The notes under the pieces: model-generated
What the model saw: only the letters and a program-made list of their open reading frames with translations
Told to the model about the DNA's origin: nothing
Database searches by the model: none
Source of the DNA: an archaeon
Lineage (GTDB): Archaea; Nanobdellota; Nanobdellia; Pacearchaeales; GW2011-AR1
Length of the DNA: 64,000 bases
Direction of reading: 5' to 3'
Assembly: GCA_024653565.1 (NCBI GenBank)
Contig: JANLIK010000015.1
Coordinates: 21,289 to 85,288 of the forward strand
Program-made: the position numbers and the translations under genes
Shown here: positions 1 through 64,000 of the stretch, one piece after another
Layout of the letters: each line of letters opens with the position of its first letter
Numbering within the stretch: the stretch's first letter is position 1

Positions 1-679
1 AGTCTATGCAATCAAAGAAGGTAGAACAATTTTTAATAATATCCAAAAATTTGTTACTTACCAACTTTCGTGTAATTATGCCGAACTTTTGGTAATATTC
101 TTAGGGATTCTTTTAGGATTACCCTTGCCTTTGCTTGCTCTACAAATCCTATTCATGAATTTAGTTACGGATAATCTTCCCGCAATTACTCTAGGATTTA
201 ATCCTTCTTCTCAAGATGTAATGAACAAAAAACCTCGAAAAAAGTCCCATATTTTAGATAGGCAACTCATTTTATTAATTTTAACTGGAGGAGCCACCAT
301 GGGGATTATTACTCTAGGGGTATTCTACCTTGTTCTGAATATTTTAAATCAAGGGCTCATTGTAGCAAGAACAACAGCCCTATTAACGCTCATCCTATTT
401 GAAATAGCACATGCCTTTAATTTTCGGTCATTTAGAAAGGGAGTTTTGAATCGCTCTCCCCTAGTAAATAAACCCCTTGTTTATGCTTCAATAATTTCCC
501 TATTTGCGACAGCCCTAATCATTTATACCCCCCTAAATAAGGCATTTGAGACCACTCCAATAGGACCAATGAACATCTTGGTAGCTTTTGTTGCTTCATT
601 AATCATAGTATTAATTTTTGATATTATGAAAGTGAAAAGAGGAGATTTAAGTATAAATAAGGAAACCAAAAAGTCTTAG
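1..679 (+). CDS. C-terminal transmembrane region of a P-type cation-transporting ATPase; the 5' end lies before the window
   Basis: The reading frame is open from position 1. The hydrophobic C-terminal helices and the motif string FNNIQKF..YQLSCN..LLALQILFMNLVTD are typical of P-type (Ca/cation) ATPase C-terminal domains. Confidence 0.7.
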   Translation, partial: VYAIKEGRTIFNNIQKFVTYQLSCNYAELLVIFLGILLGLPLPLLALQILFMNLVTDNLPAITLGFNPSSQDVMNKKPRKKSHILDRQLILLILTGGATMGIITLGVFYLVLNILNQGLIVARTTALLTLILFEIAHAFNFRSFRKGVLNRSPLVNKPLVYASIISLFATALIIYTPLNKAFETTPIGPMNILVAFVASLIIVLIFDIMKVKRGDLSINKETKKS

Positions 680-736
680 TTGCCGAGATTTTGTTACTTT
701 ACTAAACCTTAAAAACTCTAAATATATTCATCATAC

Positions 737-2260
737 ATGGAGGAAAAGTTTCTTATAGAATCTCTATCGCCCATAGAGCGGAACACCCTTCCACATCTAA
801 CTGGCGATTTTTCTAATCTAGATGAAATCTCCGAGAAGTCTGGACAAGACAAGACAACAGTCTTCCGTGCCACCGCTTTCTTAAAAAATAAAGGTCTTAT
901 TGAAGATAAAACTTCAGGGAAAAAACGAGTTGTTTTAGGTATTTTAGGCATTAATTACTTAAAAAAACAGCTTCCAGAACGGGCCCTTTTAGACAATTTA
1001 GTTGAAAAGAAAACAATACCTATTGGAGAAATCAAAAATGTTTGTGATTTGAATGAAAATGAGGCAAGAGTTGCGGTAGGAATTCTTAAGAAAAAAGCAA
1101 TAATCCAAATTGATGGTGGAAGAGTCAATCTAGTTGCTAAGCCCGGAGAAATCCGTAATAAAATGATTGAAGAGCTTTTTATTGAGAAACTTCCCTTAGA
1201 ATTAGATAAGTTAGAGGCACAAGATAAATTAGCCCTCCAAAATCTTTTATCTAGAAAAGACATTATTGAAGTTGAAGAACAAAAAACTATAGAAGTCAGA
1301 TTAACAAAATTAGGAGAAGAAATTGCTTCAAAGGACCTAAACATTAATTTAATAGAACAATTAACTCCAAAAATTTTAAAACAGAGTTCTTGGAAAGGTA
1401 AGAAATTCCGTAGATATGATTTAACCTCTCCTTCCCCTAGGATTTACGGGGGGAAAAGACATTTTGTAAACCAAGCAATAGACTATGGAAAGTCCGTCTG
1501 GCTTGAGATGGGATTCAAAGAAATGAGTGGAGACCTAACAACCACAGGATTTTGGAATTTTGATACACTCTTTACTGCACAAGATCATCCAGTTAGAGAA
1601 ATGCAAGATACTTTCTTTATCAAAAACCTAAAGGGAAAACTTCCATTAGATAAAAAATTAATTGAGCAAGTTAGGAAAGCACATGAAGGAGGAATTGATG
1701 GAAGTAAAGGTTGGAGTTATAAATGGGATGAAGAAGAATCAAAAAGAGTTTTACTAAGAACCCATACAACTTGTTTATCCACAAGAACCCTTAAGAAAAT
1801 AGCAGAAAATAAAGAATTCCCTGCAAAATATTTCGCAATGGGAACCAATTTTAGAAATGAAACGGTCGACTGGAGTCACGGATTCGAGCTTTTACAAACA
1901 GAGGGGATTGTAATAGATAAAAACGCAAACTTTAGACACCTTCTAGGTTATCTTAAACAATTCTGTAAAAAAATGGGTTATGATAAGGTAAGATTCCGAC
2001 CAGCACATTTTCCCTACACGGAGCCAAGTGTCGAAGGAGATGTTTGGGTAGAGGAAAGAAAGCAATGGGTTGAGTTAATTGCGGCAGGAATGTTCAGACC
2101 AGAAGTCGTCGTTCCATTACTTGGAGAAAACATTCCCGTCCTAGCCTGGGGCCCAGGATTTGGAAGAATGTTAATGAAGTTCTACGAAATCAACGACCTC
2201 AGAGAACTTTACAAGAATGATATAAATAAATTAAGAGAAATGAGGTTCTGGATGAAATGA
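737..2260 (+). CDS. pheS: Phenylalanyl-tRNA synthetase alpha subunit, archaeal type
   Basis: Class II aaRS core motifs (FRNE...GFELLQTEG, FRPAHFPYTEPS, WVELIAAGMFRPEV). The 507-aa length with an N-terminal winged-helix extension is typical of archaeal PheS. Confidence 0.9.
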   Translation: MEEKFLIESLSPIERNTLPHLTGDFSNLDEISEKSGQDKTTVFRATAFLKNKGLIEDKTSGKKRVVLGILGINYLKKQLPERALLDNLVEKKTIPIGEIKNVCDLNENEARVAVGILKKKAIIQIDGGRVNLVAKPGEIRNKMIEELFIEKLPLELDKLEAQDKLALQNLLSRKDIIEVEEQKTIEVRLTKLGEEIASKDLNINLIEQLTPKILKQSSWKGKKFRRYDLTSPSPRIYGGKRHFVNQAIDYGKSVWLEMGFKEMSGDLTTTGFWNFDTLFTAQDHPVREMQDTFFIKNLKGKLPLDKKLIEQVRKAHEGGIDGSKGWSYKWDEEESKRVLLRTHTTCLSTRTLKKIAENKEFPAKYFAMGTNFRNETVDWSHGFELLQTEGIVIDKNANFRHLLGYLKQFCKKMGYDKVRFRPAHFPYTEPSVEGDVWVEERKQWVELIAAGMFRPEVVVPLLGENIPVLAWGPGFGRMLMKFYEINDLRELYKNDINKLREMRFWMK

Positions 2261-2826
2261 AAAAATTAGTTTTAATTCATGGGTGGGGGGGAAGCCCAAA
2301 TAGTGAACCTTGGTTTGAAGTCTTGAAAGCAGAATGTGAAAAGAAAAATATAAAATTTATTGCACCACAGATGCCAGATACTGATAATCCTGTAATGGAT
2401 AAATGGGTTGCTAAATTAAAAGAATCATTAAAAGATTTAGACAATGAAACTATTTTTGTTGGCCATAGTATGGGTTGTCAAACAATAATTAGATATTTAT
2501 CTCAACTAGATAGAAAAACTATTATTGGGCCCACAATCTTTGTTGCCCCATGGACCAAATTGGACCAAAAATCTATAGAGGAAGAAGGTCCTGAAAGTGT
2601 TAATATTGTTAAATCTTGGGTTAGTGTTCCAATAAATTTTGATGAAGCAAAAAGACACCTAAATAAAGTTCTCGCAATATTTTCAACAAATGACCCCTAT
2701 GTTCCATTAAGCAATATGAAAATATTTGAGAAAATATTTGATGCAGATATTATTACAAAGAATAATGAAGAACATTTTAATAAAACTAAAGAAATAAAAG
2801 AAATAATGGAGTTTATTGAAAAATGA
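2257..2826 (+). CDS. Alpha/beta-hydrolase fold serine hydrolase (YdeN/RBBP9-like)
   Basis: LVLIHGWGGS oxyanion region and a GHSMGC nucleophile elbow. It overlaps pheS and pheT by 4 nt each (ATGA junctions). Confidence 0.6.
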   Translation: MKKLVLIHGWGGSPNSEPWFEVLKAECEKKNIKFIAPQMPDTDNPVMDKWVAKLKESLKDLDNETIFVGHSMGCQTIIRYLSQLDRKTIIGPTIFVAPWTKLDQKSIEEEGPESVNIVKSWVSVPINFDEAKRHLNKVLAIFSTNDPYVPLSNMKIFEKIFDADIITKNNEEHFNKTKEIKEIMEFIEK

Positions 2827-4481
2827 CAATCCTAACAGTAAACCGTAAGGAATTTGAAAAGAAAATTGGAAAGGTAACAAAAGAAATTGAAGAAAAAATT
2901 ACCAACATGGGAACACCCATAGAAGAGGTTACATCCACAGAAGTTTCTGTAGAAGTCTTTCCAAACCGACCCGATTTGCTAAGCCTACAGAATTTTGCTC
3001 TTGCAGTAAACCAATTCAATGGAAAGAGTGACTTGGCGAAGTTTAATATTCAAAAACCTGAAAAAGATTATCTTGTGAAGGTTGAAAAATCTGTAAAAAA
3101 CGTCAGACCACACACAGTTTGTGCAATTGTAAAGAATCTAAAGTTTGATAATGAAAAAATAAAGGAGATTATTGACCTACAAGAAAAACTTCATAATTCA
3201 ATTGGACGAAATAGAAAGAAAGTTGCAATAGGAATTTATCCTTTAGAAAAAATCAAACTCCCAATTACATTTTCTGCAAAAGAACCAGGAGATATAAATT
3301 TCCTTCCATTAGATTCTCCAGATAGGAAAGAAATGAATGGGAAACAAATTCTAAAAAATCATCCAACTGGAAAAGAATACGCACATCTTCTAGAGAATTC
3401 AGAAGTTTTTCCAATATTCACCGATGCTGATGGAAAGATTCTAAGCATGCCACCAATAATCAACTCGGAAGAGACTGGAAGAATAACCGAAAAAACCAAA
3501 GACATTTTTATTGAATGTTCGGGTCATAATTTGCACTATCTAAACAAATGCCTAAACATTATTATCCTTACACTTTCAGAAATGGGTGGAAAGATTTACT
3601 CTATGGACATCAAAGACCCATCAGGAAATCTAGTTACACCAGATATGACTTTTTCAGAAATGCCTTTCGAGATTAAAAACCTAGAAAAAACACTTGGAAT
3701 TGAATTAACCGAAAAACAAACCAGGAACTTTCTTGCCAAAATGGGTATAGGATATGATAATAGAAAGGGAAAAAGCATAGCCCTAATCCCTTCCTATAGG
3801 GCAGATGTATTGCATTGGATTGATTTAGCAGAGGATATTGCAATTGCATATGGTTATGAAAATTTTGAACCAGAAATTCCTGAGATATCAACTATTGGAG
3901 GAGAAGACCCTCATGGAAAAAATAAAAGAATAATCTCAGAAATCTTAGCCGGTCTTGGCTTATTAGAAACTTCTTCTTTTCATCTAGTTTTAAAGAAAGA
4001 TGTGAAAAAAATGCACTTTGATTATAAAGAGTTTATAGATATTGAGGACTCTAAAACAGATAGAGACACTCTTAGAATTGATTTATTAACAAATCTTCTA
4101 CAAATCTTCTCTGAAAACTCTAACGCGTCTTATCCTCAGAAGATTTTTGAAATGGGAAGAGTTTTCGCTCTGGACAGTTCAAAGGAAACTGAAACTGGGA
4201 TAAAAGAAACTGAAAGATTAGCAATTGCATTAGCTAATGAGGAGGTTAACTTCACCGAATTAAAACAAATATTAGATTATTTGTTTAAAATGCTTAACAA
4301 AGAATATTCAATTGAAGATGTTGAAGACAACAACTACATTAATGGTCGTTCTGGAAAAATTATCGTCGATAAAAAGACAATTGGACTAATTGGAGAAATT
4401 GCTCCAAGAGTTCTCAAAAACTGGAAGATTAAGATGCCTGTTGTTGCACTTGAAATTGATTTGGGATTTTTGAGTAACTAG
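2823..4481 (+). CDS. pheT: Phenylalanyl-tRNA synthetase beta subunit, archaeal type
   Basis: 552 aa, directly downstream of pheS. B3/4 and B5 domain-like regions with an archaeal beta-subunit architecture. Confidence 0.88.
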   Translation: MTILTVNRKEFEKKIGKVTKEIEEKITNMGTPIEEVTSTEVSVEVFPNRPDLLSLQNFALAVNQFNGKSDLAKFNIQKPEKDYLVKVEKSVKNVRPHTVCAIVKNLKFDNEKIKEIIDLQEKLHNSIGRNRKKVAIGIYPLEKIKLPITFSAKEPGDINFLPLDSPDRKEMNGKQILKNHPTGKEYAHLLENSEVFPIFTDADGKILSMPPIINSEETGRITEKTKDIFIECSGHNLHYLNKCLNIIILTLSEMGGKIYSMDIKDPSGNLVTPDMTFSEMPFEIKNLEKTLGIELTEKQTRNFLAKMGIGYDNRKGKSIALIPSYRADVLHWIDLAEDIAIAYGYENFEPEIPEISTIGGEDPHGKNKRIISEILAGLGLLETSSFHLVLKKDVKKMHFDYKEFIDIEDSKTDRDTLRIDLLTNLLQIFSENSNASYPQKIFEMGRVFALDSSKETETGIKETERLAIALANEEVNFTELKQILDYLFKMLNKEYSIEDVEDNNYINGRSGKIIVDKKTIGLIGEIAPRVLKNWKIKMPVVALEIDLGFLSN

Positions 4482-4489
4482 AATTAAAT

Positions 4490-4789
4490 TTAAGTGCTAT
4501 CACAAAAATCCCCTCCAGATTCTCCTACAATCTCCATTAAAAGACGAGCAATCGAGCGGTTTTTCCTAATCTCTTCCATTTCCCTAGGAGTTTTAGATTC
4601 TCTTGCCCTTTCAACTAAATATGCGGATGCCCCTCTCATAAACCCCTTATCAAAAGTGACAAGAATCCCAGTAATTTCTGGAACAGAGAGGCGAGGAATA
4701 ACTTCAGGGTGATCTCTTAAGATTCTATATGCCTCAGAGTAACAATCATCCCCAAGTTTTTCTCTGAATCTTTCAAGATAATTTAACAT
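4490..4789 (-). CDS. Hypothetical protein (99 aa)
   Basis: An ORF preceded by the conserved CACAATAATTCTTAAA promoter-like motif. It is preferred over the overlapping antisense ORF at 4494..4712. Confidence 0.45.
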   Translation of the reverse strand: MLNYLERFREKLGDDCYSEAYRILRDHPEVIPRLSVPEITGILVTFDKGFMRGASAYLVERARESKTPREMEEIRKNRSIARLLMEIVGESGGDFCDST

Positions 4790-4841
4790 AATAACAAAGA
4801 GTAGTGAAGGTATTTAAGAATTATTGTGATAATATAATAAA

Positions 4842-5381
4842 CTAACCAAAGTACCCTTTCTGTGTAGAATTTGAACTCTCATCAAAGTTGCCATTAAAGT
4901 TCTCAATTATTTTGAGAATCTTGTGTTTCATTTCTTGCCATTCTCCAAATGCCAGCTTAATAAATTCCGCTTCATTTTCTTCAGAATAAACAGTATCTAA
5001 TTTCATAATTCCTAACTCTAGTCTTGAAATATTTTTATAAATCTCTTTAATCTCCTTTCGGTCTTCCTCACTAATCTTTCTTAAAACAGAAAAAATAAAC
5101 ATTGGGGGGGCATTCGGACTAATCAATGTCTCAAATAAGTGCAAATATGCAGCAAGCTTTTCATTTATTCCACGCCTTATTTCTCTTAATAAAAAATTTG
5201 ATTCACTATCAAAAGTTTTCTCTATATCAAAATCTTCCGCCAACCCCTTAAATTCGGGCAAATCATATTGTTTTCTTAGTACCTCAAACTCCACCCTGTA
5301 GTCTCGTTCTGTTTTTTCCATTTTTTCGTTTCTCCTATTGAATAAAATGGAATCGAAGGTTCTACGAACCCACTTTTCCAT
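4842..5381 (-). CDS. Hypothetical protein (179 aa)
   Basis: An ORF with host-like AT-rich codon usage. No motif recognised. Confidence 0.5.
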   Translation of the reverse strand: MEKWVRRTFDSILFNRRNEKMEKTERDYRVEFEVLRKQYDLPEFKGLAEDFDIEKTFDSESNFLLREIRRGINEKLAAYLHLFETLISPNAPPMFIFSVLRKISEEDRKEIKEIYKNISRLELGIMKLDTVYSEENEAEFIKLAFGEWQEMKHKILKIIENFNGNFDESSNSTQKGYFG

Positions 5382-5440
5382 GAATAAGTCATTAGGAAAG
5401 CATTTATAAATTTAAGTAAAGGAAAAAGATAAGAAATAAT

Positions 5441-5513
<73 letters not shown>

Positions 5514-5637
5514 TCTTGCTTTAGGGATCAAATGTTTGATTCCGAACATCTTTGCTCTTGAGCTAGAATATAATTAATCAAGAGTGAAGTGTGAGCAGTC
5601 TGTGGCTTATGTTCAAACCCGGGACGTCACGGGCGAA

Positions 5638-5692
5638 CAATTTGCTTTTGCGAACTAATCTCAACTATCTTGAGCAAATGCAAATTGTGAGG
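5638..5692 (+). other. Conserved ~55-nt motif (caatttgcttttg...caaatgcaaattgtgagg), copy A, abutting a duplicated tRNA-Thr 3' fragment
   Basis: Near-identical motif recurs at 11751..11802, also abutting a tRNA fragment. Confidence 0.5.
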
Positions 5693-5711
5693 TGATCCCC
5701 GTCTGTGGCTT
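5693..5711 (+). repeat. 19-nt exact direct repeat of the tRNA-Thr 3' end (tgatccccgtctgtggctt). The original is at 5496..5514; a shorter 13-nt copy sits at 5598..5610
   Basis: Exact string match seen in the sequence. The repeat ends inside the ATG of the GNAT gene. Confidence 0.8.
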
Positions 5712-6050
5712 ATGGAAAGGAAAAGAGTATTGCTATCTGAAGTTCTTGCTAGAGGAATAAGATTATCAATTGATGAGGGTGGCAGAGAAGTTGCCAGAGC
5801 ATATATTTATGTAATGAAGAACGACCTTCACGACCGCCCCTTTGGGCTAATGGAAGATGTATTTGTTGAAGAGGATATGAGGGGCAAAGGGTACGGAACC
5901 CAAATTGTTGAGGAAGTGGTAAGGTTAGCTAGAGTAAATAATTGTTATAAATTAATTTGTACAAGTAAACACCCAAACACGAGGGCCCATGAACTTTATA
6001 AAAGGCTCGGATTTTCTGAACAAGGACTAGAATTTAGAATGAATTTCTAA
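5712..6050 (+). CDS. GNAT family N-acetyltransferase
   Basis: Acetyl-CoA binding motif RGKGYGTQIVEEVVRLAR in a ~110-aa GNAT fold. Confidence 0.8.
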   Translation: MERKRVLLSEVLARGIRLSIDEGGREVARAYIYVMKNDLHDRPFGLMEDVFVEEDMRGKGYGTQIVEEVVRLARVNNCYKLICTSKHPNTRAHELYKRLGFSEQGLEFRMNF

Positions 6051-6085
6051 TAAAACTATAAAAAGACTTCTCACTTTTAGATATC

Positions 6086-7855
6086 ATGTGTGGAATTGTA
6101 GGATATTGGTCTGAAACAGAAAATGCGTTTGATATACTCCTAAACTCATTAAAAAAGTTAGAATATAGAGGGTATGACAGCTTTGGCTTTGCCACCCTAA
6201 ACAACAGAGATTTAATGACTGAAAGGAAGGTTGGAAAAATTAGTGATACCCAATGTGAAAGACTCCCAGGGAATATGGGAATCGGCCATACTCGGTGGGC
6301 CACACATGGGAAAGTAAATGAAATCAACTCTCACCCCCATAAAGATTGTTCTGGAAAAATCGCTGTAGTCCATAACGGGATAATAGAAAACTTCAAAGAG
6401 CTAAGAGATTATTTAGAAAAAACAGGACATACTCTTAGGAGTGAAACAGATACAGAAATATTAGCACATCTTTTAGAAGAGGGTTTGAAAAAAGGAATGA
6501 GTCTTAAAGAATCTGTGATAAGAATTTCCAATTTAGTCAGGGGAAGAAATTCTTTTGTAGCCTTATCTTCAGATACCGGAGAAATGATTGCTTCCAGAAA
6601 TGGTTCTCCACTAATCCTAGGTATAACTAATGGAAAAGAAGTGTTCATTGCCTCAGACATTCCTGCCTTTCTAGACAAAACAAAAAAGGTAACCTATCTA
6701 GATGACGGGCAGATTTGTTGTATAGGAGAACATTTAGAATTTTATGATTTTAAAACAGGGAATCAAGTCCAAAAGAGAGTTATTGAGATTGATTGGAAGG
6801 CGGAAGAAGCAGAACTTGGAGACTATAAACATTTTATGTTAAAAGAAATAATGGAACAAAAAGAAACACTCATTAGTGCTATGAATCAAAATAAAGAACA
6901 TCTAATTGAAGTTGCTAAAAGAATAAATGGGGCTAAAGGGGTATTCTTTATTGGGTGTGGAACCGCAGCGAGGGTATGCCATATTGCAGAATATGTTTTT
7001 TCTAAGGTTGCAAATAAACACATAAATTATATTACAGCCTCCGAATTTGAAAACTATGAACATTTTCTCCTCCCAGAAACGCTAGTAATCGCCGTTTCTC
7101 AAAGTGGAGAGACTGCAGATGTTCTAGACGCACTTAATATTGCAAAAAGAAAGGGTTGCAAGATTATTTCAATTTTGAATAACCCTGGTTCATCAATGGA
7201 AAGAATTTCAGATTACACTTTCCCAATTAATGCGGGTCCAGAAAAGGCGGTCGCATCCACCAAAGCCACAACCTCTCAAATCGCCGTAGTAATTCTTCTG
7301 GCATACGCATGTATAGAAAATATAAAGGAAGCAGATAGAATCCTCTTAGACCTTTCAGGAAAGGTCAATGATATGCTAAACCCAAGATATGAGGCACATA
7401 TAGGATATGTGGCCAAACAGGTCTATAAAAATAAAGACATATTCATAATTGGAAGAGGGATAAACTATCCTCTAGCCATAGAATCCGCAATAAAATTAAT
7501 GGAGGTTTCCTATATTCATGCCCAAGGTTTTGCGGGGGGAGAATTAAAACACGGACCCATTGCCCTAATCGAAAAAGGAACACCTGTTATTGCTTTAATT
7601 GCTGAAGACAAAACTAAAGAAGAAATTTTAAGCAACGCTATGGAAGTAAAATCACGTGGGGCTATAATAATTGGAGTTAGTCCAGAAAAAAACGAAATCT
7701 TTGATTATTGGATAAAAACTCCTAAGGTCGATGAAGTGGCCTCCGTAATCGCAAACCTGATTCCAATACAACTTTTGTCTTATAATATAGGCATTCTTAG
7801 AGGATACAATGTGGATTATCCTAGAAATTTAGCTAAAAGTGTTACTGTAAGATAG
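6086..7855 (+). CDS. glmS: Glutamine--fructose-6-phosphate aminotransferase (glucosamine-6-phosphate synthase)
   Basis: N-terminal MCGIVGY nucleophile of the Ntn amidotransferase domain, followed by two SIS domains. 589 aa. Confidence 0.9.
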   Translation: MCGIVGYWSETENAFDILLNSLKKLEYRGYDSFGFATLNNRDLMTERKVGKISDTQCERLPGNMGIGHTRWATHGKVNEINSHPHKDCSGKIAVVHNGIIENFKELRDYLEKTGHTLRSETDTEILAHLLEEGLKKGMSLKESVIRISNLVRGRNSFVALSSDTGEMIASRNGSPLILGITNGKEVFIASDIPAFLDKTKKVTYLDDGQICCIGEHLEFYDFKTGNQVQKRVIEIDWKAEEAELGDYKHFMLKEIMEQKETLISAMNQNKEHLIEVAKRINGAKGVFFIGCGTAARVCHIAEYVFSKVANKHINYITASEFENYEHFLLPETLVIAVSQSGETADVLDALNIAKRKGCKIISILNNPGSSMERISDYTFPINAGPEKAVASTKATTSQIAVVILLAYACIENIKEADRILLDLSGKVNDMLNPRYEAHIGYVAKQVYKNKDIFIIGRGINYPLAIESAIKLMEVSYIHAQGFAGGELKHGPIALIEKGTPVIALIAEDKTKEEILSNAMEVKSRGAIIIGVSPEKNEIFDYWIKTPKVDEVASVIANLIPIQLLSYNIGILRGYNVDYPRNLAKSVTVR

Positions 7856-7856
7856 A

Positions 7857-8168
7857 CTAACCATCTGTCCTATTGATCTTAACAGCCCTTACAACCGCTC
7901 CAGTTGTATCAACTCCAACATCCCAGAGATTACCCACAGCCCTACCAATCCAACCAAAATAAAGGTAAACTCCTTTTACAACACCCCCTGGTGAAGATAG
8001 GTCTACTGTTTCAGAAGTAAATACACTAACTATAGAAAAATACAAAAAAAATCCCAATAAAATTATTAATACAATCTTTACCTTCCTAAACTGATGTTCT
8101 GTTTTAAGAAAAAATAACCCAGCTATAATAAAAGCAATTAGCACAATGACTGGGAGAGCAAATGACAT
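7857..8168 (-). CDS. Small membrane protein (103 aa)
   Basis: An ORF with two predicted TM helices. No motif recognised. Confidence 0.4.
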   Translation of the reverse strand: MSFALPVIVLIAFIIAGLFFLKTEHQFRKVKIVLIILLGFFLYFSIVSVFTSETVDLSSPGGVVKGVYLYFGWIGRAVGNLWDVGVDTTGAVVRAVKINRTDG

Positions 8169-8183
8169 GGTATAATAAGACTT

Positions 8184-8894
8184 TTGTCTTATAAAAATGT
8201 TTTTATACCTCTAGAGTGTAGTAAGTCTATGAAGAAAAAGAGGTTGAAAATCTATTTATTTAGACATGGAGAGACAACATATAATCGTGATGGACGGTTT
8301 ACAGGGCATTTAGATGCCAAACTAACTGCTAAGGGAAAAAGACAGGCACTAGGGTTTGCTAAGACACTAAAAAGAAAGAAGTTTCAGGTTGCAATAAGAA
8401 CAAGTCTATCACGTTCTAAAGATACACTAGCCCCAGTTTTAAAGGACCACCCGGAATGTGTCTTAGTTATTGAAGATAATAGAATGATTGAAAGAAGTTA
8501 TGGAGACTTAGAAGGAATTACACATGATCAATTCAAAAAAAGGATTGGAAAACAAGAATATGACTTGGAAGTAGAGGGGGATGCAATCGAGAATCTTGAG
8601 CCAAAATTAAGAAAAAAAGTTGAAGAATTTTTAGGAAATGAAGAGTATAAAGCAATCCATAGGGGATTTGATGTAGCACCTCCAAACGGAGAATCCTTTA
8701 AAGATGTTGAAAAGAGAGTAAGAAAATTTATCAAAGACTTAAAGAAATTTATGAAAAAGAACAAAGTTAGTGTAGTTATTTCCGCACACGGAAATTCAAT
8801 AAGGCTCTTTAGAAAGGTGGCCGAGGGAGCTTCTGTTGAAGAAACTGTCAAGTGGTTTATACCATATGATAAGATTTTCACATACGAGGTATAA
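8184..8894 (+). CDS. Histidine phosphatase family protein (phosphoglycerate mutase-like). The start may instead be the ATG at 8229
   Basis: RHGETTYN catalytic motif (RHG) near the N-terminus and a conserved His later (SAHGNSIR). Confidence 0.7.
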   Translation: MSYKNVFIPLECSKSMKKKRLKIYLFRHGETTYNRDGRFTGHLDAKLTAKGKRQALGFAKTLKRKKFQVAIRTSLSRSKDTLAPVLKDHPECVLVIEDNRMIERSYGDLEGITHDQFKKRIGKQEYDLEVEGDAIENLEPKLRKKVEEFLGNEEYKAIHRGFDVAPPNGESFKDVEKRVRKFIKDLKKFMKKNKVSVVISAHGNSIRLFRKVAEGASVEETVKWFIPYDKIFTYEV

Positions 8895-8895
8895 C

Positions 8896-9465
8896 ATGAA
8901 AATCTCCGACGATGTTTACAAGATTTCAGGTGAAGGAAACGTATACTTAATTTTAAAACCAGAACCTATAGTAATTGATTCAGGGTGTATGTCTCAAAAA
9001 AATAGTATTCGTATACAAATTGAGAGTATCGTCCCCCTAGACCAAATAAAAAAAGTTCTATTAACACACTTACATTATGATCACTCTGGAAATGTTGATT
9101 TATTCCCAAATGCAGAGTTTTATGCAGATGAAGAAGAAATTGAGGACTTTAAAATAAATCATTTTAATTTTTTCTTCAGTCGTGTTCCAACCGAGGTCTA
9201 TGATGTTTTAATGAATAAATTAGTTCCTTTTCAAGGTAGAATAAATGAGCTAGAAGTAATACAAACACCTGGACACACTAGGGGTTGCGTCTCATTTGTA
9301 GACCACAAAAACAAACTTTTATTCACAGGAGACACTCTTTTCAACAATGGCGTTGGGAGAACAGATTTAGAAAACTCTGTCCCAAAGAAGATGACAAAAA
9401 GTTTAAACAAATTAAGAGCTTTAATCAAAAAGGGATACAAACTTCTTCCCGGGCATGATTATTAA
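8896..9465 (+). CDS. MBL-fold metallo-hydrolase
   Basis: HLHYDHSGN (HxHxDH) zinc-binding motif, a PGHTRG motif and GDTLF. The start was moved to the ATG at 8896 to avoid overlap with the upstream gene. Confidence 0.75.
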   Translation: MKISDDVYKISGEGNVYLILKPEPIVIDSGCMSQKNSIRIQIESIVPLDQIKKVLLTHLHYDHSGNVDLFPNAEFYADEEEIEDFKINHFNFFFSRVPTEVYDVLMNKLVPFQGRINELEVIQTPGHTRGCVSFVDHKNKLLFTGDTLFNNGVGRTDLENSVPKKMTKSLNKLRALIKKGYKLLPGHDY

Positions 9466-9526
9466 TCCGAAAGGTATAAATTACCTAAAAAGAACCATAT
9501 TAACCTAGGCCAGGAAAATTCTAAAA

Positions 9527-11404
9527 ATGGAGGACGTTATTCAAAAACAGGAAGAGGTAAAATCGAAAGATTTGGAATACTTAAAGATTTTAAAAGCTTT
9601 AATGGAATTACCCTTCCAGGTAGGAAAGAATTTATTGATAGATTTTCTAAAGGGAGATTATAAGAATAAATCTATAATAAATAATCGGCTCGACAGACTA
9701 CACACTTTTGGAACTCTTAAATGGGAAAGCACAGCAATTTCACAAAAAATAGACAATTTAATAATGAATAGGATGATTGAATGGGTCACAAGCGATTATA
9801 ATAAATTCATAAAGGTTTTAGAAATAACTTCAAAAGGAGGGAAAGAAATTCTTAATCCCACACTCCAAAACAAAAGTTTAAACAACAAAATAGAATTCAG
9901 TGAAGCCGAGATAACAAAAAAAGAAAGAGACGAATTTGTAAAATTAGATGACTTTCTCAATGGATATAATGAAAATCAAAAAAAGGCAATTATCTCCATG
10001 GCATCAAAGATTCTTTGTGTTGCTGGAGCCGGTTCTGGAAAGACCACAGTCCTAACAAAAAGAATAGAATTTTTGATAAGACACAGAGAAATCAATCCAG
10101 AGAAAATTCTAGCCATTACATTCACTCGTAAGGCCAAGAATGAAATGGAAAAAAGATTAAAAGATAGCGGAATCTTCGGCGTAAAAGTAAATACCTTCAA
10201 TTCATTCTGTGAGAGAATCTTAAAAAAATATGAGGGAGTAATTTATGGAAAAAGAATGGGCGTCCAAGGATATGGGGATAAGATTTTAGGAATGACCATG
10301 GCATTTGGGAGACTTGGAATTGAAATGGAAGATGTAATAAAAGAATACTTTGGACCACAACAAAGAAAATTCAAAACCCAAAATCAATTATTCAATAATT
10401 TTATGAATGATTGTTTTTCTGTGATGGAATATTTTAAGGTTACTGGGGAAGAAGAATATAATTTTAGTAAAGATGTAGAACCCAAAGATAAGAAAAATGC
10501 CGAGAGAGTTTACTTAATTAACAAATACTTAAAAGAGCATATGGAAATACAAGGACTTAGGGATTATTCTGACCAGTTAATTGATGCAATAAAATTCTTA
10601 AAAGAAAATCCAAAAGAAGTCCCTGAATTTGAACATTTACTCATTGATGAATACCAGGATGTAAACGCAATGCAAGTTGAATTGATAAACCTACTCAAAG
10701 CAAAAAACATATTCGCTGTTGGGGACCCTAGACAGAGTATTTTTGGTTGGAGGGGTTCTGATATAAGGTATATTTTAGACTTTGAAAAAGAATATGGTCA
10801 AAGTGAAGTAATACACTTAACAAAGAATTATAGGAGTAGCAAGAGAATAGTTGAATTTATGAATAAGGCAATTAAAGAAATGGGGCTTCCAGATTTAGAA
10901 AATCACTGTCAAGATGAGTCTAAAATTAAAATCATAAATTTTGAAAATGAAAATGCAGAAAGAGAATTTGTAATAAGGAAAATATTAGAATCAAAGGTCC
11001 CCCGAAATGAAATCTTTGTCCTCGCCAGAACAAACAGACAATTACAAGAACTATCCCAAATAATGAAAATGGCAAATATCTCCCATGTCTTAAGGACAGA
11101 TGAAGTAAAAAGACCGGTAGAAGGTAAGGAGGGCGATGTAACTCTTGCAACAATTCATGCAATAAAAGGACTTGAGGCAGAAAAGGTATTCCTAATAGGA
11201 GCAAATGAACAGAATTTTCCATGCAAGGCAACAGACCATCCTGCAATAGAAATGGTAAAGATGGATAATTATAATAAAACAGAAGAAGAAAAGAGATTAT
11301 TTTATGTAGCCATATCTCGAGCAAAAAAGATGCTTTACATCACATATCCGGGGAAGAAACCCACTTATTTCATCAATGATGATATGTTGGGGATGGGGGA
11401 ATAG
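9527..11404 (+). CDS. UvrD/PcrA-family ATP-dependent DNA helicase with an N-terminal extension
   Basis: Walker A AGAGSGKTTVL, motif Ia AITFTRKA and motif II LLIDEYQDVN. C-terminal helicase motifs are also present. Confidence 0.85.
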   Translation: MEDVIQKQEEVKSKDLEYLKILKALMELPFQVGKNLLIDFLKGDYKNKSIINNRLDRLHTFGTLKWESTAISQKIDNLIMNRMIEWVTSDYNKFIKVLEITSKGGKEILNPTLQNKSLNNKIEFSEAEITKKERDEFVKLDDFLNGYNENQKKAIISMASKILCVAGAGSGKTTVLTKRIEFLIRHREINPEKILAITFTRKAKNEMEKRLKDSGIFGVKVNTFNSFCERILKKYEGVIYGKRMGVQGYGDKILGMTMAFGRLGIEMEDVIKEYFGPQQRKFKTQNQLFNNFMNDCFSVMEYFKVTGEEEYNFSKDVEPKDKKNAERVYLINKYLKEHMEIQGLRDYSDQLIDAIKFLKENPKEVPEFEHLLIDEYQDVNAMQVELINLLKAKNIFAVGDPRQSIFGWRGSDIRYILDFEKEYGQSEVIHLTKNYRSSKRIVEFMNKAIKEMGLPDLENHCQDESKIKIINFENENAEREFVIRKILESKVPRNEIFVLARTNRQLQELSQIMKMANISHVLRTDEVKRPVEGKEGDVTLATIHAIKGLEAEKVFLIGANEQNFPCKATDHPAIEMVKMDNYNKTEEEKRLFYVAISRAKKMLYITYPGKKPTYFINDDMLGMGE

Positions 11405-11443
11405 AACCTCACCCCAACAACAAGTTACACCCTCTGGTCGCTA

Positions 11444-11689
11444 TGCTCCCGCCGGGATTTGAACCCGGGTCGCCGCCGTTCTCCGAAGGATTCCTCGCTT
11501 AAAGTAGTTGTCTGAAGTCAGACTGGAGTTATGGTCTCATCGACTGGAACTCCCCACCTCTTGAAAGTCAGACTTTGTCTGATATTCAATCCTCGCGATG
11601 AGCGAGTCTTGAAGTTTAACTTATCAACTTCCGTTTCGAGGAACCTCAAATTGAGAGGGCGGTATCCTTGGCCACTAGACTACGAGAGC
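11444..11689 (-). tRNA. tRNA-Glu (anticodon CUC) interrupted by a ~173-nt intron at the canonical 37/38 position. Exons are 11652..11689 and 11444..11478
   Basis: The 5' exon is GCUCUCGUAGUCUAGUGGCCAAGGAUACCGCCCUCUCA, with anticodon stem CCGCC and loop CUCUCA. The 3' exon is C-GGCGG-CGAC-CCGGGUUCAAAUCCCGG-CGGGAGCA and pairs perfectly with the acceptor and anticodon stems. The exon D-arm/anticodon arm (GUCUAGUGGCCAAGGAUACCGCCC) is near-identical to that of a classical bacterial tRNA-Glu, and the T-arm/acceptor 3' end (GACCCGGGUUCAAAUCCCGG...AGCA) to an archaeal tRNA-Glu. Confidence 0.65.
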
Positions 11690-11750
11690 CTAATGAAAGA
11701 AAGTAGTCAGTGGCTTTTAAAGATTACGCCATCGAGACTGAGAGGGTGAG

Positions 11751-11802
11751 CAATTCGCTTTTGACCTAATTTCTGTATTCGTCAAATGCAAATTGTGAAG
11801 AG
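11751..11802 (+). other. Conserved ~55-nt motif, copy B (caattcgcttttg...caaatgcaaattgtgaagag), abutting a duplicated tRNA-Glu 5' fragment
   Basis: Shares caatt.gcttttg ... caaatgcaaattgtga with 5638..5692. Confidence 0.5.
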
Positions 11803-11830
11803 GTATCCTTGGCCACTAGACTACGAGAGC
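11802..11830 (-). repeat. 29-nt exact duplicate of the tRNA-Glu 5' end (acceptor plus D-arm). The original is at 11662..11690
   Basis: Exact string match (ggtatccttggccactagactacgagagc) on the + strand. The copies diverge immediately after the repeat. Confidence 0.8.
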
Positions 11831-12005
11831 TTTTACACGTAGTGTCTTTACAAGAAAATGAATAGTTAATTTTTAAATGTAATCCCCTCAATCAACCCAT
11901 AAAAAAACTTAGAATCTTACTTAATCCCTCTGTGTAAAAAATCTGGGCGAAGCCAGATTTGGGGCAGAAAGCAATCTTTTAAAACTCCATAACCCTTGGA
12001 TTAAC

Positions 12006-14771
12006 ATGGTGGAAATCAACTTCTTTAAAATCGAAAAGAAATGGCAAGATAGGTGGTCTAAAGAGAAAACATTTGAAGTAAAAGAAGACTCAAAGAAGAA
12101 GAAATATTACACTCTTGAAATGTTTCCCTATCCTTCTGGTGAAGGAATCCATATGGGACACACATTTAATTTTACGTTGGTAGACATCCTCGCCAGATTC
12201 AAAAGATTAAGTGGTTTGAATGTAATGTACCCTGTGGGGTATGACTCTTTAGGTCTTCCAGCTGAAAACGCAGCAATAAAAGTTGGAACCCATCCAAAAG
12301 AATACACTGACAAATCTATCCCTAATTTTATGAAACAACAAAAAGCATTGGGCCTAAGCTATGATTGGTCAAGAGTCATTTCTACAGCAGACCCCGAATA
12401 TTACAAATGGGACCAATGGGTATTTTTAGAGATGTTCAAAAAGAGTTTAGCATATCAAAAAACAAGGGCTGTTAATTGGTGCCCAAGTTGTAAAACCGTT
12501 CTAGCAAATGAACAGGCACAATCGGGAACTTGTGATAGATGTGAAACACCTGTAAAAATCAAACACTTAAAACAATGGTTTTTCAAAATAACCGACTATG
12601 CAGATGAACTTTATGAGAACATAGACAAACTTGACTGGCCAGAGAAAACAAAAGCAATGCAAAGAAATTGGATTGGAAAAAGTCATGGAACCCAAATTGA
12701 TTTTGAAATAAATAAAAAACCATGGCCAATATTTACAACAAGGCCAGACACAATCTTCGGTGTAACTTTTATGGTCATCTCGGCACAACATGAAGGGTTA
12801 ATGAGCTTAGTCACAAAAGAACAGAAGAAAGAAGTTGAAAACTTCTTGAATAAACTAGGTTCGGTAAGTGAAAAAGATTTAGCAGAAATGGATAAGCTAG
12901 GAGCATTCACTGGAAGTTATGCGATCAATCCAGCCAACAAAGAAAAAGTTCCAATCTATGTTGGAAATTTTGTCATCGCTGATTATGGTTCTGGAATGGT
13001 AATGGCAGTCCCCGCCCACGACCAAAGAGATTTCGAGTTCGCAAAAAAGTATAAAATTAAAATCAAACCTGTTGTGCTAAAAGAGCATAATGAAAGTTAT
13101 AGTTATGTTATGGGTATCAATGAAAAAGACATAGCCAAGATAGGGATAAAAATCATTGAAAAAACAGAAGAAGGATTTTTCAAAATCAAGATTCCTTTTG
13201 GTAAACTTGAAGAATATAAAAGTTTTATTAGAAAAAACCTTCAGCCAGGATTTTGGAATGAGTTTAGCACCCCTAAAGGATTTTATTTTATATTTAAACA
13301 CAAAAATAAAAAATTAGAAGAATTTGAACTAAATGAAAAAACAAACGACCTGATTGATAATTATGGAATGACTTTTAATAATGAAAAACCAAAAAAGAAT
13401 CCTGAAAATGTTTATTCATGGCTTGCAGAAAATGACTTTTACAAAGAATTACTAATTCACACAGACACAGGAACCCTAATCAGCTCAGGAAAATTCAATG
13501 GCCTTGATAACAAAGAAGCAATAAATCAAATAACAAAGGAATTTGGTAAAAAAATCGTCCAATTCAAACTCAGAGATTGGGGAATCTCACGTCAAAGATA
13601 TTGGGGAACCCCTATTCCAATCATCCATTGTGAAAAATGTGGGACTGTTCCAGTTCCAGAAAAGGACCTTCCAGTAATCCTCCCAGAGAAAGTTAAGTTC
13701 GGTGAAGGAAACCCATTGGAAACGGCAAAAGATTGGGTAAATGTATCTTGTCCAAAATGCAAGGGGAAGGCAAAAAGAGAAACAGATACAATGGACACCT
13801 TTGTCAACTCATCCTGGTATTTCTTTAGATATTGTGACACCCAGAACAAAAAAGAAATCTTTGATAAAAATAAGGTAAATTATTGGTGCCCAATAGATAC
13901 TTACATTGGTGGAGCAGAACATTCATGTATGCATTTAATTTATTCAAGGTTTTATACTAAATTCTTGAATGATATGGGATTACTAAACTTCAGAGAACCT
14001 ATAAAAAGATTGTTCCATCAGGGGATGATTAACGACGAGAAAGGACAAAAACAGAGCAAATCTAAAGGGAATGTCGTAGAACCCCTAAAATTAATCCAAG
14101 AATATGGCTCAGATACTCTTAGGTTCTTTATAACTTCTGTAGCAGCCCCCGACAAAGGATTTAATTGGAGCACTAAAGGAATACAAGGAAGTTCAAAATT
14201 AATTAAAAGAATTATAAATTATTTTGAGGAATCTAAGGAAGAAAAAGATTCTCCAGAAGTTCTAAATAAATTGAATAAAACAATTTCAAATGTAGAAAGT
14301 TATTATGAAAACTTCCAATATAGAAAAGCAACGATTGAAATTAGAGAACTTTTCGATTTAATTGAAAAAAATCCTGCATCAAAAGAAACAAAAGAAAGAT
14401 TTTTGCAAATTCTTAACCCAATCTGCCCACACATAACTGAAGAGCTTTGGAACAGGCTAGGGAATAAAAACCTCATTTCAACGAGCGAATGGCCAAAGGC
14501 AGGAAAAGTAACAGATAAAAAATCTGAATCAAATTTGGATGAAACAGTTATCAGAGACATAAATTATTTTCTTGAAAAGACTCCGACTAAACCAAAAAAG
14601 ATTTATCTTTACGCAATGCATTTTGAAATAAAAAAGATAAATAAAGAAAAAATCTCTAAGAAAGTCGGCCTTCCCATAGATGTCTTCGCTGTCAACGACA
14701 AAAACAAATATGACCCTCAAGGAAAGGCCGGTAAAGCAAAGCCTGGAAAGCCCAGTATTTTTTTGGAATAA
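12006..14771 (+). CDS. leuS: Leucyl-tRNA synthetase, archaeal/eukaryal type
   Basis: HMGH (HIGH-class) motif, a KSKGN (KMSKS) motif and a CP1 editing insertion. 921 aa. Confidence 0.9.
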   Translation: MVEINFFKIEKKWQDRWSKEKTFEVKEDSKKKKYYTLEMFPYPSGEGIHMGHTFNFTLVDILARFKRLSGLNVMYPVGYDSLGLPAENAAIKVGTHPKEYTDKSIPNFMKQQKALGLSYDWSRVISTADPEYYKWDQWVFLEMFKKSLAYQKTRAVNWCPSCKTVLANEQAQSGTCDRCETPVKIKHLKQWFFKITDYADELYENIDKLDWPEKTKAMQRNWIGKSHGTQIDFEINKKPWPIFTTRPDTIFGVTFMVISAQHEGLMSLVTKEQKKEVENFLNKLGSVSEKDLAEMDKLGAFTGSYAINPANKEKVPIYVGNFVIADYGSGMVMAVPAHDQRDFEFAKKYKIKIKPVVLKEHNESYSYVMGINEKDIAKIGIKIIEKTEEGFFKIKIPFGKLEEYKSFIRKNLQPGFWNEFSTPKGFYFIFKHKNKKLEEFELNEKTNDLIDNYGMTFNNEKPKKNPENVYSWLAENDFYKELLIHTDTGTLISSGKFNGLDNKEAINQITKEFGKKIVQFKLRDWGISRQRYWGTPIPIIHCEKCGTVPVPEKDLPVILPEKVKFGEGNPLETAKDWVNVSCPKCKGKAKRETDTMDTFVNSSWYFFRYCDTQNKKEIFDKNKVNYWCPIDTYIGGAEHSCMHLIYSRFYTKFLNDMGLLNFREPIKRLFHQGMINDEKGQKQSKSKGNVVEPLKLIQEYGSDTLRFFITSVAAPDKGFNWSTKGIQGSSKLIKRIINYFEESKEEKDSPEVLNKLNKTISNVESYYENFQYRKATIEIRELFDLIEKNPASKETKERFLQILNPICPHITEELWNRLGNKNLISTSEWPKAGKVTDKKSESNLDETVIRDINYFLEKTPTKPKKIYLYAMHFEIKKINKEKISKKVGLPIDVFAVNDKNKYDPQGKAGKAKPGKPSIFLE

Positions 14772-14831
14772 TCCTTTTAAACCATCCAAGTTATTATAAA
14801 GTAGAACAAATTCTCTCCCAAAGGTTATCCT

Positions 14832-15113
14832 ATGAAATTAAAAGAAGAATTAGAAAGAAGAAATGTACCTCCTTCAAATCCAGAAAAAAGATATCTCTTT
14901 AGGCAATTAGAATGTGTTGCTGTCCATAAAGAAAAACTAGAAGAAGAAAGGGGTCGAGAAATGAGTGATGATGAAGCAATAACTCATTGGGTGGAAAATG
15001 GATTCGCGAGAAAATTTTGTGAAACTTATCCCCATATTGAGCGAGATGGAGAAGAATTAACTTGTAGAGCTTTATACGATACGCTCGTCTCAGAAAAAGA
15101 TGAACAACGCTAA
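14832..15113 (+). CDS. Hypothetical protein (93 aa)
   Basis: ORF only. Confidence 0.4.
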   Translation: MKLKEELERRNVPPSNPEKRYLFRQLECVAVHKEKLEEERGREMSDDEAITHWVENGFARKFCETYPHIERDGEELTCRALYDTLVSEKDEQR

Positions 15114-15143
15114 ACTTTTAAACTAAACACCCTTCAATAAAAC

Positions 15144-15524
15144 ATGGAAAAAGAGGGATTGTTTAATCACATTATTAGAGGTCAAAGAACTTTTGGTGAA
15201 AGAGCTGCTGATGGTTTGGCAAGTTATGCAGGAAGTTGGACTTTTATTTTAGGATTTGTTGTAATTTTAATCTTGTGGATAATGGCAAATGTTTACATGT
15301 GGGTAAATGCCTGGGACCCATACCCTTTTATTTTACTCAACCTTGTTCTATCTTGCGTAGCCGCATTACAAGCGCCAATAATTCTTATGAGTCAAAACAG
15401 GCAAGCCCAGAAAGACAGATTAAAATCAGGATACGATTACAGAGTTAATGTTAAAGCCGAAAGGGAAATTGAAAATATATTAGAAAAACTTGATTCTATA
15501 GAAAAAGCAATAAAGAAAAAGTAA
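15144..15524 (+). CDS. DUF1003-like small membrane protein
   Basis: FGERAADGLASYAGSW followed by a TM segment, then MSQNRQAQKDR, as in the DUF1003 family. Confidence 0.55.
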   Translation: MEKEGLFNHIIRGQRTFGERAADGLASYAGSWTFILGFVVILILWIMANVYMWVNAWDPYPFILLNLVLSCVAALQAPIILMSQNRQAQKDRLKSGYDYRVNVKAEREIENILEKLDSIEKAIKKK

Positions 15525-17315
15525 TCACTCTAAAACAACCTTAACTCTTCGAGCACCGGCACCAACAGAATCTTGCTTCTTTATTTTGAAGGTGCATCCT
15601 TGAAGTTCCTTTAGGCTCTTGACATGTGGTCCCGTACAAATCTCTTTACTTATTTTTCCATCTCCAATTGAATACACACTTATCTTTTCGGCAACTTTAT
15701 ATTTATCCTCAAAGATTCCAGCCGCACCAAACTTCTTTGCTTCATCTAAACTCATCTCATCTCTTTTAACCTCCGCGCCATCCCAAATCCACCCATTAAC
15801 TAAATCCTCTAACTCCTTAACCTCATCATCAGTAAGTTTTCTGTCGTATGAAAAATCAAACCGAGCTCTTTCTGCATTGATATTGCTTCCTCTTTGTTGA
15901 ATCTCCTTCATCCCTTCAAGTTTTGGTAATACTTTATTCATCGCGGCCAAAAGAAGATGTGTCGCGGTATGCAATCTTGTTGTCGCCTCGCTGTCATCAG
16001 CTAAACCAGATTTAAACTTCCCAGCAGCAGCAGTTCTAGACAACTCAGAATGTTTATTTAACGCATCAGAATATTCTTTTTCATCAACCTTAATTCCCTT
16101 TTCTTTAGCTAACTCCAAGGTCATTTCAATTGGAAAACCATACGATTGGTAAAGCAAAAAGGCCTCCGTTCCAGACATCTTTTTAGAACCAGCAACCTTA
16201 TCAAAAATCCTGAGGCCTTGAGCTAAAGTTTTCAAAAATCTTTCTTCCTCATTAGCCAGCTCCAATGTAATTTTCCTCGCATCTAATTTATAATCTCCAT
16301 AGAGTTCATAAACAACATCTGCAATACTCGTTGTAAAACTTTCAATCCCTAAAACCCTCCCATATCTAACGGCTCTCCTAATCAATCTCCTCAAAACATA
16401 CCCTTGTTCCGAATTACCTGGCACAATACCATCATTAATTATAAAAACTGCTGCCTTGATATGGTCTGCAACAATCCTCATTGCCCTAGTAACTATTTCA
16501 TCCTCCCCATACTTATGTTTTGAAATCATTTCAATCTTTTGAATAATCGGTTGCCAAACCTCTCCTAAATAATTATCCTCAAGTCCATTCAAAACAGCAA
16601 GAGTCCTTTCAACACCCATCCCAGTATCAACATTTTCCTGCTTCGCTAAATTATAATTCCCTTTAGTGTCTTTATTGTATTCCATAAAAACATCATTCCA
16701 AATTTCTAACCAATTACTATCTTTTGGATTAAATTTTCCAGGTAACTTTCCTTTGTTTGGCTTCCAATAAAACATTTCAGTATCAGGACCACAAGGACCT
16801 GTCTTTCCCGCCGGACCCCACCAATTTTCCTCTAAATATACAATTCTTTCGTTACTCACTCCAAGAGAAGCCCAAATATCTGCAGAATCAGTATCCTTAT
16901 CTACTTCCCCATCTCCTTCAAAAACACTGAATGCTAGTCTCTCAACGGGCATTTTCAACACCTTAGTCAAAAACTCAAAGGACATCTCAATTGCTTCCTT
17001 CTTAAAATAATCTCCAAGTGACCAGTTTCCAAGCATTTCAAAAAAAGTATGATGTGACGTATCCCCTACCTCTTCAATATCTCCAGTCCTAATACACCTT
17101 TGAACCCCTACTAACCTCTTCCCTTGAGGGTGTTTCTGTCCTAGGAGAAAAGGAACAAGAGGGTGCATTCCTGCCGTCGTAAAGAGAACAGAAGGATCGT
17201 TCTCCGGGACCAAACTAACATTAGCAACCTCTTTATGCTTCTTCGATTTAAAGAATTTTAAATAAGTCTCAATTAACTCTTTTCTTTTCATTTTTTTATA
17301 TCCTCTATTGAACAA
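15525..17315 (-). CDS. alaS: Alanyl-tRNA synthetase, short form with a bacterial-type catalytic core and lacking the C-terminal C-Ala domain
   Basis: VLFTTAGM, RCIRTGDIEEVG..HHTFFEMLGNWS and an editing-domain HxxxH (HTATHLL) plus CTGPHV motifs. Only 596 aa. Confidence 0.85.
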   Translation of the reverse strand: MFNRGYKKMKRKELIETYLKFFKSKKHKEVANVSLVPENDPSVLFTTAGMHPLVPFLLGQKHPQGKRLVGVQRCIRTGDIEEVGDTSHHTFFEMLGNWSLGDYFKKEAIEMSFEFLTKVLKMPVERLAFSVFEGDGEVDKDTDSADIWASLGVSNERIVYLEENWWGPAGKTGPCGPDTEMFYWKPNKGKLPGKFNPKDSNWLEIWNDVFMEYNKDTKGNYNLAKQENVDTGMGVERTLAVLNGLEDNYLGEVWQPIIQKIEMISKHKYGEDEIVTRAMRIVADHIKAAVFIINDGIVPGNSEQGYVLRRLIRRAVRYGRVLGIESFTTSIADVVYELYGDYKLDARKITLELANEEERFLKTLAQGLRIFDKVAGSKKMSGTEAFLLYQSYGFPIEMTLELAKEKGIKVDEKEYSDALNKHSELSRTAAAGKFKSGLADDSEATTRLHTATHLLLAAMNKVLPKLEGMKEIQQRGSNINAERARFDFSYDRKLTDDEVKELEDLVNGWIWDGAEVKRDEMSLDEAKKFGAAGIFEDKYKVAEKISVYSIGDGKISKEICTGPHVKSLKELQGCTFKIKKQDSVGAGARRVKVVLE

Positions 17316-17431
17316 AATGAAACATGAGACTTCCTCCCTAGACCTACTTGGTTGAAGTCACTTTTTCATGTTTAAACATAGATGAGGTAACTTTTAAATT
17401 TAGTTATTGAATAAACTTCCAAAAAATCACT

Positions 17432-17818
17432 TTAACCATTTAATAATCTTAACTTTTCTTGGATGCTCTCTAATTCCATATCTATGCTCTCTTTTTTAGA
17501 GTAATCCGATTTTTCTTTCTTTTCCTCACGAACCCCATTCATATTTATCTTTTTTGGTACTTTCGGATTTGGAAATCTTTCTTCTATAGTCTCTATAGTC
17601 TTAGCAATATATGAAAACAACCTATGTAACTCAGCATTAAGATCCGCTTTTTGTCTAGAGAGAACCTTTAGGTGGTGAATATGTTTCAAAATCCTCAATA
17701 AATCTGCCTGGCTGTTTAATATATCTGACTTTCCAGCCCTATATCTCTCATTATCAATCAAAACATAAAGGTCCTCCTGGGAGGCCATATTAGAATTGAT
17801 TAAAGATATCAGAGTCAA
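17432..17818 (-). CDS. Hypothetical coiled-coil protein (128 aa)
   Basis: ORF. It overlaps the upstream ORF by 29 nt in a different frame. Confidence 0.4.
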   Translation of the reverse strand: MTLISLINSNMASQEDLYVLIDNERYRAGKSDILNSQADLLRILKHIHHLKVLSRQKADLNAELHRLFSYIAKTIETIEERFPNPKVPKKINMNGVREEKKEKSDYSKKESIDMELESIQEKLRLLNG

Positions 17819-18332
17819 TATCTGTTAATCTAGATTTTAATTTCTCGACCTCTGTGGACCAATTATTAATTTCTTCCTCTTCTTTAGCCCGAACACCTTT
17901 TATTTTCTCTAAAACGTTTTCAATGTCAGTCACCTTTTCCCTTATTTCTTTAAAATTTTTCTGTGAAGCCTGAAACTTATCAATTCTAACGAATATAGGT
18001 TCCATAGATTTGGTAACTGGTTTGTTGTCTACAGAAGCATTTAACTCTAAAGTTCTTCTTCGGTTCATCTCAGGAACCCGACTTGGAAGCTTTGGAATTC
18101 CCATCTCATGAACATCAAAATCTTCCGGAATATCTACTTTTACCTCATTTTCTTCCAAAGATAAATCGTCACTAATCGCACTTCTCTTATTCACACTACC
18201 AGTCTCTTTTGTAAATGGAAGAACGGGCAAAGCAGGCAAATCCCTATTTTCATGAGAAATACTTGGGAGGTCAGGCAAAACTGGGGCCGGTGGCAATTCC
18301 GGCACAGATTCCTTTTTACTAAAGAGTCCCAT
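17790..18332 (-). CDS. Hypothetical protein with a proline-rich N-terminus and a coiled-coil C-terminus (180 aa)
   Basis: ORF. May be one gene with 17432..17818 if there is a frameshift. Confidence 0.45.
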   Translation of the reverse strand: MGLFSKKESVPELPPAPVLPDLPSISHENRDLPALPVLPFTKETGSVNKRSAISDDLSLEENEVKVDIPEDFDVHEMGIPKLPSRVPEMNRRRTLELNASVDNKPVTKSMEPIFVRIDKFQASQKNFKEIREKVTDIENVLEKIKGVRAKEEEEINNWSTEVEKLKSRLTDIDSDIFNQF

Positions 18333-18465
18333 AACATATTAAGGGGATAATTCGTTTTTATAGGTTTATAGTAACTTTAAAAGGACTACACAAAAAAAAC
18401 CAGTTTTATCTTCGCTAAAAAAACCTTTAAGAAAGGTATTTAAAAGGAAATAATATTTATTAGTT

Positions 18466-19200
18466 ATGCAAATCAAACTTCTACACGATCTCGTCGAGGA
18501 AATGGCAAATGAGGGGACCGGCAGAATAGTAGACATCTTATTTAGAAAAAAAGACGTTAATGAATTTACCATCGCAAAAAAGATGAATCTGACGATAAAT
18601 CAAGTAAGAAACATTTTATATAAACTATCTGCAGATGGGCTTGTATCTTTTATTAGAAAGAAGGATAAAAGAAAGGGGTGGTACATTTATTATTGGACAC
18701 TAAAGACTGAAAAGTGTTTAGAAAAACTTGAACAATCTCTTCTTTCAAAAATTAAAGATTTCAAAAATATCTTAGGGAACAGAGAAACAAAAAGATATTA
18801 TGTATGTAAATCGTGTAATATCGAAGTTACAGAAGAGAAAGCTCTAGAAAATGGATTCACGTGTGAAGAGTGTGCCGAAGTTTATGAGCTTTCAGACAAT
18901 AGTGGGTCAATCAGAGAAACGAAAACAATAATAACCAAAACAGAAAAGGATTTAGCACTCATTGTCAACGAACTGAGCACTGTTAGAGAAAAAGATAAGA
19001 AAAAAAGAAAAAGGGCAGATAAAAAAGAGCAAAAAGAAGTTGATGCCCAAAAGAAAATTTTAAGAACAGCTAGGGCGGTAGCAAGAAAGAAGATAGCAGA
19101 AAGTAAAAAGAAACCTGTGAAGAAAAAAGTTTCAAAGACGGAAAAGAAACCTGTGAAGAAAAAAGTTTCAAAGGTTAAAAAAACTAAAAAGAAAAAGTAA
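18466..19200 (+). CDS. TFE-like transcription factor (winged helix plus zinc ribbon) with a Lys-rich repetitive tail
   Basis: N-terminal winged-helix-like region and a C-x2-C...C-x2-C ribbon (CKSCN...CEECAE). C-terminal KKPVKKKVSK tandem repeats. Confidence 0.5.
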   Translation: MQIKLLHDLVEEMANEGTGRIVDILFRKKDVNEFTIAKKMNLTINQVRNILYKLSADGLVSFIRKKDKRKGWYIYYWTLKTEKCLEKLEQSLLSKIKDFKNILGNRETKRYYVCKSCNIEVTEEKALENGFTCEECAEVYELSDNSGSIRETKTIITKTEKDLALIVNELSTVREKDKKKRKRADKKEQKEVDAQKKILRTARAVARKKIAESKKKPVKKKVSKTEKKPVKKKVSKVKKTKKKK

Positions 19201-19208
19201 TCTATTAA

Positions 19209-19928
19209 ATGGCTAAGTGGTTTGATGAAAAATATAGAGAAGGTAATCCAAGAACAGGGATAGTTAGAAGAGGAATTAGGCCAGTTGGTATTAACATGCC
19301 AAAACTTTCGTACACAAGTATAATAGTTATAATCAATGTAATCGCCTTCTTAGCATTTATTCTCTTGGTAAATAACAGCAATACAGAAGAGGCCCTGGCA
19401 CTCACAGCATTACAACCCTCAACAATTCTTTCGGGAGGGGCAATCTGGACCTTCATAACAAGTATGTTTATGCATGCAAACCTTACACATTTATTTGTAA
19501 ATATGATTTCTCTAATGTTTATTGGGAATTTTGTAGAAAAATTAATTGGTAAAAAAAGATTCTTAGGAATTTATTTCGCAACAGGAATTTTCGCGGGGAT
19601 ATTTTTTGTAGCAATTGCGGCATTGACTGGAACAGATTTAAACATTTATGCCGTCGGTGCTTCTGGAGCCATCTTCGGACTTGGAGGACTTTTAGCAGTT
19701 TTAACACCAAGACTCCCAGTTTTGGTATTTTTTATAATCCCCCTTCCAATGTGGGCCGCAATGACCTTTCTGATTGTGGTAGTCTGGATAATCTCTTCGG
19801 GTTTGGGAATTCCAATTGGAAACATAGCACACCTTGGAGGACTTCTTCTAGGAATAGGTTATGGGTTTTACCTTAAAAGGAAATACCCTAGAAAGACTAA
19901 AATGATTAGCCAATACTTCTCTCGATGA
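19209..19928 (+). CDS. Rhomboid family intramembrane serine protease
   Basis: GASGAIFG catalytic serine motif and AHLGG catalytic histidine, within six TM helices. Confidence 0.8.
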   Translation: MAKWFDEKYREGNPRTGIVRRGIRPVGINMPKLSYTSIIVIINVIAFLAFILLVNNSNTEEALALTALQPSTILSGGAIWTFITSMFMHANLTHLFVNMISLMFIGNFVEKLIGKKRFLGIYFATGIFAGIFFVAIAALTGTDLNIYAVGASGAIFGLGGLLAVLTPRLPVLVFFIIPLPMWAAMTFLIVVVWIISSGLGIPIGNIAHLGGLLLGIGYGFYLKRKYPRKTKMISQYFSR

Positions 19929-20503
19929 AAAAGAAAACAAACTCTCTGAGCAAAAATTATTCTCTCTGTTGGAAATTCCTTAAAGAAACAAAAAAGTATA
20001 TACTCTTTGCAATAATTCTTTTTGCCTTCTTTTTTATAGTCGGATTTCTCTTTCCCATATTTTTTCGAGAACAAATTATTAATCTCCTCATAGAATTGGC
20101 AGATATCTTCTTTGGGAAAACCCTTATAGAAGGAATTATAGCCATCTTCTTTAATAATCTTCAAGCAAGTTTTTTTGCAATAATATTTGGGATAGGATTT
20201 GGAATTATTCCGTTAATTATAGCAGTAACCAATGGATATCTTCTCGGCTTCGTTTCAAGAGAAGCATCAAACATAGAAGGCCCTTTAATTTTGTGGAGGA
20301 TTCTTCCTCATGGGATATTTGAACTCCCTGCAGTTATGTTCTCTATAGGGATTGGATTAAGGTTAGGAGTATCATTGTTCTCAAAAGAAAGAAAAACAAA
20401 AAAAGAATTTAAGGAAGCAATAAGATTTTTTATATTTGTAATCATTCCATTATTATTAATCGCCTCTATCATAGAGGGGTGCCTGATATTCTTAATGAAG
20501 TAA
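19925..20503 (+). CDS. SpoIIM/DUF95-like membrane protein
   Basis: Multi-TM protein with the topology and size of the stage II sporulation protein M family. Weak motif support. Confidence 0.45.
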   Translation: MKKKTNSLSKNYSLCWKFLKETKKYILFAIILFAFFFIVGFLFPIFFREQIINLLIELADIFFGKTLIEGIIAIFFNNLQASFFAIIFGIGFGIIPLIIAVTNGYLLGFVSREASNIEGPLILWRILPHGIFELPAVMFSIGIGLRLGVSLFSKERKTKKEFKEAIRFFIFVIIPLLLIASIIEGCLIFLMK

Positions 20504-20551
20504 GTATAGCAATCTTTTTATACTAAAAGAAATTAATAAAGATATCAAAAG

Positions 20552-21604
20552 ATGGTAAAGAAAAAAGAGAATTCTAAAAAATCATGGGGATTGACGATTT
20601 TTATCATAATACTTGTCATTTTAATTATAGGGTATTCAACAAATTGGTTTGGACTTAATAAAGAAGTAAGAATGAGTCCATTAGAAGATTTGGCGAGATG
20701 GGTGTTCCCTGGAGATAATGAAGAAGAAGGAATTATCAATCCCGTTCTACCAACAAATGAACTAAGAGATAATCAAGCAAGTTTAGCTAATGGTATAAGA
20801 CCTATAGAAGATGTAAATATGGTCTCACTCATTCCTGGAGGGGCACTCTCCCAAGCACTAGTAGTTAGTGGTTGTGTTATGTGTAAGGAATTTGGATCTA
20901 AGGAAGGAGGTTATACCCTAAATGATGACGATGAAATTGAAGCAATGGACGACGCCATAGAAGCGGCCGAAGAACAAGGGAAAAGTATAGGAGGATATAC
21001 TACCGATGATAATTTTAAGTATGGAGGTATTGCGGGACCAGAGGATTGTTTTGGTGACTGCGAAACACCCCAACAGGAATGTCAGATGGTATTAAGAATT
21101 CCTTCAGAGGGAGATGTAAAAATTACTTGTTTATGTGCACCCCCAGATAATAAGGGGAATATTGTGAATGTCAATGGAAATAATTATTTCATTTTAGAAG
21201 ATGGAGGAACCAAAATAACTGAAGTAAAAGTCAATCCCCCTAAAGGGAAATGTGGTGGAAGTACTAAAGTTATCGTAGGTTCTATCTCCACCAGTGAAGG
21301 GTATAATGTTGACAAGGATGAACAGAATAATAATTTGAAAGAACAAACCAAAGCTAAAAATATAGTTAAATCAAGATTGCAACAACTATGTCAAGAAGAA
21401 GTAGATGGTATTAAGGATTGTCCTACTGCAAGTAAAGAATTTTGCTCTAACCAGATTAAACCACCTGTAAAGTCGTGTACTGCAACACTAAATAATAACT
21501 TAAAATGTGGTGCTTCACCTTCATATGTCGTTGGACAACCTAGAGGAGTAGTTACGGGAACATTATCACCCACTGGAGAAGCAGTATGTACTTGTGCCCC
21601 TTAA
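20552..21604 (+). CDS. Secreted or membrane-anchored Cys-rich protein (350 aa)
   Basis: N-terminal TM/signal anchor and many paired cysteines. Confidence 0.5.
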   Translation: MVKKKENSKKSWGLTIFIIILVILIIGYSTNWFGLNKEVRMSPLEDLARWVFPGDNEEEGIINPVLPTNELRDNQASLANGIRPIEDVNMVSLIPGGALSQALVVSGCVMCKEFGSKEGGYTLNDDDEIEAMDDAIEAAEEQGKSIGGYTTDDNFKYGGIAGPEDCFGDCETPQQECQMVLRIPSEGDVKITCLCAPPDNKGNIVNVNGNNYFILEDGGTKITEVKVNPPKGKCGGSTKVIVGSISTSEGYNVDKDEQNNNLKEQTKAKNIVKSRLQQLCQEEVDGIKDCPTASKEFCSNQIKPPVKSCTATLNNNLKCGASPSYVVGQPRGVVTGTLSPTGEAVCTCAP

Positions 21605-21701
21605 GAAGTTTAACACCAACATCTCAGACATTTATTTCACTACTGCCCATAGACGAATTTTCTCAGAAATTCTTATAAAGGTGTAATTTTGTAGTAGTAC
21701 T

Positions 21702-24700
21702 ATGTCTAAGATTACTTTCACAAACAAAATAGTCTTTCTTTTAACATTAGTCTTATTAATTGGACTTTCAGCAATAGTAACTGCAGCCGCAAGCCAAACT
21801 TGCTATGATAATGGACTTGACCAAGCAGATACAAAAACTATTCAAATGGAAGGAAAAGGTTCTGGAACATATAAGTGTCCTGGAAACATGATTGTTAGTG
21901 GTTTTGCAATGGATGATAAAGATGACCGACATGCAACTGCCTTAAAATGTATGAACACCTCTGGAGTTCTGGTAAGCCATACAGAAACAAAAGTAAAACT
22001 TACTGTAGATGGAAAAAATTCTTGTGGTTCTGGGAAGATTATGACTGGTGTAATTTATGTTGATTCTGGAGACGACCACATAAGCCATATAATCTGTAAA
22101 GCAGCAAACAATATAAGTTCTAATAGTAGACTAATTGTTTTGGCAGGAAAAAGCGGAAATTCTTTCACAGTATATTCTGACGAAGGAAATGGCCAAGTTG
22201 CTTGGGGAATCACTGCAGTAAACCAGAATAGAGACCCCCAAAAGAATCTAAGGGGAATGTATGCTTCTAGGATAAATATGGGAATTCCCGGAGAAGGAAT
22301 ACAAAAGTGTGTCCAAACAAACATTTGTGACGCGGGATACGAAGCGGTTCTTAAAACAACAAAAACTCTAGATGCAACAAAATCCGCCACAGCAGGGGAC
22401 ACACAAAGAAATGGATTCAAACTTCCAGTAGGAGAATATGTATTTGAATTATATTCTGGAGCATGGAGTAGATGGAATTCTGATAATAAGGACTCAACAA
22501 ATGTTGGTGGGAAAAATGGATACACTTGGTTATCAGATGCAAAAGTAAGATACAAAACTAGTTCAAACAACTATAACGGATTTTTCCTCGGAGAAGATGC
22601 CTATTACAAAAACGCATCAGCCGCACAATCTGCAAACGCAGGAGCCCTACAATTCGCAAACATAACATATAGTAGCTGGCTATCTAACAATGTTTGGGTA
22701 TGGATAAAAGACACACCAATAACTGACAACAGGAATGGAGAAGGGAAGGTTATTGTAAAGGTTTGGCAATGTAGTTTAATTCCACAATGTAGGGATGGAA
22801 TTGATAATGATGGAGATGGTGTAACTGATTATCCAAATGACTTTTCATGTTCAAGCGCAAACGACGCAACAGAAGGCACACCCCTTACACAATGTCAAGA
22901 TGGTATTGACAATGATGGAGATGGTGTAACTGATTTAGCTGACCCTGGTTGCCTAACAAACCAAGGGAATAACGAAGGCTCTGCAACAACACAATGTCAA
23001 GATAGTGTTGATAATGATGGGGATTCCTTAACAGATACAGCAGACCCTGGATGTTGGACAGATGTTACAAACCCAAGTACTTATAATAAGACAAGAAACA
23101 ACGAATCAACAGCAACCTCCCAATGTCAAGACGGAATTGATAATGATGGAGACAATGCAACAGATTATCCAAATGATTTCTCATGTTCGGCACTAACAGA
23201 TAACAACGAAACAAATCCTCTTGCCCAATGTCAAGATGGTGTTGATAATGATGGAGATGGTGTAACTGATTTAGCAGACCCTGGATGTTCAACAAATCAA
23301 GGAAACAACGAAAGTTCAGCAACAACGCAATGTCAAGATAGTGTTGATAATGATGGAGATGGTGTAACTGATTTAGCAGACCCTAGTTGTTCTATCGCAA
23401 CAGATGATGACGAATCTAAGGATGTAACAGCTCCTGTAATATCTAATATTCTTACAATTCCCTCATTACCCCTAACAAACTTTGGACAAAGTCAAAACCT
23501 TTCAGTAGATTTTGATAGCTCAGAATACCTTATAGACATCACATTTAACCTTTATGATAGCAACGGCACCCTCGTGAACACCCAAGGACCAACAAGCATT
23601 CCAAATAACTCTAGTTTGCCTGTCCTATATATTATACCTGCTGGATTGTCTGTAGGAGACTACACTCTAAACATGACTGCAACTGACCCAAGTAATAATT
23701 CAGCAACTGTGAATGTTGGAACAATATTAGTAAGAAATTATCAATGCTCTGATGGAACTGACAATGACGGAGATGGTTACATAGACCTAGCAGACTTTGG
23801 ATGCTCAAGTGCTACAGACGATGATGAAACAAACAATGGAACATTCCAATGTAATGATGGAACTGACAATGACGGAGATTCGTTCATAGACCAACTTGAT
23901 GCTGGATGTTCTGCTTGGGATGATGATAATGAAACAAATACCATTCCTCCAACAACCCCTCAATGTTCAGATGGAACTGACAACGACGGGAATGGATTAA
24001 TTGATTTCCCCGCGGACCCAGGCTGTATGAATGCTTCGGATAATGACGAAATGGATCACTCTCATATTCACCAATGTTCAGATGGAATTGACAACGACGG
24101 GGATGGTTCAATAGACTTCCCTGCAGACTTTGGATGTTCATCTTCAATGGACGATGATGAAGTGAATAACAACTTAACATACCAATGTTCTAATGGTCTA
24201 GATGATGACGGAGATTCATTCATAGACCAATTAGACATGGGATGTTCTGCTTGGGATGATGATAATGAAACAAATACCATTCCTCCAACAACCCCACAAT
24301 GTTCTGATGGAATTGACAATGACGGAGATGGTTACATAGACTTAGCAGACTTTGGATGCTCAAGTGCTACAGACAATGATGAAACAAATCCTATGGCACA
24401 ATGTCAAGATGGAATCGACAACGACGGAGATGGAGATATCGACATGGTAGATTCTGGATGTATTAATAGTCAGGACAATCGAGAATATAAAAGTTCTTCA
24501 AACAGCAGAAGCACATCAAGTGGTGGAAACAGCGGCCAATGTATTGAGGGAAATTGTGGAGACTTTAATGATCAAATAATCCCACAACTCCAGGTTAAAA
24601 CTATTGAACCAATTGTATTGAACGCAGGGGATTCAATTATATTAGGTAGTGGAGAAACAACAACCAGATTAATAACTGGAAACTCAATTGCCCTTGATAA

Positions 24701-24833
24701 AGACAATAGTGAAAGCCCTACAGCATCCACAGCATCAACAGCAAACGAAGGGATCTTACCAATAATCCTTAAATTCCTAATAATTGGAATCATAATTCTT
24801 ATAGTTATAATTATCTTGATAGTTGTGCTTTAG
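21702..24833 (+). CDS. Large cell-surface protein (1043 aa) with about 14 MopE-like C.DG.DNDGDG..D metal-binding repeats and a C-terminal TM anchor
   Basis: Signal peptide, repeated CQDGIDNDGDGVTDYPNDFSCS units that also show as DNA tandem repeats (22780-24480), and a C-terminal hydrophobic anchor ILPIILKFLIIGIIILIVIIILIVVL. Confidence 0.7.
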   Translation: MSKITFTNKIVFLLTLVLLIGLSAIVTAAASQTCYDNGLDQADTKTIQMEGKGSGTYKCPGNMIVSGFAMDDKDDRHATALKCMNTSGVLVSHTETKVKLTVDGKNSCGSGKIMTGVIYVDSGDDHISHIICKAANNISSNSRLIVLAGKSGNSFTVYSDEGNGQVAWGITAVNQNRDPQKNLRGMYASRINMGIPGEGIQKCVQTNICDAGYEAVLKTTKTLDATKSATAGDTQRNGFKLPVGEYVFELYSGAWSRWNSDNKDSTNVGGKNGYTWLSDAKVRYKTSSNNYNGFFLGEDAYYKNASAAQSANAGALQFANITYSSWLSNNVWVWIKDTPITDNRNGEGKVIVKVWQCSLIPQCRDGIDNDGDGVTDYPNDFSCSSANDATEGTPLTQCQDGIDNDGDGVTDLADPGCLTNQGNNEGSATTQCQDSVDNDGDSLTDTADPGCWTDVTNPSTYNKTRNNESTATSQCQDGIDNDGDNATDYPNDFSCSALTDNNETNPLAQCQDGVDNDGDGVTDLADPGCSTNQGNNESSATTQCQDSVDNDGDGVTDLADPSCSIATDDDESKDVTAPVISNILTIPSLPLTNFGQSQNLSVDFDSSEYLIDITFNLYDSNGTLVNTQGPTSIPNNSSLPVLYIIPAGLSVGDYTLNMTATDPSNNSATVNVGTILVRNYQCSDGTDNDGDGYIDLADFGCSSATDDDETNNGTFQCNDGTDNDGDSFIDQLDAGCSAWDDDNETNTIPPTTPQCSDGTDNDGNGLIDFPADPGCMNASDNDEMDHSHIHQCSDGIDNDGDGSIDFPADFGCSSSMDDDEVNNNLTYQCSNGLDDDGDSFIDQLDMGCSAWDDDNETNTIPPTTPQCSDGIDNDGDGYIDLADFGCSSATDNDETNPMAQCQDGIDNDGDGDIDMVDSGCINSQDNREYKSSSNSRSTSSGGNSGQCIEGNCGDFNDQIIPQLQVKTIEPIVLNAGDSIILGSGETTTRLITGNSIALDKDNSESPTASTASTANEGILPIILKFLIIGIIILIVIIILIVVL

Positions 24834-24844
24834 AAATTAATAAT

Positions 24845-25045
24845 TTATTCTTTCAAACTGCTAAGACTCATAACTAATAGGATTGCCCCAAGAATAATCA
24901 ACATCCAAACAAGACCACCCTTAAAAAAAACAGATGCAGCATCACCAACACCCCAAATATTCACAATCCATGCAGAAATTGGTGCAAGAAACAAAATCAA
25001 CCCAAAAATTATCCCAATAAATTTGTTCATTACATAAATAAACAA
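24845..25045 (-). CDS. Small two-TM membrane protein (66 aa)
   Basis: ORF only. Confidence 0.35.
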   Translation of the reverse strand: MFIYVMNKFIGIIFGLILFLAPISAWIVNIWGVGDAASVFFKGGLVWMLIILGAILLVMSLSSLKE

Positions 25046-25142
25046 AAGTGCTTTATATATATTTTTAGTCTAGAAAATATACTTTAGGATGACTTAAACA
25101 AAGTTTTATAAATAACTTAGACTAGTATAAAATATGAAAAGT

Positions 25143-25157
25143 GACTTCATTGAAGTC
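25143..25157. promoter_or_regulatory. Perfect palindrome GACTTCAtTGAAGTC in a conserved leader about 36 nt upstream of the MKKW start
   Basis: An inverted repeat seen directly in the sequence. A near-identical leader sits upstream of the divergent gene ending at 29120. Confidence 0.45.
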
Positions 25158-25192
25158 TCATGTTTCAATTTATCAAAGGAGAAGATGAAAAT

Positions 25193-25462
25193 ATGAAAAA
25201 GTGGGTGAGCTATACAATCGCAATATCTGGCTTAGTGATAATGGCTATAGGTTTTGGAACATTCAAACTTGAATGGGCAATCCTGAACACCATAAGTCCT
25301 ATGATAATAACAATAGCTGGAGTTATCCTAATCGTCGTTGGAGTTTTATTCTCTCTAATGGGAGGGTCTGGAGGAAACCAGGCCGCAAGAGAAGTTCCTA
25401 TTTATGAAGGAGAAGGAAAAAATAGAAAAATTGTAGCCTACCAAAGAAGCAGTGATGATTAA
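25193..25462 (+). CDS. Small membrane protein. Start placed at MKKW, where AAAGGAG lies 9 nt upstream; the longer 25160 start is less likely
   Basis: SD-like AAAGGAGAAG precedes the ATG at 25193. Two TM helices. Confidence 0.5.
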   Translation: MKKWVSYTIAISGLVIMAIGFGTFKLEWAILNTISPMIITIAGVILIVVGVLFSLMGGSGGNQAAREVPIYEGEGKNRKIVAYQRSSDD

Positions 25463-25477
25463 ATTTATTTAGAAAGA

Positions 25478-26284
25478 TTATCCGATATTTCTCAAGGCCT
25501 TTTCCATTTCCTTAATCCTATCCCCCACACGCTCTGCTGCGGCAGTCTGTGGAGGAGTAGCAGTCAAATAATTCATTTGTTCCTCTCTCATCTCTAAGAT
25601 TTTTAGAGTCATCTTATCTCGAAGTTTTGTCTTGGCTCCCACACTTCCCTGCCTATAATCTGCCAATCCAAACCACTTATGGATTGCGTTATCAAAGATA
25701 AAAGAGAGTATAACAAACCCCAAACCAATCCAGTAGATAATATTTGTTATTCCAATTTTTGAGCTATCATAATACCAAAGAGCAATAAACGCCGCTGCAA
25801 AGATTACCCATCCGGCCCGACGTCCAAATGTTTGGAAATTATTACTGTTATGTAGAAAGAAGAAAAATATTGCTAATGGTAAGAAGACTAAGATAGCTAC
25901 ACTTAAAGCACCATAAGGAATTCGAATACCTTGAATTAACTCATCAGGCAAATATCTAACAGCAAGAATTGATATTGCTAGCCCTATTATAAAATTCAGT
26001 CCTTTTTTATCAGAAAGAATCTTGTTTTTATTAAGGATAAAATAAATTACTATAAATGTAAGGAAAAAAAATAAAAGCTTAGTATAAATCAGCTCTTGAT
26101 TATCATAGGGGGGTGTAAATAGTACCAACGAGATAAACTTAAGAAGAACTCCTACCAGTTCCCCTATCCAACCCAAGAGAACTCCCACTTTTTGAATTTC
26201 TCCACTAACATCTGCGGCACTCACAAGTGAAAAGGAAAATAAAGTAACTAGAGAAGTTAACATCTTTTTTTTCATAATTCTCAC
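25478..26284 (-). CDS. Multi-pass membrane protein with signal peptide (268 aa)
   Basis: ORF with hydrophobic segments. Confidence 0.55.
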   Translation of the reverse strand: MRIMKKKMLTSLVTLFSFSLVSAADVSGEIQKVGVLLGWIGELVGVLLKFISLVLFTPPYDNQELIYTKLLFFFLTFIVIYFILNKNKILSDKKGLNFIIGLAISILAVRYLPDELIQGIRIPYGALSVAILVFLPLAIFFFFLHNSNNFQTFGRRAGWVIFAAAFIALWYYDSSKIGITNIIYWIGLGFVILSFIFDNAIHKWFGLADYRQGSVGAKTKLRDKMTLKILEMREEQMNYLTATPPQTAAAERVGDRIKEMEKALRNIG

Positions 26285-26369
26285 AACCCATCAAAGTTTA
26301 AAAACATTTGTTTGATATTAAACAATCTACCAGCGAAATATTTATAAAGAAAGATTAACTAAAGAAGAA

Positions 26370-27206
26370 ATGAAAAAGGGCTTCAACAAAAGAGGACAGA
26401 ATATATTTGCAGGAGTTGTCGTCGTTCTTCTTGTTATTTTTTTCGGGATTCTTATCTTTGGTTGGATTGACAAGGGCTCTGCAGAAGGGGGCATGAATCT
26501 AGTAAGTAGTATATTTGTAGATATTCTTGGGCCATTATTTAAGGGCTTGCTAGGTTTTGATGGAACAAATGATTTTATGATGGTCTTAGCCTTCCTAATG
26601 GCTGCAATAGTAGTAGTATCAACTTTAGATTCTATAAATATTTTTGGTGAGTCCAAATCTGGACACCTTGTAAACTTCTTCGTTGGAATGATTGTCGCAG
26701 TCATAGGTGTTAGATTTATGCCTTCAACCCTTTGGAATGGATTATCATCTCCTGCAAGCGCATTTATTGCAACAATACTCGTAGGATTACCCTTCTTAGT
26801 AATGTTCTTCATAACTATGAAGATTAAGTCTCGTTTAGCAAATAAGGTAATCTGGTTAGTTTATTTTGCATTCTTAAGTTACCTTATAGCTACAGGGACA
26901 TTCGATGTAGATGGAGCTAAGGCTACAATGTGGATATATATCATCTTCGCATTTCTTTCCCTGGTAATGTTAATCTTTGACGCAAGTATAAGAAGAATAT
27001 TTTACAAAGAAAGAGTTGAAACAGGAATAGCTCAAGCAAAAGGAACCCAAGCCCTAATCCAAATACAGAAGCTAAAAGCCTTAATACAAGAATATCAAAC
27101 TGTTATTGCAGACCCTAATTCTGATCCAAAAACAAAAGCAGACGCTAGGAAAGCAATGATGAACACTGAAAAGACAATAAGAGAGTTATCCGGACTAGGA
27201 AAATAA
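26370..27206 (+). CDS. Multi-pass membrane protein, paralog 1 of a tandem pair
   Basis: MKKGFNKRGQNIFAGVVV N-terminus resembling a class III (prepilin-like) signal. Clearly paralogous to 27369..28220, with a conserved upstream region. Confidence 0.6.
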   Translation: MKKGFNKRGQNIFAGVVVVLLVIFFGILIFGWIDKGSAEGGMNLVSSIFVDILGPLFKGLLGFDGTNDFMMVLAFLMAAIVVVSTLDSINIFGESKSGHLVNFFVGMIVAVIGVRFMPSTLWNGLSSPASAFIATILVGLPFLVMFFITMKIKSRLANKVIWLVYFAFLSYLIATGTFDVDGAKATMWIYIIFAFLSLVMLIFDASIRRIFYKERVETGIAQAKGTQALIQIQKLKALIQEYQTVIADPNSDPKTKADARKAMMNTEKTIRELSGLGK

Positions 27207-27368
27207 TTAGATAGTCTTCCTAAAATTCCCAAATATTAAACATCTTTTGTAAGTACATAATGTCTAATAATCTCAAAAAAAGAAATTAATTTATTTGAGA
27301 AAAATTTTATTTAGAAAAAGATAATTCACCAGCGAAATATTTATAAAGAAAGATTAACTAAAGAGGAA

Positions 27369-28220
27369 ATGAAAACGGGCTTCAACAAAAGAGGACAAAA
27401 CATATTTGCAGGAGTTGTCGTTGGTATTCTTATTATTCTTGCAGGGATTTTTCTTATCGGTTGGTTTGCTCTAGAGGGAGGTACCGCAGAGAAAGGTATG
27501 AATTTGGTAAGTGAGTTATTTATGACAATTTTAGGTCCGATATTCAAAGCAGTTTTAGGATTAGACCAAACAGGACAGAATAATGCCTTCTTAATGGTTT
27601 TAACGTTTCTCTTAGCATCTATAGTTATTGTATCAACTCTTGATTCTGTAAATATCTTTGGTGAATCAAAAGCAGGACACCTTGCAAACTTCTTTGTCGG
27701 AATAATCGTCGCAATCATAGGTGTTAGATTTATGCCTAAAGATCTTTGGATGTCTTTAACATCTCCGGCAAGTGCATTCATTGCAACATTACTTATAGGA
27801 TTACCTTTCTTAGCTATGTTCTTTATAACTATGAAGATTCGGTCTCGTTTAGCAAATAAAGTAATTTGGTTAGTTTATTTTGCATTCTTAAGTTACCTTA
27901 TCGCCACAGGAACCTTTGGTGTGGAAGGGGCTAAAGCTACACTTTGGGTATATATTATATTTGCTGTACTTTCCCTATTAATGTTCTGGTTTGATGCAAC
28001 CTTCAGAAGATTAATCTACAAAGAAAGAGCAGACCTAGGCATCTCTAAAGCCAAGGGCTCTCGAGCCTTGGCGCAAATAAATACTCTAACAACAAGTATA
28101 GAAGCCTATCAGAATATTATTGCAAATCCAATGGCATTACCTGCAGACAAAGTGGCAGCTAGAAAGCATATAAAAGAGATTGAAAAGACAATAAGAGAGC
28201 TATCTGGATTGAAGAACTAG
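27369..28220 (+). CDS. Multi-pass membrane protein, paralog 2 of a tandem pair
   Basis: MKTGFNKRGQNIFAGVVV N-terminus. Conserved upstream sequence accagcgaaatatttataaagaaagattaactaaaga. Confidence 0.6.
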   Translation: MKTGFNKRGQNIFAGVVVGILIILAGIFLIGWFALEGGTAEKGMNLVSELFMTILGPIFKAVLGLDQTGQNNAFLMVLTFLLASIVIVSTLDSVNIFGESKAGHLANFFVGIIVAIIGVRFMPKDLWMSLTSPASAFIATLLIGLPFLAMFFITMKIRSRLANKVIWLVYFAFLSYLIATGTFGVEGAKATLWVYIIFAVLSLLMFWFDATFRRLIYKERADLGISKAKGSRALAQINTLTTSIEAYQNIIANPMALPADKVAARKHIKEIEKTIRELSGLKN

Positions 28221-28442
28221 TTATAGAAATTATCTCCTTGCCCTATATATTCTCCATCATTTTGTTGAGATATCTAGAAATATTATATTAATACAAAGGC
28301 AGAGATAAAAAAGTAAAGGGTGAGCTAGGATTCTAGCCAATCTAGAAACATACAGAATAAATCCTTAGAAACTTTAATGTGAATATTACCTCCTATACTT
28401 ACAAATAGAATCTATAAAATAAACATTCCTAATCCCTCAACC

Positions 28443-29120
28443 CTATGGAGGACCCATTGTACCATCATTTACTACCTCTTGTACTTCTGCCATGGCCTTT
28501 AACTTAGACATCTGAGTTCCGGCAGCAGTTCCTTCATCTATGGCATCTCCTATCTTTTTCTTTCTCACAACCTTATTTACAACAATATGGAGGAGAAAAC
28601 AAAGCCCTATAGCTCCTAGAATCACTAAGATTGAAGGAAAGGTACCAAGACTTTCACTTTTAAAGCTAAACAATGAAAGAGCCAAGGATTTTATAATTCC
28701 AAAGAAAGAAAGGACAAGAGTAAACACCAAGGAAACTACACTTGAAATGGTTCCAGAAGATGGAGTAAATAAGTGAATAACATTCTGAAGAATTGAAAAA
28801 ACAATAATAAATATGCCTATTAAAACAATAAATAAAAAGATACTTAAGTTATCCCCTGAGGTCACTTTAAATATAATTTCAGAACCAGACTGCATCCATT
28901 TAGGAACAGAGATTTCTATAGGAAATGATACTTTTGATTTATCAAATAAATTACTCCCAAGTTCTTTTGATTTATCAACTAAATTAACTCCTTCTCCATC
29001 AGTCACAACACTTTCACCTGAGTCACCCGAACCAGCCACGGGAGGATCACTCTCTTGAGCAAAAATAATGGGGAGAATTAATAAAAAAACAAATACCAAC
29101 AATATTAACTTCTTTTTCAT
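28443..29120 (-). CDS. Secreted or membrane protein. Start placed at MKKKLILLV; the annotated longer start at 29153 is probably leader
   Basis: Signal peptide and a C-terminal TM segment. Same conserved leader as 25193. Confidence 0.5.
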   Translation of the reverse strand: MKKKLILLVFVFLLILPIIFAQESDPPVAGSGDSGESVVTDGEGVNLVDKSKELGSNLFDKSKVSFPIEISVPKWMQSGSEIIFKVTSGDNLSIFLFIVLIGIFIIVFSILQNVIHLFTPSSGTISSVVSLVFTLVLSFFGIIKSLALSLFSFKSESLGTFPSILVILGAIGLCFLLHIVVNKVVRKKKIGDAIDEGTAAGTQMSKLKAMAEVQEVVNDGTMGPP

Positions 29121-29155
29121 ATTTTTGTCTTCTCCTTTAATAAATTGAAACATGA

Positions 29156-29170
29156 AACTTCAATGAAGTC
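29156..29170. promoter_or_regulatory. Second copy (14 of 15 nt) of the GACTTCAtTGAAGTT palindromic leader element, on the minus strand
   Basis: Seen in the sequence. It lies within a ~60-nt leader conserved with 25139-25200. Confidence 0.4.
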
Positions 29171-29243
29171 ATAATTTCATGATTTATTTAGTTAATACAT
29201 ATTTAAAACTCTTTCTAACAAAGTTTAAAAGTAAAAGAGACCT

Positions 29244-37214: not shown

Positions 37215-37241
37215 GCACCCTTCACAAGAAAAGGAAAGATT

Positions 37242-37379
37242 ATGTATCACGTAGGAATAATCATAGTTTGTTTTTTGGTCGCCGTAATCGTCATCTTCTT
37301 TCTCCTTCGAGAAGTAGACAAAAGGGATCACAAAAAGTTCCGGGACGAGCAGGAAAAGTTCTGGGACGACAATCCATAG
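37242..37379 (+). CDS. Small single-TM peptide (45 aa) at the right edge of the G+C-rich island
   Basis: ORF with one TM helix and an AAGGAAAG SD-like upstream region. A long hairpin follows at 37400-37436. Confidence 0.3.
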   Translation: MYHVGIIIVCFLVAVIVIFFLLREVDKRDHKKFRDEQEKFWDDNP

Positions 37380-37477
37380 GACAAGACCAAAGGCAGAAGA
37401 GGGAAGCGATGACTTCGATGCGCTTGCCCTCTTTGACCAAACAAAAAATTTAAATACTATAGTGCACTATGTAGTGT

Positions 37478-37663
37478 ATGGTATTAGACAAAAAAATAAT
37501 CGCCGCATTGAAAACAGGGGGCGCCCCCCTAACACAAAAAGAAATCGCCGACAAAGTCGGCGACATAAACCGAGCTGTTTTGCTCGGTTACCTAAGATGT
37601 TTAGTAGACCTCGAAAAAATCAAAGCAAAAGATTCTGGTAAGGCCAAGATATACTACCTTTGA
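37478..37663 (+). CDS. Small winged-helix DNA-binding protein (61 aa)
   Basis: LTQKEIADKVGDINRAVLLGYLRCLVDLEKI resembles a wHTH recognition helix and wing. A 10-nt palindrome TAGTGCACTA lies upstream. Confidence 0.45.
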   Translation: MVLDKKIIAALKTGGAPLTQKEIADKVGDINRAVLLGYLRCLVDLEKIKAKDSGKAKIYYL

Positions 37664-37858
37664 AAAAGCGCTTCGCGCATAAGTAACCCTCATTCTCTTA
37701 ACATGCTTGTTCAACCAAAAAAAGCCGTTTTACATTCACTAATCGCCGAAGGCGAAATAAAAAGTATAATCCAACCAACTCGTTAAAGAGTTTACAACAT
37801 TACTAAACTTCCCAAAGCGAGCATCCTGACGCAAGGCGGATGCGAGCAATTACCAAAC

Positions 37859-38080
37859 CTAAACCCTAGAATGATTCTTCCTTATAACCCACACCAACAC
37901 AAAAACAATAATTAAAGAAATAATTAGAGTTATAAAAGAATATGAAACAATTTGAGAAGTTCCAATCACTGCCCCCGTAAAAATATTATCTCTAATCGCC
38001 CCACCAGAACCTAATACAATGAATCCAATTGAAGCTACAAACATTGTCAATCCAACAGCCAGCAAAAGACCTATTATCAT
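37859..38080 (-). CDS. Small two-TM membrane protein (73 aa)
   Basis: ORF only. Confidence 0.35.
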   Translation of the reverse strand: MIIGLLLAVGLTMFVASIGFIVLGSGGAIRDNIFTGAVIGTSQIVSYSFITLIISLIIVFVLVWVIRKNHSRV

Positions 38081-38112
38081 ATTTTTATCAAGAAATAGAT
38101 TTATATAAACTT

Positions 38113-39153
38113 TTAGAAAAACTCTCCCAGGCCTTTCTGCTTCTTTTCCTCTTCAACCTCTCCCAACTTCTTCAGCCCAGAATCAATCCTCGCTTCCGAA
38201 AAATCATTATCTTTCAGAATCTTTTTGACCTTCTCAACATCAATTTTTTTAAACTTTAACTCTCCTTGAAACCCAGCCTCATACTCATGAAATTGTTTAA
38301 AGATTTCCTGCCAATCAAAATTAAGAGGGTTAGTGCTAATCCTATCAACATGGTCAAATATCTGAACGGGATATTTGTATTTCTGAACAACTTCCAACGC
38401 CCTCTTCTGCCCAAGACCCCTAACACCACCTGGATTATAATCTGTTCCAACAAGAATCGCCAAACAAATTAATTGGTCTTTATCAATTTCCAACTTATCC
38501 AAAACTTGTTGAAACTCAATTAATTCAATATTAACATCTACATAAATCCCAGAGGCAGTCCTTTTTTTCCTCGCAAGAGTCAAATTTCTCACAAGATTTG
38601 GAACACCATAAAGAAGAGCATCGTAATCTTGTGATGCAGCAGCCCAGACCTTTCCAGACCTGGCCAAGACCGAAGCCTCTGCCTCTCCCTCTCCAGGAGA
38701 TTGAATAACAGGTATACCCATCGCTTCAAGCAAGGCCTTACTATCTTCAATAATTTTATCGGTAATCTTAACGAACCTTCCAGAATACTTTTTCATAGAA
38801 TCCTCATCCCCCATCTCTTTAGCACTTTCATACTTCTCTTTAGCGATTCCTTTAGCTTCTCTTCTCCTCTCAAGCTCTGCTGCCTTCAATTCTGGTGGCT
38901 TCCCATCAAAAACATAAACCGGTTTAACACCTTCCTGCAATAAACTAATATTTCTATAAAATAACCCGGAAAGATGAGAAGTAATATCCCCCTTATCATT
39001 CATCAGAGGAGTTCCATCCATCTGCCGAATTGTAGTCAAAAATTGATAAAGAGTATTATATGCATCAATTGCAATTATCTTTCCCTTCAAATCTGAAATA
39101 GAAATCTCTCTCTTTGGAATAATGTCCGATATCTGAACGCCCATATAAAACAA
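38113..39153 (-). CDS. fen: Flap endonuclease 1
   Basis: N-terminal MGVQISDII...IAIDAYNTLYQF XPG-N domain, an internal XPG-I region and a C-terminal PIP-like tail. 346 aa, the typical archaeal FEN-1 length. Confidence 0.9.
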   Translation of the reverse strand: MFYMGVQISDIIPKREISISDLKGKIIAIDAYNTLYQFLTTIRQMDGTPLMNDKGDITSHLSGLFYRNISLLQEGVKPVYVFDGKPPELKAAELERRREAKGIAKEKYESAKEMGDEDSMKKYSGRFVKITDKIIEDSKALLEAMGIPVIQSPGEGEAEASVLARSGKVWAAASQDYDALLYGVPNLVRNLTLARKKRTASGIYVDVNIELIEFQQVLDKLEIDKDQLICLAILVGTDYNPGGVRGLGQKRALEVVQKYKYPVQIFDHVDRISTNPLNFDWQEIFKQFHEYEAGFQGELKFKKIDVEKVKKILKDNDFSEARIDSGLKKLGEVEEEKKQKGLGEFF

Positions 39154-39184
39154 ACAACTTAGAAATTAATAATACTATCGGTTT

Positions 39185-39679
39185 CTATCTTCGCCTTTGA
39201 TATCCTTCCCACCTATCCTGAAAAACTCTTCCAACCTTCTCAGGTGATGCTCTATCAAGAGGAATAATTTCTCCCCCACTAACTCGAATTTTGTGAACAC
39301 CATATCTTTCCAATAATTTTCTCTTATCGGCTGTTCGTGCAAAAACATCACCAGGACAATAATCTCCCCTGCTAGCCTCTTCACCAAAAGCCATATAATC
39401 AAATTTAGTGGGCTTTGCTCTAAAATCCTCTCTTTTATCTTCTTGAGCCACCATCTCGTCAACCATAGCCGCCTCAGCAACAGCCATAACCCTTCTGCCT
39501 CTTGCCTCAAGAGCCCCTACCTCATAAAGCTCTGGATCTTCAATCCCTTCAATACCTAAAGCATTACAAACAGTATAATATGCAAAAGCATCACGGTCTT
39601 CTAAAGCCCTAACTCTTTCAGCACCCAATTCAGAGAATCCTTTATCAAACTTTGTAGCTAAATCATTTGATTTTGCCAT
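39185..39679 (-). CDS. Hypothetical conserved protein (164 aa)
   Basis: ORF with no confidently recognised motif. Confidence 0.45.
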   Translation of the reverse strand: MAKSNDLATKFDKGFSELGAERVRALEDRDAFAYYTVCNALGIEGIEDPELYEVGALEARGRRVMAVAEAAMVDEMVAQEDKREDFRAKPTKFDYMAFGEEASRGDYCPGDVFARTADKRKLLERYGVHKIRVSGGEIIPLDRASPEKVGRVFQDRWEGYQRRR

Positions 39680-39787
39680 ACATTACAAATGCATTTATTA
39701 TTTATAAACTTTACGATTTGTATACCTAAATAGTGGTGACAGATAGAGCTTCAAAAAGCATATAAATCTCTTAAACTAGTCCAATAC

Positions 39788-42190
39788 ATGAAAACAAACT
39801 TCATTCCCGTCGATTATGATTACTTTGATTTTAAAGACAAGAATTACATTCAATTAATCGGCCGAAACGAAAAGGGCAATAGGGTCTGTGTAGTCGACAC
39901 CTACCAGCCCAATTTTTGGGTAATCTTAAAAAAGGGTTTTGAGAAAGACGCCAAAAAAGTAGCTGAGAAGATAGATAAGATAGAGGTTAACAAATTATCT
40001 AGAACAACAAAAGTCCTAAAGACAAAAATTGTAGAAAAGAAATTCCTTGAAAAAGATGTAACAGCAATCCAAGTCTTTGTAACCAATCATAAAGACACCC
40101 ATGATGTCGCCTCGGCAATAGGTGATATGAAAGAGATAGAAGCTAGAAGAGAATACGATATTCCCATTATCACAAAATACATCAAAGAAAACAAAGTTGA
40201 GCCATTGAACTGGTACGAAGTTGAAGGAGAATTAATTGATATAGATGAATTCGGCGGAATCGCAGGTGCGTTGGATGTAGAACATTGCATAAAAGCCCAA
40301 ACAATAAAACCAACAAAAGGAAAAGAATTCATTCCTAGAGTCCTCGCGTATGATATTGAAACAGATGGAAGAGATTTCGGAAAAGGAAGTCTATTGGCCG
40401 TTTCTCTCTATGGAGAAAACTTCAAAAAAGTTTTAACATGGAAAAAATGCACTGGCGCTCCAGATTATGTGGAGTTCTTTAAAACAGAAGAAGAAGTAAT
40501 TGAAAAATTTGTAGAATATATTCACCAATACGATACGGACATCCTAACAGGATATTTCTCTGATGGTTTTGATTTACCTTACCTCAAAGCAGCAACACTA
40601 AAAAACAAAACAGATTTCCCATTAGGATTGGATAGAAAAGGCCCAACTTTTACAAGAGGTAGAATCCCTTCAGGAAAAATAACCGGAATTGTTCATATAG
40701 ATTTATACAGATTCATCAGTGCAGTCTTCGCACAATACCTCCAATCAGAAACTCTCTCTTTAAGAGAAGTCGCAAAAGAATTAGTTGGTGAAGAGAAAGA
40801 AGAGTTTGATTGGACAAAACTAGAAAATATGAAAAATCAAGATTGGAAAGCCCTCTTCTCCTACAATCTCCAAGATTCAAAAGTAACTTACAAACTAGCC
40901 CAAAAAATATGGCCAGATATTTTAGAATTTACCAAAATAATCAAAGAACCTATGTTTGATGTCACAAGAAGCAGAATGGCATCTCATGTAGATAACTACA
41001 TTCTTCACAACCTAGATAACTTCAATGAAATTGCAGAAAAAAGACCAATGAATAATGAAATTGGAAAGCGAAGAGACATGGGAAAATATGAAGGGGCCTT
41101 TGTTTTCACACCAACACCAGGCCTTTACGAAAATATTGTATTCTTTGATTTCACGAGCATGTATGCCTCTGTTATGATTACCTATAATTTATCCAAAGCA
41201 ACTTTTATTGAGGGAGATAAATTCGAAAAGAAAGAAGGATTTTTTCCAAAAATGCTCCAAGATATAATTGAGAAAAGAAAGAAACATAAAAAGGAACTTG
41301 CAAAGAACCCTTCTGGAATGTTAAAAGCAAGGAGCAATGCCTACAAACTATTAGCAAATGCTGCCTATGGATATCAGGGATTCTTTGGTGCAAGATATTA
41401 TTGCAGAGAAGCTGCAGCAGCAACGGCAAGACTCGCAAAAGAAAACATATTAAGCACCATTGAAAAAATAAAAAAAGAAGGTTACAAAATAATATACTCA
41501 GACACAGACTCTATAGCTTTCCTCCAAGAAAAGAAAACAGACAAACAAGTCTTAACATTCCTAGAAAAAATAAACAAAGAACTCCCAGGAATTATGGAAT
41601 TAGATTTAGAAGACTTTTACAAAAGGGGGATTTTTGTTTTCAATCGTGGTGGAACTAGTGGAGCAAAAAAGAAATACGCACTTCTTGACAGAAAAGACAA
41701 AATGAAAATTAGAGGATTTGAAACTGTTAGAAGAGATTGGTGCGATCTTGCTAGAAGACTTCAGAGCGAAATCCTCACTAAAATTTTGAAAGAAGGAAAT
41801 GGAGAAAGCTCATTAAAACTTCTAAAGAAAACAATCATAGACCTAAAGGGTAGAAAAATAGATTTAGAAGATTTAATGATAAAGACACAATTAAAGAAAC
41901 CAATTAAAGAGTATCAATCTAAAGGTCCCCACGTTATTGCCGCAGAAAAAATGTTAGCAGCTGGAGAAAAAATTGACTCTGGAATGATGATTTATTATTT
42001 CATTGGTGAATCAAGTACCAAAGGAAAAAGAGTTGGAGATAAAGTCTTCCTCCCAGGAGAAAAAGCAGAATATAATATCAATTATTATCTAGACAAACAA
42101 ATTCTCCCTGCAGTAGAGAACATCTTTGAGGTCTTCGACCTCAATGTCAAAGAAATCCTAGACGGAGAAAGCCAGAAGAAGTTGTTTTGA
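39788..42190 (+). CDS. polB: Family-B DNA polymerase
   Basis: Exo I LAYDIETDG, polymerase motif B K...YKLLANAAYGY and motif C YSDTDS. 800 aa. Confidence 0.9.
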   Translation: MKTNFIPVDYDYFDFKDKNYIQLIGRNEKGNRVCVVDTYQPNFWVILKKGFEKDAKKVAEKIDKIEVNKLSRTTKVLKTKIVEKKFLEKDVTAIQVFVTNHKDTHDVASAIGDMKEIEARREYDIPIITKYIKENKVEPLNWYEVEGELIDIDEFGGIAGALDVEHCIKAQTIKPTKGKEFIPRVLAYDIETDGRDFGKGSLLAVSLYGENFKKVLTWKKCTGAPDYVEFFKTEEEVIEKFVEYIHQYDTDILTGYFSDGFDLPYLKAATLKNKTDFPLGLDRKGPTFTRGRIPSGKITGIVHIDLYRFISAVFAQYLQSETLSLREVAKELVGEEKEEFDWTKLENMKNQDWKALFSYNLQDSKVTYKLAQKIWPDILEFTKIIKEPMFDVTRSRMASHVDNYILHNLDNFNEIAEKRPMNNEIGKRRDMGKYEGAFVFTPTPGLYENIVFFDFTSMYASVMITYNLSKATFIEGDKFEKKEGFFPKMLQDIIEKRKKHKKELAKNPSGMLKARSNAYKLLANAAYGYQGFFGARYYCREAAAATARLAKENILSTIEKIKKEGYKIIYSDTDSIAFLQEKKTDKQVLTFLEKINKELPGIMELDLEDFYKRGIFVFNRGGTSGAKKKYALLDRKDKMKIRGFETVRRDWCDLARRLQSEILTKILKEGNGESSLKLLKKTIIDLKGRKIDLEDLMIKTQLKKPIKEYQSKGPHVIAAEKMLAAGEKIDSGMMIYYFIGESSTKGKRVGDKVFLPGEKAEYNINYYLDKQILPAVENIFEVFDLNVKEILDGESQKKLF

Positions 42191-42431
42191 GGAATCTAAT
42201 GTAAAAGATAAGCGACCAAAGGAATGTAATATAAAATCCCGCAAGATTAGGTAACTCAAAAACAAAATTGTTAAGTTTATCCAACTCAAATTAAAAAACT
42301 TCCCAACTCATCAAAAAGTCTTTGGCATTACTAAATTTTTCTGTGTGGAAAACTACAACAAAGTCTAGTTTGAAACCCTAAAACAATAACTACTTAAATA
42401 GAAAAAACTTAAAAAAATTAGGAGGTAAAAA

Positions 42432-42608
42432 ATGAAAGATAAAAGTGAAAATAAGACAACGGCTTATCTTGTTACCCTTATAGGAATTCTTTTAATCCTA
42501 CCAATGCTTGGAGTAACTGCTCTAGGGTCAGTTTCAAGCGGAATAGCAGGATGGGTAATATCATTAGCTATTCTTATTATGGGTATAACCCTATTAACAG
42601 GAAACTAA
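42432..42608 (+). CDS. Small two-TM membrane peptide (58 aa)
   Basis: GGAGGTAAAAA SD-like sequence lies 3 nt upstream of the ATG. Not in the ORF track because it is under 60 aa. Confidence 0.35.
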   Translation: MKDKSENKTTAYLVTLIGILLILPMLGVTALGSVSSGIAGWVISLAILIMGITLLTGN

Positions 42609-42658
42609 TCCTTTATTTATTTTTTATTTTATTTATTTAGTCTGAACTTTATAAGAAC

Positions 42659-43399
42659 ATGAATCAACTAACAAATATTATTCTAGCCACCATAATTATC
42701 AGTTTAATCTCTCTTGTAGGTGTAGCTTTTTTATCTGTAAGAAAAAAATTCTTAAAAAACTGGATGAACCTTCTTGTTTCTTTTGCAGCAGGAGCAATTC
42801 TAGCAACTGTCTTTCTAAATCTTGCCCCTGAATCATTTAAGCTCTTAGGAAACTTCAATTTTGTCCTGATGGGAATAGTTTTATTTTTCATTTTAGAAGC
42901 AGGAATCCATTGGCACCACCACCACGAAGAAGAATGTGAGGACTGCCTTCACCCAGTAGTTTTCTTAACACTTATCGGAGACGCGTTTCATAATTTCCTT
43001 GATGGCGTTCTAATCGCAGCAAGTTTTCTCATAAATGTAGGTGTGGGAATCTCTACAACAATTGCAATAGGACTCCACGAAATCCCACAAGAAATCGGCG
43101 ACTTCGCAATCCTTGTTAATGGCGGACTAAAAAGAAGCAAAGCTCTGCTATTCAACTTCCTTTCAGCGCTCTTTGCATTAGTCGGAGGAATAGTAGGATT
43201 CTTCTTCCTAAATAGAATCCAAGGGCTCTTACCTTATGTTGTCTCCCTTGCCGCAGGCGGATTACTCTACATCGCAACCACAGATGTTTTACCAAACCTT
43301 CATGAAGAAAGAAACTACAAAAGGATAATCTCTCAAATCCTCGCCTTTATCTTTGGAATTTTAGCAATAGCATTTATTTTAAGAATTTTTCCTGAATAA
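42659..43399 (+). CDS. ZIP family metal transporter (ZupT-like)
   Basis: HEIPQEIGDF signature, a histidine-rich HWHHHHEEE loop and about eight TM helices. Confidence 0.8.
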   Translation: MNQLTNIILATIIISLISLVGVAFLSVRKKFLKNWMNLLVSFAAGAILATVFLNLAPESFKLLGNFNFVLMGIVLFFILEAGIHWHHHHEEECEDCLHPVVFLTLIGDAFHNFLDGVLIAASFLINVGVGISTTIAIGLHEIPQEIGDFAILVNGGLKRSKALLFNFLSALFALVGGIVGFFFLNRIQGLLPYVVSLAAGGLLYIATTDVLPNLHEERNYKRIISQILAFIFGILAIAFILRIFPE

Positions 43400-43499
43400 T
43401 AAACTCTAAAAAGTTTATAATCAAGAAACAATAACAGATAACAAAGATTTATATCTTTGACTTAGGAAAAGTTAAAAACTCGGTTAGCAAGACTATTCT

Positions 43500-44507
43500 A
43501 TGGGCAAGAAAGAAGACTACTCTGAATATCTCAAAGAGAAATTCCCTCCAAAAGAGGCATTCGTCAAAAGAATGGAATCTTTAATTGGAAAAGAAGACAC
43601 CAAAAGATTCTTTGAAATCTCTTACACTCAAACCCCCATATCAATTAGATGCAACACTTTAAAGATTTCTGTGGATGAACTAAAGAAAAGGTTGGAAAAT
43701 TATGGTTGGAAAATAAAACAACCCTTCAAGGAATTTCCTGAGGCAATGGTTATTGAATCAAAGCTAAAACCGGGAGAATTAGGGAAAACAAGAGAACATT
43801 TATTAGGATATTATTATGTTCAAGAAATAAGCTCCATGCTCCCAATGTTTGTCTTACAACCAGAACCGGGAGAAATGGTCCTTGACCTTTGTGCAAGTCC
43901 GGGAAGTAAAACAACTCAGGCAGCTGCAATGATGGAAAACGAAGGAACAATTATTGCAAACGAAGTAAGTATGGGAAGAGTTGGGATACTAACCACTAAC
44001 CTAGAAAGATGTGGTGTAATGAATACAATAGTCACAAGAAAAGAAGGTTCAGCATTCTGTAATAAACTCCTAAAAGACTCTCAAATTAAATTTGATAAAA
44101 TCCTTGTAGACGCCCCATGTACTGGAGAAGGAACTCTTCGAAAAAGTCCGGGAACTCTTCAAATATGGAATATCAATATGATAAAAAAGATTGCGGGAAC
44201 TCAAAGAAGGCTAGCAGATTCTGCAATAAAGATTCTAAAAGTAGGTGGAACAATGGTTTACTCAACATGTACACTCTCTCCAGAAGAAAACGAAGCAATA
44301 GTTGACCACATAATCCAAAACTATGATGTTGAAGTCGAACAAATCGCCCTCCCATTAAAGTTCAGACAGGGAGTCTGCGAATGGGAAGGAAAAGAATTCT
44401 CAAAAGAAGTCAAAAAATGCCTTCGCCTCTACCCCCAAGATAACGACACAGATGGCTTCTTTGTATCCAAAATAAAAAAACTAAGTGATAAGGGGTGCGG
44501 GAGATGA
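43500..44507 (+). CDS. NOL1/NOP2/Sun family RNA cytosine-C5 methyltransferase
   Basis: DLCASPGSKT SAM-binding motif and DAPCTGEGT/TCT catalytic cysteines. Confidence 0.8.
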   Translation: MGKKEDYSEYLKEKFPPKEAFVKRMESLIGKEDTKRFFEISYTQTPISIRCNTLKISVDELKKRLENYGWKIKQPFKEFPEAMVIESKLKPGELGKTREHLLGYYYVQEISSMLPMFVLQPEPGEMVLDLCASPGSKTTQAAAMMENEGTIIANEVSMGRVGILTTNLERCGVMNTIVTRKEGSAFCNKLLKDSQIKFDKILVDAPCTGEGTLRKSPGTLQIWNINMIKKIAGTQRRLADSAIKILKVGGTMVYSTCTLSPEENEAIVDHIIQNYDVEVEQIALPLKFRQGVCEWEGKEFSKEVKKCLRLYPQDNDTDGFFVSKIKKLSDKGCGR

Positions 44508-45124
44508 AACTAATAACTGTCAGACACGGAAAAACAGTAGCCAACCAGGAAGGATTAACACAAGGATGGCTTGATAACCATCTAACACAGTTAAACAAGG
44601 AAGGAATAGAACAAGCGAAAAAAGTCGCAGAAAGGCTAAAAGGCGAAAAGATTGATGTTATCTACTCAAGTGATTTAGGAAGAGCAAAAGATACTGCAAA
44701 AGAAATAGCCAAGTACCATGATTGTAAATTAGTTCTTGACAAGAGATTAAGAGAAATAAAAAAGGGGATATATGAGGGGGGTCCAGGAGAGAAACATTGG
44801 GCGGATTTTGAAAAGTATGGATTGAACATTAAAGAGTGGAAACCGGAAGGGGGAGAAAATGAGGAAGAGTTTAAGGAGAGGATTATTGATTTCATAAAAG
44901 AAATAGAAGAGAAACACAAAAATCAAACAGTTCTAGTAGTCTCTCATGGAGGAACATTAGCAGTAGTTTCAAGACATTTCCATAATGACTGGCATTTTCA
45001 ATTCGGATTAAAACAAGGAGAGAAAATGAAACATCATCATGACAACACGGCAATCAGTGAATACACCTTCGATGGAAAAGAATGGAAAGAAACTAAATTC
45101 AACTGCACAAAACACTTAGAATGA
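44495..45124 (+). CDS. Histidine phosphatase family protein
   Basis: LITVRHGKT (RHG) motif and a later SHGG histidine. Overlaps the neighbouring genes. Confidence 0.7.
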   Translation: MREMKLITVRHGKTVANQEGLTQGWLDNHLTQLNKEGIEQAKKVAERLKGEKIDVIYSSDLGRAKDTAKEIAKYHDCKLVLDKRLREIKKGIYEGGPGEKHWADFEKYGLNIKEWKPEGGENEEEFKERIIDFIKEIEEKHKNQTVLVVSHGGTLAVVSRHFHNDWHFQFGLKQGEKMKHHHDNTAISEYTFDGKEWKETKFNCTKHLE

Positions 45125-45615
45125 AAATCTTCCCCCTAGACAAAGCAAAAAAGAAGAAGTTTCTGGCTGGTATACTTGATTTGGGGATGAAAAAGATTCC
45201 TCAGCTTTTAATTAAGACTGGAAAGGAAAGTATACGCGCGTATTCCGGAAATTTATCAACAGAAGAGGTCTGGGACATCTGGAGATTGCTCCCAATTGAA
45301 GGAATTGGGCTCTATATTGGAAAGGAAATGATTAATCAACATGGTGTTAGAGAGATTAGATTGAGTTTAGACGGCCTTCACACTTGGAAAGACCAAATAA
45401 CTGAAAGAATTATTACCCTAACAGAAGAGCAAGAAGAAAATTGGTTCAAGGGAAAAAATATTGAATTAGACTCAAACGAGGGCTTAACAGGATTTGTGGC
45501 TGTTCAATCCGCTGATAAAAAAGATTTCATTGGAACTGGAAAGATAAGCAACGATGGAAAAACCCTCTTTAGTTTCCTCCCAAAAGAGCGAAGAAGGAAG
45601 TCAAGCTCCATCTAG
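45121..45615 (+). CDS. Hypothetical protein (164 aa)
   Basis: ORF translationally coupled to the upstream gene (ATGA overlap). Confidence 0.45.
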   Translation: MKIFPLDKAKKKKFLAGILDLGMKKIPQLLIKTGKESIRAYSGNLSTEEVWDIWRLLPIEGIGLYIGKEMINQHGVREIRLSLDGLHTWKDQITERIITLTEEQEENWFKGKNIELDSNEGLTGFVAVQSADKKDFIGTGKISNDGKTLFSFLPKERRRKSSSI

Positions 45616-45649
45616 CCCAGTATAGTAATCTATTTAAATGGATAATCAC

Positions 45650-47130
45650 AACAATTTTCATTACAATCATATTCACAAATACCAAAAAACACACCTTCCT
45701 TCGATGACCCCGTCATCTTAGAACCACCAACGACGATTCCTAGCAACACCAGAAACCAGGAAGAAGATTCGAGCAATCGAATAAGAATTCTATTTCTAGT
45801 TGTTGCTGTGTCCGTCGCTGAGAGGTGTTTCAGGTATTTCTCACTGAAATCTAGGGCCAGGTGGGGTCGTCTTGTGCATTTCCTGTCAAGGTCTTCGGCA
45901 ATGTCTTAGCTTCACCCACCTGGCCTGAAAATCGTGCCGGTCCGCCCCTGTCTTCTGTCCTGTGGAGCGAATGAAGCCCGCAATGAGAATCACACTTCCG
46001 CCCCTCGGTCACCACGAGAGTCTGGAAGGTAGTGTTTGTGGGCATACCCTCCGCCCAGGTCGGCACTCTGAGCGACCGCGCGTAGCAAGAGGTCTCCTCC
46101 CCTAGATGTTGTAGGTAAGCGGGCCGGCACACCGAGACCTTTTCCTTTACCTGATGGGTCCGCCGTCTAACACGAAAGTATTGGCGGCGGAGAACCCTAT
46201 CTACTCGGCATCAAAACCGCCCCCTAAAAGCCCCAGTACCCCAAGGGTAAGTTGCCCAAAAGGGAACTGAGGGGGCGGTAGTTCCTTCTTGAAACCCATG
46301 GTCCTATCACACTGGCGGCGATCCCGGAAAACTAGGCACTGGCCTCACGTGCTAGTAAGGCGAACCCTAACCACCCTGCAAGGGATAAGTGGCTAAATGG
46401 GGTTCTCCAAACTGGTTAGAGGTACACCCTTGCCATGTAGTGGGTTCCCCCCTTTGATAGGGCTAGTCCCGTCGGTGTTGCTCACGGATGCGAGGGAGGA
46501 AGCGGACAAATCCGTAGAATCTCCCCGAGGAAAACCTACTTCTGAGAAAAAACCCATACTGTGAAAGGAAGGGTAAAAAAAACTCAGGATGAAGGATATC
46601 CAAAGGGACAAAAGGGCCCTCCAAACGGAAGGAAGTGACACCGGCGGGACACCAGAAATCTTGGGAAAGTGCGGTGGAGCGGAAGTTCCGTTTCATCGAG
46701 ACAGTACCCAGTCGCCCCCAGCACCTGTCGGGTGAAGCATCCCGTCAATTTCGTGCATCCAGCGCGACTAAGCTGCTGGGGGCGACTAACCCATCTTGAC
46801 TTGCCAAGGCCCTCTCCTCCCTTGGTGGGTCTCTCTCCCTGCTCAAACCAGGAAAAGTCGTGAGAATAGCACGACGACCGACTACCCTCCTGTCTTGGTG
46901 GTTTGGCAAACCCCAAGGTCGTTTCATCCCTGCCCTGCGCTTCCCACGGCGCCTCCCTTCCCTCCCTCGGGATGGAATGGCACGGTAGGTCGGTCCCCCT
47001 CTCCTAGAGGGTCTCGTTGTCCTGAGGAGTAGGAGAAAGTTCCCTGCTCACCCCTCCTCGTCCGTCGTAGCCCGCCCCCCCTCTCCTACCCTGGGTTTCT
47101 TTACCAGGAGGGGGCGGGCTGATGTTGGAT
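45650..47130. other. About 1.5 kb G+C-rich block without ORFs; possible structured RNA or decayed foreign DNA
   Basis: Compositional shift, with only short overlapping ORFs on both strands. Ends in a GC hairpin plus T-tract. Confidence 0.3.
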
Positions 47131-47145
47131 GAATTTTTTTATTTA
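47070..47145 (+). terminator. GC hairpin GCCCGCCCCCC...GGGGGGCGGGC followed by a T-tract
   Basis: Inverted repeat followed by TTTTTTTATTT, seen in the sequence. Same style as the island terminators at 35807 and 37177. Confidence 0.4.
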
Positions 47146-47277
47146 TCTTATAGTACACTATACAGCACACAAAGAACACAACAACCCTCTTGGAACCAAA
47201 CCCGGGAGCCCCGGGTTAAAAACGGCCGTAAAGGCCGTTTCCACAAAACCTAAATACTTCTTTTAACATAAAATAGG

Positions 47278-48183
47278 ATGAATAAACATGAAATTGAGTC
47301 TTATATCAAGGCAGGACAAATTGCCTCAGAGATAAAAAAGTTCGCAAGAAACCTAGTCAAACCAGGAATGAAATTAATTGACATAGCAATTGCAATAGAT
47401 GACAAGATAGAAGAAATGGGGGCCGAGACCGCCTTTCCAGTTAATTTATGTATTGATGAAATCGCTGCACACTTTACCCCAGAAATCGGCTGCGAAGAAG
47501 TTGCAAAAGGACTTTTCACAATAGATATTGGAATCGCAATTGATGGCTACATCGCAGACACTGCAATGACCATAGACCTAACAGAAGACAATAGACATAA
47601 AGAAATGATTAACCTAAATGAAACAATAATGAAAAATCTTTTTGAAGTTATCAAACCTGGAATAGAAGTTAATAAAATTGGAAATTCGGTTCAAGACACA
47701 GTCCAAGAATGGAACAAAGAAAACAACACCCAGTTCTCTACAATCAAATCCCTTTCAGGACATCAATTAGGACAACATATTATCCACGCAGGACTAACAG
47801 TCTCAAATAACAGAACGGACAACAAAACAATCCTAGACAATATCGCAATCGCAGTAGAACCCTTTGTTACAACAGGTATTGGAGATATCTATGAGGGAAA
47901 CCTCGGAGGAATCTACGCCCTAATATCCGAAGCACAAGTTAGAGATAATGATTCAAGAAAAGTAATCCAATTCATCAAAGATAATTACAAGACCCGGCCA
48001 TTCTGTTCCAGATGGCTAGAGAAAGCCGGCCTCCCAAGATTAAAATTCATCTTACCAAACCTAGTCAAACAAGATATCTTACATCACTACCCTTTGTTGA
48101 TAGAAAAAAGCAAGGCCCCAGTCAGTCAAATAGAAAATACCTTTGTAATTGCTGAAGGAAAGGTTCGAGTAACGACGATTTAA
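47278..48183 (+). CDS. map: Methionine aminopeptidase, type 2 (archaeal)
   Basis: M24 pita-bread fold. Residues D..D...H...E..E are spaced as in archaeal MetAP. 301 aa. Confidence 0.8.
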   Translation: MNKHEIESYIKAGQIASEIKKFARNLVKPGMKLIDIAIAIDDKIEEMGAETAFPVNLCIDEIAAHFTPEIGCEEVAKGLFTIDIGIAIDGYIADTAMTIDLTEDNRHKEMINLNETIMKNLFEVIKPGIEVNKIGNSVQDTVQEWNKENNTQFSTIKSLSGHQLGQHIIHAGLTVSNNRTDNKTILDNIAIAVEPFVTTGIGDIYEGNLGGIYALISEAQVRDNDSRKVIQFIKDNYKTRPFCSRWLEKAGLPRLKFILPNLVKQDILHHYPLLIEKSKAPVSQIENTFVIAEGKVRVTTI

Positions 48184-48190
48184 AAGAATG

Positions 48191-48523
48191 TTATTTCTTT
48201 TTTGCTTCAACAATCTCATACTCTGGAACTCTACCTTCTTGGATGTAAGGAAATAATTCCTCTAAATGTTCAGGAACAACTCTTATTCTGTGCTCTTCCA
48301 ACTTTCTTCCCAGCTCATCTGGGCTTCTTGGAACTCCTCCGTTTTTGAAATCATCGGCGAGCTCCAAACATTCGTCTCTAAACTTTGGAGTGTCTAGAAC
48401 TTTGCTAGTCAACCCAAGCCAAAGAATTCTCGCAGTCCTCGGAAAGGCCCTCCCATCACTCCCTTCCAATATTCGCGGGTCAAATCTTAAATAACTAGTT
48501 TTTTGGATGTATTTGTGGCTCAT
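48191..48523 (-). CDS. Hypothetical protein (110 aa)
   Basis: ORF only. Confidence 0.45.
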   Translation of the reverse strand: MSHKYIQKTSYLRFDPRILEGSDGRAFPRTARILWLGLTSKVLDTPKFRDECLELADDFKNGGVPRSPDELGRKLEEHRIRVVPEHLEELFPYIQEGRVPEYEIVEAKKK

Positions 48524-48666
48524 CTTATTTGTTTAAATTAATCAGACTATTTAAGAATTATTCTTATTGATAATCTATATTCAAGAACTCTCCAGACCCT
48601 GAAGAGGATGTAATTTTTCCCATCACTGAAGATAAGGTTAAGATGACTACTTTTTAAACAAGAGAT

Positions 48667-49110
48667 TTAGCCTTCCTCAACATCCCTCTTCTTTGTAATA
48701 TCTTCTGGAATTCTATATTCTTCCCATCTAACTCTCTTTTTATCAATAGTTTCTTTCAAATTTTTTTCTTGTGCAGAAAGTTTTGATTTTCCAGACTTCA
48801 CTTCAACAAAAACAACTTCATCAATGTTCTTCCCATCTGCACCTTTGAAGACAATCAAATCTATTGGCTTTCCAATAAATCTAGACTCTGTTGGAGAAAA
48901 AGGAAAGTCTGGCAGATAAGGAGCGAGTTGTTCAGAGAAATGCCCTCCAAGAACAGCCCTAGACCTATTAATCGCATCTTGGCGATATCCTGGCAAATCT
49001 TCCTGCCATTTTCTGTCCATCATTCCAGCCCCCGTGCGATGTCCAACCTTATAAGCAATATATACAACAACTAACAAGATGACGACAAGGATTATTGTGG
49101 TAAAGTCCAT
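48667..49110 (-). CDS. Membrane-anchored PD-(D/E)xK-fold nuclease-like protein
   Basis: N-terminal TM helix, then D..IVFKG...EVVFVEVKSGKS consistent with a D-x(n)-E-V-K restriction-endonuclease-like core. Confidence 0.4.
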   Translation of the reverse strand: MDFTTIILVVILLVVVYIAYKVGHRTGAGMMDRKWQEDLPGYRQDAINRSRAVLGGHFSEQLAPYLPDFPFSPTESRFIGKPIDLIVFKGADGKNIDEVVFVEVKSGKSKLSAQEKNLKETIDKKRVRWEEYRIPEDITKKRDVEEG

Positions 49111-49132
49111 GTTTTATAAAAGAAAGGAGAGT

Positions 49133-49564
49133 TTAAGAAAGTTTTCCCTTCATCAAATCTCTAATCTGAAAAACAACAGCTTCATCCAAACCTACTTTTG
49201 GGTAGGGAGCATAATTTCCCCTAGGATTTGGGTCAACAAAATCTATCCCTGCGAAAGTTCTAGATGTTTGATATCGAGGTATTAAATGTGCATGAAGATG
49301 GGGTGCTTCATTCCCGAGTATCGCCACATTAGATCTGTCATGCCTAAATAATTCCCTTGTTGCTCTTTCCCAATCAGGAATAACCACTTCAAATAATTCC
49401 AATATCTCTCCTCTAGAAGCATCAGAAACTAAATCTGCTTCAGGTCTCCTTGCCCAGGCATAAGCCCTCCCGATGTATGGAGACTGTCTCTCATGAAGAA
49501 ATAAATCCCATAAATCATATGTTTTCAATTTAAATCTTTCAAAATCTTCTGCCATAAAAAACAA
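49133..49564 (-). CDS. HIT family protein
   Basis: Histidine triad HLHAHLIP (HxHxHxx). 143 aa. Confidence 0.7.
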   Translation of the reverse strand: MFFMAEDFERFKLKTYDLWDLFLHERQSPYIGRAYAWARRPEADLVSDASRGEILELFEVVIPDWERATRELFRHDRSNVAILGNEAPHLHAHLIPRYQTSRTFAGIDFVDPNPRGNYAPYPKVGLDEAVVFQIRDLMKGKLS

Positions 49565-49735
49565 ACCAATCCAAGGTTTTTAAGAATTATTGTGTTCTTC
49601 TTTCATCCCGCTTCTTCATCACAAAAGCCAAAAAATTGCTCTCTAAATGGTCCCCTCCATGAGCTGGGTCTTTGAGATTATTTCTTAAAACAAGAAATTC
49701 TTTACCATTGGTAATAAAAGAAATTATCTTTTTAT

Positions 49736-50503
49736 TCATAAAACTCCCAAAACCTTATAACTTTTTATTACAAAATCTTTAAAACTAGTCTTTTTTTCCC
49801 ACAAAGGATTAAGAATCTCCTTCAAATCATCAAGCCAAGGATAATGTGTTGTTCTATCAAACTTTCTCCACCCCAACTTCTGGAATTTAGGATTATTAAT
49901 TAAAATATACTCAGGGATTACCTCACTAATATTCCATGCATTCCACTTTTTCTTTCCTGACTTCCACATAAACTCTGTTTTCTCTTTACCAAAAAGCTTT
50001 TCCAAAAATTTCCAATAAACAAGATGTAATAATTCTTCAGCCATAACATAGACGAATAACTTCTCATTTTCTCCCTTGTAAAGGGGAATAGTAACTTCAT
50101 TTTTCCCAAAATAAGCCCCGCAAACAACATTAGTTAAATAAGCATTATACTCCTTTTCAAACATCCCAGGAAAATAATTCTCTATTTCTTCCCAATAACT
50201 ACTCCCTACTTCCCCCCATAATCTCTCAATCTTAACTATCATCCCCTCCAACTTTTCTTTTTTTCTTTCCAATATCGGCGTAATTATCTTTGAGAGTTCT
50301 TCTCTTAGTTTCGGAGTTAATTTCTTACTCAGAATCATCCTTTCAACCAAACTTTTACTTAAGGGAATAAATATACATTCGGCCTCATTCTCATACCTTT
50401 CTTTAGCATCTCCCAGTGTTCCCCCTAGATTTTCTTTTAGAGAATAAACAAACTCTGCCGCCTTTTCAGGCTTTGGAATGCTAAATTTTATTTTTGGTTT
50501 CAT
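49736..50503 (-). CDS. Hypothetical protein (255 aa)
   Basis: ORF only. Confidence 0.5.
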   Translation of the reverse strand: MKPKIKFSIPKPEKAAEFVYSLKENLGGTLGDAKERYENEAECIFIPLSKSLVERMILSKKLTPKLREELSKIITPILERKKEKLEGMIVKIERLWGEVGSSYWEEIENYFPGMFEKEYNAYLTNVVCGAYFGKNEVTIPLYKGENEKLFVYVMAEELLHLVYWKFLEKLFGKEKTEFMWKSGKKKWNAWNISEVIPEYILINNPKFQKLGWRKFDRTTHYPWLDDLKEILNPLWEKKTSFKDFVIKSYKVLGVL

Positions 50504-50537
50504 CCCAATTATGCTAATTTTAACAATTATAAAAACT

Positions 50538-51809
50538 CTACCTTTCCTCTCTTACATCTCTCTTCCTCTTCATCTCTCCCTCAAATCCCCTATCCGTTGG
50601 TTCATAGAAAACTTCATCTTTAATTTCTGAAGGAAGATGCTCTTGTTCTACTTTAGCATCTTTGAAATCATGTGCATACCTATAACCTCCACCATAACCA
50701 ATGTTTTTCATAAATTGTGTTGGAGCATTACGAATGTTTAATGGAACTCCCAAATTTCCGGTTCTCTTTATCACTTCTTTTGCTTTGTTAACTGCCTCGT
50801 ATACCTTATTTGACTTAGGGGCGTTCGCCAAATATATTGCACATTGAATCAAAGCAGTATTACATTCAGGATACCCAAGAAATCTAACTGAGTGCATTGC
50901 ATTAACCGCAACTCCTAAAGCATTCGGGTCCGCATTCCCTATATCCTCACTTGCAAAACGAATCATTCTTCTGATTATATACTCTGGGTCTTCTCCAGCC
51001 TCAATCATCCTCATAGTCCAATAAATACTCGCTTGAACATCAGAATCTCTAAGACTCTTATGCATCGCAGAAATAATGTTATAATGTTCCTCTCCACCCT
51101 TATCATATCTCAAAGACTTTTGAACAGATGTCAAAATAATTTCCTTAGTCACTTCCTTGCCCTTAGTTAATGAACTAACCAACTCTAAAATATTCAGGGC
51201 GGCCCGAGCATCCCCATTAGATAAATTAGCAATTAGTTTCTTATTATCTTCATTAATATTCACATCATTAATCCCCTCTGGATGATTAATCGCCCGATTC
51301 AAAATAGAAAGTAAATCTCCCTCATTAAGAGATTGTAAAATGAAAACTCTGCTTCTTGAGAGCAATGGAGAAATAACTTCAAAACTGGGATTCTCTGTAG
51401 TCGCCCCCACAAGAGTAATTACCCCCGACTCAACAAATGGAAGCAAGAAGTCCTGTTGTAATTTATTAAATCTATGAATTTCATCCACAAATAAAATTGT
51501 CTTTTTCCCCATCAATCGAGAAGAATTTATAGCCCTTTCAATGTCTGCCTTCCCAGCCCTCACAGCACTAATCTCCACAAGGTCATAACCGACCAATTTA
51601 GACATGAGCCGAGCAAGTGTCGTCTTCCCACATCCCGGCGGCCCCCATAAAATAACCGACCCGGGCAGCTTATTATCTTCCAACATAATCCGAAGAGGCT
51701 TCCCCATCCCCAGCAAAGCCTCCTGCCCTATTACTTCATCTATGACTCGCGGACGTATACGATAAGCGAGGGGTGAGTTGCTATTAACTTTCATGTTAAA
51801 CCCCCACAT
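50538..51809 (-). CDS. rarA: Replication-associated recombination protein A (RarA/MgsA AAA+ ATPase)
   Basis: Walker A GPPGCGKTT, DEIHRFNKLQQD, GATTENPSFEV and ALLSRSRVF motifs characteristic of RarA/WRNIP1. Confidence 0.85.
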   Translation of the reverse strand: MWGFNMKVNSNSPLAYRIRPRVIDEVIGQEALLGMGKPLRIMLEDNKLPGSVILWGPPGCGKTTLARLMSKLVGYDLVEISAVRAGKADIERAINSSRLMGKKTILFVDEIHRFNKLQQDFLLPFVESGVITLVGATTENPSFEVISPLLSRSRVFILQSLNEGDLLSILNRAINHPEGINDVNINEDNKKLIANLSNGDARAALNILELVSSLTKGKEVTKEIILTSVQKSLRYDKGGEEHYNIISAMHKSLRDSDVQASIYWTMRMIEAGEDPEYIIRRMIRFASEDIGNADPNALGVAVNAMHSVRFLGYPECNTALIQCAIYLANAPKSNKVYEAVNKAKEVIKRTGNLGVPLNIRNAPTQFMKNIGYGGGYRYAHDFKDAKVEQEHLPSEIKDEVFYEPTDRGFEGEMKRKRDVREER

Positions 51810-51889
51810 CCCCCAAATATAAATATTGTGGGGGTGGATGTTGGGGGAAAGGATTTTATAGGGATAGTTATTGGAGATTGGTATGAATA

Positions 51890-52450
51890 CTATTTTACTA
51901 TTCTCTTAAAAAAAGAATTTCTCGCTGCCAAATAAAATTGATACAATGCAACCAGGCTAAAAAAAACCTTCCATATTGTCCCATCGACATAAAAAACTAA
52001 GAGAACTAATAAAACAACAAATAAACTAAGTTGCTCTTGAAACATCTGCCAATTTAACCTAAATAATTGCCACCTAAGAGCTTTGTTATCCTGTAAAACT
52101 TTTTTTAACCTTCTTTTGAATATTTTATCTAAGAAGCCAAGATTTTCAGGATAAAAGTAAATACAGGGAACCTTATTCTTTTGGTAAATATCCCTCTTTT
52201 CTTTATATCTTGCCTTATGTTTTTCTATACCCCATTGCCCAAAAAATTCAACATGAACTTTATATTGAGTCAAATAAAAGTCAGAGATTCTCTTCTCATA
52301 AGAATCTTCTATTAAAGGGCCTATCTCCTTTTGGATCTCATATTTGATATCTTCCGAATCCAAGTAGTCTTTTATTATTTCTTCCCCCTCTGTTAGATCA
52401 TATTTTTTCTTTTTCATTATTTTATATTCGGGGCACAATCCTCCACACAA
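51890..52450 (-). CDS. Hypothetical protein with a C-terminal TM segment (186 aa)
   Basis: ORF only. Confidence 0.45.
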   Translation of the reverse strand: MCGGLCPEYKIMKKKKYDLTEGEEIIKDYLDSEDIKYEIQKEIGPLIEDSYEKRISDFYLTQYKVHVEFFGQWGIEKHKARYKEKRDIYQKNKVPCIYFYPENLGFLDKIFKRRLKKVLQDNKALRWQLFRLNWQMFQEQLSLFVVLLVLLVFYVDGTIWKVFFSLVALYQFYLAARNSFFKRIVK

Positions 52451-52704
52451 CCCTCAAGTTCCAAATTACATAACTCAACTTCATCAAAGTCCATCCACGC
52501 ATTTCTTTGGTTATCATAGACTATATTAAAAAACATACATGTTTCTTGGTCAGAAACACACCATTCAACACAAGAAGTGTAATCCTTAATTATTCTTGAA
52601 TTGTCACTAGAACCTGAATTCAACCAGAATAATATAAAACCCAAGATTAAACAAATACCAATTACAACACTCAATTGGGAAGAATCTTGGCTTTTCTTTA
52701 CCAT
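52417..52704 (-). CDS. Small secreted Cys-containing protein (95 aa)
   Basis: ORF with a signal/TM segment. Confidence 0.35.
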   Translation of the reverse strand: MVKKSQDSSQLSVVIGICLILGFILFWLNSGSSDNSRIIKDYTSCVEWCVSDQETCMFFNIVYDNQRNAWMDFDEVELCNLELEGCVEDCAPNIK

Positions 52705-52751
52705 AGATTTAACATGTGGAACACATATAAAAGAGTTACTATAACCCCGAT

Positions 52752-53204
52752 CTAAGCCAAATCTTTAATTGTTTTTGCTTTTAGAAGTTTGTTTAGGGTA
52801 GTATATATCCTACCCTGAACATGACCCCTTCCCCTTCCAAGATTGTCTTTCTTTATAGTGTTTTTTAATTTAATCATCCGCTCAAAAAGAACTAGGTGGA
52901 ATGGGGGATTTGCATCTGGAAAACAGTAAAGCCAATAACCAAAACCAACCTCACCCTTACTCGCCTCCTTAAATGATTTAACCTTAGCATAATGAGTAAT
53001 TTTCCCACCAGTATAAAACGCAAAATACTTTAATATCTTCCTCGATCCTTTTGGAAAGGCAAAAAAGTTTTTCTTTTTTAGAATGTTCCAAGAGTAATCA
53101 TCTATAGAGACTACCACTACATCCCTTTCATCAGCCATTAATAGATGAAGAAGAAGATATTTATAAGGTTTCTTGAATTCCAGAATTGTCGGGAATAAAG
53201 TCAA
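52752..53204 (-). CDS. Hypothetical protein, possibly restriction-modification associated (150 aa)
   Basis: ORF overlapping the upstream gene. Co-directional with the methyltransferase. Confidence 0.4.
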   Translation of the reverse strand: MTLFPTILEFKKPYKYLLLHLLMADERDVVVVSIDDYSWNILKKKNFFAFPKGSRKILKYFAFYTGGKITHYAKVKSFKEASKGEVGFGYWLYCFPDANPPFHLVLFERMIKLKNTIKKDNLGRGRGHVQGRIYTTLNKLLKAKTIKDLA

Positions 53205-54003
53205 TCCTTATTACTCCCCGGAGTTTCTTTTTCTTTCCAGAGCTAGTAGATTGCATATAGATATCAAACTTACATATTCTATCCTCTTTTAGATAAAAGA
53301 GAACACTTATACCCTGGAAAGATATTCTAAGATTCTCCGGTTCCTTTCTCAGCTTCTCGAAAATGGAAGAAAATTTAGTACAATAACCCTTAAATTCTCC
53401 ATTTTTATTAACCACAGTCAAAAGAAGATTAGTTCCTCCCCTCATTTCTGAAAGTAAATTTTTAACAAAAGATATTTTGTCTATAGAAAATTCCCTACTC
53501 AAAATCTCGGCTAATTTTTGAGCTCCCCATTTCCCAATAACCTCTGATTTAACCATATCTTTTGAATAAAGATCACCCAATTCCAAATAATTCTTTTTTT
53601 CTTCGTTATCTAAAAAATCTTCAAATCCCTTACCCGTAAAGATTTTACAAAGAGAGTTTGGAGTAAAATTCCTAACATTAACTCCACTAAAATTATTTTG
53701 GGTTTTAAGAGAATATCCTTTCCTAGATCCGTCCACCAATTCTAATAAAATATCGAAATCTTCTCCACCTTGTTTTTTATTTTCCTCCCCAACAACTTTG
53801 GCAGTTTTTATTTCTTGTCCCACTAATTCCCTAATCTTTTCAGAAGCTTTTTTACTTGCTAAAATCACCCTATCTTGATCTATTTTCAATGAAAGCCGAT
53901 TTAGATACTCTTTTGATTTCTTCTTTAAATTTTCAGAATCATCTAAAAGGGAAGCTGTAGTCCATTCATGTGCTCTCCCAATTGAATCTATCTTTTGAGG
54001 CAT
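53161..54003 (-). CDS. Candidate type II restriction endonuclease (280 aa)
   Basis: Located immediately downstream of the C5-MTase. The segment GEDFDILLELVDGSRKGYSLK is compatible with a PD-ExK core. No family recognised. Confidence 0.35.
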   Translation of the reverse strand: MPQKIDSIGRAHEWTTASLLDDSENLKKKSKEYLNRLSLKIDQDRVILASKKASEKIRELVGQEIKTAKVVGEENKKQGGEDFDILLELVDGSRKGYSLKTQNNFSGVNVRNFTPNSLCKIFTGKGFEDFLDNEEKKNYLELGDLYSKDMVKSEVIGKWGAQKLAEILSREFSIDKISFVKNLLSEMRGGTNLLLTVVNKNGEFKGYCTKFSSIFEKLRKEPENLRISFQGISVLFYLKEDRICKFDIYMQSTSSGKKKKLRGVIRIDFIPDNSGIQETL

Positions 54004-54065
54004 GAATAATAAAGGGGTGTATGCTATTTAAGTAAAATGCACTTCCATCTAGACAAAATTATAAC

Positions 54066-55127
54066 TTAACCACTCAATTTTTTATCTCTTTTCATAATCT
54101 CTCGGGCTATTTCTTCAACAAGTTTTGGAGGAACAGCATTTCCAATTTGCTTTACAACATCTGCTCGATTCCCCGCGAACATATATTCTTTTGGAAAGCC
54201 CTGTATCTGTGCCAATTCCTTGTTTGTAAAATCTCTTAGAAAAAAACCTTTATTATTTTTTATTCCTACATATAATCTTGGTTGAAAACTATATCCACAA
54301 TGGATTGTCTTGGTAGGAGAGTCTAAGTTTGCCATCTCTATATGGTGGGGGGATATTCTTCTACCAAAAGAAATTTTCCCTTCTTTTAATTTCATTAATA
54401 AATAGGGATGTGGTTTCCCTGTTGGCTCTTCATCAGAATCATAGAATAATATATCCTTTTCCTTTAATTCATGAACCTCTGAGGGATTACTTTCAACAGA
54501 ATTTATATTAGTTAGTTCAATTAAATGCCTTATTGTGGGTAAATTATTCTTGGTGTGTAAGGGTTTTGGAAAACCAAACTCTATACCCTCTTTACTACCA
54601 ACAAAGAAAACCCTCCGCCTTTTTTGAGGGACTCCATATTCTTCCGCTTTCAAAACTTTTGGTTTAGCCATTTTATAACCGATTTCTTCAAATGCTTTAA
54701 CAATAACTTCCGCTACATCACTTTCCCCATCATCAGTTTTTCTATGTAATAATCCGGCAACATTTTCTCCAATTATCCATTTAGGTTTTATTAATTTTGT
54801 AGCTCTAACAAACTCCCAAAATAATTTATTCCTTGTATCGTTTGGGTCTTTCTTTCCAGCATGAGAAAATCCCTGACATGGAAACCCGGCAAATAAAACA
54901 TCAATTTGCCCCTCATATTTCCTAAACTCTTCATCAGAAATCTTGGTTATATCTCCCCCAACATCTTGCCCAATAAAAGTAGATTCTGGAAAATTGAGTT
55001 TATGTGTTTCAATTGCCCTCTTCCAGAATTCAACAAATCCCACAACCTTAATTCCAGCGTCCTCTAAACCTTGGGTATCTCCTCCACACCCAGCAAATAA
55101 GCTTATTGCCTTCCACTCTTTTTCCAT
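54066..55127 (-). CDS. DNA (cytosine-5)-methyltransferase
   Basis: Motif I FAGCGG, motif IV GFPCQGFS, motif VI GENV and motif X QIGNAV. Confidence 0.85.
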   Translation of the reverse strand: MEKEWKAISLFAGCGGDTQGLEDAGIKVVGFVEFWKRAIETHKLNFPESTFIGQDVGGDITKISDEEFRKYEGQIDVLFAGFPCQGFSHAGKKDPNDTRNKLFWEFVRATKLIKPKWIIGENVAGLLHRKTDDGESDVAEVIVKAFEEIGYKMAKPKVLKAEEYGVPQKRRRVFFVGSKEGIEFGFPKPLHTKNNLPTIRHLIELTNINSVESNPSEVHELKEKDILFYDSDEEPTGKPHPYLLMKLKEGKISFGRRISPHHIEMANLDSPTKTIHCGYSFQPRLYVGIKNNKGFFLRDFTNKELAQIQGFPKEYMFAGNRADVVKQIGNAVPPKLVEEIAREIMKRDKKLSG

Positions 55128-55256
55128 ATCAACCCCTAACCTCTTTCATTTAAAATGTTTTGTATACTCTTTTTAATTATGGAACACTTAGGCGCCTAAA
55201 CTTTATAAACCTTTCGGCGCCGATATCTTTAAATAATATTTCCTTTTAAAAAGGGG

Positions 55257-55412
55257 ATGAAGCTACAAAAACACTATACTCAAAAGGGAAAGAAATATCC
55301 TAAATATGAGGTGGTAATCCCAAAAGATGTAGTGAAAGACTCGGGTTTTAAAGAAGGTGATGAATTAGAAGCAACAGCAACAAAAGGAGAGATAAAACTA
55401 AAGAAAAAATGA
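55257..55412 (+). CDS. AbrB/MazE/SpoVT-type swapped-hairpin small protein (51 aa; antitoxin or regulator-like)
   Basis: EVVIPKDVVKDSGFKEGDELEATATKGEIKLKK matches the AbrB-like beta-barrel pattern. Overlaps the next gene by ATGA. Not in the ORF track because it is under 60 aa. Confidence 0.55.
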   Translation: MKLQKHYTQKGKKYPKYEVVIPKDVVKDSGFKEGDELEATATKGEIKLKKK

Positions 55413-56059
55413 CCACACACAAGCTCTCCCCCTCCGCCATTAATCTCATGAAAGACTGCCCCCGCTGTTTCTGGCTTACACAACACAAAGTATGGAAAAG
55501 ACCTTCAGGCCCCTTCCCATCTCTTCCCTCGGGCATGGACAAAATCTTAAAACACCACTTTAACAAATTCCGAGACAAGGGAGAACTACCTCCAGAACTC
55601 TGCGAACACCAACACTGCACAAACATGAAGCTATTTGATGATGAAGAAAAGATGAAAGTCTGGCAAAGCAACTTTAAGGGAATCTCATTCACAGACAAGG
55701 CCGGAAACGAACTTCATGGAGCAATAGATAATATCCTAGTCAAAGGCAAAAAACTAATCGTCCTAGATTACAAAACAAGGGGCTACGCCCTAAAAGAAGA
55801 TACTGCAGAACATTACAGACTCCAACAAAATACCTACAACTTCCTCCTAAGAAAAATCGGCCATGAAACAGAAGACTTCTTCTTCCTTTTATTCTATGTT
55901 CCAAAAGAAGTCGCCACAACCGGCGAAGTCATCTTTGATACCGAACTAGTTAAGATGAGGGTTGACACCAAAATGGCAGAAAAAGCCTGGAAGGATGCCT
56001 TGAAGCTGTTGAACGAAGATTGTCCAAAGAAGAGTTGCGGGTGGTGTGATGGGAGATGA
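55409..56059 (+). CDS. Cas4/RecB-like PD-(D/E)xK nuclease with a Cys cluster
   Basis: N-terminal CPRC, core D..ID...K..L.VLDYKT, and C-terminal C-x5-C-x2-C (CPKKSCGWCDG), consistent with a DUF83/Cas4-like FeS nuclease. Confidence 0.55.
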   Translation: MTTHKLSPSAINLMKDCPRCFWLTQHKVWKRPSGPFPSLPSGMDKILKHHFNKFRDKGELPPELCEHQHCTNMKLFDDEEKMKVWQSNFKGISFTDKAGNELHGAIDNILVKGKKLIVLDYKTRGYALKEDTAEHYRLQQNTYNFLLRKIGHETEDFFFLLFYVPKEVATTGEVIFDTELVKMRVDTKMAEKAWKDALKLLNEDCPKKSCGWCDGR

Positions 56060-56511
56060 CTTATTTTAAAAATATTAAAAGAACTACAGAAGAAATAATT
56101 AATCACAACAAACATATTTTATCTGTTAGTGGAGGGAATTTTGGAATTATAAATAAGTCAACTTTAGAGTTTGCAGTAGATTCAGTAAATAACGAAATAG
56201 ACCCAATAAAACAAGCAGGAAATTTTCTTTATTATGCAGGAGCAGGACATCCTTTTGAAAATGGAAATAAAAGAACTGCGTTTGAGATAGCAAAAGGAAT
56301 TATGGCTTCTGGGGCGATAGTTATTGATGCCTCTGAGACAGGGATAATTAATTTTGTTACTGGAAGTGTTGCTCAAGGAAAAACAGATGTAAAAACAGTT
56401 ACAAATTGGCTCTCTTCACATTCAAGACTTACAGATGAACATCCCGAATTTAATAGGATAACAAAAGAGAATATAGATAAAGATAAGGAGTTATTAAAAA
56501 AGCTTGATTAA
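56056..56511 (+). CDS. Doc/Fic family toxin-like protein
   Basis: Fic motif variant HPFENGNKRTA (the Doc-type HxFx(D/N)(A/G)NKR). Overlaps the upstream gene. Confidence 0.7.
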   Translation: MTYFKNIKRTTEEIINHNKHILSVSGGNFGIINKSTLEFAVDSVNNEIDPIKQAGNFLYYAGAGHPFENGNKRTAFEIAKGIMASGAIVIDASETGIINFVTGSVAQGKTDVKTVTNWLSSHSRLTDEHPEFNRITKENIDKDKELLKKLD

Positions 56512-56705
56512 AATTTCTGTGTAAAAAGCAGGTCCTTATTCAGACTTTCTTCCCAAAACATCTCCCACATCCCCCTTTGTGGTTTTGAACAAAACCACAA
56601 CCCTTAAATAATTCATCAACCCTGCTAACATAAAGAGGTAAAGATAGTAAAACATGGGCGCATCATCTTCGGGGGGATAAATGACAGAGGTTTCTAGTTT
56701 ATAAA

Positions 56706-56999
56706 ATGGACCCAACTACTATAAATGAATTTGTTTTACCCGCAGTCCTCGGCGGTATCGGTGGACTAACTAGGGGAATTGTCGGACTACTCAAAGCATT
56801 ATCCTTGCGGAGAAAAATTCTTTGGGGATATTATGGTATAACTGTTCTAGTCGCCGCAATCATCGGAGTCTTTGTAGGTTTAGTATTTAATTTTGATTAT
56901 CGGTTATCTTTATTAGCTGGATACGCCGGCACAGACATTTTAGAAGGAATTTACAAAAGCTTCCAAGTCCAAAAGGTCTATGTTGGTAAGAAGAAGTAA
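56706..56999 (+). CDS. Small membrane protein (97 aa)
   Basis: ORF with TM helices. Confidence 0.4.
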   Translation: MDPTTINEFVLPAVLGGIGGLTRGIVGLLKALSLRRKILWGYYGITVLVAAIIGVFVGLVFNFDYRLSLLAGYAGTDILEGIYKSFQVQKVYVGKKK

Positions 57000-57113
57000 A
57001 ACAAAAGACTTTTAAACATAGACTCATTCTTAATATTAACATGACCCCCAGTGATCCGAAAGGGTCGCTGGATGATTTTTTCAATGGACAAAATTAACAA
57101 AAGAGGACTTTAA

Positions 57114-57503
57114 ATGAACCAAAAACTCCTCAACTATGTTCTTGAAGCAAGGCGAAGAGGTTACAGCGACCAAATGATAAAGAATCTACTTCTCAAATAT
57201 AATTGGACAGAAAAAACAATAAAAGAAGTCTTCTCTGAACTCAATAAAGAATCAAAAAAGATTATAACAAAAAAAGATGTGGGTAACAAAGTCAAAACAT
57301 TCGCCTACTTGGATAAATCAATCATAGATTCATTAGAAAAAAGGGCGGTCAAAAATCTCTTTACCCTAAACGAACAAATCGAAGATATTTTGAGAAGAAG
57401 CGTTGTCAATCAAAAGAAAAGGCCCTCTAAAATCACCGACAACATCGATGATAAGCTACTAACAATCTTTTCTAGAAAGAATACGGGACCAAAGAAGAGG
57501 TGA
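57114..57503 (+). CDS. Hypothetical basic protein (129 aa)
   Basis: ORF only. Confidence 0.4.
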   Translation: MNQKLLNYVLEARRRGYSDQMIKNLLLKYNWTEKTIKEVFSELNKESKKIITKKDVGNKVKTFAYLDKSIIDSLEKRAVKNLFTLNEQIEDILRRSVVNQKKRPSKITDNIDDKLLTIFSRKNTGPKKR

Positions 57504-57562
57504 ATTGTCTCAGATATCCTATATTTAGCAACATTTAAATATCTCAATCGCTAATTAAAAAT

Positions 57563-57745
57563 ATGGTAAATGCGGTTTTAGAAGCTTTAGCTGAAGAGGC
57601 CCCTAGTGTAATGACTGCCGGAGAAGAAGCATATCTCTCTAGCATGATGCCCGAAGTAAGACAGGAAGGATATACCTGTGTTTCGGGGTGCAGTAATTGT
57701 GTCAGTTGCGATGGCAACGATCGCTACGCTTCAAAAGAAAAATAG
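57563..57745 (+). CDS. Candidate RiPP precursor peptide (60 aa; acidic leader plus C-terminal core with 5 Cys: YTCVSGCSNCVSCDGNDRY)
   Basis: Small ORF immediately upstream of a radical SAM/SPASM enzyme. Cys-rich C-terminal core. Confidence 0.5.
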   Translation: MVNAVLEALAEEAPSVMTAGEEAYLSSMMPEVRQEGYTCVSGCSNCVSCDGNDRYASKEK

Positions 57746-57797
57746 AATTTTAATTAGGGCCTATTTAAGAGGTTGTTTTAGATAGAAAGGTATTCAA

Positions 57798-58889
57798 ATG
57801 ACAAAAAAGCAACTGTTCATTCAATGGGATTCGACAAATGATTGTAATCTTAGGTGTCGCCATTGTTACCATAATGAAAAGGGTGAAAAAGCCCATAGAC
57901 AAGAAGACTCTGACTTAATGAGTCTCTCCGAAGTAGAAGACATGGTTGATGATCTTGTAGATACATCTCAAAGATGGGGTATGGACCCAAGGTTTCACAT
58001 TTCTGGTGGAGAACCTCTAAAGCGAAGGGATTTATTTAAAATCTTAGAGTATACTCAACAAAGGGGTGTAGCCACAAAAATTCTTACTAATGGAACCCTA
58101 ATAACACCTGAAAAAGCAAGAGCATTGAAAGAAAGAGGAATAAAAAGATTACAAATTTCAGTTGATGGAGACAGAGAAAGGCATAATGATGTAAGACAAA
58201 GACCCTATGCCTTTGATAGGGCTATGCAAGGTATTGCTAATTGTCGGGCAGAAGATATAGGAGTTACAGTCTCTTTTACAGCCATGCAATCAAACAAAGA
58301 CCATATTGAGCAGGCCATAAAAGATTCTATAGAGGCTGGAGCAGATATATTTGGAATTCAGTCCTATGTTCCAACAAGAGAGCTGGGAGTTAATGACCCC
58401 GAATTTATTGATGCAAAAGGGATGTATGATATTTATAAGGTCCAAAGAGAATTAGAAGAAAGATATGGAGATAAAATATCTCTCCTCGAAACAGAAGTCT
58501 TATGGCACTTAATGCATTGTGATGACCCTTTAAAAGAGGCTTCTAGAGAAAAAGGAAAATATTTAGGGGGTTGTGGTGCAGGATTTTCAGGAGTTGCAGT
58601 TCTTTCTAATGGAGTAGTTTATCCATGTAGAAGACTCCCAATAGAGATAGGGCATATTAGTGAAGGACTAGTTAGGCTTATCACAGAAAAGAAAGTCATG
58701 AAAGATTTAAGAGATTTGGAGCGTTTAAAAAAAGAATTTGGTTGTGAATATGTTTCTCACTGTAAGGGATGTAGAGCAATAGCATATGCAACAACAGGAG
58801 ATTTTATGAATAAAGACCCTATGTGTTTTAGAAACCTAGTTAAACCAGGAGACCTCAAGGACAGGTATACAAAAGATGCAACCAGCTAA
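57798..58889 (+). CDS. Radical SAM protein with a C-terminal SPASM domain (peptide-modifying maturase type)
   Basis: CNLRCRHCY (CxxxCxxC) motif and C-terminal auxiliary-cluster cysteines (CGAGFSG...C, CKGCRAIAY...C). Confidence 0.85.
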   Translation: MTKKQLFIQWDSTNDCNLRCRHCYHNEKGEKAHRQEDSDLMSLSEVEDMVDDLVDTSQRWGMDPRFHISGGEPLKRRDLFKILEYTQQRGVATKILTNGTLITPEKARALKERGIKRLQISVDGDRERHNDVRQRPYAFDRAMQGIANCRAEDIGVTVSFTAMQSNKDHIEQAIKDSIEAGADIFGIQSYVPTRELGVNDPEFIDAKGMYDIYKVQRELEERYGDKISLLETEVLWHLMHCDDPLKEASREKGKYLGGCGAGFSGVAVLSNGVVYPCRRLPIEIGHISEGLVRLITEKKVMKDLRDLERLKKEFGCEYVSHCKGCRAIAYATTGDFMNKDPMCFRNLVKPGDLKDRYTKDATS

Positions 58890-59379
58890 ACCTATAATTG
58901 TGGAGATTATGCAAAAATTAAACCCTACATCTGTTTTGGATATCGGCTGTGGTAAATGTAAATTTTCTCAAAAATTTATTGACTTGGGAATAAATGTAAT
59001 AGGAATTGATAGAAAACCCACAACCCAATCATCAGAGAATTTCACATTCATCCAACAAGACATATTAGACTTTAAATTCGAGCCGAAATACGATTTAATT
59101 GTTGGGACGGGGATTTTACATTTGTTAAAAGAAGAAGAAGCTAAACAATTAATAAAAAAAATGCAAAAAAACACTATTAGAGAAGGCTTCCACTTTCTAA
59201 TTTGTATGTCTAATGAAGAGAATCCAGAAAACGAGATTTATTTTTATCCAGATGAAGAGGTATTAAATAAATTATACCCTGATTGGGAAATCATTTACAA
59301 TACCTCTGTGCTTTCCAAAGAACATGGTAAACCCCCACATCGACATAAAATGATTTTATTTCTGGCCAAAAAGGTTTAA
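58876..59379 (+). CDS. Class I SAM-dependent methyltransferase
   Basis: VLDIGCGKCKFS glycine-rich SAM-binding motif. Confidence 0.7.
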   Translation: MQPAKPIIVEIMQKLNPTSVLDIGCGKCKFSQKFIDLGINVIGIDRKPTTQSSENFTFIQQDILDFKFEPKYDLIVGTGILHLLKEEEAKQLIKKMQKNTIREGFHFLICMSNEENPENEIYFYPDEEVLNKLYPDWEIIYNTSVLSKEHGKPPHRHKMILFLAKKV

Positions 59380-59380
59380 C

Positions 59381-60118
59381 ATGGAAGATTTTAATCGGAA
59401 TTTTTCAGAGGTTTACGAAGTTGAAGGACAAAAAATTGTATCTAAAAGACACCAAAAGCCAATTTTCCTAAGAAGAGAATTATTCTTTTATGATTTGTTC
59501 CAAAAAACAGGATTAGTTAGAACGCCAAAAGTTTATGGGGTTGAAGGGCTTTGTCTCAAAACACATTTTATAGAAACTGAAAAAAAAGACATTCTTCAAA
59601 CAGCCGCAGAATGGGCAAGAGTCCATTCATATTTTATAAAAAATCCCCTTCCTAATAATCGATTGTTATTCCCCCATAACATACAGGCTGTTGCCTCATT
59701 TATTCTTGAAAATAAGGATGCCTTCGGTGAACTTGGGGCTCTTGTTGAAAAAGCACTATCTGACTTAAAAGTAGAAATGGAATTAACAACAATTCTTCAT
59801 GGAGACTTACAGGACAAAAATATGGTCACATTTCAGGGGCAAAATTATTATTTTGATTTTGAGTTAAGTGGACTGGGACATCCTGGGAGAGATGTTGCCT
59901 CAATGATAATCTCTAACCCAGATAGAAGGAAGGAGATAGAAAGAATTTATAGAACAAATATTGATTTTGATTATTCTCTTCTTGGAGAAGACACAAATAC
60001 ATGGCTAATAGCAAGAGCAGCAGAATTATATTTAATACTTAGTAAAAGAAAAGGTCCAACAGAAGTAAAAAGGAGGATTAAAAGTAGATTATTAGATATT
60101 ATTCAAAGTTCTAAATAA
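59381..60118 (+). CDS. Aminoglycoside/choline-kinase-like phosphotransferase (APH fold)
   Basis: Brenner-like motif HGDLQDKN and a downstream D...G motif. Confidence 0.6.
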   Translation: MEDFNRNFSEVYEVEGQKIVSKRHQKPIFLRRELFFYDLFQKTGLVRTPKVYGVEGLCLKTHFIETEKKDILQTAAEWARVHSYFIKNPLPNNRLLFPHNIQAVASFILENKDAFGELGALVEKALSDLKVEMELTTILHGDLQDKNMVTFQGQNYYFDFELSGLGHPGRDVASMIISNPDRRKEIERIYRTNIDFDYSLLGEDTNTWLIARAAELYLILSKRKGPTEVKRRIKSRLLDIIQSSK

Positions 60119-60140
60119 TCTTTTATTAAAACTCAATAAG

Positions 60141-61019
60141 ATGCCTACATTTGAAACTAGGTCAAAAGTTTATCCATTTACTACAGAAAATCTTGCAGGA
60201 TACATGCCTAATTTAAATTTAGAAGGAAAGAAAGTTCTAACAGTCACAGGTTCTGCAGACCATATGATAAATTCTTTTTTATTTGGAGCAGAAGATGTTG
60301 TTTGTTTTGACATAAATACTCTTGCTACTTTCTTTGCAGAACTTAAAATTAAAGCATTAAAAAGGTTAGATTTTGAGCAGTTCAAAAGATTCTTTTTACT
60401 AGGCGATGGAGGAACAATGGATTTTAAGGTTTACTCTTCCATAAGAAACGAATTATCTCTTGGTTGCGTTAGATTTTTTGATGGAGTCTACAGAATCAAT
60501 GAAATGGATGGGGAAGAAGTTCGAAGATCAAAGTTATTTAATAAAAGATTTGATATTGATAAATTAAGAATTCGAAGTAATCCTTATTTACATTCAGAAG
60601 AACAATATGAAGCAGTTAGAGCAAGAGTAAAATCGGAGGTTAAATTAATCAACTCATCTGCCAAAGACTTAGCATCTAAATTAGATGAAGAATTTGGGGT
60701 AGTCATGCTCTCAAATCTAGCCGATTATACTCAAAGTATGTTTCCCCATAGTCCTAATCATCTAGAAAGATTCTGTAGGAAAATAGTCTCTCCAATAAGA
60801 GATCATTTAAGCCAGGGAGGGGTTATTTGTGGCGCCTATGTTTATGATGCAAGCCCGATGGGAGAAAAAACCCCAAGATATAAGGGTCCTGTAGATGACC
60901 CTGCAAAAAGAAGAACAAGTTTTGAAACTTTAGAAATGGCTTATGAAGAAAGAAAATTTCCATGTATTGTCCCAGGTAAAGAAGATAGGGAAGATTTAGT
61001 AGTTATATTGACTAAATAA
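60141..61019 (+). CDS. Methyltransferase-like protein (DUF3419-like; weak)
   Basis: VLTVTGSADHMINSFLFGAEDVVCFDIN resembles a SAM-binding region. Low certainty. Confidence 0.4.
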   Translation: MPTFETRSKVYPFTTENLAGYMPNLNLEGKKVLTVTGSADHMINSFLFGAEDVVCFDINTLATFFAELKIKALKRLDFEQFKRFFLLGDGGTMDFKVYSSIRNELSLGCVRFFDGVYRINEMDGEEVRRSKLFNKRFDIDKLRIRSNPYLHSEEQYEAVRARVKSEVKLINSSAKDLASKLDEEFGVVMLSNLADYTQSMFPHSPNHLERFCRKIVSPIRDHLSQGGVICGAYVYDASPMGEKTPRYKGPVDDPAKRRTSFETLEMAYEERKFPCIVPGKEDREDLVVILTK

Positions 61020-61089
61020 CTTTGGTTTTAGTTCTAAAACTCAATCTTTTCTAGAAAGAATACCGGGCCGAAGAAAAAATAATCTAACC

Positions 61090-61554
61090 TTAAACACCAA
61101 ACCACCCTCTAACTTGGGCTCGGACATTATCCATCAACCTCAACTCAGTAGGATTAAGTTCTTCTAAAGAATAACCAGGTGTTGTAAAGAATTTCATTGA
61201 ATCATATCCTCTAATATCTGTTCTATGTTCTCTCTTTAAATCAAAAGATATTATAGCAAGTTCAGCTCCACTTCCTTCACCATAGGAAGTAGATATATTT
61301 CCACTAGTCGTTGCAGATCCTGGGTCAGAAATATGTTTCCCAGTAAGACTCCCCAAATTATTTCTTTCAGGAACAATATTCTCATTACTTGAAACTCGAT
61401 AATTAATTGTTGTAGCAGGTCCAATTCCTCTGGCCACATGAGTTAAAAGGCCACCAACTTCTTTATGATCAATTGATCTAGGAAAATTAATTGTTGATCT
61501 AGCCATCAATTTCTCAATATCGCTAACTTCTCTATCTCCTGCCATGAAAAACAA
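61090..61554 (-). CDS. Hypothetical protein (154 aa)
   Basis: ORF preceded by the conserved CACAATAATTCTT promoter/leader motif. The first codons (MFFMAGD) are shared with the HIT gene. Confidence 0.45.
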   Translation of the reverse strand: MFFMAGDREVSDIEKLMARSTINFPRSIDHKEVGGLLTHVARGIGPATTINYRVSSNENIVPERNNLGSLTGKHISDPGSATTSGNISTSYGEGSGAELAIISFDLKREHRTDIRGYDSMKFFTTPGYSLEELNPTELRLMDNVRAQVRGWFGV

Positions 61555-61695
61555 ACCAATTATAGGTTTAAAAGAATTATTGTGGTTAAAAACACAATCA
61601 CATATTTTCCATAGACATCACTCCCTCGATGTCGAATACAATGGTTTTAATCACCATAATAAAACATAATTAAATGATTATAAAAACTTGTTTTT

Positions 61696-62556
61696 TCAAT
61701 CAAACCCCATTACAATCTTACAATCTCCAGGACATTCCCTAAAGTTCTCTCCATTATCACAGGTTCCATCGCCACAGATGTTTCCACAATCTCCACCCGT
61801 TTGTTTAGGACAATACTTATCACTTAACGAATCATCTTCTCCAGGAGAGCATATTCCATCGCCACACTTTATCCAATCACAGTCTGCAGGACATTCTTGG
61901 GGATTTTCTCCCTTATCACAGGTTCCATCGCCACAAATGTTCCCGCAATCTCCACCCGTTTGTTTGGGACAATACTTCTCACTTAAAGGATTGTCTTCAC
62001 CACAACTATATCCCTTACATTTTCCATCTCCACAAGTTCCACAACAATCATTATAACAATTCTTTGGATTCTCTCCAGCCTCACATTTATTATTCCCACA
62101 CTCTGAACCCAAATCATTAATCTCATTTTTAGGAGCCTTTGGTTTAACAAATAGGTTTTGGAAAAAATGGAGAATTCTAAACTTGATATTAGAAATGAAA
62201 CCAACACCCCTATACTCAATCCCTCCAGTGGCCAATGCCTCTTGAAAATCTAAAGTACCTTCCATTAACTCATTAAGAACACCGCTACCAACATAAATAT
62301 TAAGTGATGGCTTCTCGACTCCACCATTTCCCTCTTCAATAATCTTTCCTTCTGAAGTAATCAAATGATAAGACAATTCTTCATCAAGATAAACATCTAT
62401 TCTTTGATTTCCAAATATCCTATCAACAGAAGACGTTCCCGCGATGTTATCATTATAATAAGTAGAAAATTGAGATATTTCTCTGCTCTCTGCGCTAACA
62501 ACCAATGATAAAAAGACAACTATAAATAGCCCTATAAAAGCCAATCCTCTTTTCAT
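61696..62556 (-). CDS. Secreted protein with three Cys-rich repeats, CGDGTCD.GEN..EC style
   Basis: Signal peptide. Repeated C.K..GGDCGNICGDGTCD.GEN..ECP.DC modules resemble myxobacterial-type disulfide repeats. Confidence 0.55.
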   Translation of the reverse strand: MKRGLAFIGLFIVVFLSLVVSAESREISQFSTYYNDNIAGTSSVDRIFGNQRIDVYLDEELSYHLITSEGKIIEEGNGGVEKPSLNIYVGSGVLNELMEGTLDFQEALATGGIEYRGVGFISNIKFRILHFFQNLFVKPKAPKNEINDLGSECGNNKCEAGENPKNCYNDCCGTCGDGKCKGYSCGEDNPLSEKYCPKQTGGDCGNICGDGTCDKGENPQECPADCDWIKCGDGICSPGEDDSLSDKYCPKQTGGDCGNICGDGTCDNGENFRECPGDCKIVMGFD

Positions 62557-62594
62557 TACAGAACAAGATAAACTGATTTTAAAAACACTTCCAA

Positions 62595-63458
62595 TTACAT
62601 ATCTTCCATTGCGGGAGCATCATCTAAGAATTTTGCTTCTAAACCGAGCTTTCCAAAATAATCACACATTGCAATACACGCAAACTTCTCAGTAGAATAA
62701 TGTGTTCCTCCAAGAATGTTGATTTTATGTTCTCTAGCAAAATCATGAGCTTCTACAGAGGGTAAGTAAGTAGATTTTGGCTTAGATATTCCTGTAACAA
62801 AAACATTTACTCCTTCTCCAAACAATTCTTGATGAGTTAAAATTTCATTGCCCCCTCCAGCCACTATCCCCACTAATCCTCCAACTATTTCATCATCTCC
62901 ATAACTATATAACGAAACATCATGCCCAACAGCTTCCGCAAACTTCTTTTGTAATTCTCTCACTGTTTGAATATTTGTTTTACCAATCACCCCAGCCATT
63001 GCACCATGATATGGCAAGAAAGATTTTACAGGAGTAATACCCAAAGCTTTTGCTAAAGCAAACGAAGTACCCTGTTCCATATAATTATCTAAAGGCACAT
63101 GTAAGTTGTACACAGAAATTCTTCTCGCCTTAAATTCCTTAAGTAATTCAGGATTCATATTCTGCCAAAGCTTAGGCAACGCAGGATTCCAAACTGCCGG
63201 ATGATGAACAAACAACATAGCATCTTCTGCGCCATCATCTAAAATTTCTTGCATAACTTTATCAGAAGGAAAAACAGCAGTATACACCCTCTTAACATCC
63301 TCAGTAAAATCACAGGCTAGTCCCATCCACCTTTCCTTATACCTATCAGTAAGAAACTCTCTTACGTTCCCAGTTTTATGCTCTCCACTCCAATCATCAC
63401 TAAGCTCAGGAGTTATGAAATCTCTTTCCAAGGCCTCATAAATCTTTACTGCTTTCAT
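62595..63458 (-). CDS. Nif3 family dinuclear-metal-centre protein (YqfO/YbgI-like)
   Basis: Length and conserved His/Glu pattern of Nif3 (DUF34), for example FVHHPAVWNP and GGTHYSTEKF. Confidence 0.7.
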   Translation of the reverse strand: MKAVKIYEALERDFITPELSDDWSGEHKTGNVREFLTDRYKERWMGLACDFTEDVKRVYTAVFPSDKVMQEILDDGAEDAMLFVHHPAVWNPALPKLWQNMNPELLKEFKARRISVYNLHVPLDNYMEQGTSFALAKALGITPVKSFLPYHGAMAGVIGKTNIQTVRELQKKFAEAVGHDVSLYSYGDDEIVGGLVGIVAGGGNEILTHQELFGEGVNVFVTGISKPKSTYLPSVEAHDFAREHKINILGGTHYSTEKFACIAMCDYFGKLGLEAKFLDDAPAMEDM

Positions 63459-63496
63459 AAAATTAACACCATTTAAGGATATAAAAATCTTCCCAA

Positions 63497-64000
63497 CTAC
63501 CCAGCATATTTCGCACTACTCTCTGCTAAAGCTGCCTTCGCCGACCTAAGATACTTTGCTTCAACTTGTTTGTATCTCTCTTGATCGTTCTTTGAAACCG
63601 AAGGTAGAACTTTATCCATTGCCTTATCAAAATATTTCTTTGTTACAATCTTTGAATTAATATCATCTCGGAGAGAAAGCATTGCGGCTTCTCTAACTAA
63701 TGCCTCTATATCTGCACCAGTATGCCCATCAGTATCTGCTGCAATTATCCCTAAATCAACAGACTTATCTAAAGGCATATTCTTTGTATGAATTTGTAAA
63801 ATCTTTAATCTGCCAGCCTCATCAGGAACATTAACATAAACAATCCTATCAAATCTTCCAGGCCTCATCAATGCAGAATCTAACATATCAGGCCTATTTG
63901 TCGCACCAATAACAATCACATTAGCCAAATCTTCAATACCATCCATCTCAGAAAGTAATTGATTCAAAACATTCTCCGTTACCTTTGCTCCGCCACCAAA
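63497..64000 (-). CDS. AAA+ ATPase (CDC48/PAN-type) C-terminal part; the gene continues beyond the window end
   Basis: Second-region-of-homology and sensor-2 region GATNRPDMLDSALMRPGRFDR. The reading frame is open to position 64000. Confidence 0.8.
   Translation of the reverse strand, partial: FGGGAKVTENVLNQLLSEMDGIEDLANVIVIGATNRPDMLDSALMRPGRFDRIVYVNVPDEAGRLKILQIHTKNMPLDKSVDLGIIAADTDGHTGADIEALVREAAMLSLRDDINSKIVTKKYFDKAMDKVLPSVSKNDQERYKQVEAKYLRSAKAALAESSAKYAG

Follow-up and report, generated by a model that had tools for sequence, protein, structure and literature searches.

The closest described systems are the REP/REPIN sequences and the IS200/IS605-derived palindromic MITEs (PATEs) of the HUH Y1 transposases/RAYTs, which are short imperfect palindromes without genes, lie between genes, are conserved in the arms and freer in the centre, take the form of a strand-specific single-strand hairpin, insert near a short specific target without target-site duplication, keep the same strand orientation along a replicon and reach low-to-moderate copy number. 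All of this is shared by element E, the archaeal sequence described here. IS200/IS605 elements normally have a different subterminal hairpin at each end, and REPINs are doublets; E consists of a single hairpin that ends at its foot and, unlike the REP/RAYT systems, comes with no Y1/RAYT gene among the ORFs of the window (the whole 64,000-nucleotide stretch that was analysed). To our knowledge RAYT/REP systems have been described in bacteria and not in DPANN archaea, and we know of no counterpart to the preference of E for T-arm-like sites or to its embedding in tRNA pseudo-fragments; E appears to be a small mobile element that has not been described before.

The attL/attR sites of tyrosine integrases (archaeal SSV-type and pTN3-type) also resemble E sites, in that an exact repeat of a tRNA segment, either the 5′ part or the stretch between T loop and 3′ end, lies by an intact tRNA gene, with serial repeats possible. 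The first-pass annotation had taken the two motif copies of the window, beside tRNA-Thr and tRNA-Glu, for the two ends of one tRNA-targeting integrative element or for its footprints. Both motifs, however, point in the same direction, each accompanied by a local tRNA repeat of its own. Between them lie 6 kb with GNAT, GlmS, a histidine phosphatase, a metallo-beta-lactamase-fold protein, a UvrD helicase and tRNA-Glu, all housekeeping, and a search for a cognate integrase found no integrase, transposase, reverse transcriptase or Cas1 family among the 60 ORFs of the window. With housekeeping genes between the copies, no integrase in the window and parallel orientation, an integrated virus or plasmid bounded by the motif pair is rejected. 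No larger element with E-like ends was found either, the arms being always paired within about 60 nt. Unlike attL/attR, E sites have neither integrase nor cargo, and the segments bounded by the repeats measure 90-180 bp over all loci, 108-180 bp at the window sites, and are largely tRNA-derived sequence of local origin. Classic att footprints do not fit, as E also sits cleanly and without repeat at non-tRNA sites and tRNA copies occur without E. What survives of the earlier reading is a mobile origin, supported by a discrete insertion that recurs at many tRNAs, and not the single integrated element. The features of the two sites are the following.

5441-5513, + strand: tRNA-Thr(GGU), intact, source of the repeated 3′ piece (ARAGORN; Rfam tRNA, 64.3 bits)
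5524-5543, + strand: pseudo-T-loop palindrome of unit 1 (inverted-match search, sequence)
5537-5600, + strand: degenerate hairpin element (covariance model R1, 23.2 bits, E-value 0.005; fold)
5590-5611, + strand: middle copy of the tRNA-Thr 3′ end, partly decayed, plus ATG (TGTGAGCAGTCTGTGGCTTATG; repeat families)
5612-5633, + strand: left part of unit 2 (inverted-repeat analysis, sequence)
5634-5691, + strand: element E copy 1, imperfect hairpin from CGAAC to GTGAG (covariance model, 64.8 bits; folds)
5693-5714, + strand: direct copy of tRNA-Thr 56-73 plus T, running into the GNAT ATG (repeat families)
5712-6050, + strand: GNAT acetyltransferase ORF, a neighbour outside the element (Pfam PF00583)
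11444-11689, - strand: tRNA-Glu(CUC), source of the repeated 5′ piece (ARAGORN with introns; manual reading; fold)
11703-11714, + strand: inverted partial copy of tRNA-Glu 8-20 (GTAGTCAGTGGC; sequence, folds)
11736-11746, + strand: left flank of E copy 2, antisense of tRNA-Glu 38-30 (GACTGAGAGGG; by-eye comparison)
11747-11799, + strand: element E copy 2, hairpin from TGAGC to GTGAA (covariance model, 68.3 bits)
11802-11830, + strand: exact antisense copy of tRNA-Glu 1-29, its end exactly at the tRNA +1 (repeat family)

At the tRNA-Thr site, repeat analysis reproduces the exact recurrence of the last 19 nt of the tRNA, TGATCCCCGTCTGTGGCTT, at 5693-5711. The partial repeat reported with it is present as a copy of 74% identity at 5590-5608, and the positions first given for the two sites stand. 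As the repeat reaches ...GGCTTATG in copies two and three, the GNAT ATG at 5712 lies within the repeated unit and is not, as had been proposed, created at the repeat boundary. Unit 1 consists of inverted tRNA-Thr 54-62 (GGGATCAAA, 5524-5532), TG and the direct copy TTTGATTCC (5535-5543), and unit 2 opens with inverted tRNA-Thr 46-58 (TTCAAACCCGGGAC, 5612-5625) followed by direct 46-53 (GTCACGGG, 5626-5633). E copy 1, separated by 1 nt from the tRNA-Thr piece, stands in for T-loop positions 54-55 of this second tRNA-Thr copy (positions 46-73). The stretch 5537-5600 is a weak match to E or else represents another type of hairpin (CTCTTGA..TCAAGAG-TGAAG; stems 5555-5561/5578-5584).

The tRNA-Glu(CUC) gene carries a 173-nt intron after position 37/38; it was missed by default ARAGORN and by Rfam, and recovered by ARAGORN with introns. 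The exact recurrence of its first 29 nt at 11802-11830 also holds in the repeat analysis, 2 nt from E copy 2, which is antisense to the tRNA. Adjacency of tRNA fragment and motif is therefore real at both sites, with a spacer of 1-2 nt where direct abutment had been claimed. In the predicted fold 11703-11714 can pair with 11808-11820, thereby enclosing E. The inter-repeat segment contains a TATA box well placed for the downstream intact tRNA.

The motif common to both sites, real as first described, is refined here to 5634-5691 and 11747-11799, both on the + strand; the two copies share the exact 16-mer CAAATGCAAATTGTGA and also match in their 5′ arms. E has the form Y-GA-RC-AATTCGC-T-TTTG, a variable loop, and CAAA-T-GCAAATT-GT-GA-R, with 13 of 17 arm positions matching, a loop of 10-35 nt among copies and a total length of 53-75 nt. 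That GCTTTTG and CAAATGCAAATTGTGA do not vary from one collected copy to another is imposed by the search pattern. The stem is nearly invariant whereas the loops are wholly different. Alignment and folds, applied to the question of a conserved structure, show E to be an imperfect hairpin with two covarying pairs: at the closing pair 14 copies have C-G and 4 have U-A, and at a distal pair 8 have C-G and 4 have A-U. One-sided changes in the three variable stem pairs give G.U in 12 of 12 cases, the sole other one-sided departure in the stem being a single unpaired cell at pair 13-69, and a tandem G.A/A.G, one C.A and one U.U are retained in all copies. As G.U pairs would be C.A mismatches on the opposite strand, these data show not only the hairpin but also its strand specificity. 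Low copy number together with a nearly invariant stem and free loops fits a host-selected functional RNA as well. Integron attC likewise folds as a single strand into a recombination hairpin, with a variable central loop and with unpaired or mismatched bases that are conserved, and the short conserved boxes of the foot may be compared (CGAAC/GTGAG in E, RYYYAAC/GTTRRRY in attC). Unlike attC, E has no cassette array, ORF cassettes or IntI, its window copies flank housekeeping genes, GAGC replaces AAC in many copies, and its sequence, beyond its structure, is conserved between genomes.

A search for further copies yielded about 21 on DPANN archaeal contigs, among them copies at many different tRNA genes. 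Full-motif matches came from 3 genome and 18 metagenome stretches which, less 2 chance in-ORF matches and 2 duplicates, leave 17 independent loci. The collected copies score 60-76 bits with a covariance model built on the motif, which found no match at an E-value of 0.1 or less in 682 kb of unrelated viral DNA; E was absent from the viral contigs of IMG/VR and matched no Rfam family. In the 64-kb window the same model recovers three copies only, the third being the degenerate 5537-5600, and all three adjoin the window's only two tRNA genes. Chance or low-complexity likeness, or an assembly artefact, might be entertained in an AT-rich genome where about 1.3 chance matches per window are expected for a 16-mer with up to 3 mismatches. 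Chance falls far short, however, of explaining exact repeats of 19 and 29 nt no more than 200 nt away from their source, and the independent loci, the junction repeated at different tRNAs, the covariance-model scores and the clean viral control refute this reading, whose probability is negligible. Contigs carry 1-3 copies, and those sharing a contig have the same orientation in all four such contigs. The neighbours of E are tRNAs, L7Ae, S6e, S8e, RNase P RNA and Cbf5, and at six loci or more E runs antisense to the genes on both sides.

Nine E copies lie within partial second copies of the adjacent tRNA. Since at the two window sites tRNA-derived sequence is found to the left of the motif too, each of the supposed fragments there is a partial second tRNA copy interrupted by the motif. 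In six, namely the window's Thr site (wThr), L009 (Phe), L010 and L018 (Leu), L013 (Lys) and the untyped L019, E takes the place of T-loop positions 54-56: E plus 1-2 nt substitutes 54-56 (54-55 at wThr) and a copy of 57-73 (56-73 at wThr) follows, while a copy of tRNA 44/46-53 precedes E in five of the six (the exception is L018) and the real tRNA lies 35-150 nt upstream. These loci show one junction recurring at different tRNAs in different genomes. The genomes have about 35% GC, and the flanks of E follow the consensus G-N-GGG [E] N-A-R-R; at T loops TTC is gone and two nucleotides (N-A) are gained, for which a simple cut-and-insert model does not account. Loop-sequence sub-lineages of E are common to several genomes yet sit at different tRNAs, wThr resembling L010 and the window's Glu copy L007. 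Degenerate or stacked E is seen at 5537-5600, at L018:3085-3150 and in L013, a sign that copies turn over. The transposed non-canonical tRNA introns of the Thermoproteales are also related short insertions at one position of different tRNAs, the T loop included. Unlike them, E lies in non-functional partial copies and not in a working gene, its removal would not restore the T loop because TTC is missing, and a bulge-helix-bulge cannot be drawn without breaking the covarying hairpin.

A tyrosine integrase could still be involved if these units were miniature att cassettes, tiny circles of tRNA 3′ piece, linker, T-stem copy and E, whose attP, a T arm with E in its loop, would recombine with the cognate T-loop-to-3′-end core, restoring the tRNA, displacing the old 3′ end and, by serial integration, building repeat arrays. 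The repeats do begin in the T loop and extend 1-3 nt beyond the tRNA 3′ end, a block which Williams reportedly found in 2002 to be typical of integrases crossing over in the T loop. Also in keeping are the upstream tRNA copy, intact in every case, the T-stem 5′ copy on the element side, as for a core-type binding site, the three-fold arrays at wThr, L013 and L018 and the position of the tRNA-Glu TATA box between the repeats. We regard these cassettes as rather unlikely, as the units are gene-less, of 90-180 bp, in 64 kb devoid of an integrase, and a unit made from its own local tRNA could not move to a new one, yet identical E sub-lineages are found at different tRNAs. Further points against them are the clean, repeat-less insertions at non-tRNA sites, the downstream repeat of L009, which ends 4 nt short of the tRNA end, unlike an attR, the 55-75 bp of E that would separate the putative core-binding arm from the crossover region, and the lack of a match in IMG/VR.

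Comparison with relatives did reveal empty-site alleles, at the L7Ae leader (16 loci) and in an intergenic paralogue, and shows E cleanly present or absent at two kinds of locus. L004 carries E 37 nt upstream of its L7Ae gene. In 16 loci of three related lineages, all with the identical Kae1-L7Ae-S28e-L24e-GyrB order, the leader can be aligned but for E, which is missing, and the covariance model finds no match at an E-value of 10 or less. An intergenic unit of about 60 nt is E-less at L012:1596-1672 and carries E at the identical point in L012, L006, L005 and L016. Each of these two alignments has a gap that matches the hairpin, with no target-site duplication. Together with a 62-nt tandem repeat, these are the non-tRNA homes of E. 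A generic sequence such as a promoter had been named as the alternative that would undo the first reading; non-tRNA copies exist, but as clean insertions, which speaks for mobile-DNA biology and against a generic promoter. MITEs of DDE transposons (e.g. Sulfolobus SM-type) are comparably tiny and non-coding, with inverted-repeat ends and presence or absence between loci. Unlike them, E has no target-site duplication of fixed length and no parent transposon was found for it, and its G.A, C.A and U.U mismatches and one-strand G.U point to a folded single strand, unlike the two identical protein-binding ends of a MITE.

The L7Ae leader raises the possibility that E is a host-selected RNA module. 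It would be a tandem-G.A hairpin to which a protein binds (L7Ae, say, or some other ribosomal protein) and would work in the leaders and trailers of genes related to translation; the tRNA-like flanks would then serve in processing or as decoys, such as a T-arm/acceptor minihelix offered to RNase P, RNase Z or T-arm-binding enzymes. Archaeal L7Ae binds its own leader at a structured element (PMC6298567, PMC5539422), and E resembles the L7Ae kink-turns of box C/D and H/ACA RNAs and of the l7ae leader in the tandem G.A/A.G at the hairpin base and in the one copy that lies within an L7Ae leader. The conservation of the stem including its non-Watson-Crick pairs, with free loops and G.U on one strand only, the translation-related neighbours listed above, and flanks that pair around E in several units in the folds (e.g. 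the 10-bp GUCACGGGCG/CGUCUGUGGC at Thr) would all suit such a module. A k-turn, however, has a GAU bulge and then G.A/A.G (PMC6298567), whereas E has no 3-nt bulge and the nucleotides outside its GA and GA pair and covary as a closing Y-R pair, so E is not a standard k-turn; and since orthologous L7Ae leaders lack E in three related lineages, E is not a conserved regulatory element there. Its antisense position to both adjacent genes in at least six loci, the turnover indicated by decayed and stacked copies, the identity of the flanks to the local tRNA over 8-29 nt, which points to copying and not to convergent function, and the loss of the universal T54-Psi55-C56 from the T-arm copy also weigh against the module, which we consider unlikely.

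We propose, with moderate confidence, that E is a small non-autonomous hairpin insertion element whose targets are G-rich and T-arm-like, and which persists only in tRNA pseudo-fragments that the cell can spare. Its active form would be the single-stranded hairpin of one particular strand, inserting without target duplication immediately 3′ of a G-rich run (G-N-G-G-G, often GAGGR). The typical target may be the junction of a stem 5′ strand with its loop, the tRNA T arm (GGG|TTC|RA) probably being the commonest such sequence. As a single-copy tRNA would be lost if E entered its functional T loop, the copies that persist would be those in dispensable partial tRNA copies, and a tRNA terminus that looks duplicated then comes to lie within 1-2 nt of the motif. 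At Thr, E would have replaced 54-55 in a second copy of tRNA 46-73; at Glu it would lie on the antisense strand of a second 5′-half copy (1-38), in the T-arm-like GAGAGGG|C|GGTATCC. The symmetric geometry first noted at the two genes is there to be seen, but is explained by this one rule, insertion after a G-rich run in T-arm-like sequence, and not by paired ends. Mobilisation would be in trans, by an enzyme encoded elsewhere, and our best guess is a single-strand-DNA route (HUH, IS200-IS605 or REP-type) acting on transiently single-stranded, highly transcribed DNA.

The route might alternatively be RNA-mediated, E RNA being joined into loops exposed on abundant, structured RNAs (tRNA T loop, mRNA leader hairpins) or, in a variant, a reverse transcriptase switching templates so that a chimeric cDNA recombines beside the parent gene and leaves a partial duplication. 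E is sense to the host RNA at T loops (wThr, L003, L009, L010, L013, L018, L019) and likewise in the L7Ae leader and the small intergenic unit; repeat ends coincide with RNA ends (exactly +1 at tRNA-Glu, tRNA 3′ ends plus 1-3 T elsewhere), and the 3′ junction has 1-2 extra nucleotides and the 5′ junction is untidy. A hybrid cDNA integrating by homology would leave just such a partial duplication near the intact gene; the Neurospora retroplasmids (Mauriceville/Varkud) form hybrid cDNA with mitochondrial tRNAs that integrates by homology. Such a route is quite improbable here, given that the window ORFs include no reverse transcriptase, the copied 3′ ends lack CCA, the E copies at Glu and Asn (L007) lie antisense to their tRNAs, and the 3′ pieces begin at 57 and include A58, which is not the reverse-transcriptase stop of known blocking modifications. 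The inverted pieces, moreover, keep the TTC that is absent from the direct copy, which makes intact tRNA DNA or RNA their template and not a chimera.

Under the insertion model that we favour, the partial tRNA copies would have arisen first, by template switching at the palindromic T arm, and would not be the product of E. The inverted tRNA pieces beside E are locally derived, and partial or inverted tRNA copies occur without E near tRNA genes too, among them unit 3 of L018 and the 5′ repeats in L002 and L018. In L012 a tRNA-Lys without E is followed by the reverse complement of its positions 52-63 and then by a direct copy of 52-70 in which TTC is intact.

We propose that E, the ~55-nt imperfect hairpin found beside both tRNA genes of the window, is most likely a non-autonomous hairpin insertion element, which would be mobilised in trans. 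E would insert 3′ of a G-rich run, without target duplication and typically where the 5′ strand of a hairpin stem passes into its loop, a target for which the tRNA T arm would be the prime example. The genomes of DPANN archaea are tiny and mostly carry one copy of each tRNA gene, and very few mobile elements have been described in them. Where tRNAs are single-copy, insertions into working T loops would be lethal, and the surviving insertions would lie only in spare tRNA pseudo-fragments or other tolerant loops; as only tolerated insertions survive, tRNA termini would appear 'fused' to the motif. A single-strand-DNA route (HUH, IS200-IS605 or REP-like) is suggested by the lack of target duplication, the short 5′ target, the strand-specific hairpin and the co-orientation of the copies within one contig, which holds in 4 of 4 contigs. 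GC skew tracks gene strand, and is therefore uninformative for orienting replication.

E proved not to be confined to the window, copies being present in other genome and metagenome stretches (cited below as L001 and so on). A single scan across species-representative genomes yielded 3 stretches (Woesearchaeota and uncultured archaea), and one across metagenomes yielded 18; of these 18, 2 match only by chance, within ORFs, and there are two duplicate pairs. With a covariance model based on 19 copies, further ones were located at L018:3144-3214 and L001:3711-3784, a divergent one at L003:4078-4153 and a degenerate one in the window at 5537-5600. Chance similarity is excluded by this recurrence in both scans and by the covariance-model scores against the IMG/VR control, and its probability is negligible. 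The model finds no E in IMG/VR contigs, and a viral or plasmid origin was rejected after 60, then more than 120, single-arm IMG/VR matches were all found to be chance or coding. Neither solo arms nor arms more than 120 nt apart occur in ~194 kb of archaeal sequence, and no autonomous element sharing the ends of E is present there or in IMG/VR. E has no Rfam match at the gathering score or at E<=5, and its arm sequences were not found in the literature searched.

The first-pass annotation had asked whether the motif forms a conserved RNA structure; it is a hairpin with covarying pairs that, in RNA terms, reads 5′-Y-GA-R-C-AAUU-C-GC-U-UUUG, loop, CAAA-U-GC-A-AAUU-G-U-GA-R-3′. Covariation is perfect at the closing Y-R pair (C-G in 14 copies, U-A in 4) and is seen at a distal pair too (C-G in 8, A-U in 4), and each of the 12 one-sided changes at the three variable pairs of the stem gives G.U, which would be a mismatch on the opposite strand; the sole other one-sided departure is one unpaired cell at pair 13-69. 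This restriction of G.U to one strand, together with the covarying pairs, identifies E as a strand-specific, single-strand structure. The tandem G.A/A.G, one C.A and one U.U are retained in every copy, and the positions outside the search pattern (CGARCAATTC) are still nearly invariant, part of the overall invariance being imposed by that pattern. The loop, of 10-35 nt, is unalignable across lineages, and loop sub-lineages are common to different genomes yet stand at different tRNAs, the window copy near tRNA-Thr resembling that of L010 and the copy near tRNA-Glu that of L007. Several known RNA identities were rejected. A standard kink-turn consists of a C helix, a 3-nt bulge, tandem G.A/A.G and an NC helix; E has the tandem G.A, but its covarying flanking Y-R pair leaves no 3-nt bulge, and in known l7ae leaders the G.A/A.G comes after a GAU bulge (PMC6298567). 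E is, moreover, missing from the orthologous L7Ae leaders described below. Identity as a box C/D or H/ACA guide is contradicted by the lack of C/D boxes in the right order and by flanks that are sense tRNA copies rather than antisense guides. As for a hammerhead ribozyme, one subfamily contains CUGACGAG, but no GAAA comes after its stem II and Rfam has no match. For a bulge-helix-bulge intron, which needs two 3-nt bulges with a 4-bp helix between them at the insertion boundaries, no motif could be drawn by hand, the pairing needed conflicts with the covarying hairpin register, and excision of E would leave a T loop without TTC.

That E is an insertion follows from its presence and absence, with sharp boundaries, at otherwise alignable loci of two kinds. 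A ~60-nt intergenic unit, reading TAATTAAT..GGGAGCTGCC up to the insertion point and AAGCGACCATATAAT.. beyond it, occurs once without E (L012:1596-1672) and four times with E at that point (L012, L006, L005 and L016), and the two forms differ by one clean alignment gap corresponding to the hairpin. The unit stands in different genomic contexts and may be a gene for a small RNA. A TATA-like box precedes it, it contains a UGC-GAAA-GCA hairpin, and E, where present, lies close to its predicted transcription start. In L004, 37 nt separate E from the downstream L7Ae gene (best NCBIfam match TIGR03677); here E stands 3′ of GAGGA, within the loop of a short hairpin of the leader, CGAG-GA^GAAAUU-CUCG. 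Homologues that are 82-90% identical, from three lineages and 16 loci, have an alignable leader without E; these loci keep the order Kae1-L7Ae-S28e-L24e-GyrB and give no covariance-model match to E at E<=10. Target-site duplication is absent from both the L7Ae-leader and the ~60-nt-unit sites, and flanking direct repeats at the other sites range from 0 to 42 nt. The DPANN L7Ae leader itself (L204-L219, ~100 nt upstream of the gene) conserves a TATA element AGTTTTATAAA, TACCAATGA, a hairpin and TTGGAAC, and is probably an autoregulatory element; no canonical k-turn could be drawn in it by eye.

A further insertion, in L011, interrupts the first, diverged unit of a perfect 62-nt tandem repeat, again after GAGGG. 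The repeat (1678-1955; 4.5 copies at 97% identity) lies directly 3′ of a ribosomal-protein operon, and is not a CRISPR array or leader, the whole 62-nt unit being repeated with no unique spacers. Turnover is seen in decayed, stacked or nested copies in the window (5537-5600), at L018:3085-3150 and as a remnant in L013. A second hairpin type, CTCTTKA, an AT-rich loop and TCAARAG-TGRAAG, occurs beside tRNA fragments in the window (5555-5589) and in L012 (8994-9036), and may be a separate element family or decayed E.

The motif thus does occur in non-tRNA contexts (the L7Ae leader, the intergenic unit and the tandem repeat), but not as a generic promoter or UTR element, since it is antisense to both neighbouring genes at at least 6 loci and is absent from the orthologous L7Ae leaders. 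A TATA-like stretch in its AT-rich loop, at a suitable distance from the 3′ end, is present in only about half of the copies and is expected from base composition. The same orthologous leaders without E, and the antisense placements, make it unlikely that E is a functional GA-motif RNA module, a host-function reading that is kept alive by near-invariant stems with unrelated loops at low copy number.

In the window, E and the tRNA-derived pieces around it are arranged as follows.

Features of the two tRNA loci in the window
5441-5513, tRNA-Thr(GGU) (ARAGORN; Rfam)
5535-5611, older unit with an E remnant
5590-5608, decayed copy of the tRNA-Thr 3′ end
5612-5625, inverted tRNA copy upstream of E
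5626-5633, left flank of E, GTCACGGG, equal to tRNA-Thr positions 46-53
5634-5691, plus strand, E, followed by one G
5693-5711, right flank, equal to tRNA-Thr positions 56-73 plus one T
11444-11689, minus strand, tRNA-Glu(CUC), with a 173-nt intron after position 37/38
11736-11746, antisense of tRNA-Glu positions 38-30
11747-11799, plus strand, E, followed by GA
11802-11830, antisense of tRNA-Glu positions 28-1

The first-pass annotation had described exact second copies of the last 19 nt of tRNA-Thr and of the first 29 nt of tRNA-Glu, both of which are borne out (5693-5711 and 11802-11830), as is its partial copy of the Thr 3′ end (5590-5608). The same motif does stand at both sites, but a gap of 1-2 nt separates it from the tRNA fragments that it was said to abut. 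The GNAT start codon is not made at the Thr repeat boundary, as had been thought; the second and third tRNA-Thr 3′ copies share the ATG that follows, so the start (5712) belongs to the repeated unit. The tRNA-Glu, with its unusually long intron, is found by ARAGORN only when introns are allowed and is missed by default ARAGORN and by the Rfam tRNA model; the intron holds two AGTCAGAC-type hairpins.

The two sites had also been read as opposite ends of a single integrative element, which they are not: both copies of E are on the plus strand, either copy is accompanied by a tRNA repeat of its own, and what lies between them is a housekeeping interval, encoding GNAT, GlmS, a histidine phosphatase, a metallo-beta-lactamase-fold protein, UvrD and tRNA-Glu (Pfam). 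Relatives whose GlmS is 74% and 68% identical do not share the gene order around glmS. The relatives of GlmS point to a Pacearchaeota/Woesearchaeota-like DPANN MAG as the source of the window. There are tRNA-identical direct repeats, one of them inside an intact tRNA, as in tRNA-targeting integrative elements, but there is no integrase or cargo between or beside them at the window sites, and a tRNA fragment plus a shared motif does not by itself establish such an element. Among all 60 ORFs of the window none matches integrase, recombinase, transposase, reverse transcriptase or Cas1 families (Pfam), and the 64 kb hold no local enzyme gene for E. The segments bounded by tRNA repeats are only 108-180 bp. 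We consider it distinctly improbable that they are mini-cassettes made by an integrase, which would account for the extent of the repeats and the intact upstream tRNAs but not for the clean non-tRNA insertions, and which is further opposed by the lack of an integrase in the window and the local derivation of each unit.

The left flank of E is also tRNA-derived, not only the right, and the Thr 'fragment' thus duplicates the T arm and the 3′ strand of the acceptor, with E in place of the first nucleotides of the T loop. Exact tRNA repeats beside E recur in L003, L009, L010, L013, L018 and L019, and the same junction is found downstream of tRNA-Phe (L009), tRNA-Leu (L010 and L018), tRNA-Lys (L013) and an intron-bearing tRNA (L019). 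In these five stretches E and two nucleotides (N-A) stand in place of T54-T55-C56, a copy of positions 57-73 plus 0-3 nt follows, and, in all except L018, a copy of positions 44/46-53 precedes; the intact tRNA lies 35-150 nt upstream. L003 and the older window unit (5535-5611) carry E or its remnant further 3′ by one helical strand, following position 61. The left flank usually has an inverted copy of its own tRNA stretch just upstream of it, as at 5612-5625 in the window, in L013 (GAACCTCTGAC), in L019 (ACACGACC) and in L009 (the reverse complement of positions 46-65). A split-tRNA 3′ or 5′ half was rejected, TTC being absent and an intact tRNA adjoining. At tRNA-Glu the arrangement is antisense, and the local sequence GAGAGGG-C-GGTATCC resembles the T arm GAGGG-TTC-GATTCC; a related antisense case, with a 42-nt flanking repeat, is present at tRNA-Asn in L007. 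An origin of the units as RNA-mediated chimeric cDNA fails at such antisense cases and is very unlikely: the repeat ends do coincide with transcript ends, but no reverse transcriptase was found in the window ORFs. Over all copies of E the flanks give the consensus G-N-G-G-G [E] N-A-R-R, in genomes of ~35% GC. Two features of the junctions are not explained by the insertion model, namely the loss of TTC and gain of N-A at T loops, and the inverted tRNA pieces that hug E.

Partial tRNA copies are also found without E. In L012 the reverse complement of positions 52-63 and then a direct copy of positions 52-70, with TTC intact, lie downstream of a tRNA-Lys; this perfect T-arm palindrome (8931-8985) has a counterpart at the tRNA-Leu of L018 (3226-3250), where a third tRNA 3′-end repeat is also present. 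Both palindromes correspond to the units of the window but lack E. In L002 and L018, tRNA-Leu is preceded by 1-2 copies of its own first 15-17 nt, each with an inverted partner. Two such repeats lie upstream of the gene in L002 (4832-4960, minus strand), each followed by a hairpin whose other arm is the inverted copy of the same tRNA piece, and one in L018 (2834-2850). The examples in L012, L018 and L002 indicate that inverted-plus-direct duplications accumulate around tRNA genes regardless of E, and we infer that the partial copies pre-date E and arise by template switching at the palindromic, heavily transcribed T arm. Reverse-transcriptase stops at modified bases were rejected, the fragment boundaries (57, 28/29 and 15-17) misfitting m1A58, m2,2G26 and archaeosine-15. 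In L005 an archaeal RNase P RNA (1421-1718, minus strand; 83.6 bits against an Rfam gathering score of 84) belongs to a small cluster of non-coding-RNA genes, with tRNA-Phe 355 nt away and a copy of E 500 nt away.

E is closest to the REP/PATE-type palindromic elements of the HUH systems, with which it has in common a strand-specific imperfect hairpin, the lack of target duplication and a short specific 5′ target (G-N-GGG). It differs from them in being a single hairpin, in its DPANN hosts, in its preference for T-arm-like sites and in being embedded in tRNA pseudo-fragments. Unlike the MITE of a DDE transposon it has no fixed-length target-site duplication. Integron attC sites each end an ORF cassette in an array with intI nearby, but between the two copies of E in the window lie seven housekeeping genes, on both strands, and there is no integrase. 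A clean-inserting 55-nt hairpin with a constrained stem and T-arm-like homing would be a selfish element of a new, minimal kind, or the target on which some unknown enzyme acts, and E offers a concrete explanation for the tRNA pseudo-fragments by which tRNA annotation of these genomes is confused. A wider and rather doubtful proposal is that of a DPANN insertion system attacking the loops of structured nucleic acids, chiefly the universally conserved tRNA T loop, through the single-stranded DNA of highly transcribed genes or through RNA and subsequent copy-back, in which the partial and inverted tRNA copies would be scars or decoys and which could have contributed to tRNA gene fragmentation. 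The Nanoarchaeota are known for fragmented tRNA genes, both split and multi-intron, and mobile elements have long been proposed to drive the evolution of archaeal tRNA gene structure; E gives a handle on this idea, as its covariance model is applicable to hundreds of complete Nanobdellota genomes.

Elsewhere in the window, a GC island at 28000-40000 reaches 0.62 GC at 32-36 kb, against ~0.35 in the remainder, and may be of foreign origin or a chimera of the assembly. Within it lie an M29 peptidase gene (34443-35795) and a 979-aa ORF (31378-34317) that has the shoulder and repeat domains of Major Vault Protein. Nine consecutive ORFs at 20552-31271, one of 1043 aa, have no Pfam match at 1e-4. 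Finally, a Holliday-junction-resolvase-related endonuclease, a C5 DNA methylase, a PD-(D/E)XK nuclease and a Fic-domain protein are encoded at 48667-49110 (minus strand), 54066-55127 (minus strand) and 55409-56511 (plus strand), and the stretch 48667-56511 may be a defence or restriction-modification neighbourhood unrelated to E.

Follow-up and report, generated by a model that had tools for sequence, protein, structure and literature searches.

A putative copied 5'-leader module upstream of otherwise leaderless genes in a Pacearchaeota-like archaeon

Results

A 60-nt repeat shared by two membrane-protein genes

The window, i.e., the whole 64-kb stretch of DNA analysed, carries a 60-nt repeat whose two arms are probably (about 0.65 in our estimate) sister copies of a short 5'-leader element that has been copied into at least four genes otherwise lacking a leader, as well as into gene A in another lineage. 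In our best reading, the element is a small copied (mobile-like) 5'-UTR module that makes leaderless genes leadered and SD-dependent. Directly observed were the copy number, the position relative to the TATA box, the covariation of the hairpin, the true start codons and the lack of the element from orthologous sites.

A repeat search located 60-nt inverted-repeat arms at 25142-25201 (+) and 29112-29171 (-), 3910 nt apart and 93% identical. The conserved leader of about 60 nt that the initial annotation had described for both genes was thus confirmed, with 56/60 identical positions between unrelated flanks. In the pairwise alignment of these copies (c1 and c2), similarity ended abruptly 3' of ATGAAAAAG, and 5' of the repeat it was confined to the TATA box and ATGAAA. 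The palindrome described with this leader, GACTTCATTGAAGTC, was a perfect 7-1-7 palindrome in the (+) copy (25143-25157), whereas the (-) copy, GACTTCATTGAAGTT, contained one mismatch; the pattern gave three matches at up to two mismatches, compared with 0.33 expected. The proposed AAGGAG SD was found 11 nt 5' of ATGAAAAAG in both copies, and both contained an in-frame upstream ATG (MFQFIKGED[E/K]N). The four differences between c1 and c2 left the stem pairing (G-C to G-U), the box, GGAG and AUG intact. The two genes also flank paralogous membrane-protein genes as claimed, those at 26370 and 27369 being 68% identical. The features of both copies are as follows.

25105..25112, + strand: TATA box of c1 (gene A), TTTATAAA, ending 21 nt 5' of the ATG at 25134, the commonest spacing at leaderless genes of this genome
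25134..25195, + strand: leader copy c1, 85.5 bits with model R2
25134-25139, + strand: vestigial 5'-terminal ATGAAA of c1
25143-25148 / 25152-25157, + strand: hairpin arms of c1, loop ATT
25158-25167, + strand: TCATGTTTCA of c1, with box TTTCAA at 25163-25168
25178-25181, + strand: GGAG of c1; true start ATG at 25193-25195
25193..25462, + strand: gene A, true ORF of an 89-aa two-TM protein (MKKWVSY...); leaderless orthologues start MKK(L/V)VGY
29202..29209, - strand: TATA box of c2, GTTTTAAA, 21 nt 5' of the ATG at 29180
29118..29180, - strand: leader copy c2, 83 bits
29180-29169, - strand: 5'-terminal ATGAAATTATGA of c2 (MKL*)
29170-29165 / 29161-29156, - strand: hairpin arms of c2, with a closing G-U
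29155-29146, - strand: TCATGTTTCA of c2; GGAG at 29135-29132; true start ATG at 29120-29118
28443..29120, - strand: gene B, true ORF of a 225-aa signal-peptide/multi-TM protein (MKKKLILL...); leaderless orthologues start MKK

Further copies of the leader

Further sites, a possibility raised by the initial annotation, were found as two more copies in the window; the element is therefore not confined to the two membrane-protein genes. The covariance model detected four copies in the 64 kb at 78-86 bits, and the next match scored 20 bits. The additional copies, c3 and c4, were more diverged than c1 and c2 and preceded the genes for alanyl-tRNA synthetase (AlaRS) and a 159-aa cytoplasmic protein, respectively. 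A fifth copy (79 bits) was located 5' of the gene-A orthologue in a second metagenomic lineage (L031/L032). The exact 10-mer TCATGTTTCA had three occurrences in the window and one in each of L031 and L032, all of them within a leader. Model R1, whose construction did not include c4, recovered this copy at 44.6 bits (E 2.6e-6); with R2, which was built with c4 included, it scored 77.8 bits.

17399-17392, - strand: TATA box of c3, ATTTAAAA
17289..17369, - strand: leader copy c3 before AlaRS (copy span 17283-17369), from the covariance model and sequence
17369-17358, - strand: 5'-terminal ATGAAAAAGTGA of c3 (MKK*)
17359-17354 / 17333-17328, - strand: hairpin arms of c3, 20-nt loop
17327-17318, - strand: TCATGTTTCA of c3, with box TTTCAT at 17322-17317
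17305-17302, - strand: GAGG of c3; true start ATG at 17291-17289
15525..17291, - strand: alanyl-tRNA synthetase, 588 aa (Pfam tRNA-synt_2c, 1.3e-132; P0034 = MCR4323446)
5410-5403, - strand: TATA box of c4, TTTATAAA
5319..5381, - strand: leader copy c4, 5' of the gene for the 159-aa protein (copy span 5313-5381), from the covariance model
5381-5376, - strand: 5'-terminal ATGGAA of c4
5371-5366 / 5362-5357, - strand: hairpin arms of c4, GGGTTC and GAACCT, loop GTA
5352-5347, - strand: box TTCCAT of c4; GGAG at 5335-5332; true start ATG at 5321-5319
4842..5321, - strand: true ORF of the 159-aa cytoplasmic protein (MEKTERDY...); orthologue loci L044, L075 and L076 are leaderless

The covariance model found no further copies in about 260 kb of related loci. 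Exact-pattern scans yielded only four chance matches in genome contigs, all in bacteria, and none in metagenome contigs; in viral contigs, one pattern had no match, and the model rejected all 29 matches of the other. The partial similarity (74-76%) at 8725-8761 was likewise dismissed, as it lies inside a coding region and scored 12.8 bits, and a 14-nt match to the palindrome core in L005-L008/L011, inside the FEN1 gene, was treated as chance.

The leader overrides a rigid promoter geometry

The source genome is an AT-rich MAG from a Pacearchaeota-like (DPANN-type) archaeon, and nearly all of its transcription units are leaderless, with an 8-nt TATA box followed by 21-22 nt and then ATG. At 24 gene starts, the distance from the end of the TATA 8-mer to the ATG was 20-22 nt (mode 21). 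In archaea, first cistrons are generally leaderless and internal cistrons use SD; GGAG/GAGGT motifs precede internal genes of this genome, e.g., 11 nt 5' of the ATG at 2823. In all five leader copies, the TATA spacing fell on the upstream ATGRAA and not on the real start, which lay 79-100 nt from the TATA box. The predicted transcription start, whose position we infer from promoter geometry alone (TATA box plus 21-22 nt), coincides with this ATGRAA in 5/5 copies. It lies 5' of the palindrome; therefore, the palindrome would be transcribed. An internal promoter within the leader was rejected because a TATA-like 8-mer was absent 21-22 nt from the real ATG.

Architecture and predicted folding

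The element measures about 52-85 nt, is orientation-specific and lies between the promoter and the true start codon. All five copies show the same order: ATGRAA, hairpin, UUYCAU box, SD-like GGAG/GAGG site 8-11 nt 5' of the real AUG, and that AUG. The box is complementary to AUGRAA. It is UUCCAU in c4, whose 5'-terminal and real starts are both AUGGAA, and UUUCA(U/A) with AUGAAA in the other copies. ATGRAAA flanks every copy (7/7 positions in c1, c3, c4 and L032; 6/7 in c2).

The 6-bp hairpin stem was 100% paired across the five sequences, compared with 35-58% in slid controls, and three of its six pairs were changed on both sides (GACTTC/GAAGTC, AGCTTC/GAAGCT and GGGTTC/GAACCT). The arms were separated by 3, 3, 3, 20 and 34 nt (20 in c3 and 3 in c4). 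The P1 and Alt pairings showed one double change each; they were nearly isoenergetic because the same hexamer is present twice, and this is therefore not independent evidence for a switch. The observed covariation score was reached by 4/500 shuffles, and the statistics are weak because there are only five copies, about four of them independent; alignment A5 was fitted to the hairpin. Fold energies were modestly better than those of shuffled sequences (z about -1 to -2.5; -0.5 for L032). The predicted minimum-energy fold in c1, c3 and c4 contained an A-U-rich helix between the U-rich box and the AAAAUGRAA start region. Rfam gave no match at the gathering threshold, the best sub-threshold scores being 14.6-20.5 bits against cut-offs of 37-70, and we found no published description of such an element.

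True start codons of the carrier genes

The element was absent at the orthologous sites of all four carrier genes in relatives. Orthologues of genes A and B were leaderless in L005/L011/L027/L020/L037, with an MKK start 21 nt after the TATA box; those of AlaRS were leaderless in L042/L043, and those of the c4 gene in L044/L075/L076. About 120 homologues of AlaRS retain the N-terminus M[DNKE]RKELI, and members of the 159-aa protein family aligned from query residue ~20-30 onto their own residues 1-12. Gene B is annotated in NCBI as a 236-aa protein from MFQFIK (MCR4323433). A homologue search with this protein found none beyond itself; therefore, the comparison was made through the 283-aa neighbour family.

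The initial annotation had taken MFQFIKGED as probable leader sequence, and this was supported because the orthologues are leaderless and start at the downstream ATG. The opposite view, that MFQFIKGED[E/K]N is a genuine N-terminal extension and the repeat is kept as coding sequence, as the NCBI annotation implies, appears very improbable. The upstream ATG is indeed in frame and open in c1, c2 and L032, and two of the three c1/c2 differences inside the MFQFIKGED region are synonymous. However, conservation reaches 18 nt 5' of the MFQ ATG, no TATA box lies 21 nt 5' of that ATG, and the orthologues start MKK without the extension. The peptide is also not conserved across copies: MFQFIKGEDEN corresponds to MFHLHNGGDIK in L032, with only M, F, G and D in common; in c3 the ORF ends after six codons (MFHFVQ*), and c4 has no ATG.

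Neither upstream frame behaved as a conserved uORF. The 5' mini-ORF reads MKK*, MKK*, MKL*, a frameshifted 20-codon ORF (c1) and a read-through (c4), and the MF(Q/H) ORF was inconsistent among copies. The N-terminal extensions of the c4-family proteins P0155 and P0197 were rejected as leader homologues, being ORF calls through a tRNA 3' end and promoter at leaderless loci; the N-terminus of P0154 is genuinely longer, again at a leaderless locus. ORF callers can mis-start three of the four carrier genes, as in the GenBank 236-aa and the longest-ORF 100-aa and 179-aa calls.

Discussion

A proposed copied leader module

We propose that each copy was placed directly after the first 7 nt (ATGRAAA) of an original leaderless transcript and that the element carries at its 3' end a second ATGRAAA, which supplies the real start codon. 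The element would be transcribed and would form a hairpin close to the 5' end, whose 6-bp stem covaries and whose loop varies; by pairing with the 5'-terminal AUGRAA, the UUYCAU box could complete a long stem, the region of the real start being its alternative partner. The leader would thereby switch carrier genes from leaderless to SD-type initiation, the 5' stem may hide the vestigial start and protect the 5' end, and the box may make the start codon alternately accessible and inaccessible. The leader may also control 5'-end stability or start-codon access. Candidate routes of copying are a 7-nt target duplication, box-guided insertion and microhomology recombination. The c4 orthologue already starts ATGGAAAAA, which makes the 5' copy resemble a target duplication; the flanking ATGRAAA repeat might just as well belong to the element or be needed for function.

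Alternative explanations

The initial annotation had suggested that a common regulator binds the palindrome of the two membrane-protein genes. As the operator of a dimeric transcription factor just 3' of the promoter, the perfect 7-1-7 palindrome of c1 would be well placed, since it lies near the predicted transcription start, a common site of action of archaeal repressors. Nevertheless, we regard an operator as improbable and set the suggestion aside: half-site spacing is not fixed, half-site sequence is not conserved but altered by compensatory pairs, conservation spans 60 nt, far beyond operator size, and the element also precedes AlaRS and the cytoplasmic protein gene. As DNA, the c2 palindrome has a mismatch, which in RNA is still a G-U pair. 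The variable arm spacing and arm covariation fit a folded single strand and not a fixed-spacing dimer site. Scarcely credible is a recent local duplication or gene conversion between neighbouring genes, with the likeness to c3, c4 and L032 due to chance. Copies c1 and c2 are inverted, 3.9 kb apart and far closer to each other than to c3 or c4, but the covariance-model matches already contradict this explanation (78-82 bits for c3, c4 and L032 against noise of at most 23 bits), all copies occupy the same place relative to the TATA box and true start codon, and TCATGTTTCA lies in a leader at each of its occurrences in the window, L031 and L032. There was no sign of an inversion of the c1-c2 segment, gene order and orientation matching those of relatives.

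A selfish guided element, whose hairpin and box serve transposition and not expression, as do the subterminal hairpins and guide sequences of the IS200/IS605-derived palindrome-associated transposable elements (PATEs), and whose box recognises ATGRAA targets by complementarity, is rather unlikely but accounts for several observations. Because the element brings its own SD and ATGRAAA, only insertions at the starts of ATGRAAA genes would survive. In c4, the 5' flank, box and 3' start vary together (ATGGAA / TTCCAT / ATGGAA), and the ancestral start matches; every insertion has the same position and orientation after ATGRAAA, the distribution across lineages is patchy, and the carrier genes have no common function. 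Like MITEs, the element has dispersed non-coding copies (four in 64 kb and one in another lineage) and empty orthologous sites in relatives; no terminal inverted repeats were found, its 5' end AGTGACTTC having no inverted counterpart at the A-rich 3' end. Against a selfish element, there is one hairpin and not two, Pfam detected no tnpA or other transposase in the 64 kb, the box follows the hairpin on its 3' side, in contrast to IS608 guides, the threefold covariation comes from a single copy, and at least eight further leaderless genes of the window that begin with ATGRAAA carry no copy. More speculatively, and with little likelihood, the element might be a guide-directed, start-codon-seeking mobile leader, whose box pairs with the AUGRAA of leaderless genes and which inserts after it. 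As such a leader regenerates an SD and the same start codon, it could colonise gene starts without killing the gene; if true, this would be a previously undescribed mode of mobile-element targeting and of rewiring archaeal translation initiation.

Gene-expression signals have hardly been studied in DPANN archaea, which are uncultivated. The window shows a very rigid leaderless promoter-to-ATG geometry that a discrete module overrides at selected genes. A regulatory role would make the module a new cis-regulatory RNA of archaea; if it is mobile, it shows how leadered, SD-dependent genes can arise from leaderless ones in a single step and how gene starts can become the target of an element.

Comparison with known systems

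The Neisseria Correia element (CREE), enterobacterial ERIC/IRU and pneumococcal BOX/RUP are small non-autonomous bacterial repeats that are co-transcribed in 5' UTRs and can alter mRNA stability or translation. Like the archaeal element, they are generally known to be short, multi-copy, non-coding, hairpin-forming and absent from orthologous sites in relatives. In contrast, the present element has no terminal inverted repeats spanning it, resides in a DPANN archaeon, is strictly fixed after nucleotide 7 of a leaderless transcript in one orientation, and provides both an SD-like site and a renewed start codon. PATEs are likewise small and hairpin-centred, with hairpin-adjoining sequence complementary or related to the target and ends, and insert 3' of a short specific target; the present element differs in its single hairpin, its box geometry, the absence of TnpA from the window and an apparent flanking 7-nt direct repeat. 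By analogy, the predicted A-U-rich helix over the start region (c1, c3 and c4) resembles fourU/ROSE RNA thermometers, and a stem-loop within ~10 nt of the predicted 5' end resembles ompA/ermC-type 5' stabilisers. Unlike these, the element has no sequence or Rfam relationship to them, offers the box an alternative partner at the 5' end and lies in an archaeal, leaderless-type promoter context. The genome otherwise follows the archaeal leaderless rule, with GGAG/GAGGT at internal genes, whereas the first cistrons described here appear to have been made SD-led through insertion of a module in which a vestigial 5'-terminal AUG persists.

Start geometry of genes in the window

The window has a GC content of 34% and is archaeal in sequence. 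It encodes the archaeal markers PheRS alpha/beta (archaeal-type), family-B DNA polymerase, FEN1 and TFE. The closest relatives of its AlaRS carry the labels Pacearchaeota or Nanoarchaeota, and window proteins match entries MCR4323433, MCR4323435 and MCR4323446 of an archaeal MAG in GenBank. We listed the upstream sequence of each long ORF and measured the spacing from a TATA-like 8-mer ([ACT]TTWWAWA) to the ATG. The spacing was sharply peaked (21 nt at 19 gene starts, 22 nt at 3 and 20 nt at 2), indicating that the transcription units are leaderless; i.e., the promoter is predicted to set the transcription start at or beside the ATG. SD-like motifs (GGAG, GAGGT, GGTG) were restricted to internal genes in the same listing, for example GGAG 11 nt 5' of the ATG at 2823. 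In the ORF at 29244-29963, the initial ATG (29244) is probably not a start; a TATA box plus 22 nt leads to the second ATG at 29253 (MKRGILL...).

A 60-nt repeat upstream of two membrane-protein genes

The repeat lies upstream of two genes:
25193-25462 (+), gene A, 89-aa membrane-type protein (copy c1)
28443-29120 (-), gene B, 225-aa membrane-type protein (copy c2)

The initial annotation had described this repeat, and we recovered it as inverted arms at 25142-25201 and 29112-29171 with 56 of 60 positions identical. The 7-1-7 palindrome reported within it is perfect in the + copy and carries one mismatch in the - copy. Identity between c1 and c2 stops exactly 3' of ATGAAAAAG, and 5' of the repeat only the TATA box and ATGAAA remain similar. 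The canonical TATA box is 80 nt (gene A) or 79 nt (gene B) from the MKK ATG. Its distance to an upstream ATGAAA (25134 + or 29180 -), which sits 8-10 nt 5' of the palindrome, is exactly 21 nt. This promoter geometry suggests that the beginning of the conserved block coincides with the predicted 5' end of the transcript.

Syntenic loci of genes A and B were reached through homologues of the 283-aa neighbour family. The related loci L005-L008 and L011 have one gene order in common, in which a large Cys-rich protein is followed by products of 62, 88 (gene A), 264, 276, 197 (gene B) and 217 aa and then by FEN1 and PolB. In these and other loci, gene A and B orthologues start with MKK, MKR or MNR directly 21 nt 3' of the TATA box, and MFQFIKGED, the peptide read from an upstream in-frame ATG of c1 and c2, was absent from all orthologues examined. 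Therefore, the MKK ATGs at 25193 and 29120 are the real starts and MFQFIKGED is leader rather than conserved protein, as had been suspected; the GenBank 236-aa gene B model and the 100-aa gene A ORF are over-extended. The gene-A orthologue in loci L009/L025 (8360-8390) has a distinct 9-nt leader, TATA plus 21 nt followed by GAGGTGAAA-ATG, with a near-perfect SD (GAGGTGA). This different short leader indicates that the gene A 5' end has been remodelled more than once.

Further copies of the leader

The gene-A orthologue in L031/L032 has a TATA box plus 22 nt, ATGAAAAAGTAGCTTC-(34 nt)-GAAGCTTCATGTTTCATTTGCATAATGGAGGAGATATAAAAATGAAAAAG and then the MKK ATG. The window has three occurrences of the common 10-mer TCATGTTTCA, the third of which precedes AlaRS (copy c3, - strand), where TATA plus 22 nt is followed by ATGAAAAAGTGACTTC-(20 nt)-GAAGTCTCATGTTTCATTTTGTTCAATAGAGGATATAAAAAAATGAAAAGA. 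R1, a covariance model built from c1, c2, c3 and the L031/L032 copy, detected a fourth window copy:
5313-5381 (-), copy c4, upstream of a 159-aa protein gene (44.6 bits, E 2.6e-6)

The sequence of c4 is TATA plus 21 nt and then ATGGAAAAGTGGGTTCGTAGAACCTTCGATTCCATTTTATTCAATAGGAGAAACGAAAAAATGGAAAAA. A second model, R2, with all five copies included, scored its members at 78-86 bits, and no non-member in the window or in ~260 kb of related DPANN loci exceeded 23 bits. Homologue N-termini place the element upstream of the true start in AlaRS and c4 genes as well: all AlaRS homologues begin M[DNKE]RKELI, and members of the c4 protein family typically have 155-165 aa, with the alignment beginning at about residue 21 of the 179-aa ORF.

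Anatomy and folding of the five copies

All five copies have ATGRAA at the 5' terminus in leaderless position, a hairpin stem, a box (UUUCA(U/A) in four copies, UUCCAU in c4) and GGAG or GAGG 8-11 nt 5' of the real AUG.

Hairpin stems (6 bp each) and loops of the five copies
c1: GACUUC/GAAGUC, loop 3 nt
c2: GACUUC/GAAGUU, loop 3 nt
c3: GACUUC/GAAGUC, loop 20 nt
L032: AGCUUC/GAAGCU, loop 34 nt
c4: GGGUUC/GAACCU, loop 3 nt

The hairpin was 100% paired over the five sequences, with 3 positions changed on both sides, compared with 35-58% in slid controls. Few sequences underlie this count, and they were aligned to fit the hairpin, but the pairs are also visible directly in the unaligned copies. 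The box complements AUGRAA; c4 has AUGGAA at both the 5' terminus and the real start, together with the corresponding C in its box. Given this complementarity, the box could in modelled folds either close a long 5'-end stem (P1 with the hairpin stem P2) or form pairs around the real start (Alt). In constrained folds, the P1 and Alt states differed by 0.4-1.1 kcal/mol in c1, c3, c4 and L032, and Alt was the unconstrained minimum-energy fold in c1, c3 and c4. Such near-equal energies are expected because the same hexamer occurs twice, and are no independent evidence. Fold z-scores were modest (-0.5 to -2.5).

Comparison of two reading frames over the five copies revealed no conserved leader peptide. 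Three copies (c1, c2 and L032) have the MF(Q/H) ORF in frame; in c3 it ends after six codons, and c4 lacks its ATG. The 5' mini-ORF reads MKK* in c3 and L032, MKL* in c2 and through in c4; in c1 it is a frameshifted ORF of 20 codons whose end overlaps the main start at ATGA. The palindrome had also been suggested as the site of a regulator common to the two membrane genes. Dimeric DNA-binding regulators require fixed half-site spacing and sequence; both vary among the copies, which argues against a classical operator. The four carriers have no theme in common: gene A encodes an 89-aa TM protein and gene B a 225-aa secreted/TM protein, c3 precedes AlaRS, and the cytoplasmic product of the c4 gene has no significant Pfam domain.

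Origin of the element

Orthologues of all four carriers were leaderless in each relative examined: genes A and B in L005, L011, L027, L020 and L037, AlaRS in L042 and L043, and the c4 gene in L044, L075 and L076. This distribution indicates that the element was gained in this lineage and spread to several genes, with a gene-A copy in the more distant L031/L032. ATGRAAA flanks five of five copies (ATGGAAA in c4), and the empty c4-gene site in L044 already reads ATGGAAAAA. The flanks fit a 7-nt target duplication, or a start-codon-carrying element that inserted after a matching hexamer. No terminal inverted repeats were found in the element and no transposase genes within the window, where at least 8 further leaderless ATGRAAA genes are without the element.

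Other features of the window and of related loci

In L044, beside the c4-gene orthologue, a tRNA gene 3' end is duplicated ~75 nt downstream (655-680 and 731-752). The duplication looks like an att-site remnant of integration, and produced a false 38-aa N-terminal extension in the homologous protein P0155.

A 7.5-kb island at 30100-37660 has 58-63% GC, compared with 34% for the genome. It lies exactly between a 239-aa membrane gene and FEN1; since these are neighbours in L005-L008/L011, the island is a real insertion and not an obvious misassembly. The island codes for a 979-aa major-vault-protein-like protein (MVP_shoulder 1.9e-22, Vault_3) and an M29 aminopeptidase, and also has lipoprotein-like and RING-like ORFs and a small wHTH-like one (37479-37664), the last with a start of the archaeal TATA + 21 type. 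Two island genes are preceded by copies of a 140-nt direct repeat (30365-30504 and 31232-31371, 98%).

No long ORF spans the 1.65 kb at 45620-47270, where the ORFs are short (<=110 aa) and overlap; the stretch separates a PUA-domain gene from an M24 peptidase gene that abut in L005. By eye, its core (45800-47130) is clearly GC-richer than the genome, and GC over 46001-48000 is 48.6%. A TATA-like box is located near 45630, and a terminator made of a strong GC hairpin and a T-run at ~47060-47140 (+). Rfam gave no match, even at a relaxed threshold; the stretch could represent a large structured RNA or a degraded foreign element.

A conserved promoter-proximal block, CACAATAATTCTTAAA(A/T)ACC, occurs on the - strand at 4778-4828, 49544-49594 and 61534-61584, with a further occurrence at about 48530-48560. 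The three or four genes that it precedes are small and include two paralogues starting MAEDxx/MAGDxx; the block may be a common regulator site or a BRE/TATA variant.

Genes 26370 and 27369 are tandem paralogues (68% aa identity) whose promoter and 5' regions (26301-26469 and 27300-27468) are 82% identical, TATA box included. In contrast to the leader element, this similarity reflects ordinary tandem gene duplication. The family also has a distant paralogue in the 265-aa gene at 25478-26275 (-). A 1043-aa secreted protein (21702-24833) is built of many CxDGxDNDGDGxxD(x)AD(P/F)GC repeats, which at the DNA level form 68-92-nt repeat families; it had no Pfam match, while its 1632-aa syntenic L005 counterpart matches DUF4215.

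Proposed mechanism and comparison with known systems

We propose that the module would give a formerly leaderless mRNA a leader of 59-100 nt. A stable 5' stem would enclose or follow the vestigial 5' AUG, and the SD-like site would serve the real AUG. Altered initiation mode and 5'-end protection would most likely be the main effects; toggling of start-codon access by the box is a less likely possibility. The main rival to altered initiation and protection is that hairpin and box are purely selfish, serving guided insertion.

No Rfam family matches the element, and text searches on leaderless/DPANN genes, archaeal MITEs and Pacearchaeota promoters gave no description of it. Functionally, it would be similar to bacterial 5'-UTR repeats (Correia, ERIC, BOX) and to start-sequestering leaders. 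Unlike both, it is strictly positioned at the starts of leaderless genes, has a single orientation and supplies its own SD and start.

Follow-up and report, generated by a model that had tools for sequence, protein, structure and literature searches.

Whether an AbrB-fold protein, a Cas4-like nuclease and a Doc-type Fic protein encoded by three overlapping genes form a composite toxin-antitoxin module, or are independent genes brought together by their surroundings, is the question raised by this locus. It lies in a 64-kb stretch of DNA, here called the window (1..64 kb), from a DPANN archaeon of the Pacearchaeota/Woesearchaeota (GTDB Nanoarchaeota) type; the DNA is chromosomal, encoding aminoacyl-tRNA synthetases, PolB, FEN1 and MgsA. 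An earlier note on this DNA had read the locus as an AbrB antitoxin and a Doc toxin split by an inserted nuclease, adjoining a restriction-modification (RM) locus. On balance we favour a different reading: the genes are probably three evolutionarily independent units juxtaposed in a variable defence islet, with AbrB an autoregulated regulator and no composite toxin-antitoxin. The juxtaposition itself is best read as lineage-specific.

Three overlapping genes

The three open reading frames were found on the forward strand, where the earlier note had placed them:

55257..55412, + strand: AbrB/SpoVT-fold DNA-binding protein, 51 aa (Pfam PF04014, MazE_antitoxin/AbrB, E = 6.6e-8, residues 19-51)
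55409..56059, + strand: solo Cas4-like PD-(D/E)xK nuclease, 216 aa (PF12705, PDDEXK_1, E = 6.4e-10, 39.8 bits against a cutoff of 22)
56056..56511, + strand: Doc-type Fic protein, 151 aa (PF02661, Fic, E = 2.3e-7)
56577..56600, + strand: hairpin TTGTGGTTTT-GAAC-AAAACCACAA, 66 nt past the Doc stop, read from the sequence

Both junctions, AbrB/nuclease and nuclease/Doc, are 4-nt overlaps reading ATGA. Homologs keep the N-termini of all three genes, which confirms the start codons and hence the overlaps, so this part of the earlier description held. The AbrB, nuclease and Doc reading frames are genuine conserved genes. A TATA-like motif was sought between 55257 and 56056 and none was found; nuclease genes elsewhere that have an intergenic region of their own do carry one. 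With no such element between the genes, a single transcript from the AbrB promoter through nuclease and Doc is likely, and the hairpin is a possible, putative end of that transcript. The gene order AbrB-nuclease-Doc was seen in this genome alone among the loci examined, and outside the window no AbrB or nuclease locus that was examined has AbrB directly upstream of the nuclease. A conserved three-gene module is thus not what the comparison returned.

A Doc-type protein that is solitary elsewhere

Sequence searches of the PDB gave only weak matches for each of the three proteins, so fold searches were needed. The features of the third protein are as follows:

56248-56274, + strand: Doc motif H65-R73, HPFENGNKR
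~56449-56505, + strand: C-terminal two-helix extension, residues 132-150, family-specific and conserved

Its identification as a Doc-type Fic protein proved sound. The motif is intact (HPFENGNKRTA in the window, HxFxNGNKR as a pattern), and within the Doc signature HxFx(D/N)(A/G)NKR the residues H65, F67, G70, N71, K72 and R73 are invariant in 30 sequences. The AlphaFold2 model (pLDDT 95) has P1 Doc (3k33/3dd7) as its best PDB match, with a TM-score of 0.81 normalised to the target (3k33), and the score against TIGR01550 (DOC_P1), 33.7 bits, falls just below the cutoff of 38.65. The structural match spans ~123 residues and does not include the tail. P1 Doc is a kinase that blocks translation elongation; by analogy, the protein of the window would be one too. 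Unlike P1 Doc, it belongs to a family that is solitary elsewhere and carries the additional two-helix extension of roughly 25 residues.

Its homologs number 32, and neighbourhoods were compared at nine loci, a small sample. The eight outside the window (L007-L013 and L128; L numbers denote other loci) have neither AbrB nor nuclease alongside, so a check of Doc neighbourhoods spoke against an AbrB-Doc pair split by a nuclease at 0/8; L009 and L128 have RM genes or a transposase nearby. Within the window, the gene adjacent to Doc is that of the 216-aa nuclease, which separates it from AbrB. Doc-like genes do follow the nuclease at two other loci. At L047 the gene overlaps the nuclease end and its product is 40% identical to the window's Doc; at L110 a 66-aa membrane protein is encoded in between and identity is 37%. 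Both proteins read QPFTNGNKR, with Gln instead of the catalytic His. No Doc relatives were found in IMG/VR.

A fused Phd-like neutralising helix was considered for the tail and rejected: a profile of the tail searched against the PDB returned no Phd or Fic inhibitor helix, the best match being to xylanases (E 0.3). In most members of the family the tail contains an [ST]xxxE-like stretch; the window's copy has K and D there. That the extension regulates the enzyme in cis is speculation.

The protein can be set beside two known arrangements. As in Phd-Doc and MazE-Doc systems, among them the mazE-doc system TasA-TasB (PMC1626090), a Doc fold with the HxFx(D/N)(A/G)NKR motif is found together with an AbrB-fold gene in the same operon. 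Unlike them, no antitoxin gene is directly upstream of Doc and AbrB has no neutralising tail. SoFic is a solitary Fic defence gene reported to be enriched in DPANN archaea (PMC12988326). The window's Doc resembles it as a single, partnerless Fic-superfamily gene in defence-type neighbourhoods of small-genome archaea, but has the Doc-type NKR motif rather than the AMPylase GNGR and is much shorter. Its PADLOC matches include no SoFic model, only weak candidate PDC systems (E ~1e-3).

A probably resident Cas4-like nuclease

The second gene had been described as a Cas4/RecB-like FeS nuclease, which stands in part. Its AlphaFold2 model (pLDDT 80) has as top Foldseek entries Cas4 (7mi4, 4ic1, 8d3l), RecE, MGME1 and AdnA/RecB nuclease domains, and so supports a place in the Cas4/RecB fold group. 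The active site is of the RecB-type PD-(D/E)xK kind with QxxxY, and D107, D120-Y-K122 and Q139-x3-Y143 are invariant. Both cysteine stretches noted earlier, CPRC and CPKKSCGWC, are present. However, the cysteines kept across homologs 47-100% identical are C17, C20, C210 and C213, a 2+2 arrangement (CxxC...CxxC), whereas distant homologs lack C65/C70 as well as C205, with which 'CPKKSC' begins. The conserved set is therefore not the 1+3 arrangement (C...CX2CX5C) of Cas4, AddB and Dna2: one CxxC is N-terminal and the other C-terminal, and the four-Cys Fe-S pattern of Cas4 is not that of this family. Unlike Cas4 proper, for which PF01930 and TIGR00372 are the models, the protein matches PF12705; TIGR00372 gives 19.3 bits against a curated cutoff of 65, and the PADLOC Cas4 match is weak (3.6e-7). 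No cas genes, cas1 and cas2 included, were found among the scanned window genes or the neighbours of the nuclease.

The protein instead fits the solo-Cas4 of DPANN archaea, reported by Hudaiberdiev et al. 2017 (PMC5704561) to be mostly vertically inherited and, in several DPANN genomes, to adjoin RM genes. Like those proteins, it is ~215 aa long, matches PF12705, has a RecB/Cas4 core with D, DxK and QxxxY, stands alone without cas1/cas2, is conserved across its lineage and often adjoins RM genes. Homologs number 3465, the best 120 being 75-100% identical and mostly 215-230 aa long. Relatives occur in 75 species-representative genomes of Pacearchaeota and Woesearchaeota, with full-length matches at 47-83% identity. 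An exact-protein look-up of the window's copy returned no record, no nuclease remnant was found within the window, and viral contigs in IMG/VR hold a single relative.

Neighbours of the gene vary and include primase, gyrase, prefoldin, and type I and MmeI-like RM genes. The housekeeping context MgtE-MgtE-nuclease-HAD recurs, with nucleases 65-79% identical to the query. The earlier note had contrasted its proposal with alignment of the nuclease to a housekeeping family lacking the Cys cluster; the family is indeed housekeeping-like and lineage-conserved, but it keeps the cluster. The gene that follows is highly variable and nevertheless often shares the same 4-nt overlap. Such tight coupling is therefore usual in these compact genomes and does not point to a partnership. 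The GC content of the nuclease gene is 42%, against ~33-35% in neighbouring genes.

A probable restriction-modification islet

On the reverse strand, upstream of AbrB, are three further genes:

54066..55127, - strand: C5-cytosine DNA methyltransferase of Dcm type (PF00145, 3.8e-71; PADLOC MTase_II, 1.5e-78), divergent from AbrB
53161..54003, - strand: 280-aa product of the gene after Dcm, whose position makes it a candidate restriction endonuclease
52752..53204, - strand: 150-aa protein, family unassigned, overlapping the end of the 280-aa gene

The methyltransferase of the proposed RM locus is secure. Its 280-aa neighbour and the 150-aa protein match nothing in Pfam, NCBIfam or PADLOC, so the restriction-enzyme label of the former comes from position alone. 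The suggestion of a defence islet fared better. RM-related proteins form the largest neighbour clusters of the nuclease and are its commonest neighbours at other loci, with one within two genes at no fewer than 27 of 68 loci. As background, drawn from one window, positions 1-47 kb here (48 genes) hold no DNA methyltransferase among the 25 families listed of 45.

Two other loci have repeats that fit cassette insertion at the nuclease 3' end. At L072 a 143-nt direct repeat of that end, 87% identical and 1147 nt downstream, brackets two genes, and L070 has a 49-nt repeat 620 nt apart. In the window itself, no meaningful direct repeats were found in 51.8-57.2 kb and no integrase or att-like duplication brackets the block. 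There is no tRNA near the islet, the only one in the window being at 5441-5513, and an Rfam scan of the window gave nothing besides it.

The AbrB-fold protein and its promoter

The small gene, which had been missed by an automatic ORF list, is borne out as an AbrB-fold gene by a Pfam match above the model cutoff and by 73 homologs, which are 50-58 aa long with three longer exceptions. The window's protein consists of the AbrB fold and a basic N-terminal arm. Antitoxins of Phd/Doc or MazE/Doc systems have a toxin-binding extension past the DNA-binding domain; here the Pfam match stops at residue 51, where the protein itself stops, which leaves no space for a toxin-binding C-terminal tail. The match to TIGR02609 ('doc_partner') is weak (E = 1e-5, 25.8 bits against a cutoff of 55.9) and covers only positions 12-43 of 74. 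PADLOC assigns the protein to no known defence system, and IMG/VR holds no relatives.

Genomic contexts were compared at nine loci, the window included; the sample is small and, as for the Doc and nuclease loci, those retrieved are only relatives sharing peptide words with the query, with neighbours called by a crude longest-ORF rule. An RM methyltransferase is divergent from AbrB in 8/9 contexts and comes from three families: Dcm (window, L052, L113 and L125), N4/N6 (L110, L116 and L119) and MmeI-like (L121). In other genomes a divergent gene for a ~40-aa membrane peptide often lies between the two; such a peptide gene is present at L113, L116, L121, L123 and L125. The gene 3' of AbrB differs by locus and may encode the nuclease, an APH-type kinase, a GHKL ATPase or small membrane proteins. 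A nuclease gene lies within ~6 kb in six of the nine contexts, and at L104 nuclease and AbrB are fused in frame. A Fic/Doc gene is less than 3 kb away at the window, L110, L119 and L104. Among the eight contexts besides the window, L110 has the Doc-like gene and L119 a long Fic gene, neither of them operon-adjacent.

Upstream of AbrB lies a compact promoter:

55191..55196, + strand: operator-like box 1, GGCGCC, at the same position upstream of AbrB in 9 loci
55202..55209, strand not assigned: TATA-like element 1, TTTATAAA, palindromic, between boxes 1 and 2
55216..55221, + strand: operator-like box 2, GGCGCC, paired with box 1, 25 nt apart
55228..55235, + strand: TATA-like element 2, TTTAAATA, ~25 nt before the AbrB ATG, kept in 9 loci

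GGCGCC occurs only seven times in the 64-kb window, these boxes included. All nine loci have the two-box promoter; here a TATA-like element follows each 6-bp box. Where the box differs, both copies change alike, to GGCGTC in L119, GGTCTC in L052 and GGTACC in L125, and box sequence co-varies with the AbrB N-terminal arm across the nine loci. A reading of the boxes as the Dcm recognition site was rejected: they are also found beside methyltransferases of the N4/N6 and MmeI-like kinds, and their sequence varies with that of AbrB. The divergent small-peptide gene of other loci starts 77-78 nt upstream of the AbrB ATG (110 nt in L125), which makes leftward firing from TATA-like element 1 plausible. 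By the general spacing of archaeal promoters, TATA-like element 2 fits a promoter for a leaderless or nearly leaderless mRNA. AbrB together with its two-box operator is the new element of this locus, and a literature search for AbrB-type RM regulators gave nothing relevant by title or abstract.

The closest parallel is with the C proteins of type II RM systems. AbrB is likewise a small, predicted DNA-binding protein encoded within RM cassettes or at their borders, with a methyltransferase in eight of nine contexts, and the paired boxes at its own promoter (9/9) recall C-boxes, which suggests autoregulation through them. In contrast to C proteins, which have an Xre-like HTH and control a restriction gene that is as a rule co-transcribed behind them, AbrB has a swapped-hairpin fold; moreover, the restriction gene is on the far side of the methyltransferase rather than downstream of AbrB, where the gene varies. 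Regulation of the methyltransferase by AbrB would follow from the divergent arrangement.

Alternative explanations

In the composite type II toxin-antitoxin envisaged at the outset, AbrB would be antitoxin and repressor, Doc the toxin, and the nuclease an inserted or recruited third component. Pairs of AbrB/MazE-fold proteins with Doc are known (TIGR02609, TasA-TasB), AbrB here has a weak match to TIGR02609, the overlapping genes are probably driven by a single promoter, and Fic/Doc genes are found near AbrB in four contexts. We nonetheless consider it improbable, because the TIGR02609 match covers only part of the profile, AbrB ends with its fold, the close Doc homologs at the eight other loci have no AbrB gene alongside, AbrB homologs are consistently accompanied by methyltransferases and a small membrane peptide rather than by Doc, and the gene order was seen in this genome alone. 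A narrower proposal, in which nuclease and Doc are the pair and AbrB only their regulator, with the nuclease, for example, sensing DNA damage or foreign DNA and releasing the Doc effector, draws on the recurrence of Doc-family genes of divergent sequence downstream of the nuclease in the window, L047 and L110. That is only three of ~70 nuclease loci, though; the same 4-nt overlap occurs with many different downstream genes, two of the three Doc proteins have Gln for the catalytic His, and the closest Doc homologs have no nuclease alongside, so we regard this pairing, too, as quite unlikely.

The nuclease might also be a mobile RM accessory subunit, the whole 52.7-56.5 kb block being one horizontally acquired cassette of RM genes and accessories. 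At many loci (L035, L045, L048, L051, L088, L091 and L092) it closes a type I or type IIG RM operon, separated by 1-5 nt, and its GC content departs from that of its surroundings. Against this, RM-free housekeeping contexts occur throughout the identity range of the family, the adjoining RM types differ (type I, IIG, Dcm, N4/N6), solo-Cas4 is mainly vertical in the literature (PMC5704561), the block lacks bracketing repeats, integrase and att-like duplication, and viral contigs hold no AbrB or Doc relative and one nuclease relative. A mobile cassette is accordingly an unlikely account, if not a wholly implausible one.

A probable lineage-specific juxtaposition and its possible control

Under the preferred reading of three juxtaposed units, the nuclease would be a lineage-conserved resident gene, mainly vertically inherited, whose flanks are a recurrent landing place for RM and accessory or defence genes; any cooperation with restriction would be a further step. 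Doc would be a solitary enzyme with an intact catalytic motif, from a family that normally has no antitoxin gene alongside. AbrB, a fold-only regulator, would bind the two promoter boxes and autoregulate. Lying now directly in front of the nuclease, the AbrB module would set the transcription of both genes behind it, nuclease and Doc, and perhaps that of the divergent Dcm too. The recurrences of Doc with nuclease, of Fic/Doc with AbrB and of nuclease with AbrB exceed pure accident, so there may be some functional coupling within the islet.

Tentatively, and with distinctly less assurance than the juxtaposition itself, we suggest that AbrB and its two-box, two-TATA promoter are a portable control module of DPANN defence islets that has not been described before, an analogue of the RM C protein. 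When bound to both boxes, AbrB would control a leftward promoter for the ~40-aa membrane 'leader' peptide and the RM methyltransferase, and a rightward promoter, also AbrB-gated, would serve AbrB itself and the cargo that follows. Here that cargo comprises the solo Cas4-like nuclease and the solitary Doc, and their expression would thus follow the state of the RM system.

Implications for DPANN defence

DPANN archaea have tiny genomes with few recognised defence systems, and to our knowledge no genetic tools exist for them. The logic of gene neighbourhoods is therefore most of what studies of their immunity can learn from. As this locus illustrates, genes arranged like a toxin-antitoxin operon may simply have come together in one lineage, and automated annotation in which AbrB and Doc genes are paired whenever they lie close to each other would label them wrongly. 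The 2017 remark on solo-Cas4 beside RM genes is extended to at least 27 of 68 loci, and there are hints that cassettes have inserted at the 3' end of the nuclease gene. The comparison also yields a concrete putative cis-element with its cognate small regulator. If the portable control module is real, it would add a new fold class to the regulators associated with RM systems and offer a way into how these archaea control toxic defence genes.

Gene triplet and its setting

Three ORFs were found exactly where an earlier note had placed them, all on the forward strand, and both claimed overlaps held, the AbrB/nuclease and nuclease/Doc junctions each being ATGA.

54066-55127, opposite strand: Dcm-type methyltransferase, upstream of the triplet (E=3.8e-71)
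55257-55412, + strand: AbrB ORF, 51 aa (Pfam MazE_antitoxin/AbrB, E=6.6e-8, above curated cutoff)
55409-56059, + strand: nuclease ORF, 216 aa (Pfam PDDEXK_1, E=6.4e-10, above curated cutoff)
56056-56511, + strand: Doc ORF, 151 aa (Pfam Fic/DOC, E=2.3e-7, above curated cutoff)
56577-56600: hairpin, 3' of Doc

The Cas4, DOC_P1 and doc_partner models of NCBIfam and PADLOC matched the triplet proteins sub-threshold only. Since the N-termini of all three products agree with those of conserved homologs, the starts and overlaps are real. No TATA-like element was detected from the AbrB start to the Doc start; one is present before nuclease genes having their own upstream intergenic region. Given this lack of an internal element and the hairpin after Doc, the triplet is probably a single transcript from the AbrB promoter.

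The window (~35% GC, one tRNA) encodes aminoacyl-tRNA synthetases, PolB, FEN1 and MgsA. Identical proteins are on record from MAGs labelled 'archaeon' and 'Nanoarchaeota archaeon', relatives occur in Pacearchaeota/Woesearchaeota MAGs, and the DNA is chromosomal, from a DPANN archaeon. A restriction-modification (RM) locus had been claimed upstream of the triplet. Its Dcm methyltransferase was confirmed; the 280-aa and then 150-aa genes that follow had no family match in Pfam, NCBIfam or PADLOC. An Hjc-related endonuclease (PF10107, 48667-49110) and an MgsA/WRNIP-type AAA+ ATPase (50538-51809) lie a short way 5' of the islet, the variable defence-gene region around the nuclease gene, and so place the nuclease in a DNA-maintenance neighbourhood. 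Two other features of the window were recorded. A ~7-kb island (30300-37300; 62% GC against ~35% for the genome) encodes a 979-aa protein with major-vault-protein shoulder and vault-repeat domains (31378-34317), an M29 aminopeptidase (34443-35795) and two further proteins that match no family; it either came in horizontally from a GC-rich donor or reflects a chimeric assembly. At 57563-57745, a Cys-rich 60-aa ORF lies directly 5' of a radical SAM/SPASM enzyme (57798-58889), followed by a methyltransferase, an APH-like kinase and a DUF3419 protein; this layout (57563-61019) resembles a modified-peptide (RiPP-like) cluster.

AbrB protein and promoter

The small AbrB-fold ORF, on whose conservation the earlier note had staked its reading, is genuine: besides its Pfam match it has 73 homologs, nearly all of 50-58 aa, with matching N-termini. 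The fold spans residues 19-51 and is preceded by a basic arm; by Pfam and NCBIfam match extents, the protein has no C-terminal extension of the antitoxin toxin-binding kind. Nine independent genomic contexts were compared, including loci from other genomes (L-numbers) retrieved with relatives of the triplet genes. In eight, AbrB and an RM methyltransferase gene are transcribed divergently, the latter being Dcm (window, L052, L113, L125), an N4/N6-type enzyme (L110, L116 and L119, the last with an SNase gene between) or an MmeI-like type IIG enzyme (L121). The gene 3' of AbrB varies: nuclease (window), APH-type kinase (L113), GHKL ATPase (L110), a 463-aa protein (L123), or unrelated small membrane proteins (L052, L116, L121, L125). 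Judging from these contexts, AbrB would be a regulator module accompanying RM methyltransferases. Six loci carry, divergently from AbrB, a conserved gene for a hydrophobic 34-53-aa peptide (MxCY[HY]K[ED]xFxxGxL...); the window and L110 do not have it.

L113:3798-3923, - strand: hydrophobic-peptide gene
L116:3819-3923, - strand: hydrophobic-peptide gene
L121:3284-3424, - strand: hydrophobic-peptide gene
L123, starting at 3424, - strand: hydrophobic-peptide gene
L125:3272-3391, - strand: hydrophobic-peptide gene
L052:7339-7500, - strand: hydrophobic-peptide gene

Its start lies 5' of the AbrB ATG, at 77-78 nt in five loci and 110 nt in L125. Save in L123, it also precedes the RM methyltransferase gene in the same orientation. 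More distant AbrB-fold genes were seen at L125:4213-4383 and 6925-7095. L123 and L125 carry DndB genes, and the distant AbrB-fold genes lie immediately 5' of an N4/N6 methyltransferase gene paired with DndB, within one islet, so that heading a DNA-modification module seems to be a recurrent role of small AbrB proteins in these archaea.

A promoter layout of ~60 bp is common to all nine AbrB loci, with two 6-bp boxes 25 bp apart in eight and more widely spaced in L125. A TATA-like element comes after each box, the second of them ~25 nt 5' of the AbrB ATG. In the window the elements are as follows.

55191 and 55216: boxes, GGCGCC
55202: TATA-like element after box 1, TTTATAAA
55228: TATA-like element after box 2, TTTAAATA

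Both boxes differ in step: each reads GGCGTC in L119, GGTCTC in L052 and GGTACC in L125. Such changes accompany changes in the AbrB N-terminal arm and are not tied to methyltransferase family, which argues for the pair as a putative cognate AbrB operator and disfavours an RM recognition site. GGCGCC occurs seven times in the 64-kb window, the promoter boxes being the sole closely spaced pair.

Nuclease

The nuclease had 3465 homologs, the best 120 of which were 75-100% identical and mostly 215-230 aa. A pattern-limited scan of a single genome for each species found it in 75 genomes, with full-length matches 47-83% identical. It is a lineage-conserved gene rather than an insertion. Among its invariant residues are those of the RecB/Cas4 active-site motifs (D107, D120-Y-K122, Q139..Y143). 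Its AlphaFold2 model (pLDDT 80) best matched Cas4 (7mi4, 4ic1, 8d3l), followed by RecE, MGME1 and AdnA/RecB/AddA nuclease domains. The 'iron staple' of Cas4, AddB and Dna2 has a 1+3 Cys pattern. In contrast, the cysteines kept here down to 47% identity (C17, C20, C210, C213; CxxC...CxxC) form a 2+2 pattern; C65, C70 and C205 are missing from distant homologs. The proposed Cas4-like nuclease thus stood as regards fold and a conserved Cys cluster, but not the Cas4-type arrangement.

Neighbourhoods were compared across 68 non-redundant loci, with genes called by a longest-ORF rule. Flanking genes vary greatly (primase, gyrase, prefoldin, many without known family), and the largest clusters are RM proteins: N6-methyltransferase/type I/type IIG (22 members over 20 loci) and N4/N6 (6 loci), with Dcm and D12 methyltransferases also present. 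An RM-related gene lies within two genes of the nuclease in at least 27 of the 68 loci, in support of the suggested defence islet. The 25 listed of 45 Pfam families (48 genes) in window 1-47 kb include no DNA methyltransferase. MgtE-MgtE-nuclease-HAD is a recurrent non-defence context, its nucleases being 65-79% identical to the query. This distribution and these neighbourhoods are in line with the report of Hudaiberdiev et al. 2017 (PMC5704561), who found solo-Cas4 encoded by most DPANN archaea, inherited mainly vertically and adjacent to RM genes in several DPANN genomes.

The nuclease 3' end was found again, as a duplicated remnant, 3' of one or two inserted genes in L072 (143 nt, 87% identical, 1147 nt away; copies 5154-5296 and 6301-6443), L070 (49 nt, 620 nt away; copies 5587-5635 and 6207-6255) and L006 (4648-4728). 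The L072 and L070 repeats fit the scar expected of cassette insertion into the nuclease 3' end, which suggests that small gene cassettes have repeatedly inserted there.

Doc

Doc-type motifs, HxFx(D/N)(A/G)NKR, carry Lys where AMPylating Fic proteins carry Gly. Only 32 Doc homologs were found. In the 30 sequences compared, H65, F67, G70, N71, K72 and R73 are invariant and a C-terminal segment is also conserved (consensus FNxITxENIEKDKELLKKLD). The very confident AlphaFold2 model (pLDDT 95) superposes on P1 Doc (3k33) over ~123 residues (TM-score 0.81 normalised to the target). Motif and superposition bear out the Doc-type assignment; compared with P1 Doc, two added C-terminal helices (residues 132-150) are predicted.

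Doc-homolog neighbourhoods, a check the earlier note had proposed, gave no AbrB gene, nuclease or conserved small upstream gene in any of eight other close-Doc loci (L007-L013, L128). RM genes, a transposase or a small tyrosine recombinase lie nearby in several. With few homologs and none of these partners, Doc ranks as an accessory gene that is both rare and solitary. A recent survey (PMC12988326) found solitary Fic (SoFic) genes enriched in DPANN archaea; in PADLOC, the window Doc had no SoFic model match. A Doc-like gene, 37-40% identical to the window Doc, follows the nuclease in two other genomes (L047:5627-6085 and L110:1268-1708). As Gln replaces the catalytic His (QPFTNGNKR / QPFTNANKR) yet the C-terminal KDKEMLKK[LM]D tail is retained, these proteins may be inactive or repurposed.

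Origin and meaning of the triplet

The earlier note had read the locus as an AbrB antitoxin and Doc toxin with the nuclease inserted between them. The conserved nuclease and the eight Doc loci lacking both partners speak against such an insertion. Composite MazE-Doc systems are already known, and two features that define them, an antitoxin gene next to the toxin and a toxin-binding extension of the antitoxin, were not found here, which counts against a composite toxin-antitoxin module. The AbrB-nuclease-Doc triplet is unique to this lineage, each gene having a separate distribution and partners, and is best explained as a lineage-specific juxtaposition in a variable defence islet around a resident solo Cas4-like gene. 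The nuclease lies within ~6 kb of AbrB in six of nine AbrB contexts; in four contexts, a Fic or Doc gene is no more than 3 kb from AbrB. At L104 (939-1475), the C-terminal part of a nuclease is fused in frame to an almost complete AbrB domain; the locus also encodes a convergent 313-aa Fic protein (HPFADGNGR), and may be decaying, since ~97 residues are missing from the N-terminus of the nuclease part. Such nearness and fusion are expected of genes sharing an islet, and leave room for functional coupling within it.

In this genome, AbrB would bind the promoter boxes and, because the triplet is probably one transcript, would thereby set the level of nuclease and Doc. The nuclease would process DNA ends, perhaps on restriction products, and Doc, by analogy with P1 Doc, would phosphorylate an elongation factor. 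The locus is a new variation on established kinds rather than a system of its own, and earlier publications cover both its nuclease-RM link and its solitary Fic theme. New are a putative AbrB-fold regulator, with a conserved two-box promoter covarying with the protein, found in association with a small membrane peptide and with RM methyltransferases; a solo Cas4-like nuclease with a 2+2 Cys variant; and the conserved tail of the window Doc's family.

Follow-up and report, generated by a model that had tools for sequence, protein, structure and literature searches.

What do the five genes make that lie one behind another in a 64,000-nt stretch of a Pacearchaeales genome (the window, meaning the whole of the DNA analyzed), beginning with a small cysteine-rich open reading frame (ORF) and a radical SAM (rSAM) enzyme? 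DPANN archaea have tiny genomes in which very few biosynthetic clusters are recognized, and no rSAM-modified peptide from an archaeon has been characterized (PMC12144867; bioRxiv 10.64898/2026.04.17.719132). The recurrence of a Cys-rich peptide gene beside rSAM and methyltransferase genes points to an uncharacterized family of modified-peptide natural-product loci: the locus is probably a RiPP-type peptide maturation cassette of an uncurated DPANN family, and the 60-aa peptide is very probably the substrate of that cassette.

The precursor gene and the layout of the locus

All five ORFs are co-directional on the + strand and were recovered with the boundaries proposed in a first-pass annotation, which had described them as tightly packed or overlapping; the spacings, in gene order, are 52 nt, a 14-nt overlap, 1 nt and 22 nt (Table 1). 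The Pfam matches of all enzyme genes lie above the gathering scores. The position of the TATA-box-like TTTAAATA would imply a leaderless transcript; the promoter scan was of the bacterial type and is uninformative for archaea. The same annotation had called the locus ‘complete’, a description that is not supported because the window contains neither a peptidase nor an exporter; an HExxH protein is encoded in sister loci. The ORF list and Pfam searches of the window revealed no leader peptidase, exporter, immunity gene or RRE.

Table 1 Features of the locus, with positions in the window
Feature	Position	Strand	Basis or remark
TATA-box-like TTTAAATA	57534..57541	+	Read from sequence; 21 nt 5′ of ATG
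Precursor peptide gene	57563..57745	+	ORF, 60 aa + stop; homologues; codon-position signature
Conserved leader motif E21-E-A-Y-L-S-S-M28	57623..57646	+	Family consensus E-x-x-Φ-L/F-x-x-Φ
Putative core Y37-TCVSGCSNCVSCDGN-D53	57671..57721	+	Alignments; C39, C43, C46, C49 invariant
Variable C-terminal tail RYASKEK	57722..57742	+	Missing from many homologues
Radical SAM/SPASM enzyme gene	57798..58889	+	363 aa; Pfam Radical_SAM + SPASM
CxxxCxxC radical-SAM cluster motif, C16/C20/C23	57843..57866	+	Sequence, homologue alignment
SPASM region, C259, C277, C316, C322, C325, C343	58572..58826	+	Alignment; mapped on CteB, PqqE and AhbD motifs
TehB-like class I SAM methyltransferase gene	58876..59379	+	167 aa; Pfam TehB 4e-15
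APH-fold kinase gene	59381..60118	+	245 aa; Pfam APH 1.6e-07
BtaA/DUF3419-family SAM-binding protein gene, short form	60141..61019	+	292 aa; Pfam DUF3419 3.9e-11

Judged from its sequence, the 60-aa ORF is a real and conserved gene. The possibility, raised at the outset, that it might lack conservation is not borne out: its homologues P0002–P0005 share 62–68% identity, the peptide has 8–9 homologous cluster representatives, and differences among 13 orthologues number 414, 335 and 996 at codon positions 1, 2 and 3, respectively, an excess at the third position. The peptide matches no Pfam or NCBIfam family (NCBIfam at E ≤ 10). Its leader is acidic, as first described (7 Glu versus 1 Arg in residues 1–36). 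A pattern search recovered the leader motif from 31 of 32 representatives, drawn from all subgroups; in the 32nd (L128) it can be made out by eye as EYLNSM. In YTCVSGCSNCVSCDGNDRY, for which five cysteines in 14 residues had been claimed, there are four (C39, C43, C46 and C49) over an 11-residue span, with the pattern C-x3-C-x2-C-x2-C.

Many homologues terminate exactly at ...GND, and within the core, Ser48 and Asp50 co-vary with accessory genes. Across the 32 representative peptides, the number of core cysteines ranges from 3 to 9 and their spacing also varies, multiple cysteines being the sole core feature that is universally conserved; in most subgroups a Tyr stands one to two residues ahead of the first Cys, and the C-terminus is usually Asp. 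The locus thus displays the generic features of a RiPP precursor–maturase pair, namely a conserved leader, a variable core, and synteny with a modifying enzyme across taxa. The CxxCxxC spacing also resembles Fe–S and other metal-binding motifs.

The radical SAM enzyme and known peptide systems

As first proposed, the second gene product is a SPASM-domain radical SAM enzyme (PF04055 plus PF13186), with 92.7 bits for Radical_SAM (3.8e-26) and 26.0 bits for SPASM (1.1e-05; cut-off 21.5). C16, C20 and C23 of the CxxxCxxC motif and six C-terminal cysteines are invariant in an alignment of 15 diverse homologues, so that the auxiliary-cluster cysteines, whose absence would have spoken against a SPASM maturase, are in place. 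Of the full motif of seven to eight cysteines (CX9-15GX4C ... CX2CX5CX3C ... C), the enzyme has CX12GX4C; most members lack both the upstream AuxI Cys and the first Cys of CX2C, two residues that P0122 and P0125 keep. The AhbD of M. barkeri has an eight-Cys SPASM motif (PMC10452713), of which the C-x17-C ... C-x5-C-x2-C-x17-C portion is found here; most family members have no counterparts of AhbD C223 and C312. There is no N-terminal RRE: the rSAM motif begins at residue 16, and in PDB sequence alignments the start of the query falls at residue 104 of CteB and residue 115 of SkfB. With a family profile, the best PDB sequence relatives are SkfB (4e-23) and CteB (8e-23), and the fold neighbours of the AF2 model (pLDDT 89) are the SPASM/Twitch enzymes SkfB, BlsE, SuiB, PqqE and anSME.

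The first-pass annotation had compared the arrangement to sactipeptide, ranthipeptide and SCIFF-type systems. The pairing itself holds: as with CteB, SkfB and AlbA of the sactipeptide and SCIFF systems, a small Cys-rich precursor gene lies immediately 5′ of that for an rSAM with a SPASM/Twitch domain. However, the family models all fail, and because the rSAM has no N-terminal RRE and scores under every curated cut-off, the locus is best described as RiPP-like and not as a member of any of the three groups. The missing RRE, PqqD-like in the sactisynthases AlbA, SkfB, StsB and CteB, sets the enzyme apart from these, as the obligate TehB-like methyltransferase and the archaeal host do from sactipeptide and SCIFF systems at large. 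The StsB sactipeptide synthase family reaches 73.6 bits (cut-off 625) and the ScfB-related orphan model 63.8 bits (cut-off 855); the peptide matches neither the SCIFF peptide model (TIGR03973) nor any other peptide model, and the SCIFF maturase model (TIGR03974) is not among the best 25 families. The cores are rich in Cys and Asp, as in ranthipeptide systems (PapB/freyrasin; QhpD), and C46-x3-D50 and C49-x3-D53 of the window core have the Cys-x3-Asp spacing that PapB uses. By contrast with PapB systems, the cores are of a CxxC type without repeated Cx3D, and the PapB maturase model (NF047865) gives 84.9 bits (cut-off 340).

The highest NCBIfam scores are those of the ACGX rSAM (TIGR04340; 185.5 bits, cut-off 400), AhbD (185.2, cut-off 500) and NirJ2 (173.1, cut-off 500), all below their cut-offs and above the known thioether synthase models (PapB and StsB); these three also resemble the enzyme in full-length alignment and in a compact, RRE-less architecture. 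Assignment to the ACGX system was rejected, as the core CVSGCSNCVSC has no ACGX repeat and the peptide matches no peptide model, as was assignment to the heme-pathway enzymes, which would be expected beside tetrapyrrole genes, whereas the annotated flanks of 10+ loci held no ahb or nir families. anSME (TIGR03942) is likewise outside the best 25 families, with 75.6 bits for a distant member (cut-off 349) and no sulfatase in the flanks.

Distribution of the family and its partner genes

The first-pass annotation had considered the locus unusual for a reduced archaeal genome, yet the cassette recurs across Pace-, Woese- and Nanoarchaeota MAGs: in about 60 loci, an ORF of 50–90 aa adjoins orthologous rSAM/SPASM and TehB-like methyltransferase genes. 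Among DPANN genomes, 27 of 29 loci have a Cys-rich ORF next to the rSAM gene, as do 40 of 52 loci from metagenomes; where the ORF is missing, the locus is mostly cut by a contig end. This peptide–rSAM–methyltransferase arrangement is far beyond chance; flanking genes are unrelated between genomes and often defence-island-like. Among the genomes scanned the family is confined to DPANN archaea, where its distribution is patchy (about 29 species representatives), and none of 27 bacterial rSAM relatives (31–35% identity) has a leader-motif ORF beside it. The peptide classes shift in step with rSAM divergence, window-type peptides accompanying rSAM identities of ≥60%, the CxxCxxCGSGDCxSCC type 53–60%, the CDPCDACGP type 48–53% and the CNTCKQCPGCGCMC type 40–42%. 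No exporter or immunity gene was seen in the roughly 60 loci inspected, no sulfatase in the window or the annotated flanks of inspected loci, and no ahb/nir Pfam families in the annotated flanks of 10+ loci; the sulfatase or heme context expected of a non-peptide rSAM family is therefore lacking.

The third gene encodes, as first stated, a class I SAM methyltransferase (Pfam TehB, 56.2 bits, cut-off 20.4; PDB homologue 3m70, 3.7e-9). It is TehB-like only, the NCBIfam equivalogs for the true tellurite methyltransferase giving 50–65 bits against cut-offs of 218–303. Adjoining the rSAM gene in 28 of 29 genome loci and most metagenome loci, it accompanies the rSAM as an obligate partner throughout the family. 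The kinase is by contrast an accessory gene, nearly confined to the window-like subgroup. It belongs to PF01636 (APH, 31.8 bits, cut-off 23.2), and D142, N147 and D159 of its catalytic HxDxxxxN...D motif (HGDLxxKN...DFE) are invariant in the alignment, in line with the fold originally assigned. Its closest solved relative is amicoumacin kinase (3.6e-05); the class V lanthipeptide kinase LxmK was rejected (13.4 bits, cut-off 315; no HopA1-like lyase within the cassette). In a clade without the kinase, Pro48 replaces Ser48, which represents a single event.

The fifth protein, initially termed methyltransferase-like, does have a class I methyltransferase-like fold (AF2 pLDDT 89.8), but its family is BtaA/DUF3419: PF11899 matches the N-terminal 110 residues with 43.2 bits (cut-off 28.2), spanning profile positions 8–116 of 385 and hence the N-terminal third of the model only. 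At NCBI it is annotated as a BtaA family protein, and at JGI a homologue carries the name SAM:DAG 3-amino-3-carboxypropyl transferase; no solved structure of the DUF3419/BtaA family was found. The gene is also accessory and never occurs without the kinase gene. Residue 50 is Asp in all seven loci with BtaA and Gly in all 13 without; on an unbootstrapped NJ tree this pairing switched independently at least twice, so that few independent events underlie it. Finally, loci of the CDPCDAC subgroup encode an invariant GHELxH...E (HExxH) protein, a putative peptidase, behind the methyltransferase; in L105, a locus of the window type, its gene precedes that of the peptide.

Proposed maturation and competing readings

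In the route that we propose, the leader segment E21-x-x-Y-L-x-x-M28 would dock the peptide on the RRE-less rSAM, and the CxxxCxxC cluster would cleave SAM to give a 5′-dA radical that abstracts a hydrogen from a core residue. In CteB, a core Cys thiolate reportedly serves as ligand at the open iron site of an auxiliary cluster; as in CteB, fewer than four cysteines are conserved here per auxiliary cluster, leaving room for a substrate-thiolate ligand. Both SPASM clusters appear to keep only three conserved Cys ligands, so that an open iron site could be taken up by a core Cys thiolate. Joining of this bound Cys to the carbon radical would generate at least one intramolecular thioether bridge, most plausibly to Asp, Asn or Ser carbons; thioether formation is, from the sequence comparisons, a tentative assignment for the rSAM step. 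The TehB-like enzyme may then methylate the product at a thiol or carboxylate, and in the window-like subgroup the APH-type kinase may phosphorylate the core, with Ser48 as candidate site. Leader removal would fall to an unlinked protease here and to the cassette-encoded HExxH protein in sister subgroups.

The BtaA family is known for 3-amino-3-carboxypropyl (ACP) transfer from SAM, and its member here could add either a methyl or an ACP group from SAM at or near Asp50, raising the product mass by 14 or 101 Da, respectively. The acceptor could also be the phosphate, as for MccD, which transfers ACP onto the RiPP phosphoramidate of microcin C (PMC11350588). As in microcin C tailoring, a SAM-dependent enzyme of an ACP-transfer family occurs solely with the kinase, which suggests phosphate-directed or phosphate-dependent tailoring; by contrast, no MccB/MccE-like genes are present. 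To our knowledge, MccD is not a DUF3419 protein. The most far-reaching version is a long shot: a new, DPANN-only RiPP class in which cross-linking of a CxxC-rich core by an AhbD-like SPASM enzyme without RRE is followed by methylation, Ser48 phosphorylation and BtaA-family ACP transfer (Asp50-directed or onto phosphate), which would be the first peptide modification catalysed by a DUF3419 protein, to yield a product that mediates interactions of an episymbiont with its host or competitors.

The same cassette and substrate might support an rSAM reaction other than thioether formation, such as oxidative decarboxylation (as by AhbD on propionates or MftC on a C-terminal residue), a C–C or C–O cross-link at Tyr37, epimerization, or oxidation of Cys to formylglycine. 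This would be in keeping with top curated scores from a decarboxylase-type branch (AhbD, NirJ2 and ACGX), with the conserved Tyr before the first Cys and the usual C-terminal Asp, and with the fold closeness of PqqE, SuiB and anSME, which equals that of SkfB. Yet those scores amount to just 35–45% of the family cut-offs, multiple cysteines alone are universal in the core, and thioether synthases give the best sequence matches in the PDB; we consider a different reaction somewhat unlikely. It is unlikely, too, that the product stays in the cell as a cofactor or metal chelator (compare mycofactocin, PQQ, metallophores and metallothionein) and is no secreted antimicrobial. Although the absence of exporter and immunity genes, the SPASM relatives MftC and PqqE, and the Cys- and Asp-rich cores would fit such a role, the patchy distribution and variable, often defence-island-like flanks argue against it, hypervariability of the core is a trait of peptides in conflict or signalling more than of cofactors, and the closest solved relative of the kinase inactivates an antibiotic.

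Two further readings would remove the peptide from its role as substrate. The small protein could be a mini Fe–S or metal-binding partner of the rSAM, acting as electron donor or chaperone, given ferredoxin-like spacings (C-x2-C-x2-C and C-x3-C-x2-C-x2-C) and an rSAM without RRE. This is very improbable: Cys number and spacing vary while a non-Cys leader motif is conserved, co-variation ties the peptide, and single non-Cys residues, to a putative peptidase, a kinase and a transferase, and the bacterial rSAM relatives do without such a partner. The reading of the rSAM as a tetrapyrrole enzyme of the AhbD/NirJ type, with the upstream ORF irrelevant, can practically be dismissed. The AhbD model does align end to end (185 bits), and JGI auto-annotation labels some homologues ‘AdoMet-dependent heme synthase’, but the score is far below the cut-off, the annotated flanks contain no ahb/nir genes, two of the eight AhbD SPASM cysteines are missing, and linkage to the peptide and methyltransferase genes is near-universal.

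Read as a RiPP-type maturation cassette, the locus belongs to a family with clear boundaries (about 60 loci, at least four core-peptide classes and an obligate rSAM–methyltransferase pair) and with testable residue-level predictions, in which Ser48 is assigned to the kinase and Asp50 to the BtaA-like enzyme. It opens a tractable route into new radical-SAM peptide chemistry, may give the DUF3419/BtaA family its first non-lipid function, and may reveal what molecules ultra-small archaea direct at their hosts.

The cassette and its conservation

The first-pass annotation described five tightly packed co-directional genes, and the ORF listing bears this out: 52 nt separate the peptide and rSAM genes, the rSAM and methyltransferase genes overlap by 14 nt, and the gaps before and after the kinase are 1 nt and 22 nt. 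The leader of the small ORF is acidic, as had been stated; its core, YTCVSGCSNCVSCDGND, was credited with five cysteines and has four (C39, C43, C46 and C49). A TTTAAATA element 21 nt before the peptide ATG lies at a distance compatible with an archaeal TATA box driving a leaderless mRNA; a promoter and terminator scan using bacterial-type models (the host being archaeal) gave no excess over shuffled expectation. The ORF immediately before the peptide gene matches no family significantly and is not kept beside the cassette in other loci, and is therefore probably not part of it.

Features of the cassette and of other parts of the window
Feature	Position	Strand	Length	Basis
GC block	30400-37400		~7 kb	57-66% GC vs 34% GC genome
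MVP-like ORF	31378-34317	+	979 aa	Major Vault Protein shoulder 1.9e-22, vault-repeat 2.9e-11
Peptidase_M29 gene	34443-35795			4e-115
Variable, defence-type neighbourhood	53161-56511
C5 DNA methyltransferase-like ORF	54066-55127	-		sequence motifs
PD-(D/E)XK/Cas4-like nuclease	55409-56059
Fic/Doc toxin	56056-56511
Upstream ORF	57114-57503	+	129 aa
TTTAAATA element	57534-57541			read from sequence
Precursor peptide	57563-57745	+	60 aa	ORF listing; MCR4323400 (NCBI identical protein)
rSAM	57798-58889	+	363 aa	Pfam Radical_SAM and SPASM above gathering score; MCR4323399
Methyltransferase	58876-59379	+	167 aa	Pfam TehB/Methyltransf_25 above gathering score
Kinase	59381-60118	+	245 aa	Pfam APH above gathering score
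Fifth gene	60141-61019	+	292 aa	Pfam DUF3419 above gathering score; MCR4323396, 'BtaA family protein'
Cys-rich modular protein	61696-62556	-	286 aa

All contigs with peptide homologues carry the peptide, the rSAM (368 aa) and a TehB-like methyltransferase (167 aa), after which come a kinase of 244 aa, a DUF3419 gene or both, in either order, and the genes flanking the cassette are unrelated between contigs. More than 120 rSAM cluster representatives (47–77% identity) bear generic names only. A scan of GTDB species representatives yielded 29 rSAM loci at 41–77% identity, 28 of them from Woese-, Pace- or Nanoarchaeota MAGs, the exception (locus L035) being labelled uncultured Methanosarcinales; below this DPANN set, identity falls sharply to 32–35% in Nitrospirota and Desulfobacterota. 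The methyltransferase adjoins the rSAM gene in 28/29 loci (tblastn) and a Cys-rich ORF of 50–90 aa does so directly in 27/29, 26 times on its upstream side and, in L035, on its downstream side. This ORF is frameshifted in L027 and without an ATG start in L023; the 29 include one locus cut at a contig end (L028) and one with a truncated rSAM (L041). A metagenome scan gave the same pattern, with the ORF present in 40 of 52 DPANN-type loci and most of the others cut at a contig end. A comparable ORF was found in none of 27 bacterial rSAM relatives, and a scan of the viral contigs in IMG/VR found no cassette. Among the genomes scanned, the family appears only in DPANN lineages.

Several loci depart from this layout. 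In L129/L130 (a 55-kb contig) and L041/L149, the rSAM genes are without their N-terminal half (query residues 132–362 or 154–348 only) and the methyltransferase and kinase or HExxH gene are intact; these may be decaying or rearranged cassettes. L026 (10467-12452, -) and L024 (11125-12096, -) each encode a further, distantly related rSAM (about 24% identity). The one in L026 is accompanied by a small Cys-rich ORF of its own (...YSCDAVCDNCHCATF) and by a neighbouring HExxH protein related to the 207-aa protein of L095; single genomes may thus carry several paralogous peptide systems. Among bacterial relatives, L053 contains a four-Cys ORF of 39 aa that starts with TTG, and a Deltaproteobacteria rSAM (L050, 6001-7035) is interrupted by one in-frame stop codon, which could encode selenocysteine, mark a pseudogene or stem from a sequencing error.

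The small ORF itself behaves as a gene. A word-indexed search found homologues in four other clusters (62–68% identity), one from a Pacearchaeota MAG, and an exhaustive search of 1.84 billion representatives with an alignment profile of window-type peptides (those with a core class like the window's) returned eight true representatives and one spurious repeat protein. No Pfam or NCBIfam model matched the peptides even at E<=10. They share the near-invariant block L25-x-S-M-M-P-E-x-R-Q-E-G-Y-T-C-V-S-G-C-x-x-C-x-S-C-x-G-x-D. In a block of 27 codons compared across 13 orthologues, nucleotide differences at codon positions 1/2/3 number 414/335/996, and codon differences are 652 synonymous vs 563 non-synonymous, the mark of a gene that is translated and kept by purifying selection.

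Elsewhere in the window, the GC block has sharp edges and holds the MVP-like ORF, followed by the Peptidase_M29 gene and a 363-aa ORF without assignment. rRNA was rejected as its cause, Rfam finding none there, and the block is either an assembly chimera or a foreign island that brought an MVP-like gene into a DPANN archaeon. Upstream of the cassette, a 280-aa ORF adjoining the C5 DNA methyltransferase-like ORF is a possible restriction enzyme and has no PADLOC match. The 286-aa protein encoded next to the cassette's downstream end carries a hydrophobic, signal-like segment at its N terminus and repeats of a Cys-rich module (GDCGNICGDGTCDxGENxxECPxDC), and has no Pfam match; L019 has a Cys-rich 941-aa secreted-type protein near its cassette, to which L031 and L033 show weaker, partial matches.

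The radical SAM enzyme

The CxxxCxxC motif of the rSAM lies at residues 16–23, which leaves no room for an N-terminal RRE; alignments of CteB and SkfB to it start at their residues 104 and 115, respectively. The predicted SPASM-type auxiliary-cluster domain is confirmed by a Pfam SPASM match above gathering score and by six C-terminal cysteines (C259, C277, C316, C322, C325 and C343) that are invariant in 15 homologues of 48–100% identity. Its AlphaFold model (pLDDT 89.2) has SkfB, BlsE, SuiB, PqqE and anSME as PDB fold neighbours.

Whereas CteB has TGCGSGHEYLAVTPEGDIYPC ... CDSCWAKFYCSGGC, the window rSAM family keeps CX12GX4C, and the first Cys of the CteB CX2C is replaced by Asn, Glu or Asp; CX2C is retained in two divergent members (cluster representatives P0122 and P0125). 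The eight-Cys motif of M. barkeri AhbD is CX20-33CX17CX36-37CX2CX5CX2CX17-35C (PMC10452713). The family keeps the equivalents of AhbD C256, C274, C315, C321, C324 and C342, but those of C223 (AuxI) and C312 (AuxII) are absent, so that each auxiliary cluster would have three conserved Cys ligands. In CteB, a substrate thiolate reportedly serves as a ligand to an auxiliary cluster, and, by analogy, three-Cys clusters would be compatible with such a ligand here.

The best NCBIfam models are ACGX-system rSAM (185.5 bits, cut-off 400), AhbD (185.2, cut-off 500) and NirJ2 (173.1, cut-off 500), with peptide maturases scoring lower (ScmE 109, SbtM 105, MftC 85, PapB 85 and StsB 74). All these scores are far below cut-off, and distant DPANN members and bacterial relatives behave likewise. 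The enzyme is thus not a SCIFF, sactipeptide or ranthipeptide family member; its sequence places it in a SPASM clade that no curated model covers, close to the AhbD/NirJ/ACGX branch. A known defence system was also discarded, PADLOC giving generic rSAM-core similarity to viperins only (68.8 bits).

Putative tailoring genes and co-varying peptide residues

Of the two methyltransferases and one kinase originally proposed, the TehB-like methyltransferase and the APH kinase stand, and the fifth gene is assigned by Pfam and NCBI to the BtaA/DUF3419 family. The methyltransferase (Pfam 4e-15; PDB 3m70 at 3.7e-9) is not a TehB equivalog (65 vs a cut-off of 303) and is the sole partner accompanying the rSAM across the whole family. 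The kinase, with invariant catalytic residues D142, N147 and D159, has amicoumacin kinase as its nearest solved relative. DUF3419 is a betaine-lipid synthase family (PMC10685587), of which the fifth gene matches the N-terminal SAM-binding third only; JGI labels a homologue SAM:diacylglycerol 3-amino-3-carboxypropyl transferase. Its model (pLDDT 89.8) is class I methyltransferase-like, a PDB fold search returned generic class I methyltransferases only (TM about 0.45), and its profile found nothing in the PDB; it has no close solved relative.

The kinase and BtaA-like gene are almost confined to window-type loci, and their occurrence is nested, BtaA never appearing without the kinase. C49-D50-G is found in 7/7 BtaA-positive loci (the window, L005, L007, L013, L016, L018 and L102), and Gly50 in 13/13 BtaA-negative window-type loci (L001, L010, L015, L017, L019, L020, L021, L095, L097, L098, L105, L107 and L108). 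On an unbootstrapped rSAM neighbour-joining tree with short internal branches, BtaA-positive loci form at least two groups, and L001, which is BtaA-negative with Gly50, branches next to the group that contains the window. Among window-type loci, only L017 and L097 are without the kinase; they make up a single clade and have C-(V/I)-P-C, whereas all kinase-bearing loci have C-x-S-C. On these patterns, Ser48 would be the phospho-acceptor and Asp50 either the target of the BtaA-like enzyme or a determinant for it, and the view that the accessory enzymes act on the peptide gains support; the co-variation is new here and, with few independent events, suggestive.

Peptide C-termini (L020–L040, L113–L148) are mostly Asp (GND, DD, SD) where the locus has the methyltransferase, and differ in the few loci without it (L118 ...TNS, L123 ...CAH, L142 ...IKV, L128 ...RKE), with exceptions in L124, L125, L127 and L140. 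A C-terminal Asp is thus a possible target of the methyltransferase.

In the subgroup with CDPCDAC cores, the methyltransferase is followed by a 222-aa soluble protein in which G-H-E-L-x-H and a Glu further downstream are invariant, a combination resembling that of gluzincins, which makes it a candidate peptidase; it has no relative in Pfam, NCBIfam or the PDB. In the window-type locus L105, a homologue (45% identity) precedes the peptide gene, and in L095 and L096 the kinase is followed by another, different HELAH protein. The 222-aa protein has no counterpart in the window, so the locus, earlier called complete, is not demonstrably so.

Reading of the cassette

A RiPP cassette is the best reading. 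The leader motif E-x-x-Φ-(L/F)-x-x-Φ (for example EEAYLSSM, EKEFLNSM, EKQLLDKY and EKDVFKKI) was found by pattern in 31 of 32 representative peptides and by eye in the 32nd, and the C-terminal part holds 3 to 9 Cys at differing spacings. Core classes follow the divergence of the rSAM from that of the window: ...GYTCVSGCxxCxSCxGND at >=60% identity, ...CxxCxxCGSGDCxSCC...DD at 53–60%, ...Y(G/H/N/S)CDPCDACGP... at 48–53% and ...CNTCKQCPGCGCMCNND at 40–42%. RiPPs typically pair a conserved recognition sequence with a core that diversifies and co-evolves with its enzyme, and this pattern argues against a fixed metal site, and so against the unlikely rival in which the peptide is an Fe-S partner. 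Another rival, very unlikely, makes the rSAM a heme enzyme, a reading at odds with its AhbD score far below cut-off and with the two AhbD cysteines that it lacks. The peptide is probably the substrate of the cassette. Thioether formation is a tentative assignment, somewhat short of an even chance, and the same peptide could undergo other rSAM chemistry or yield a retained cofactor or chelator. Under the RiPP reading, the rSAM would install thioether cross-links, methylation would come after, and the window-type subgroup would add phosphorylation and BtaA-type SAM-dependent alkylation; ACP transfer has a RiPP precedent in MccD of microcin C (PMC11350588).

The RiPP-like call is thus upheld by the comparative data, with its cysteine count, its place in a curated family and its completeness falling away. 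BGCs are very few in DPANN (bioRxiv 10.64898/2026.04.17.719132); surveys with antiSMASH have recorded RiPP clusters of rSAM type across the archaea, DPANN included, with only haloarchaeal lanthipeptides validated (PMC12144867), and our literature search found no description of this peptide–rSAM–methyltransferase family. The cassette, its chemistry throughout being an inference, is of the rSAM/SPASM-modified Cys-rich peptide kind and belongs to a well-delimited family that is set apart by its distinctive accessory enzyme set.
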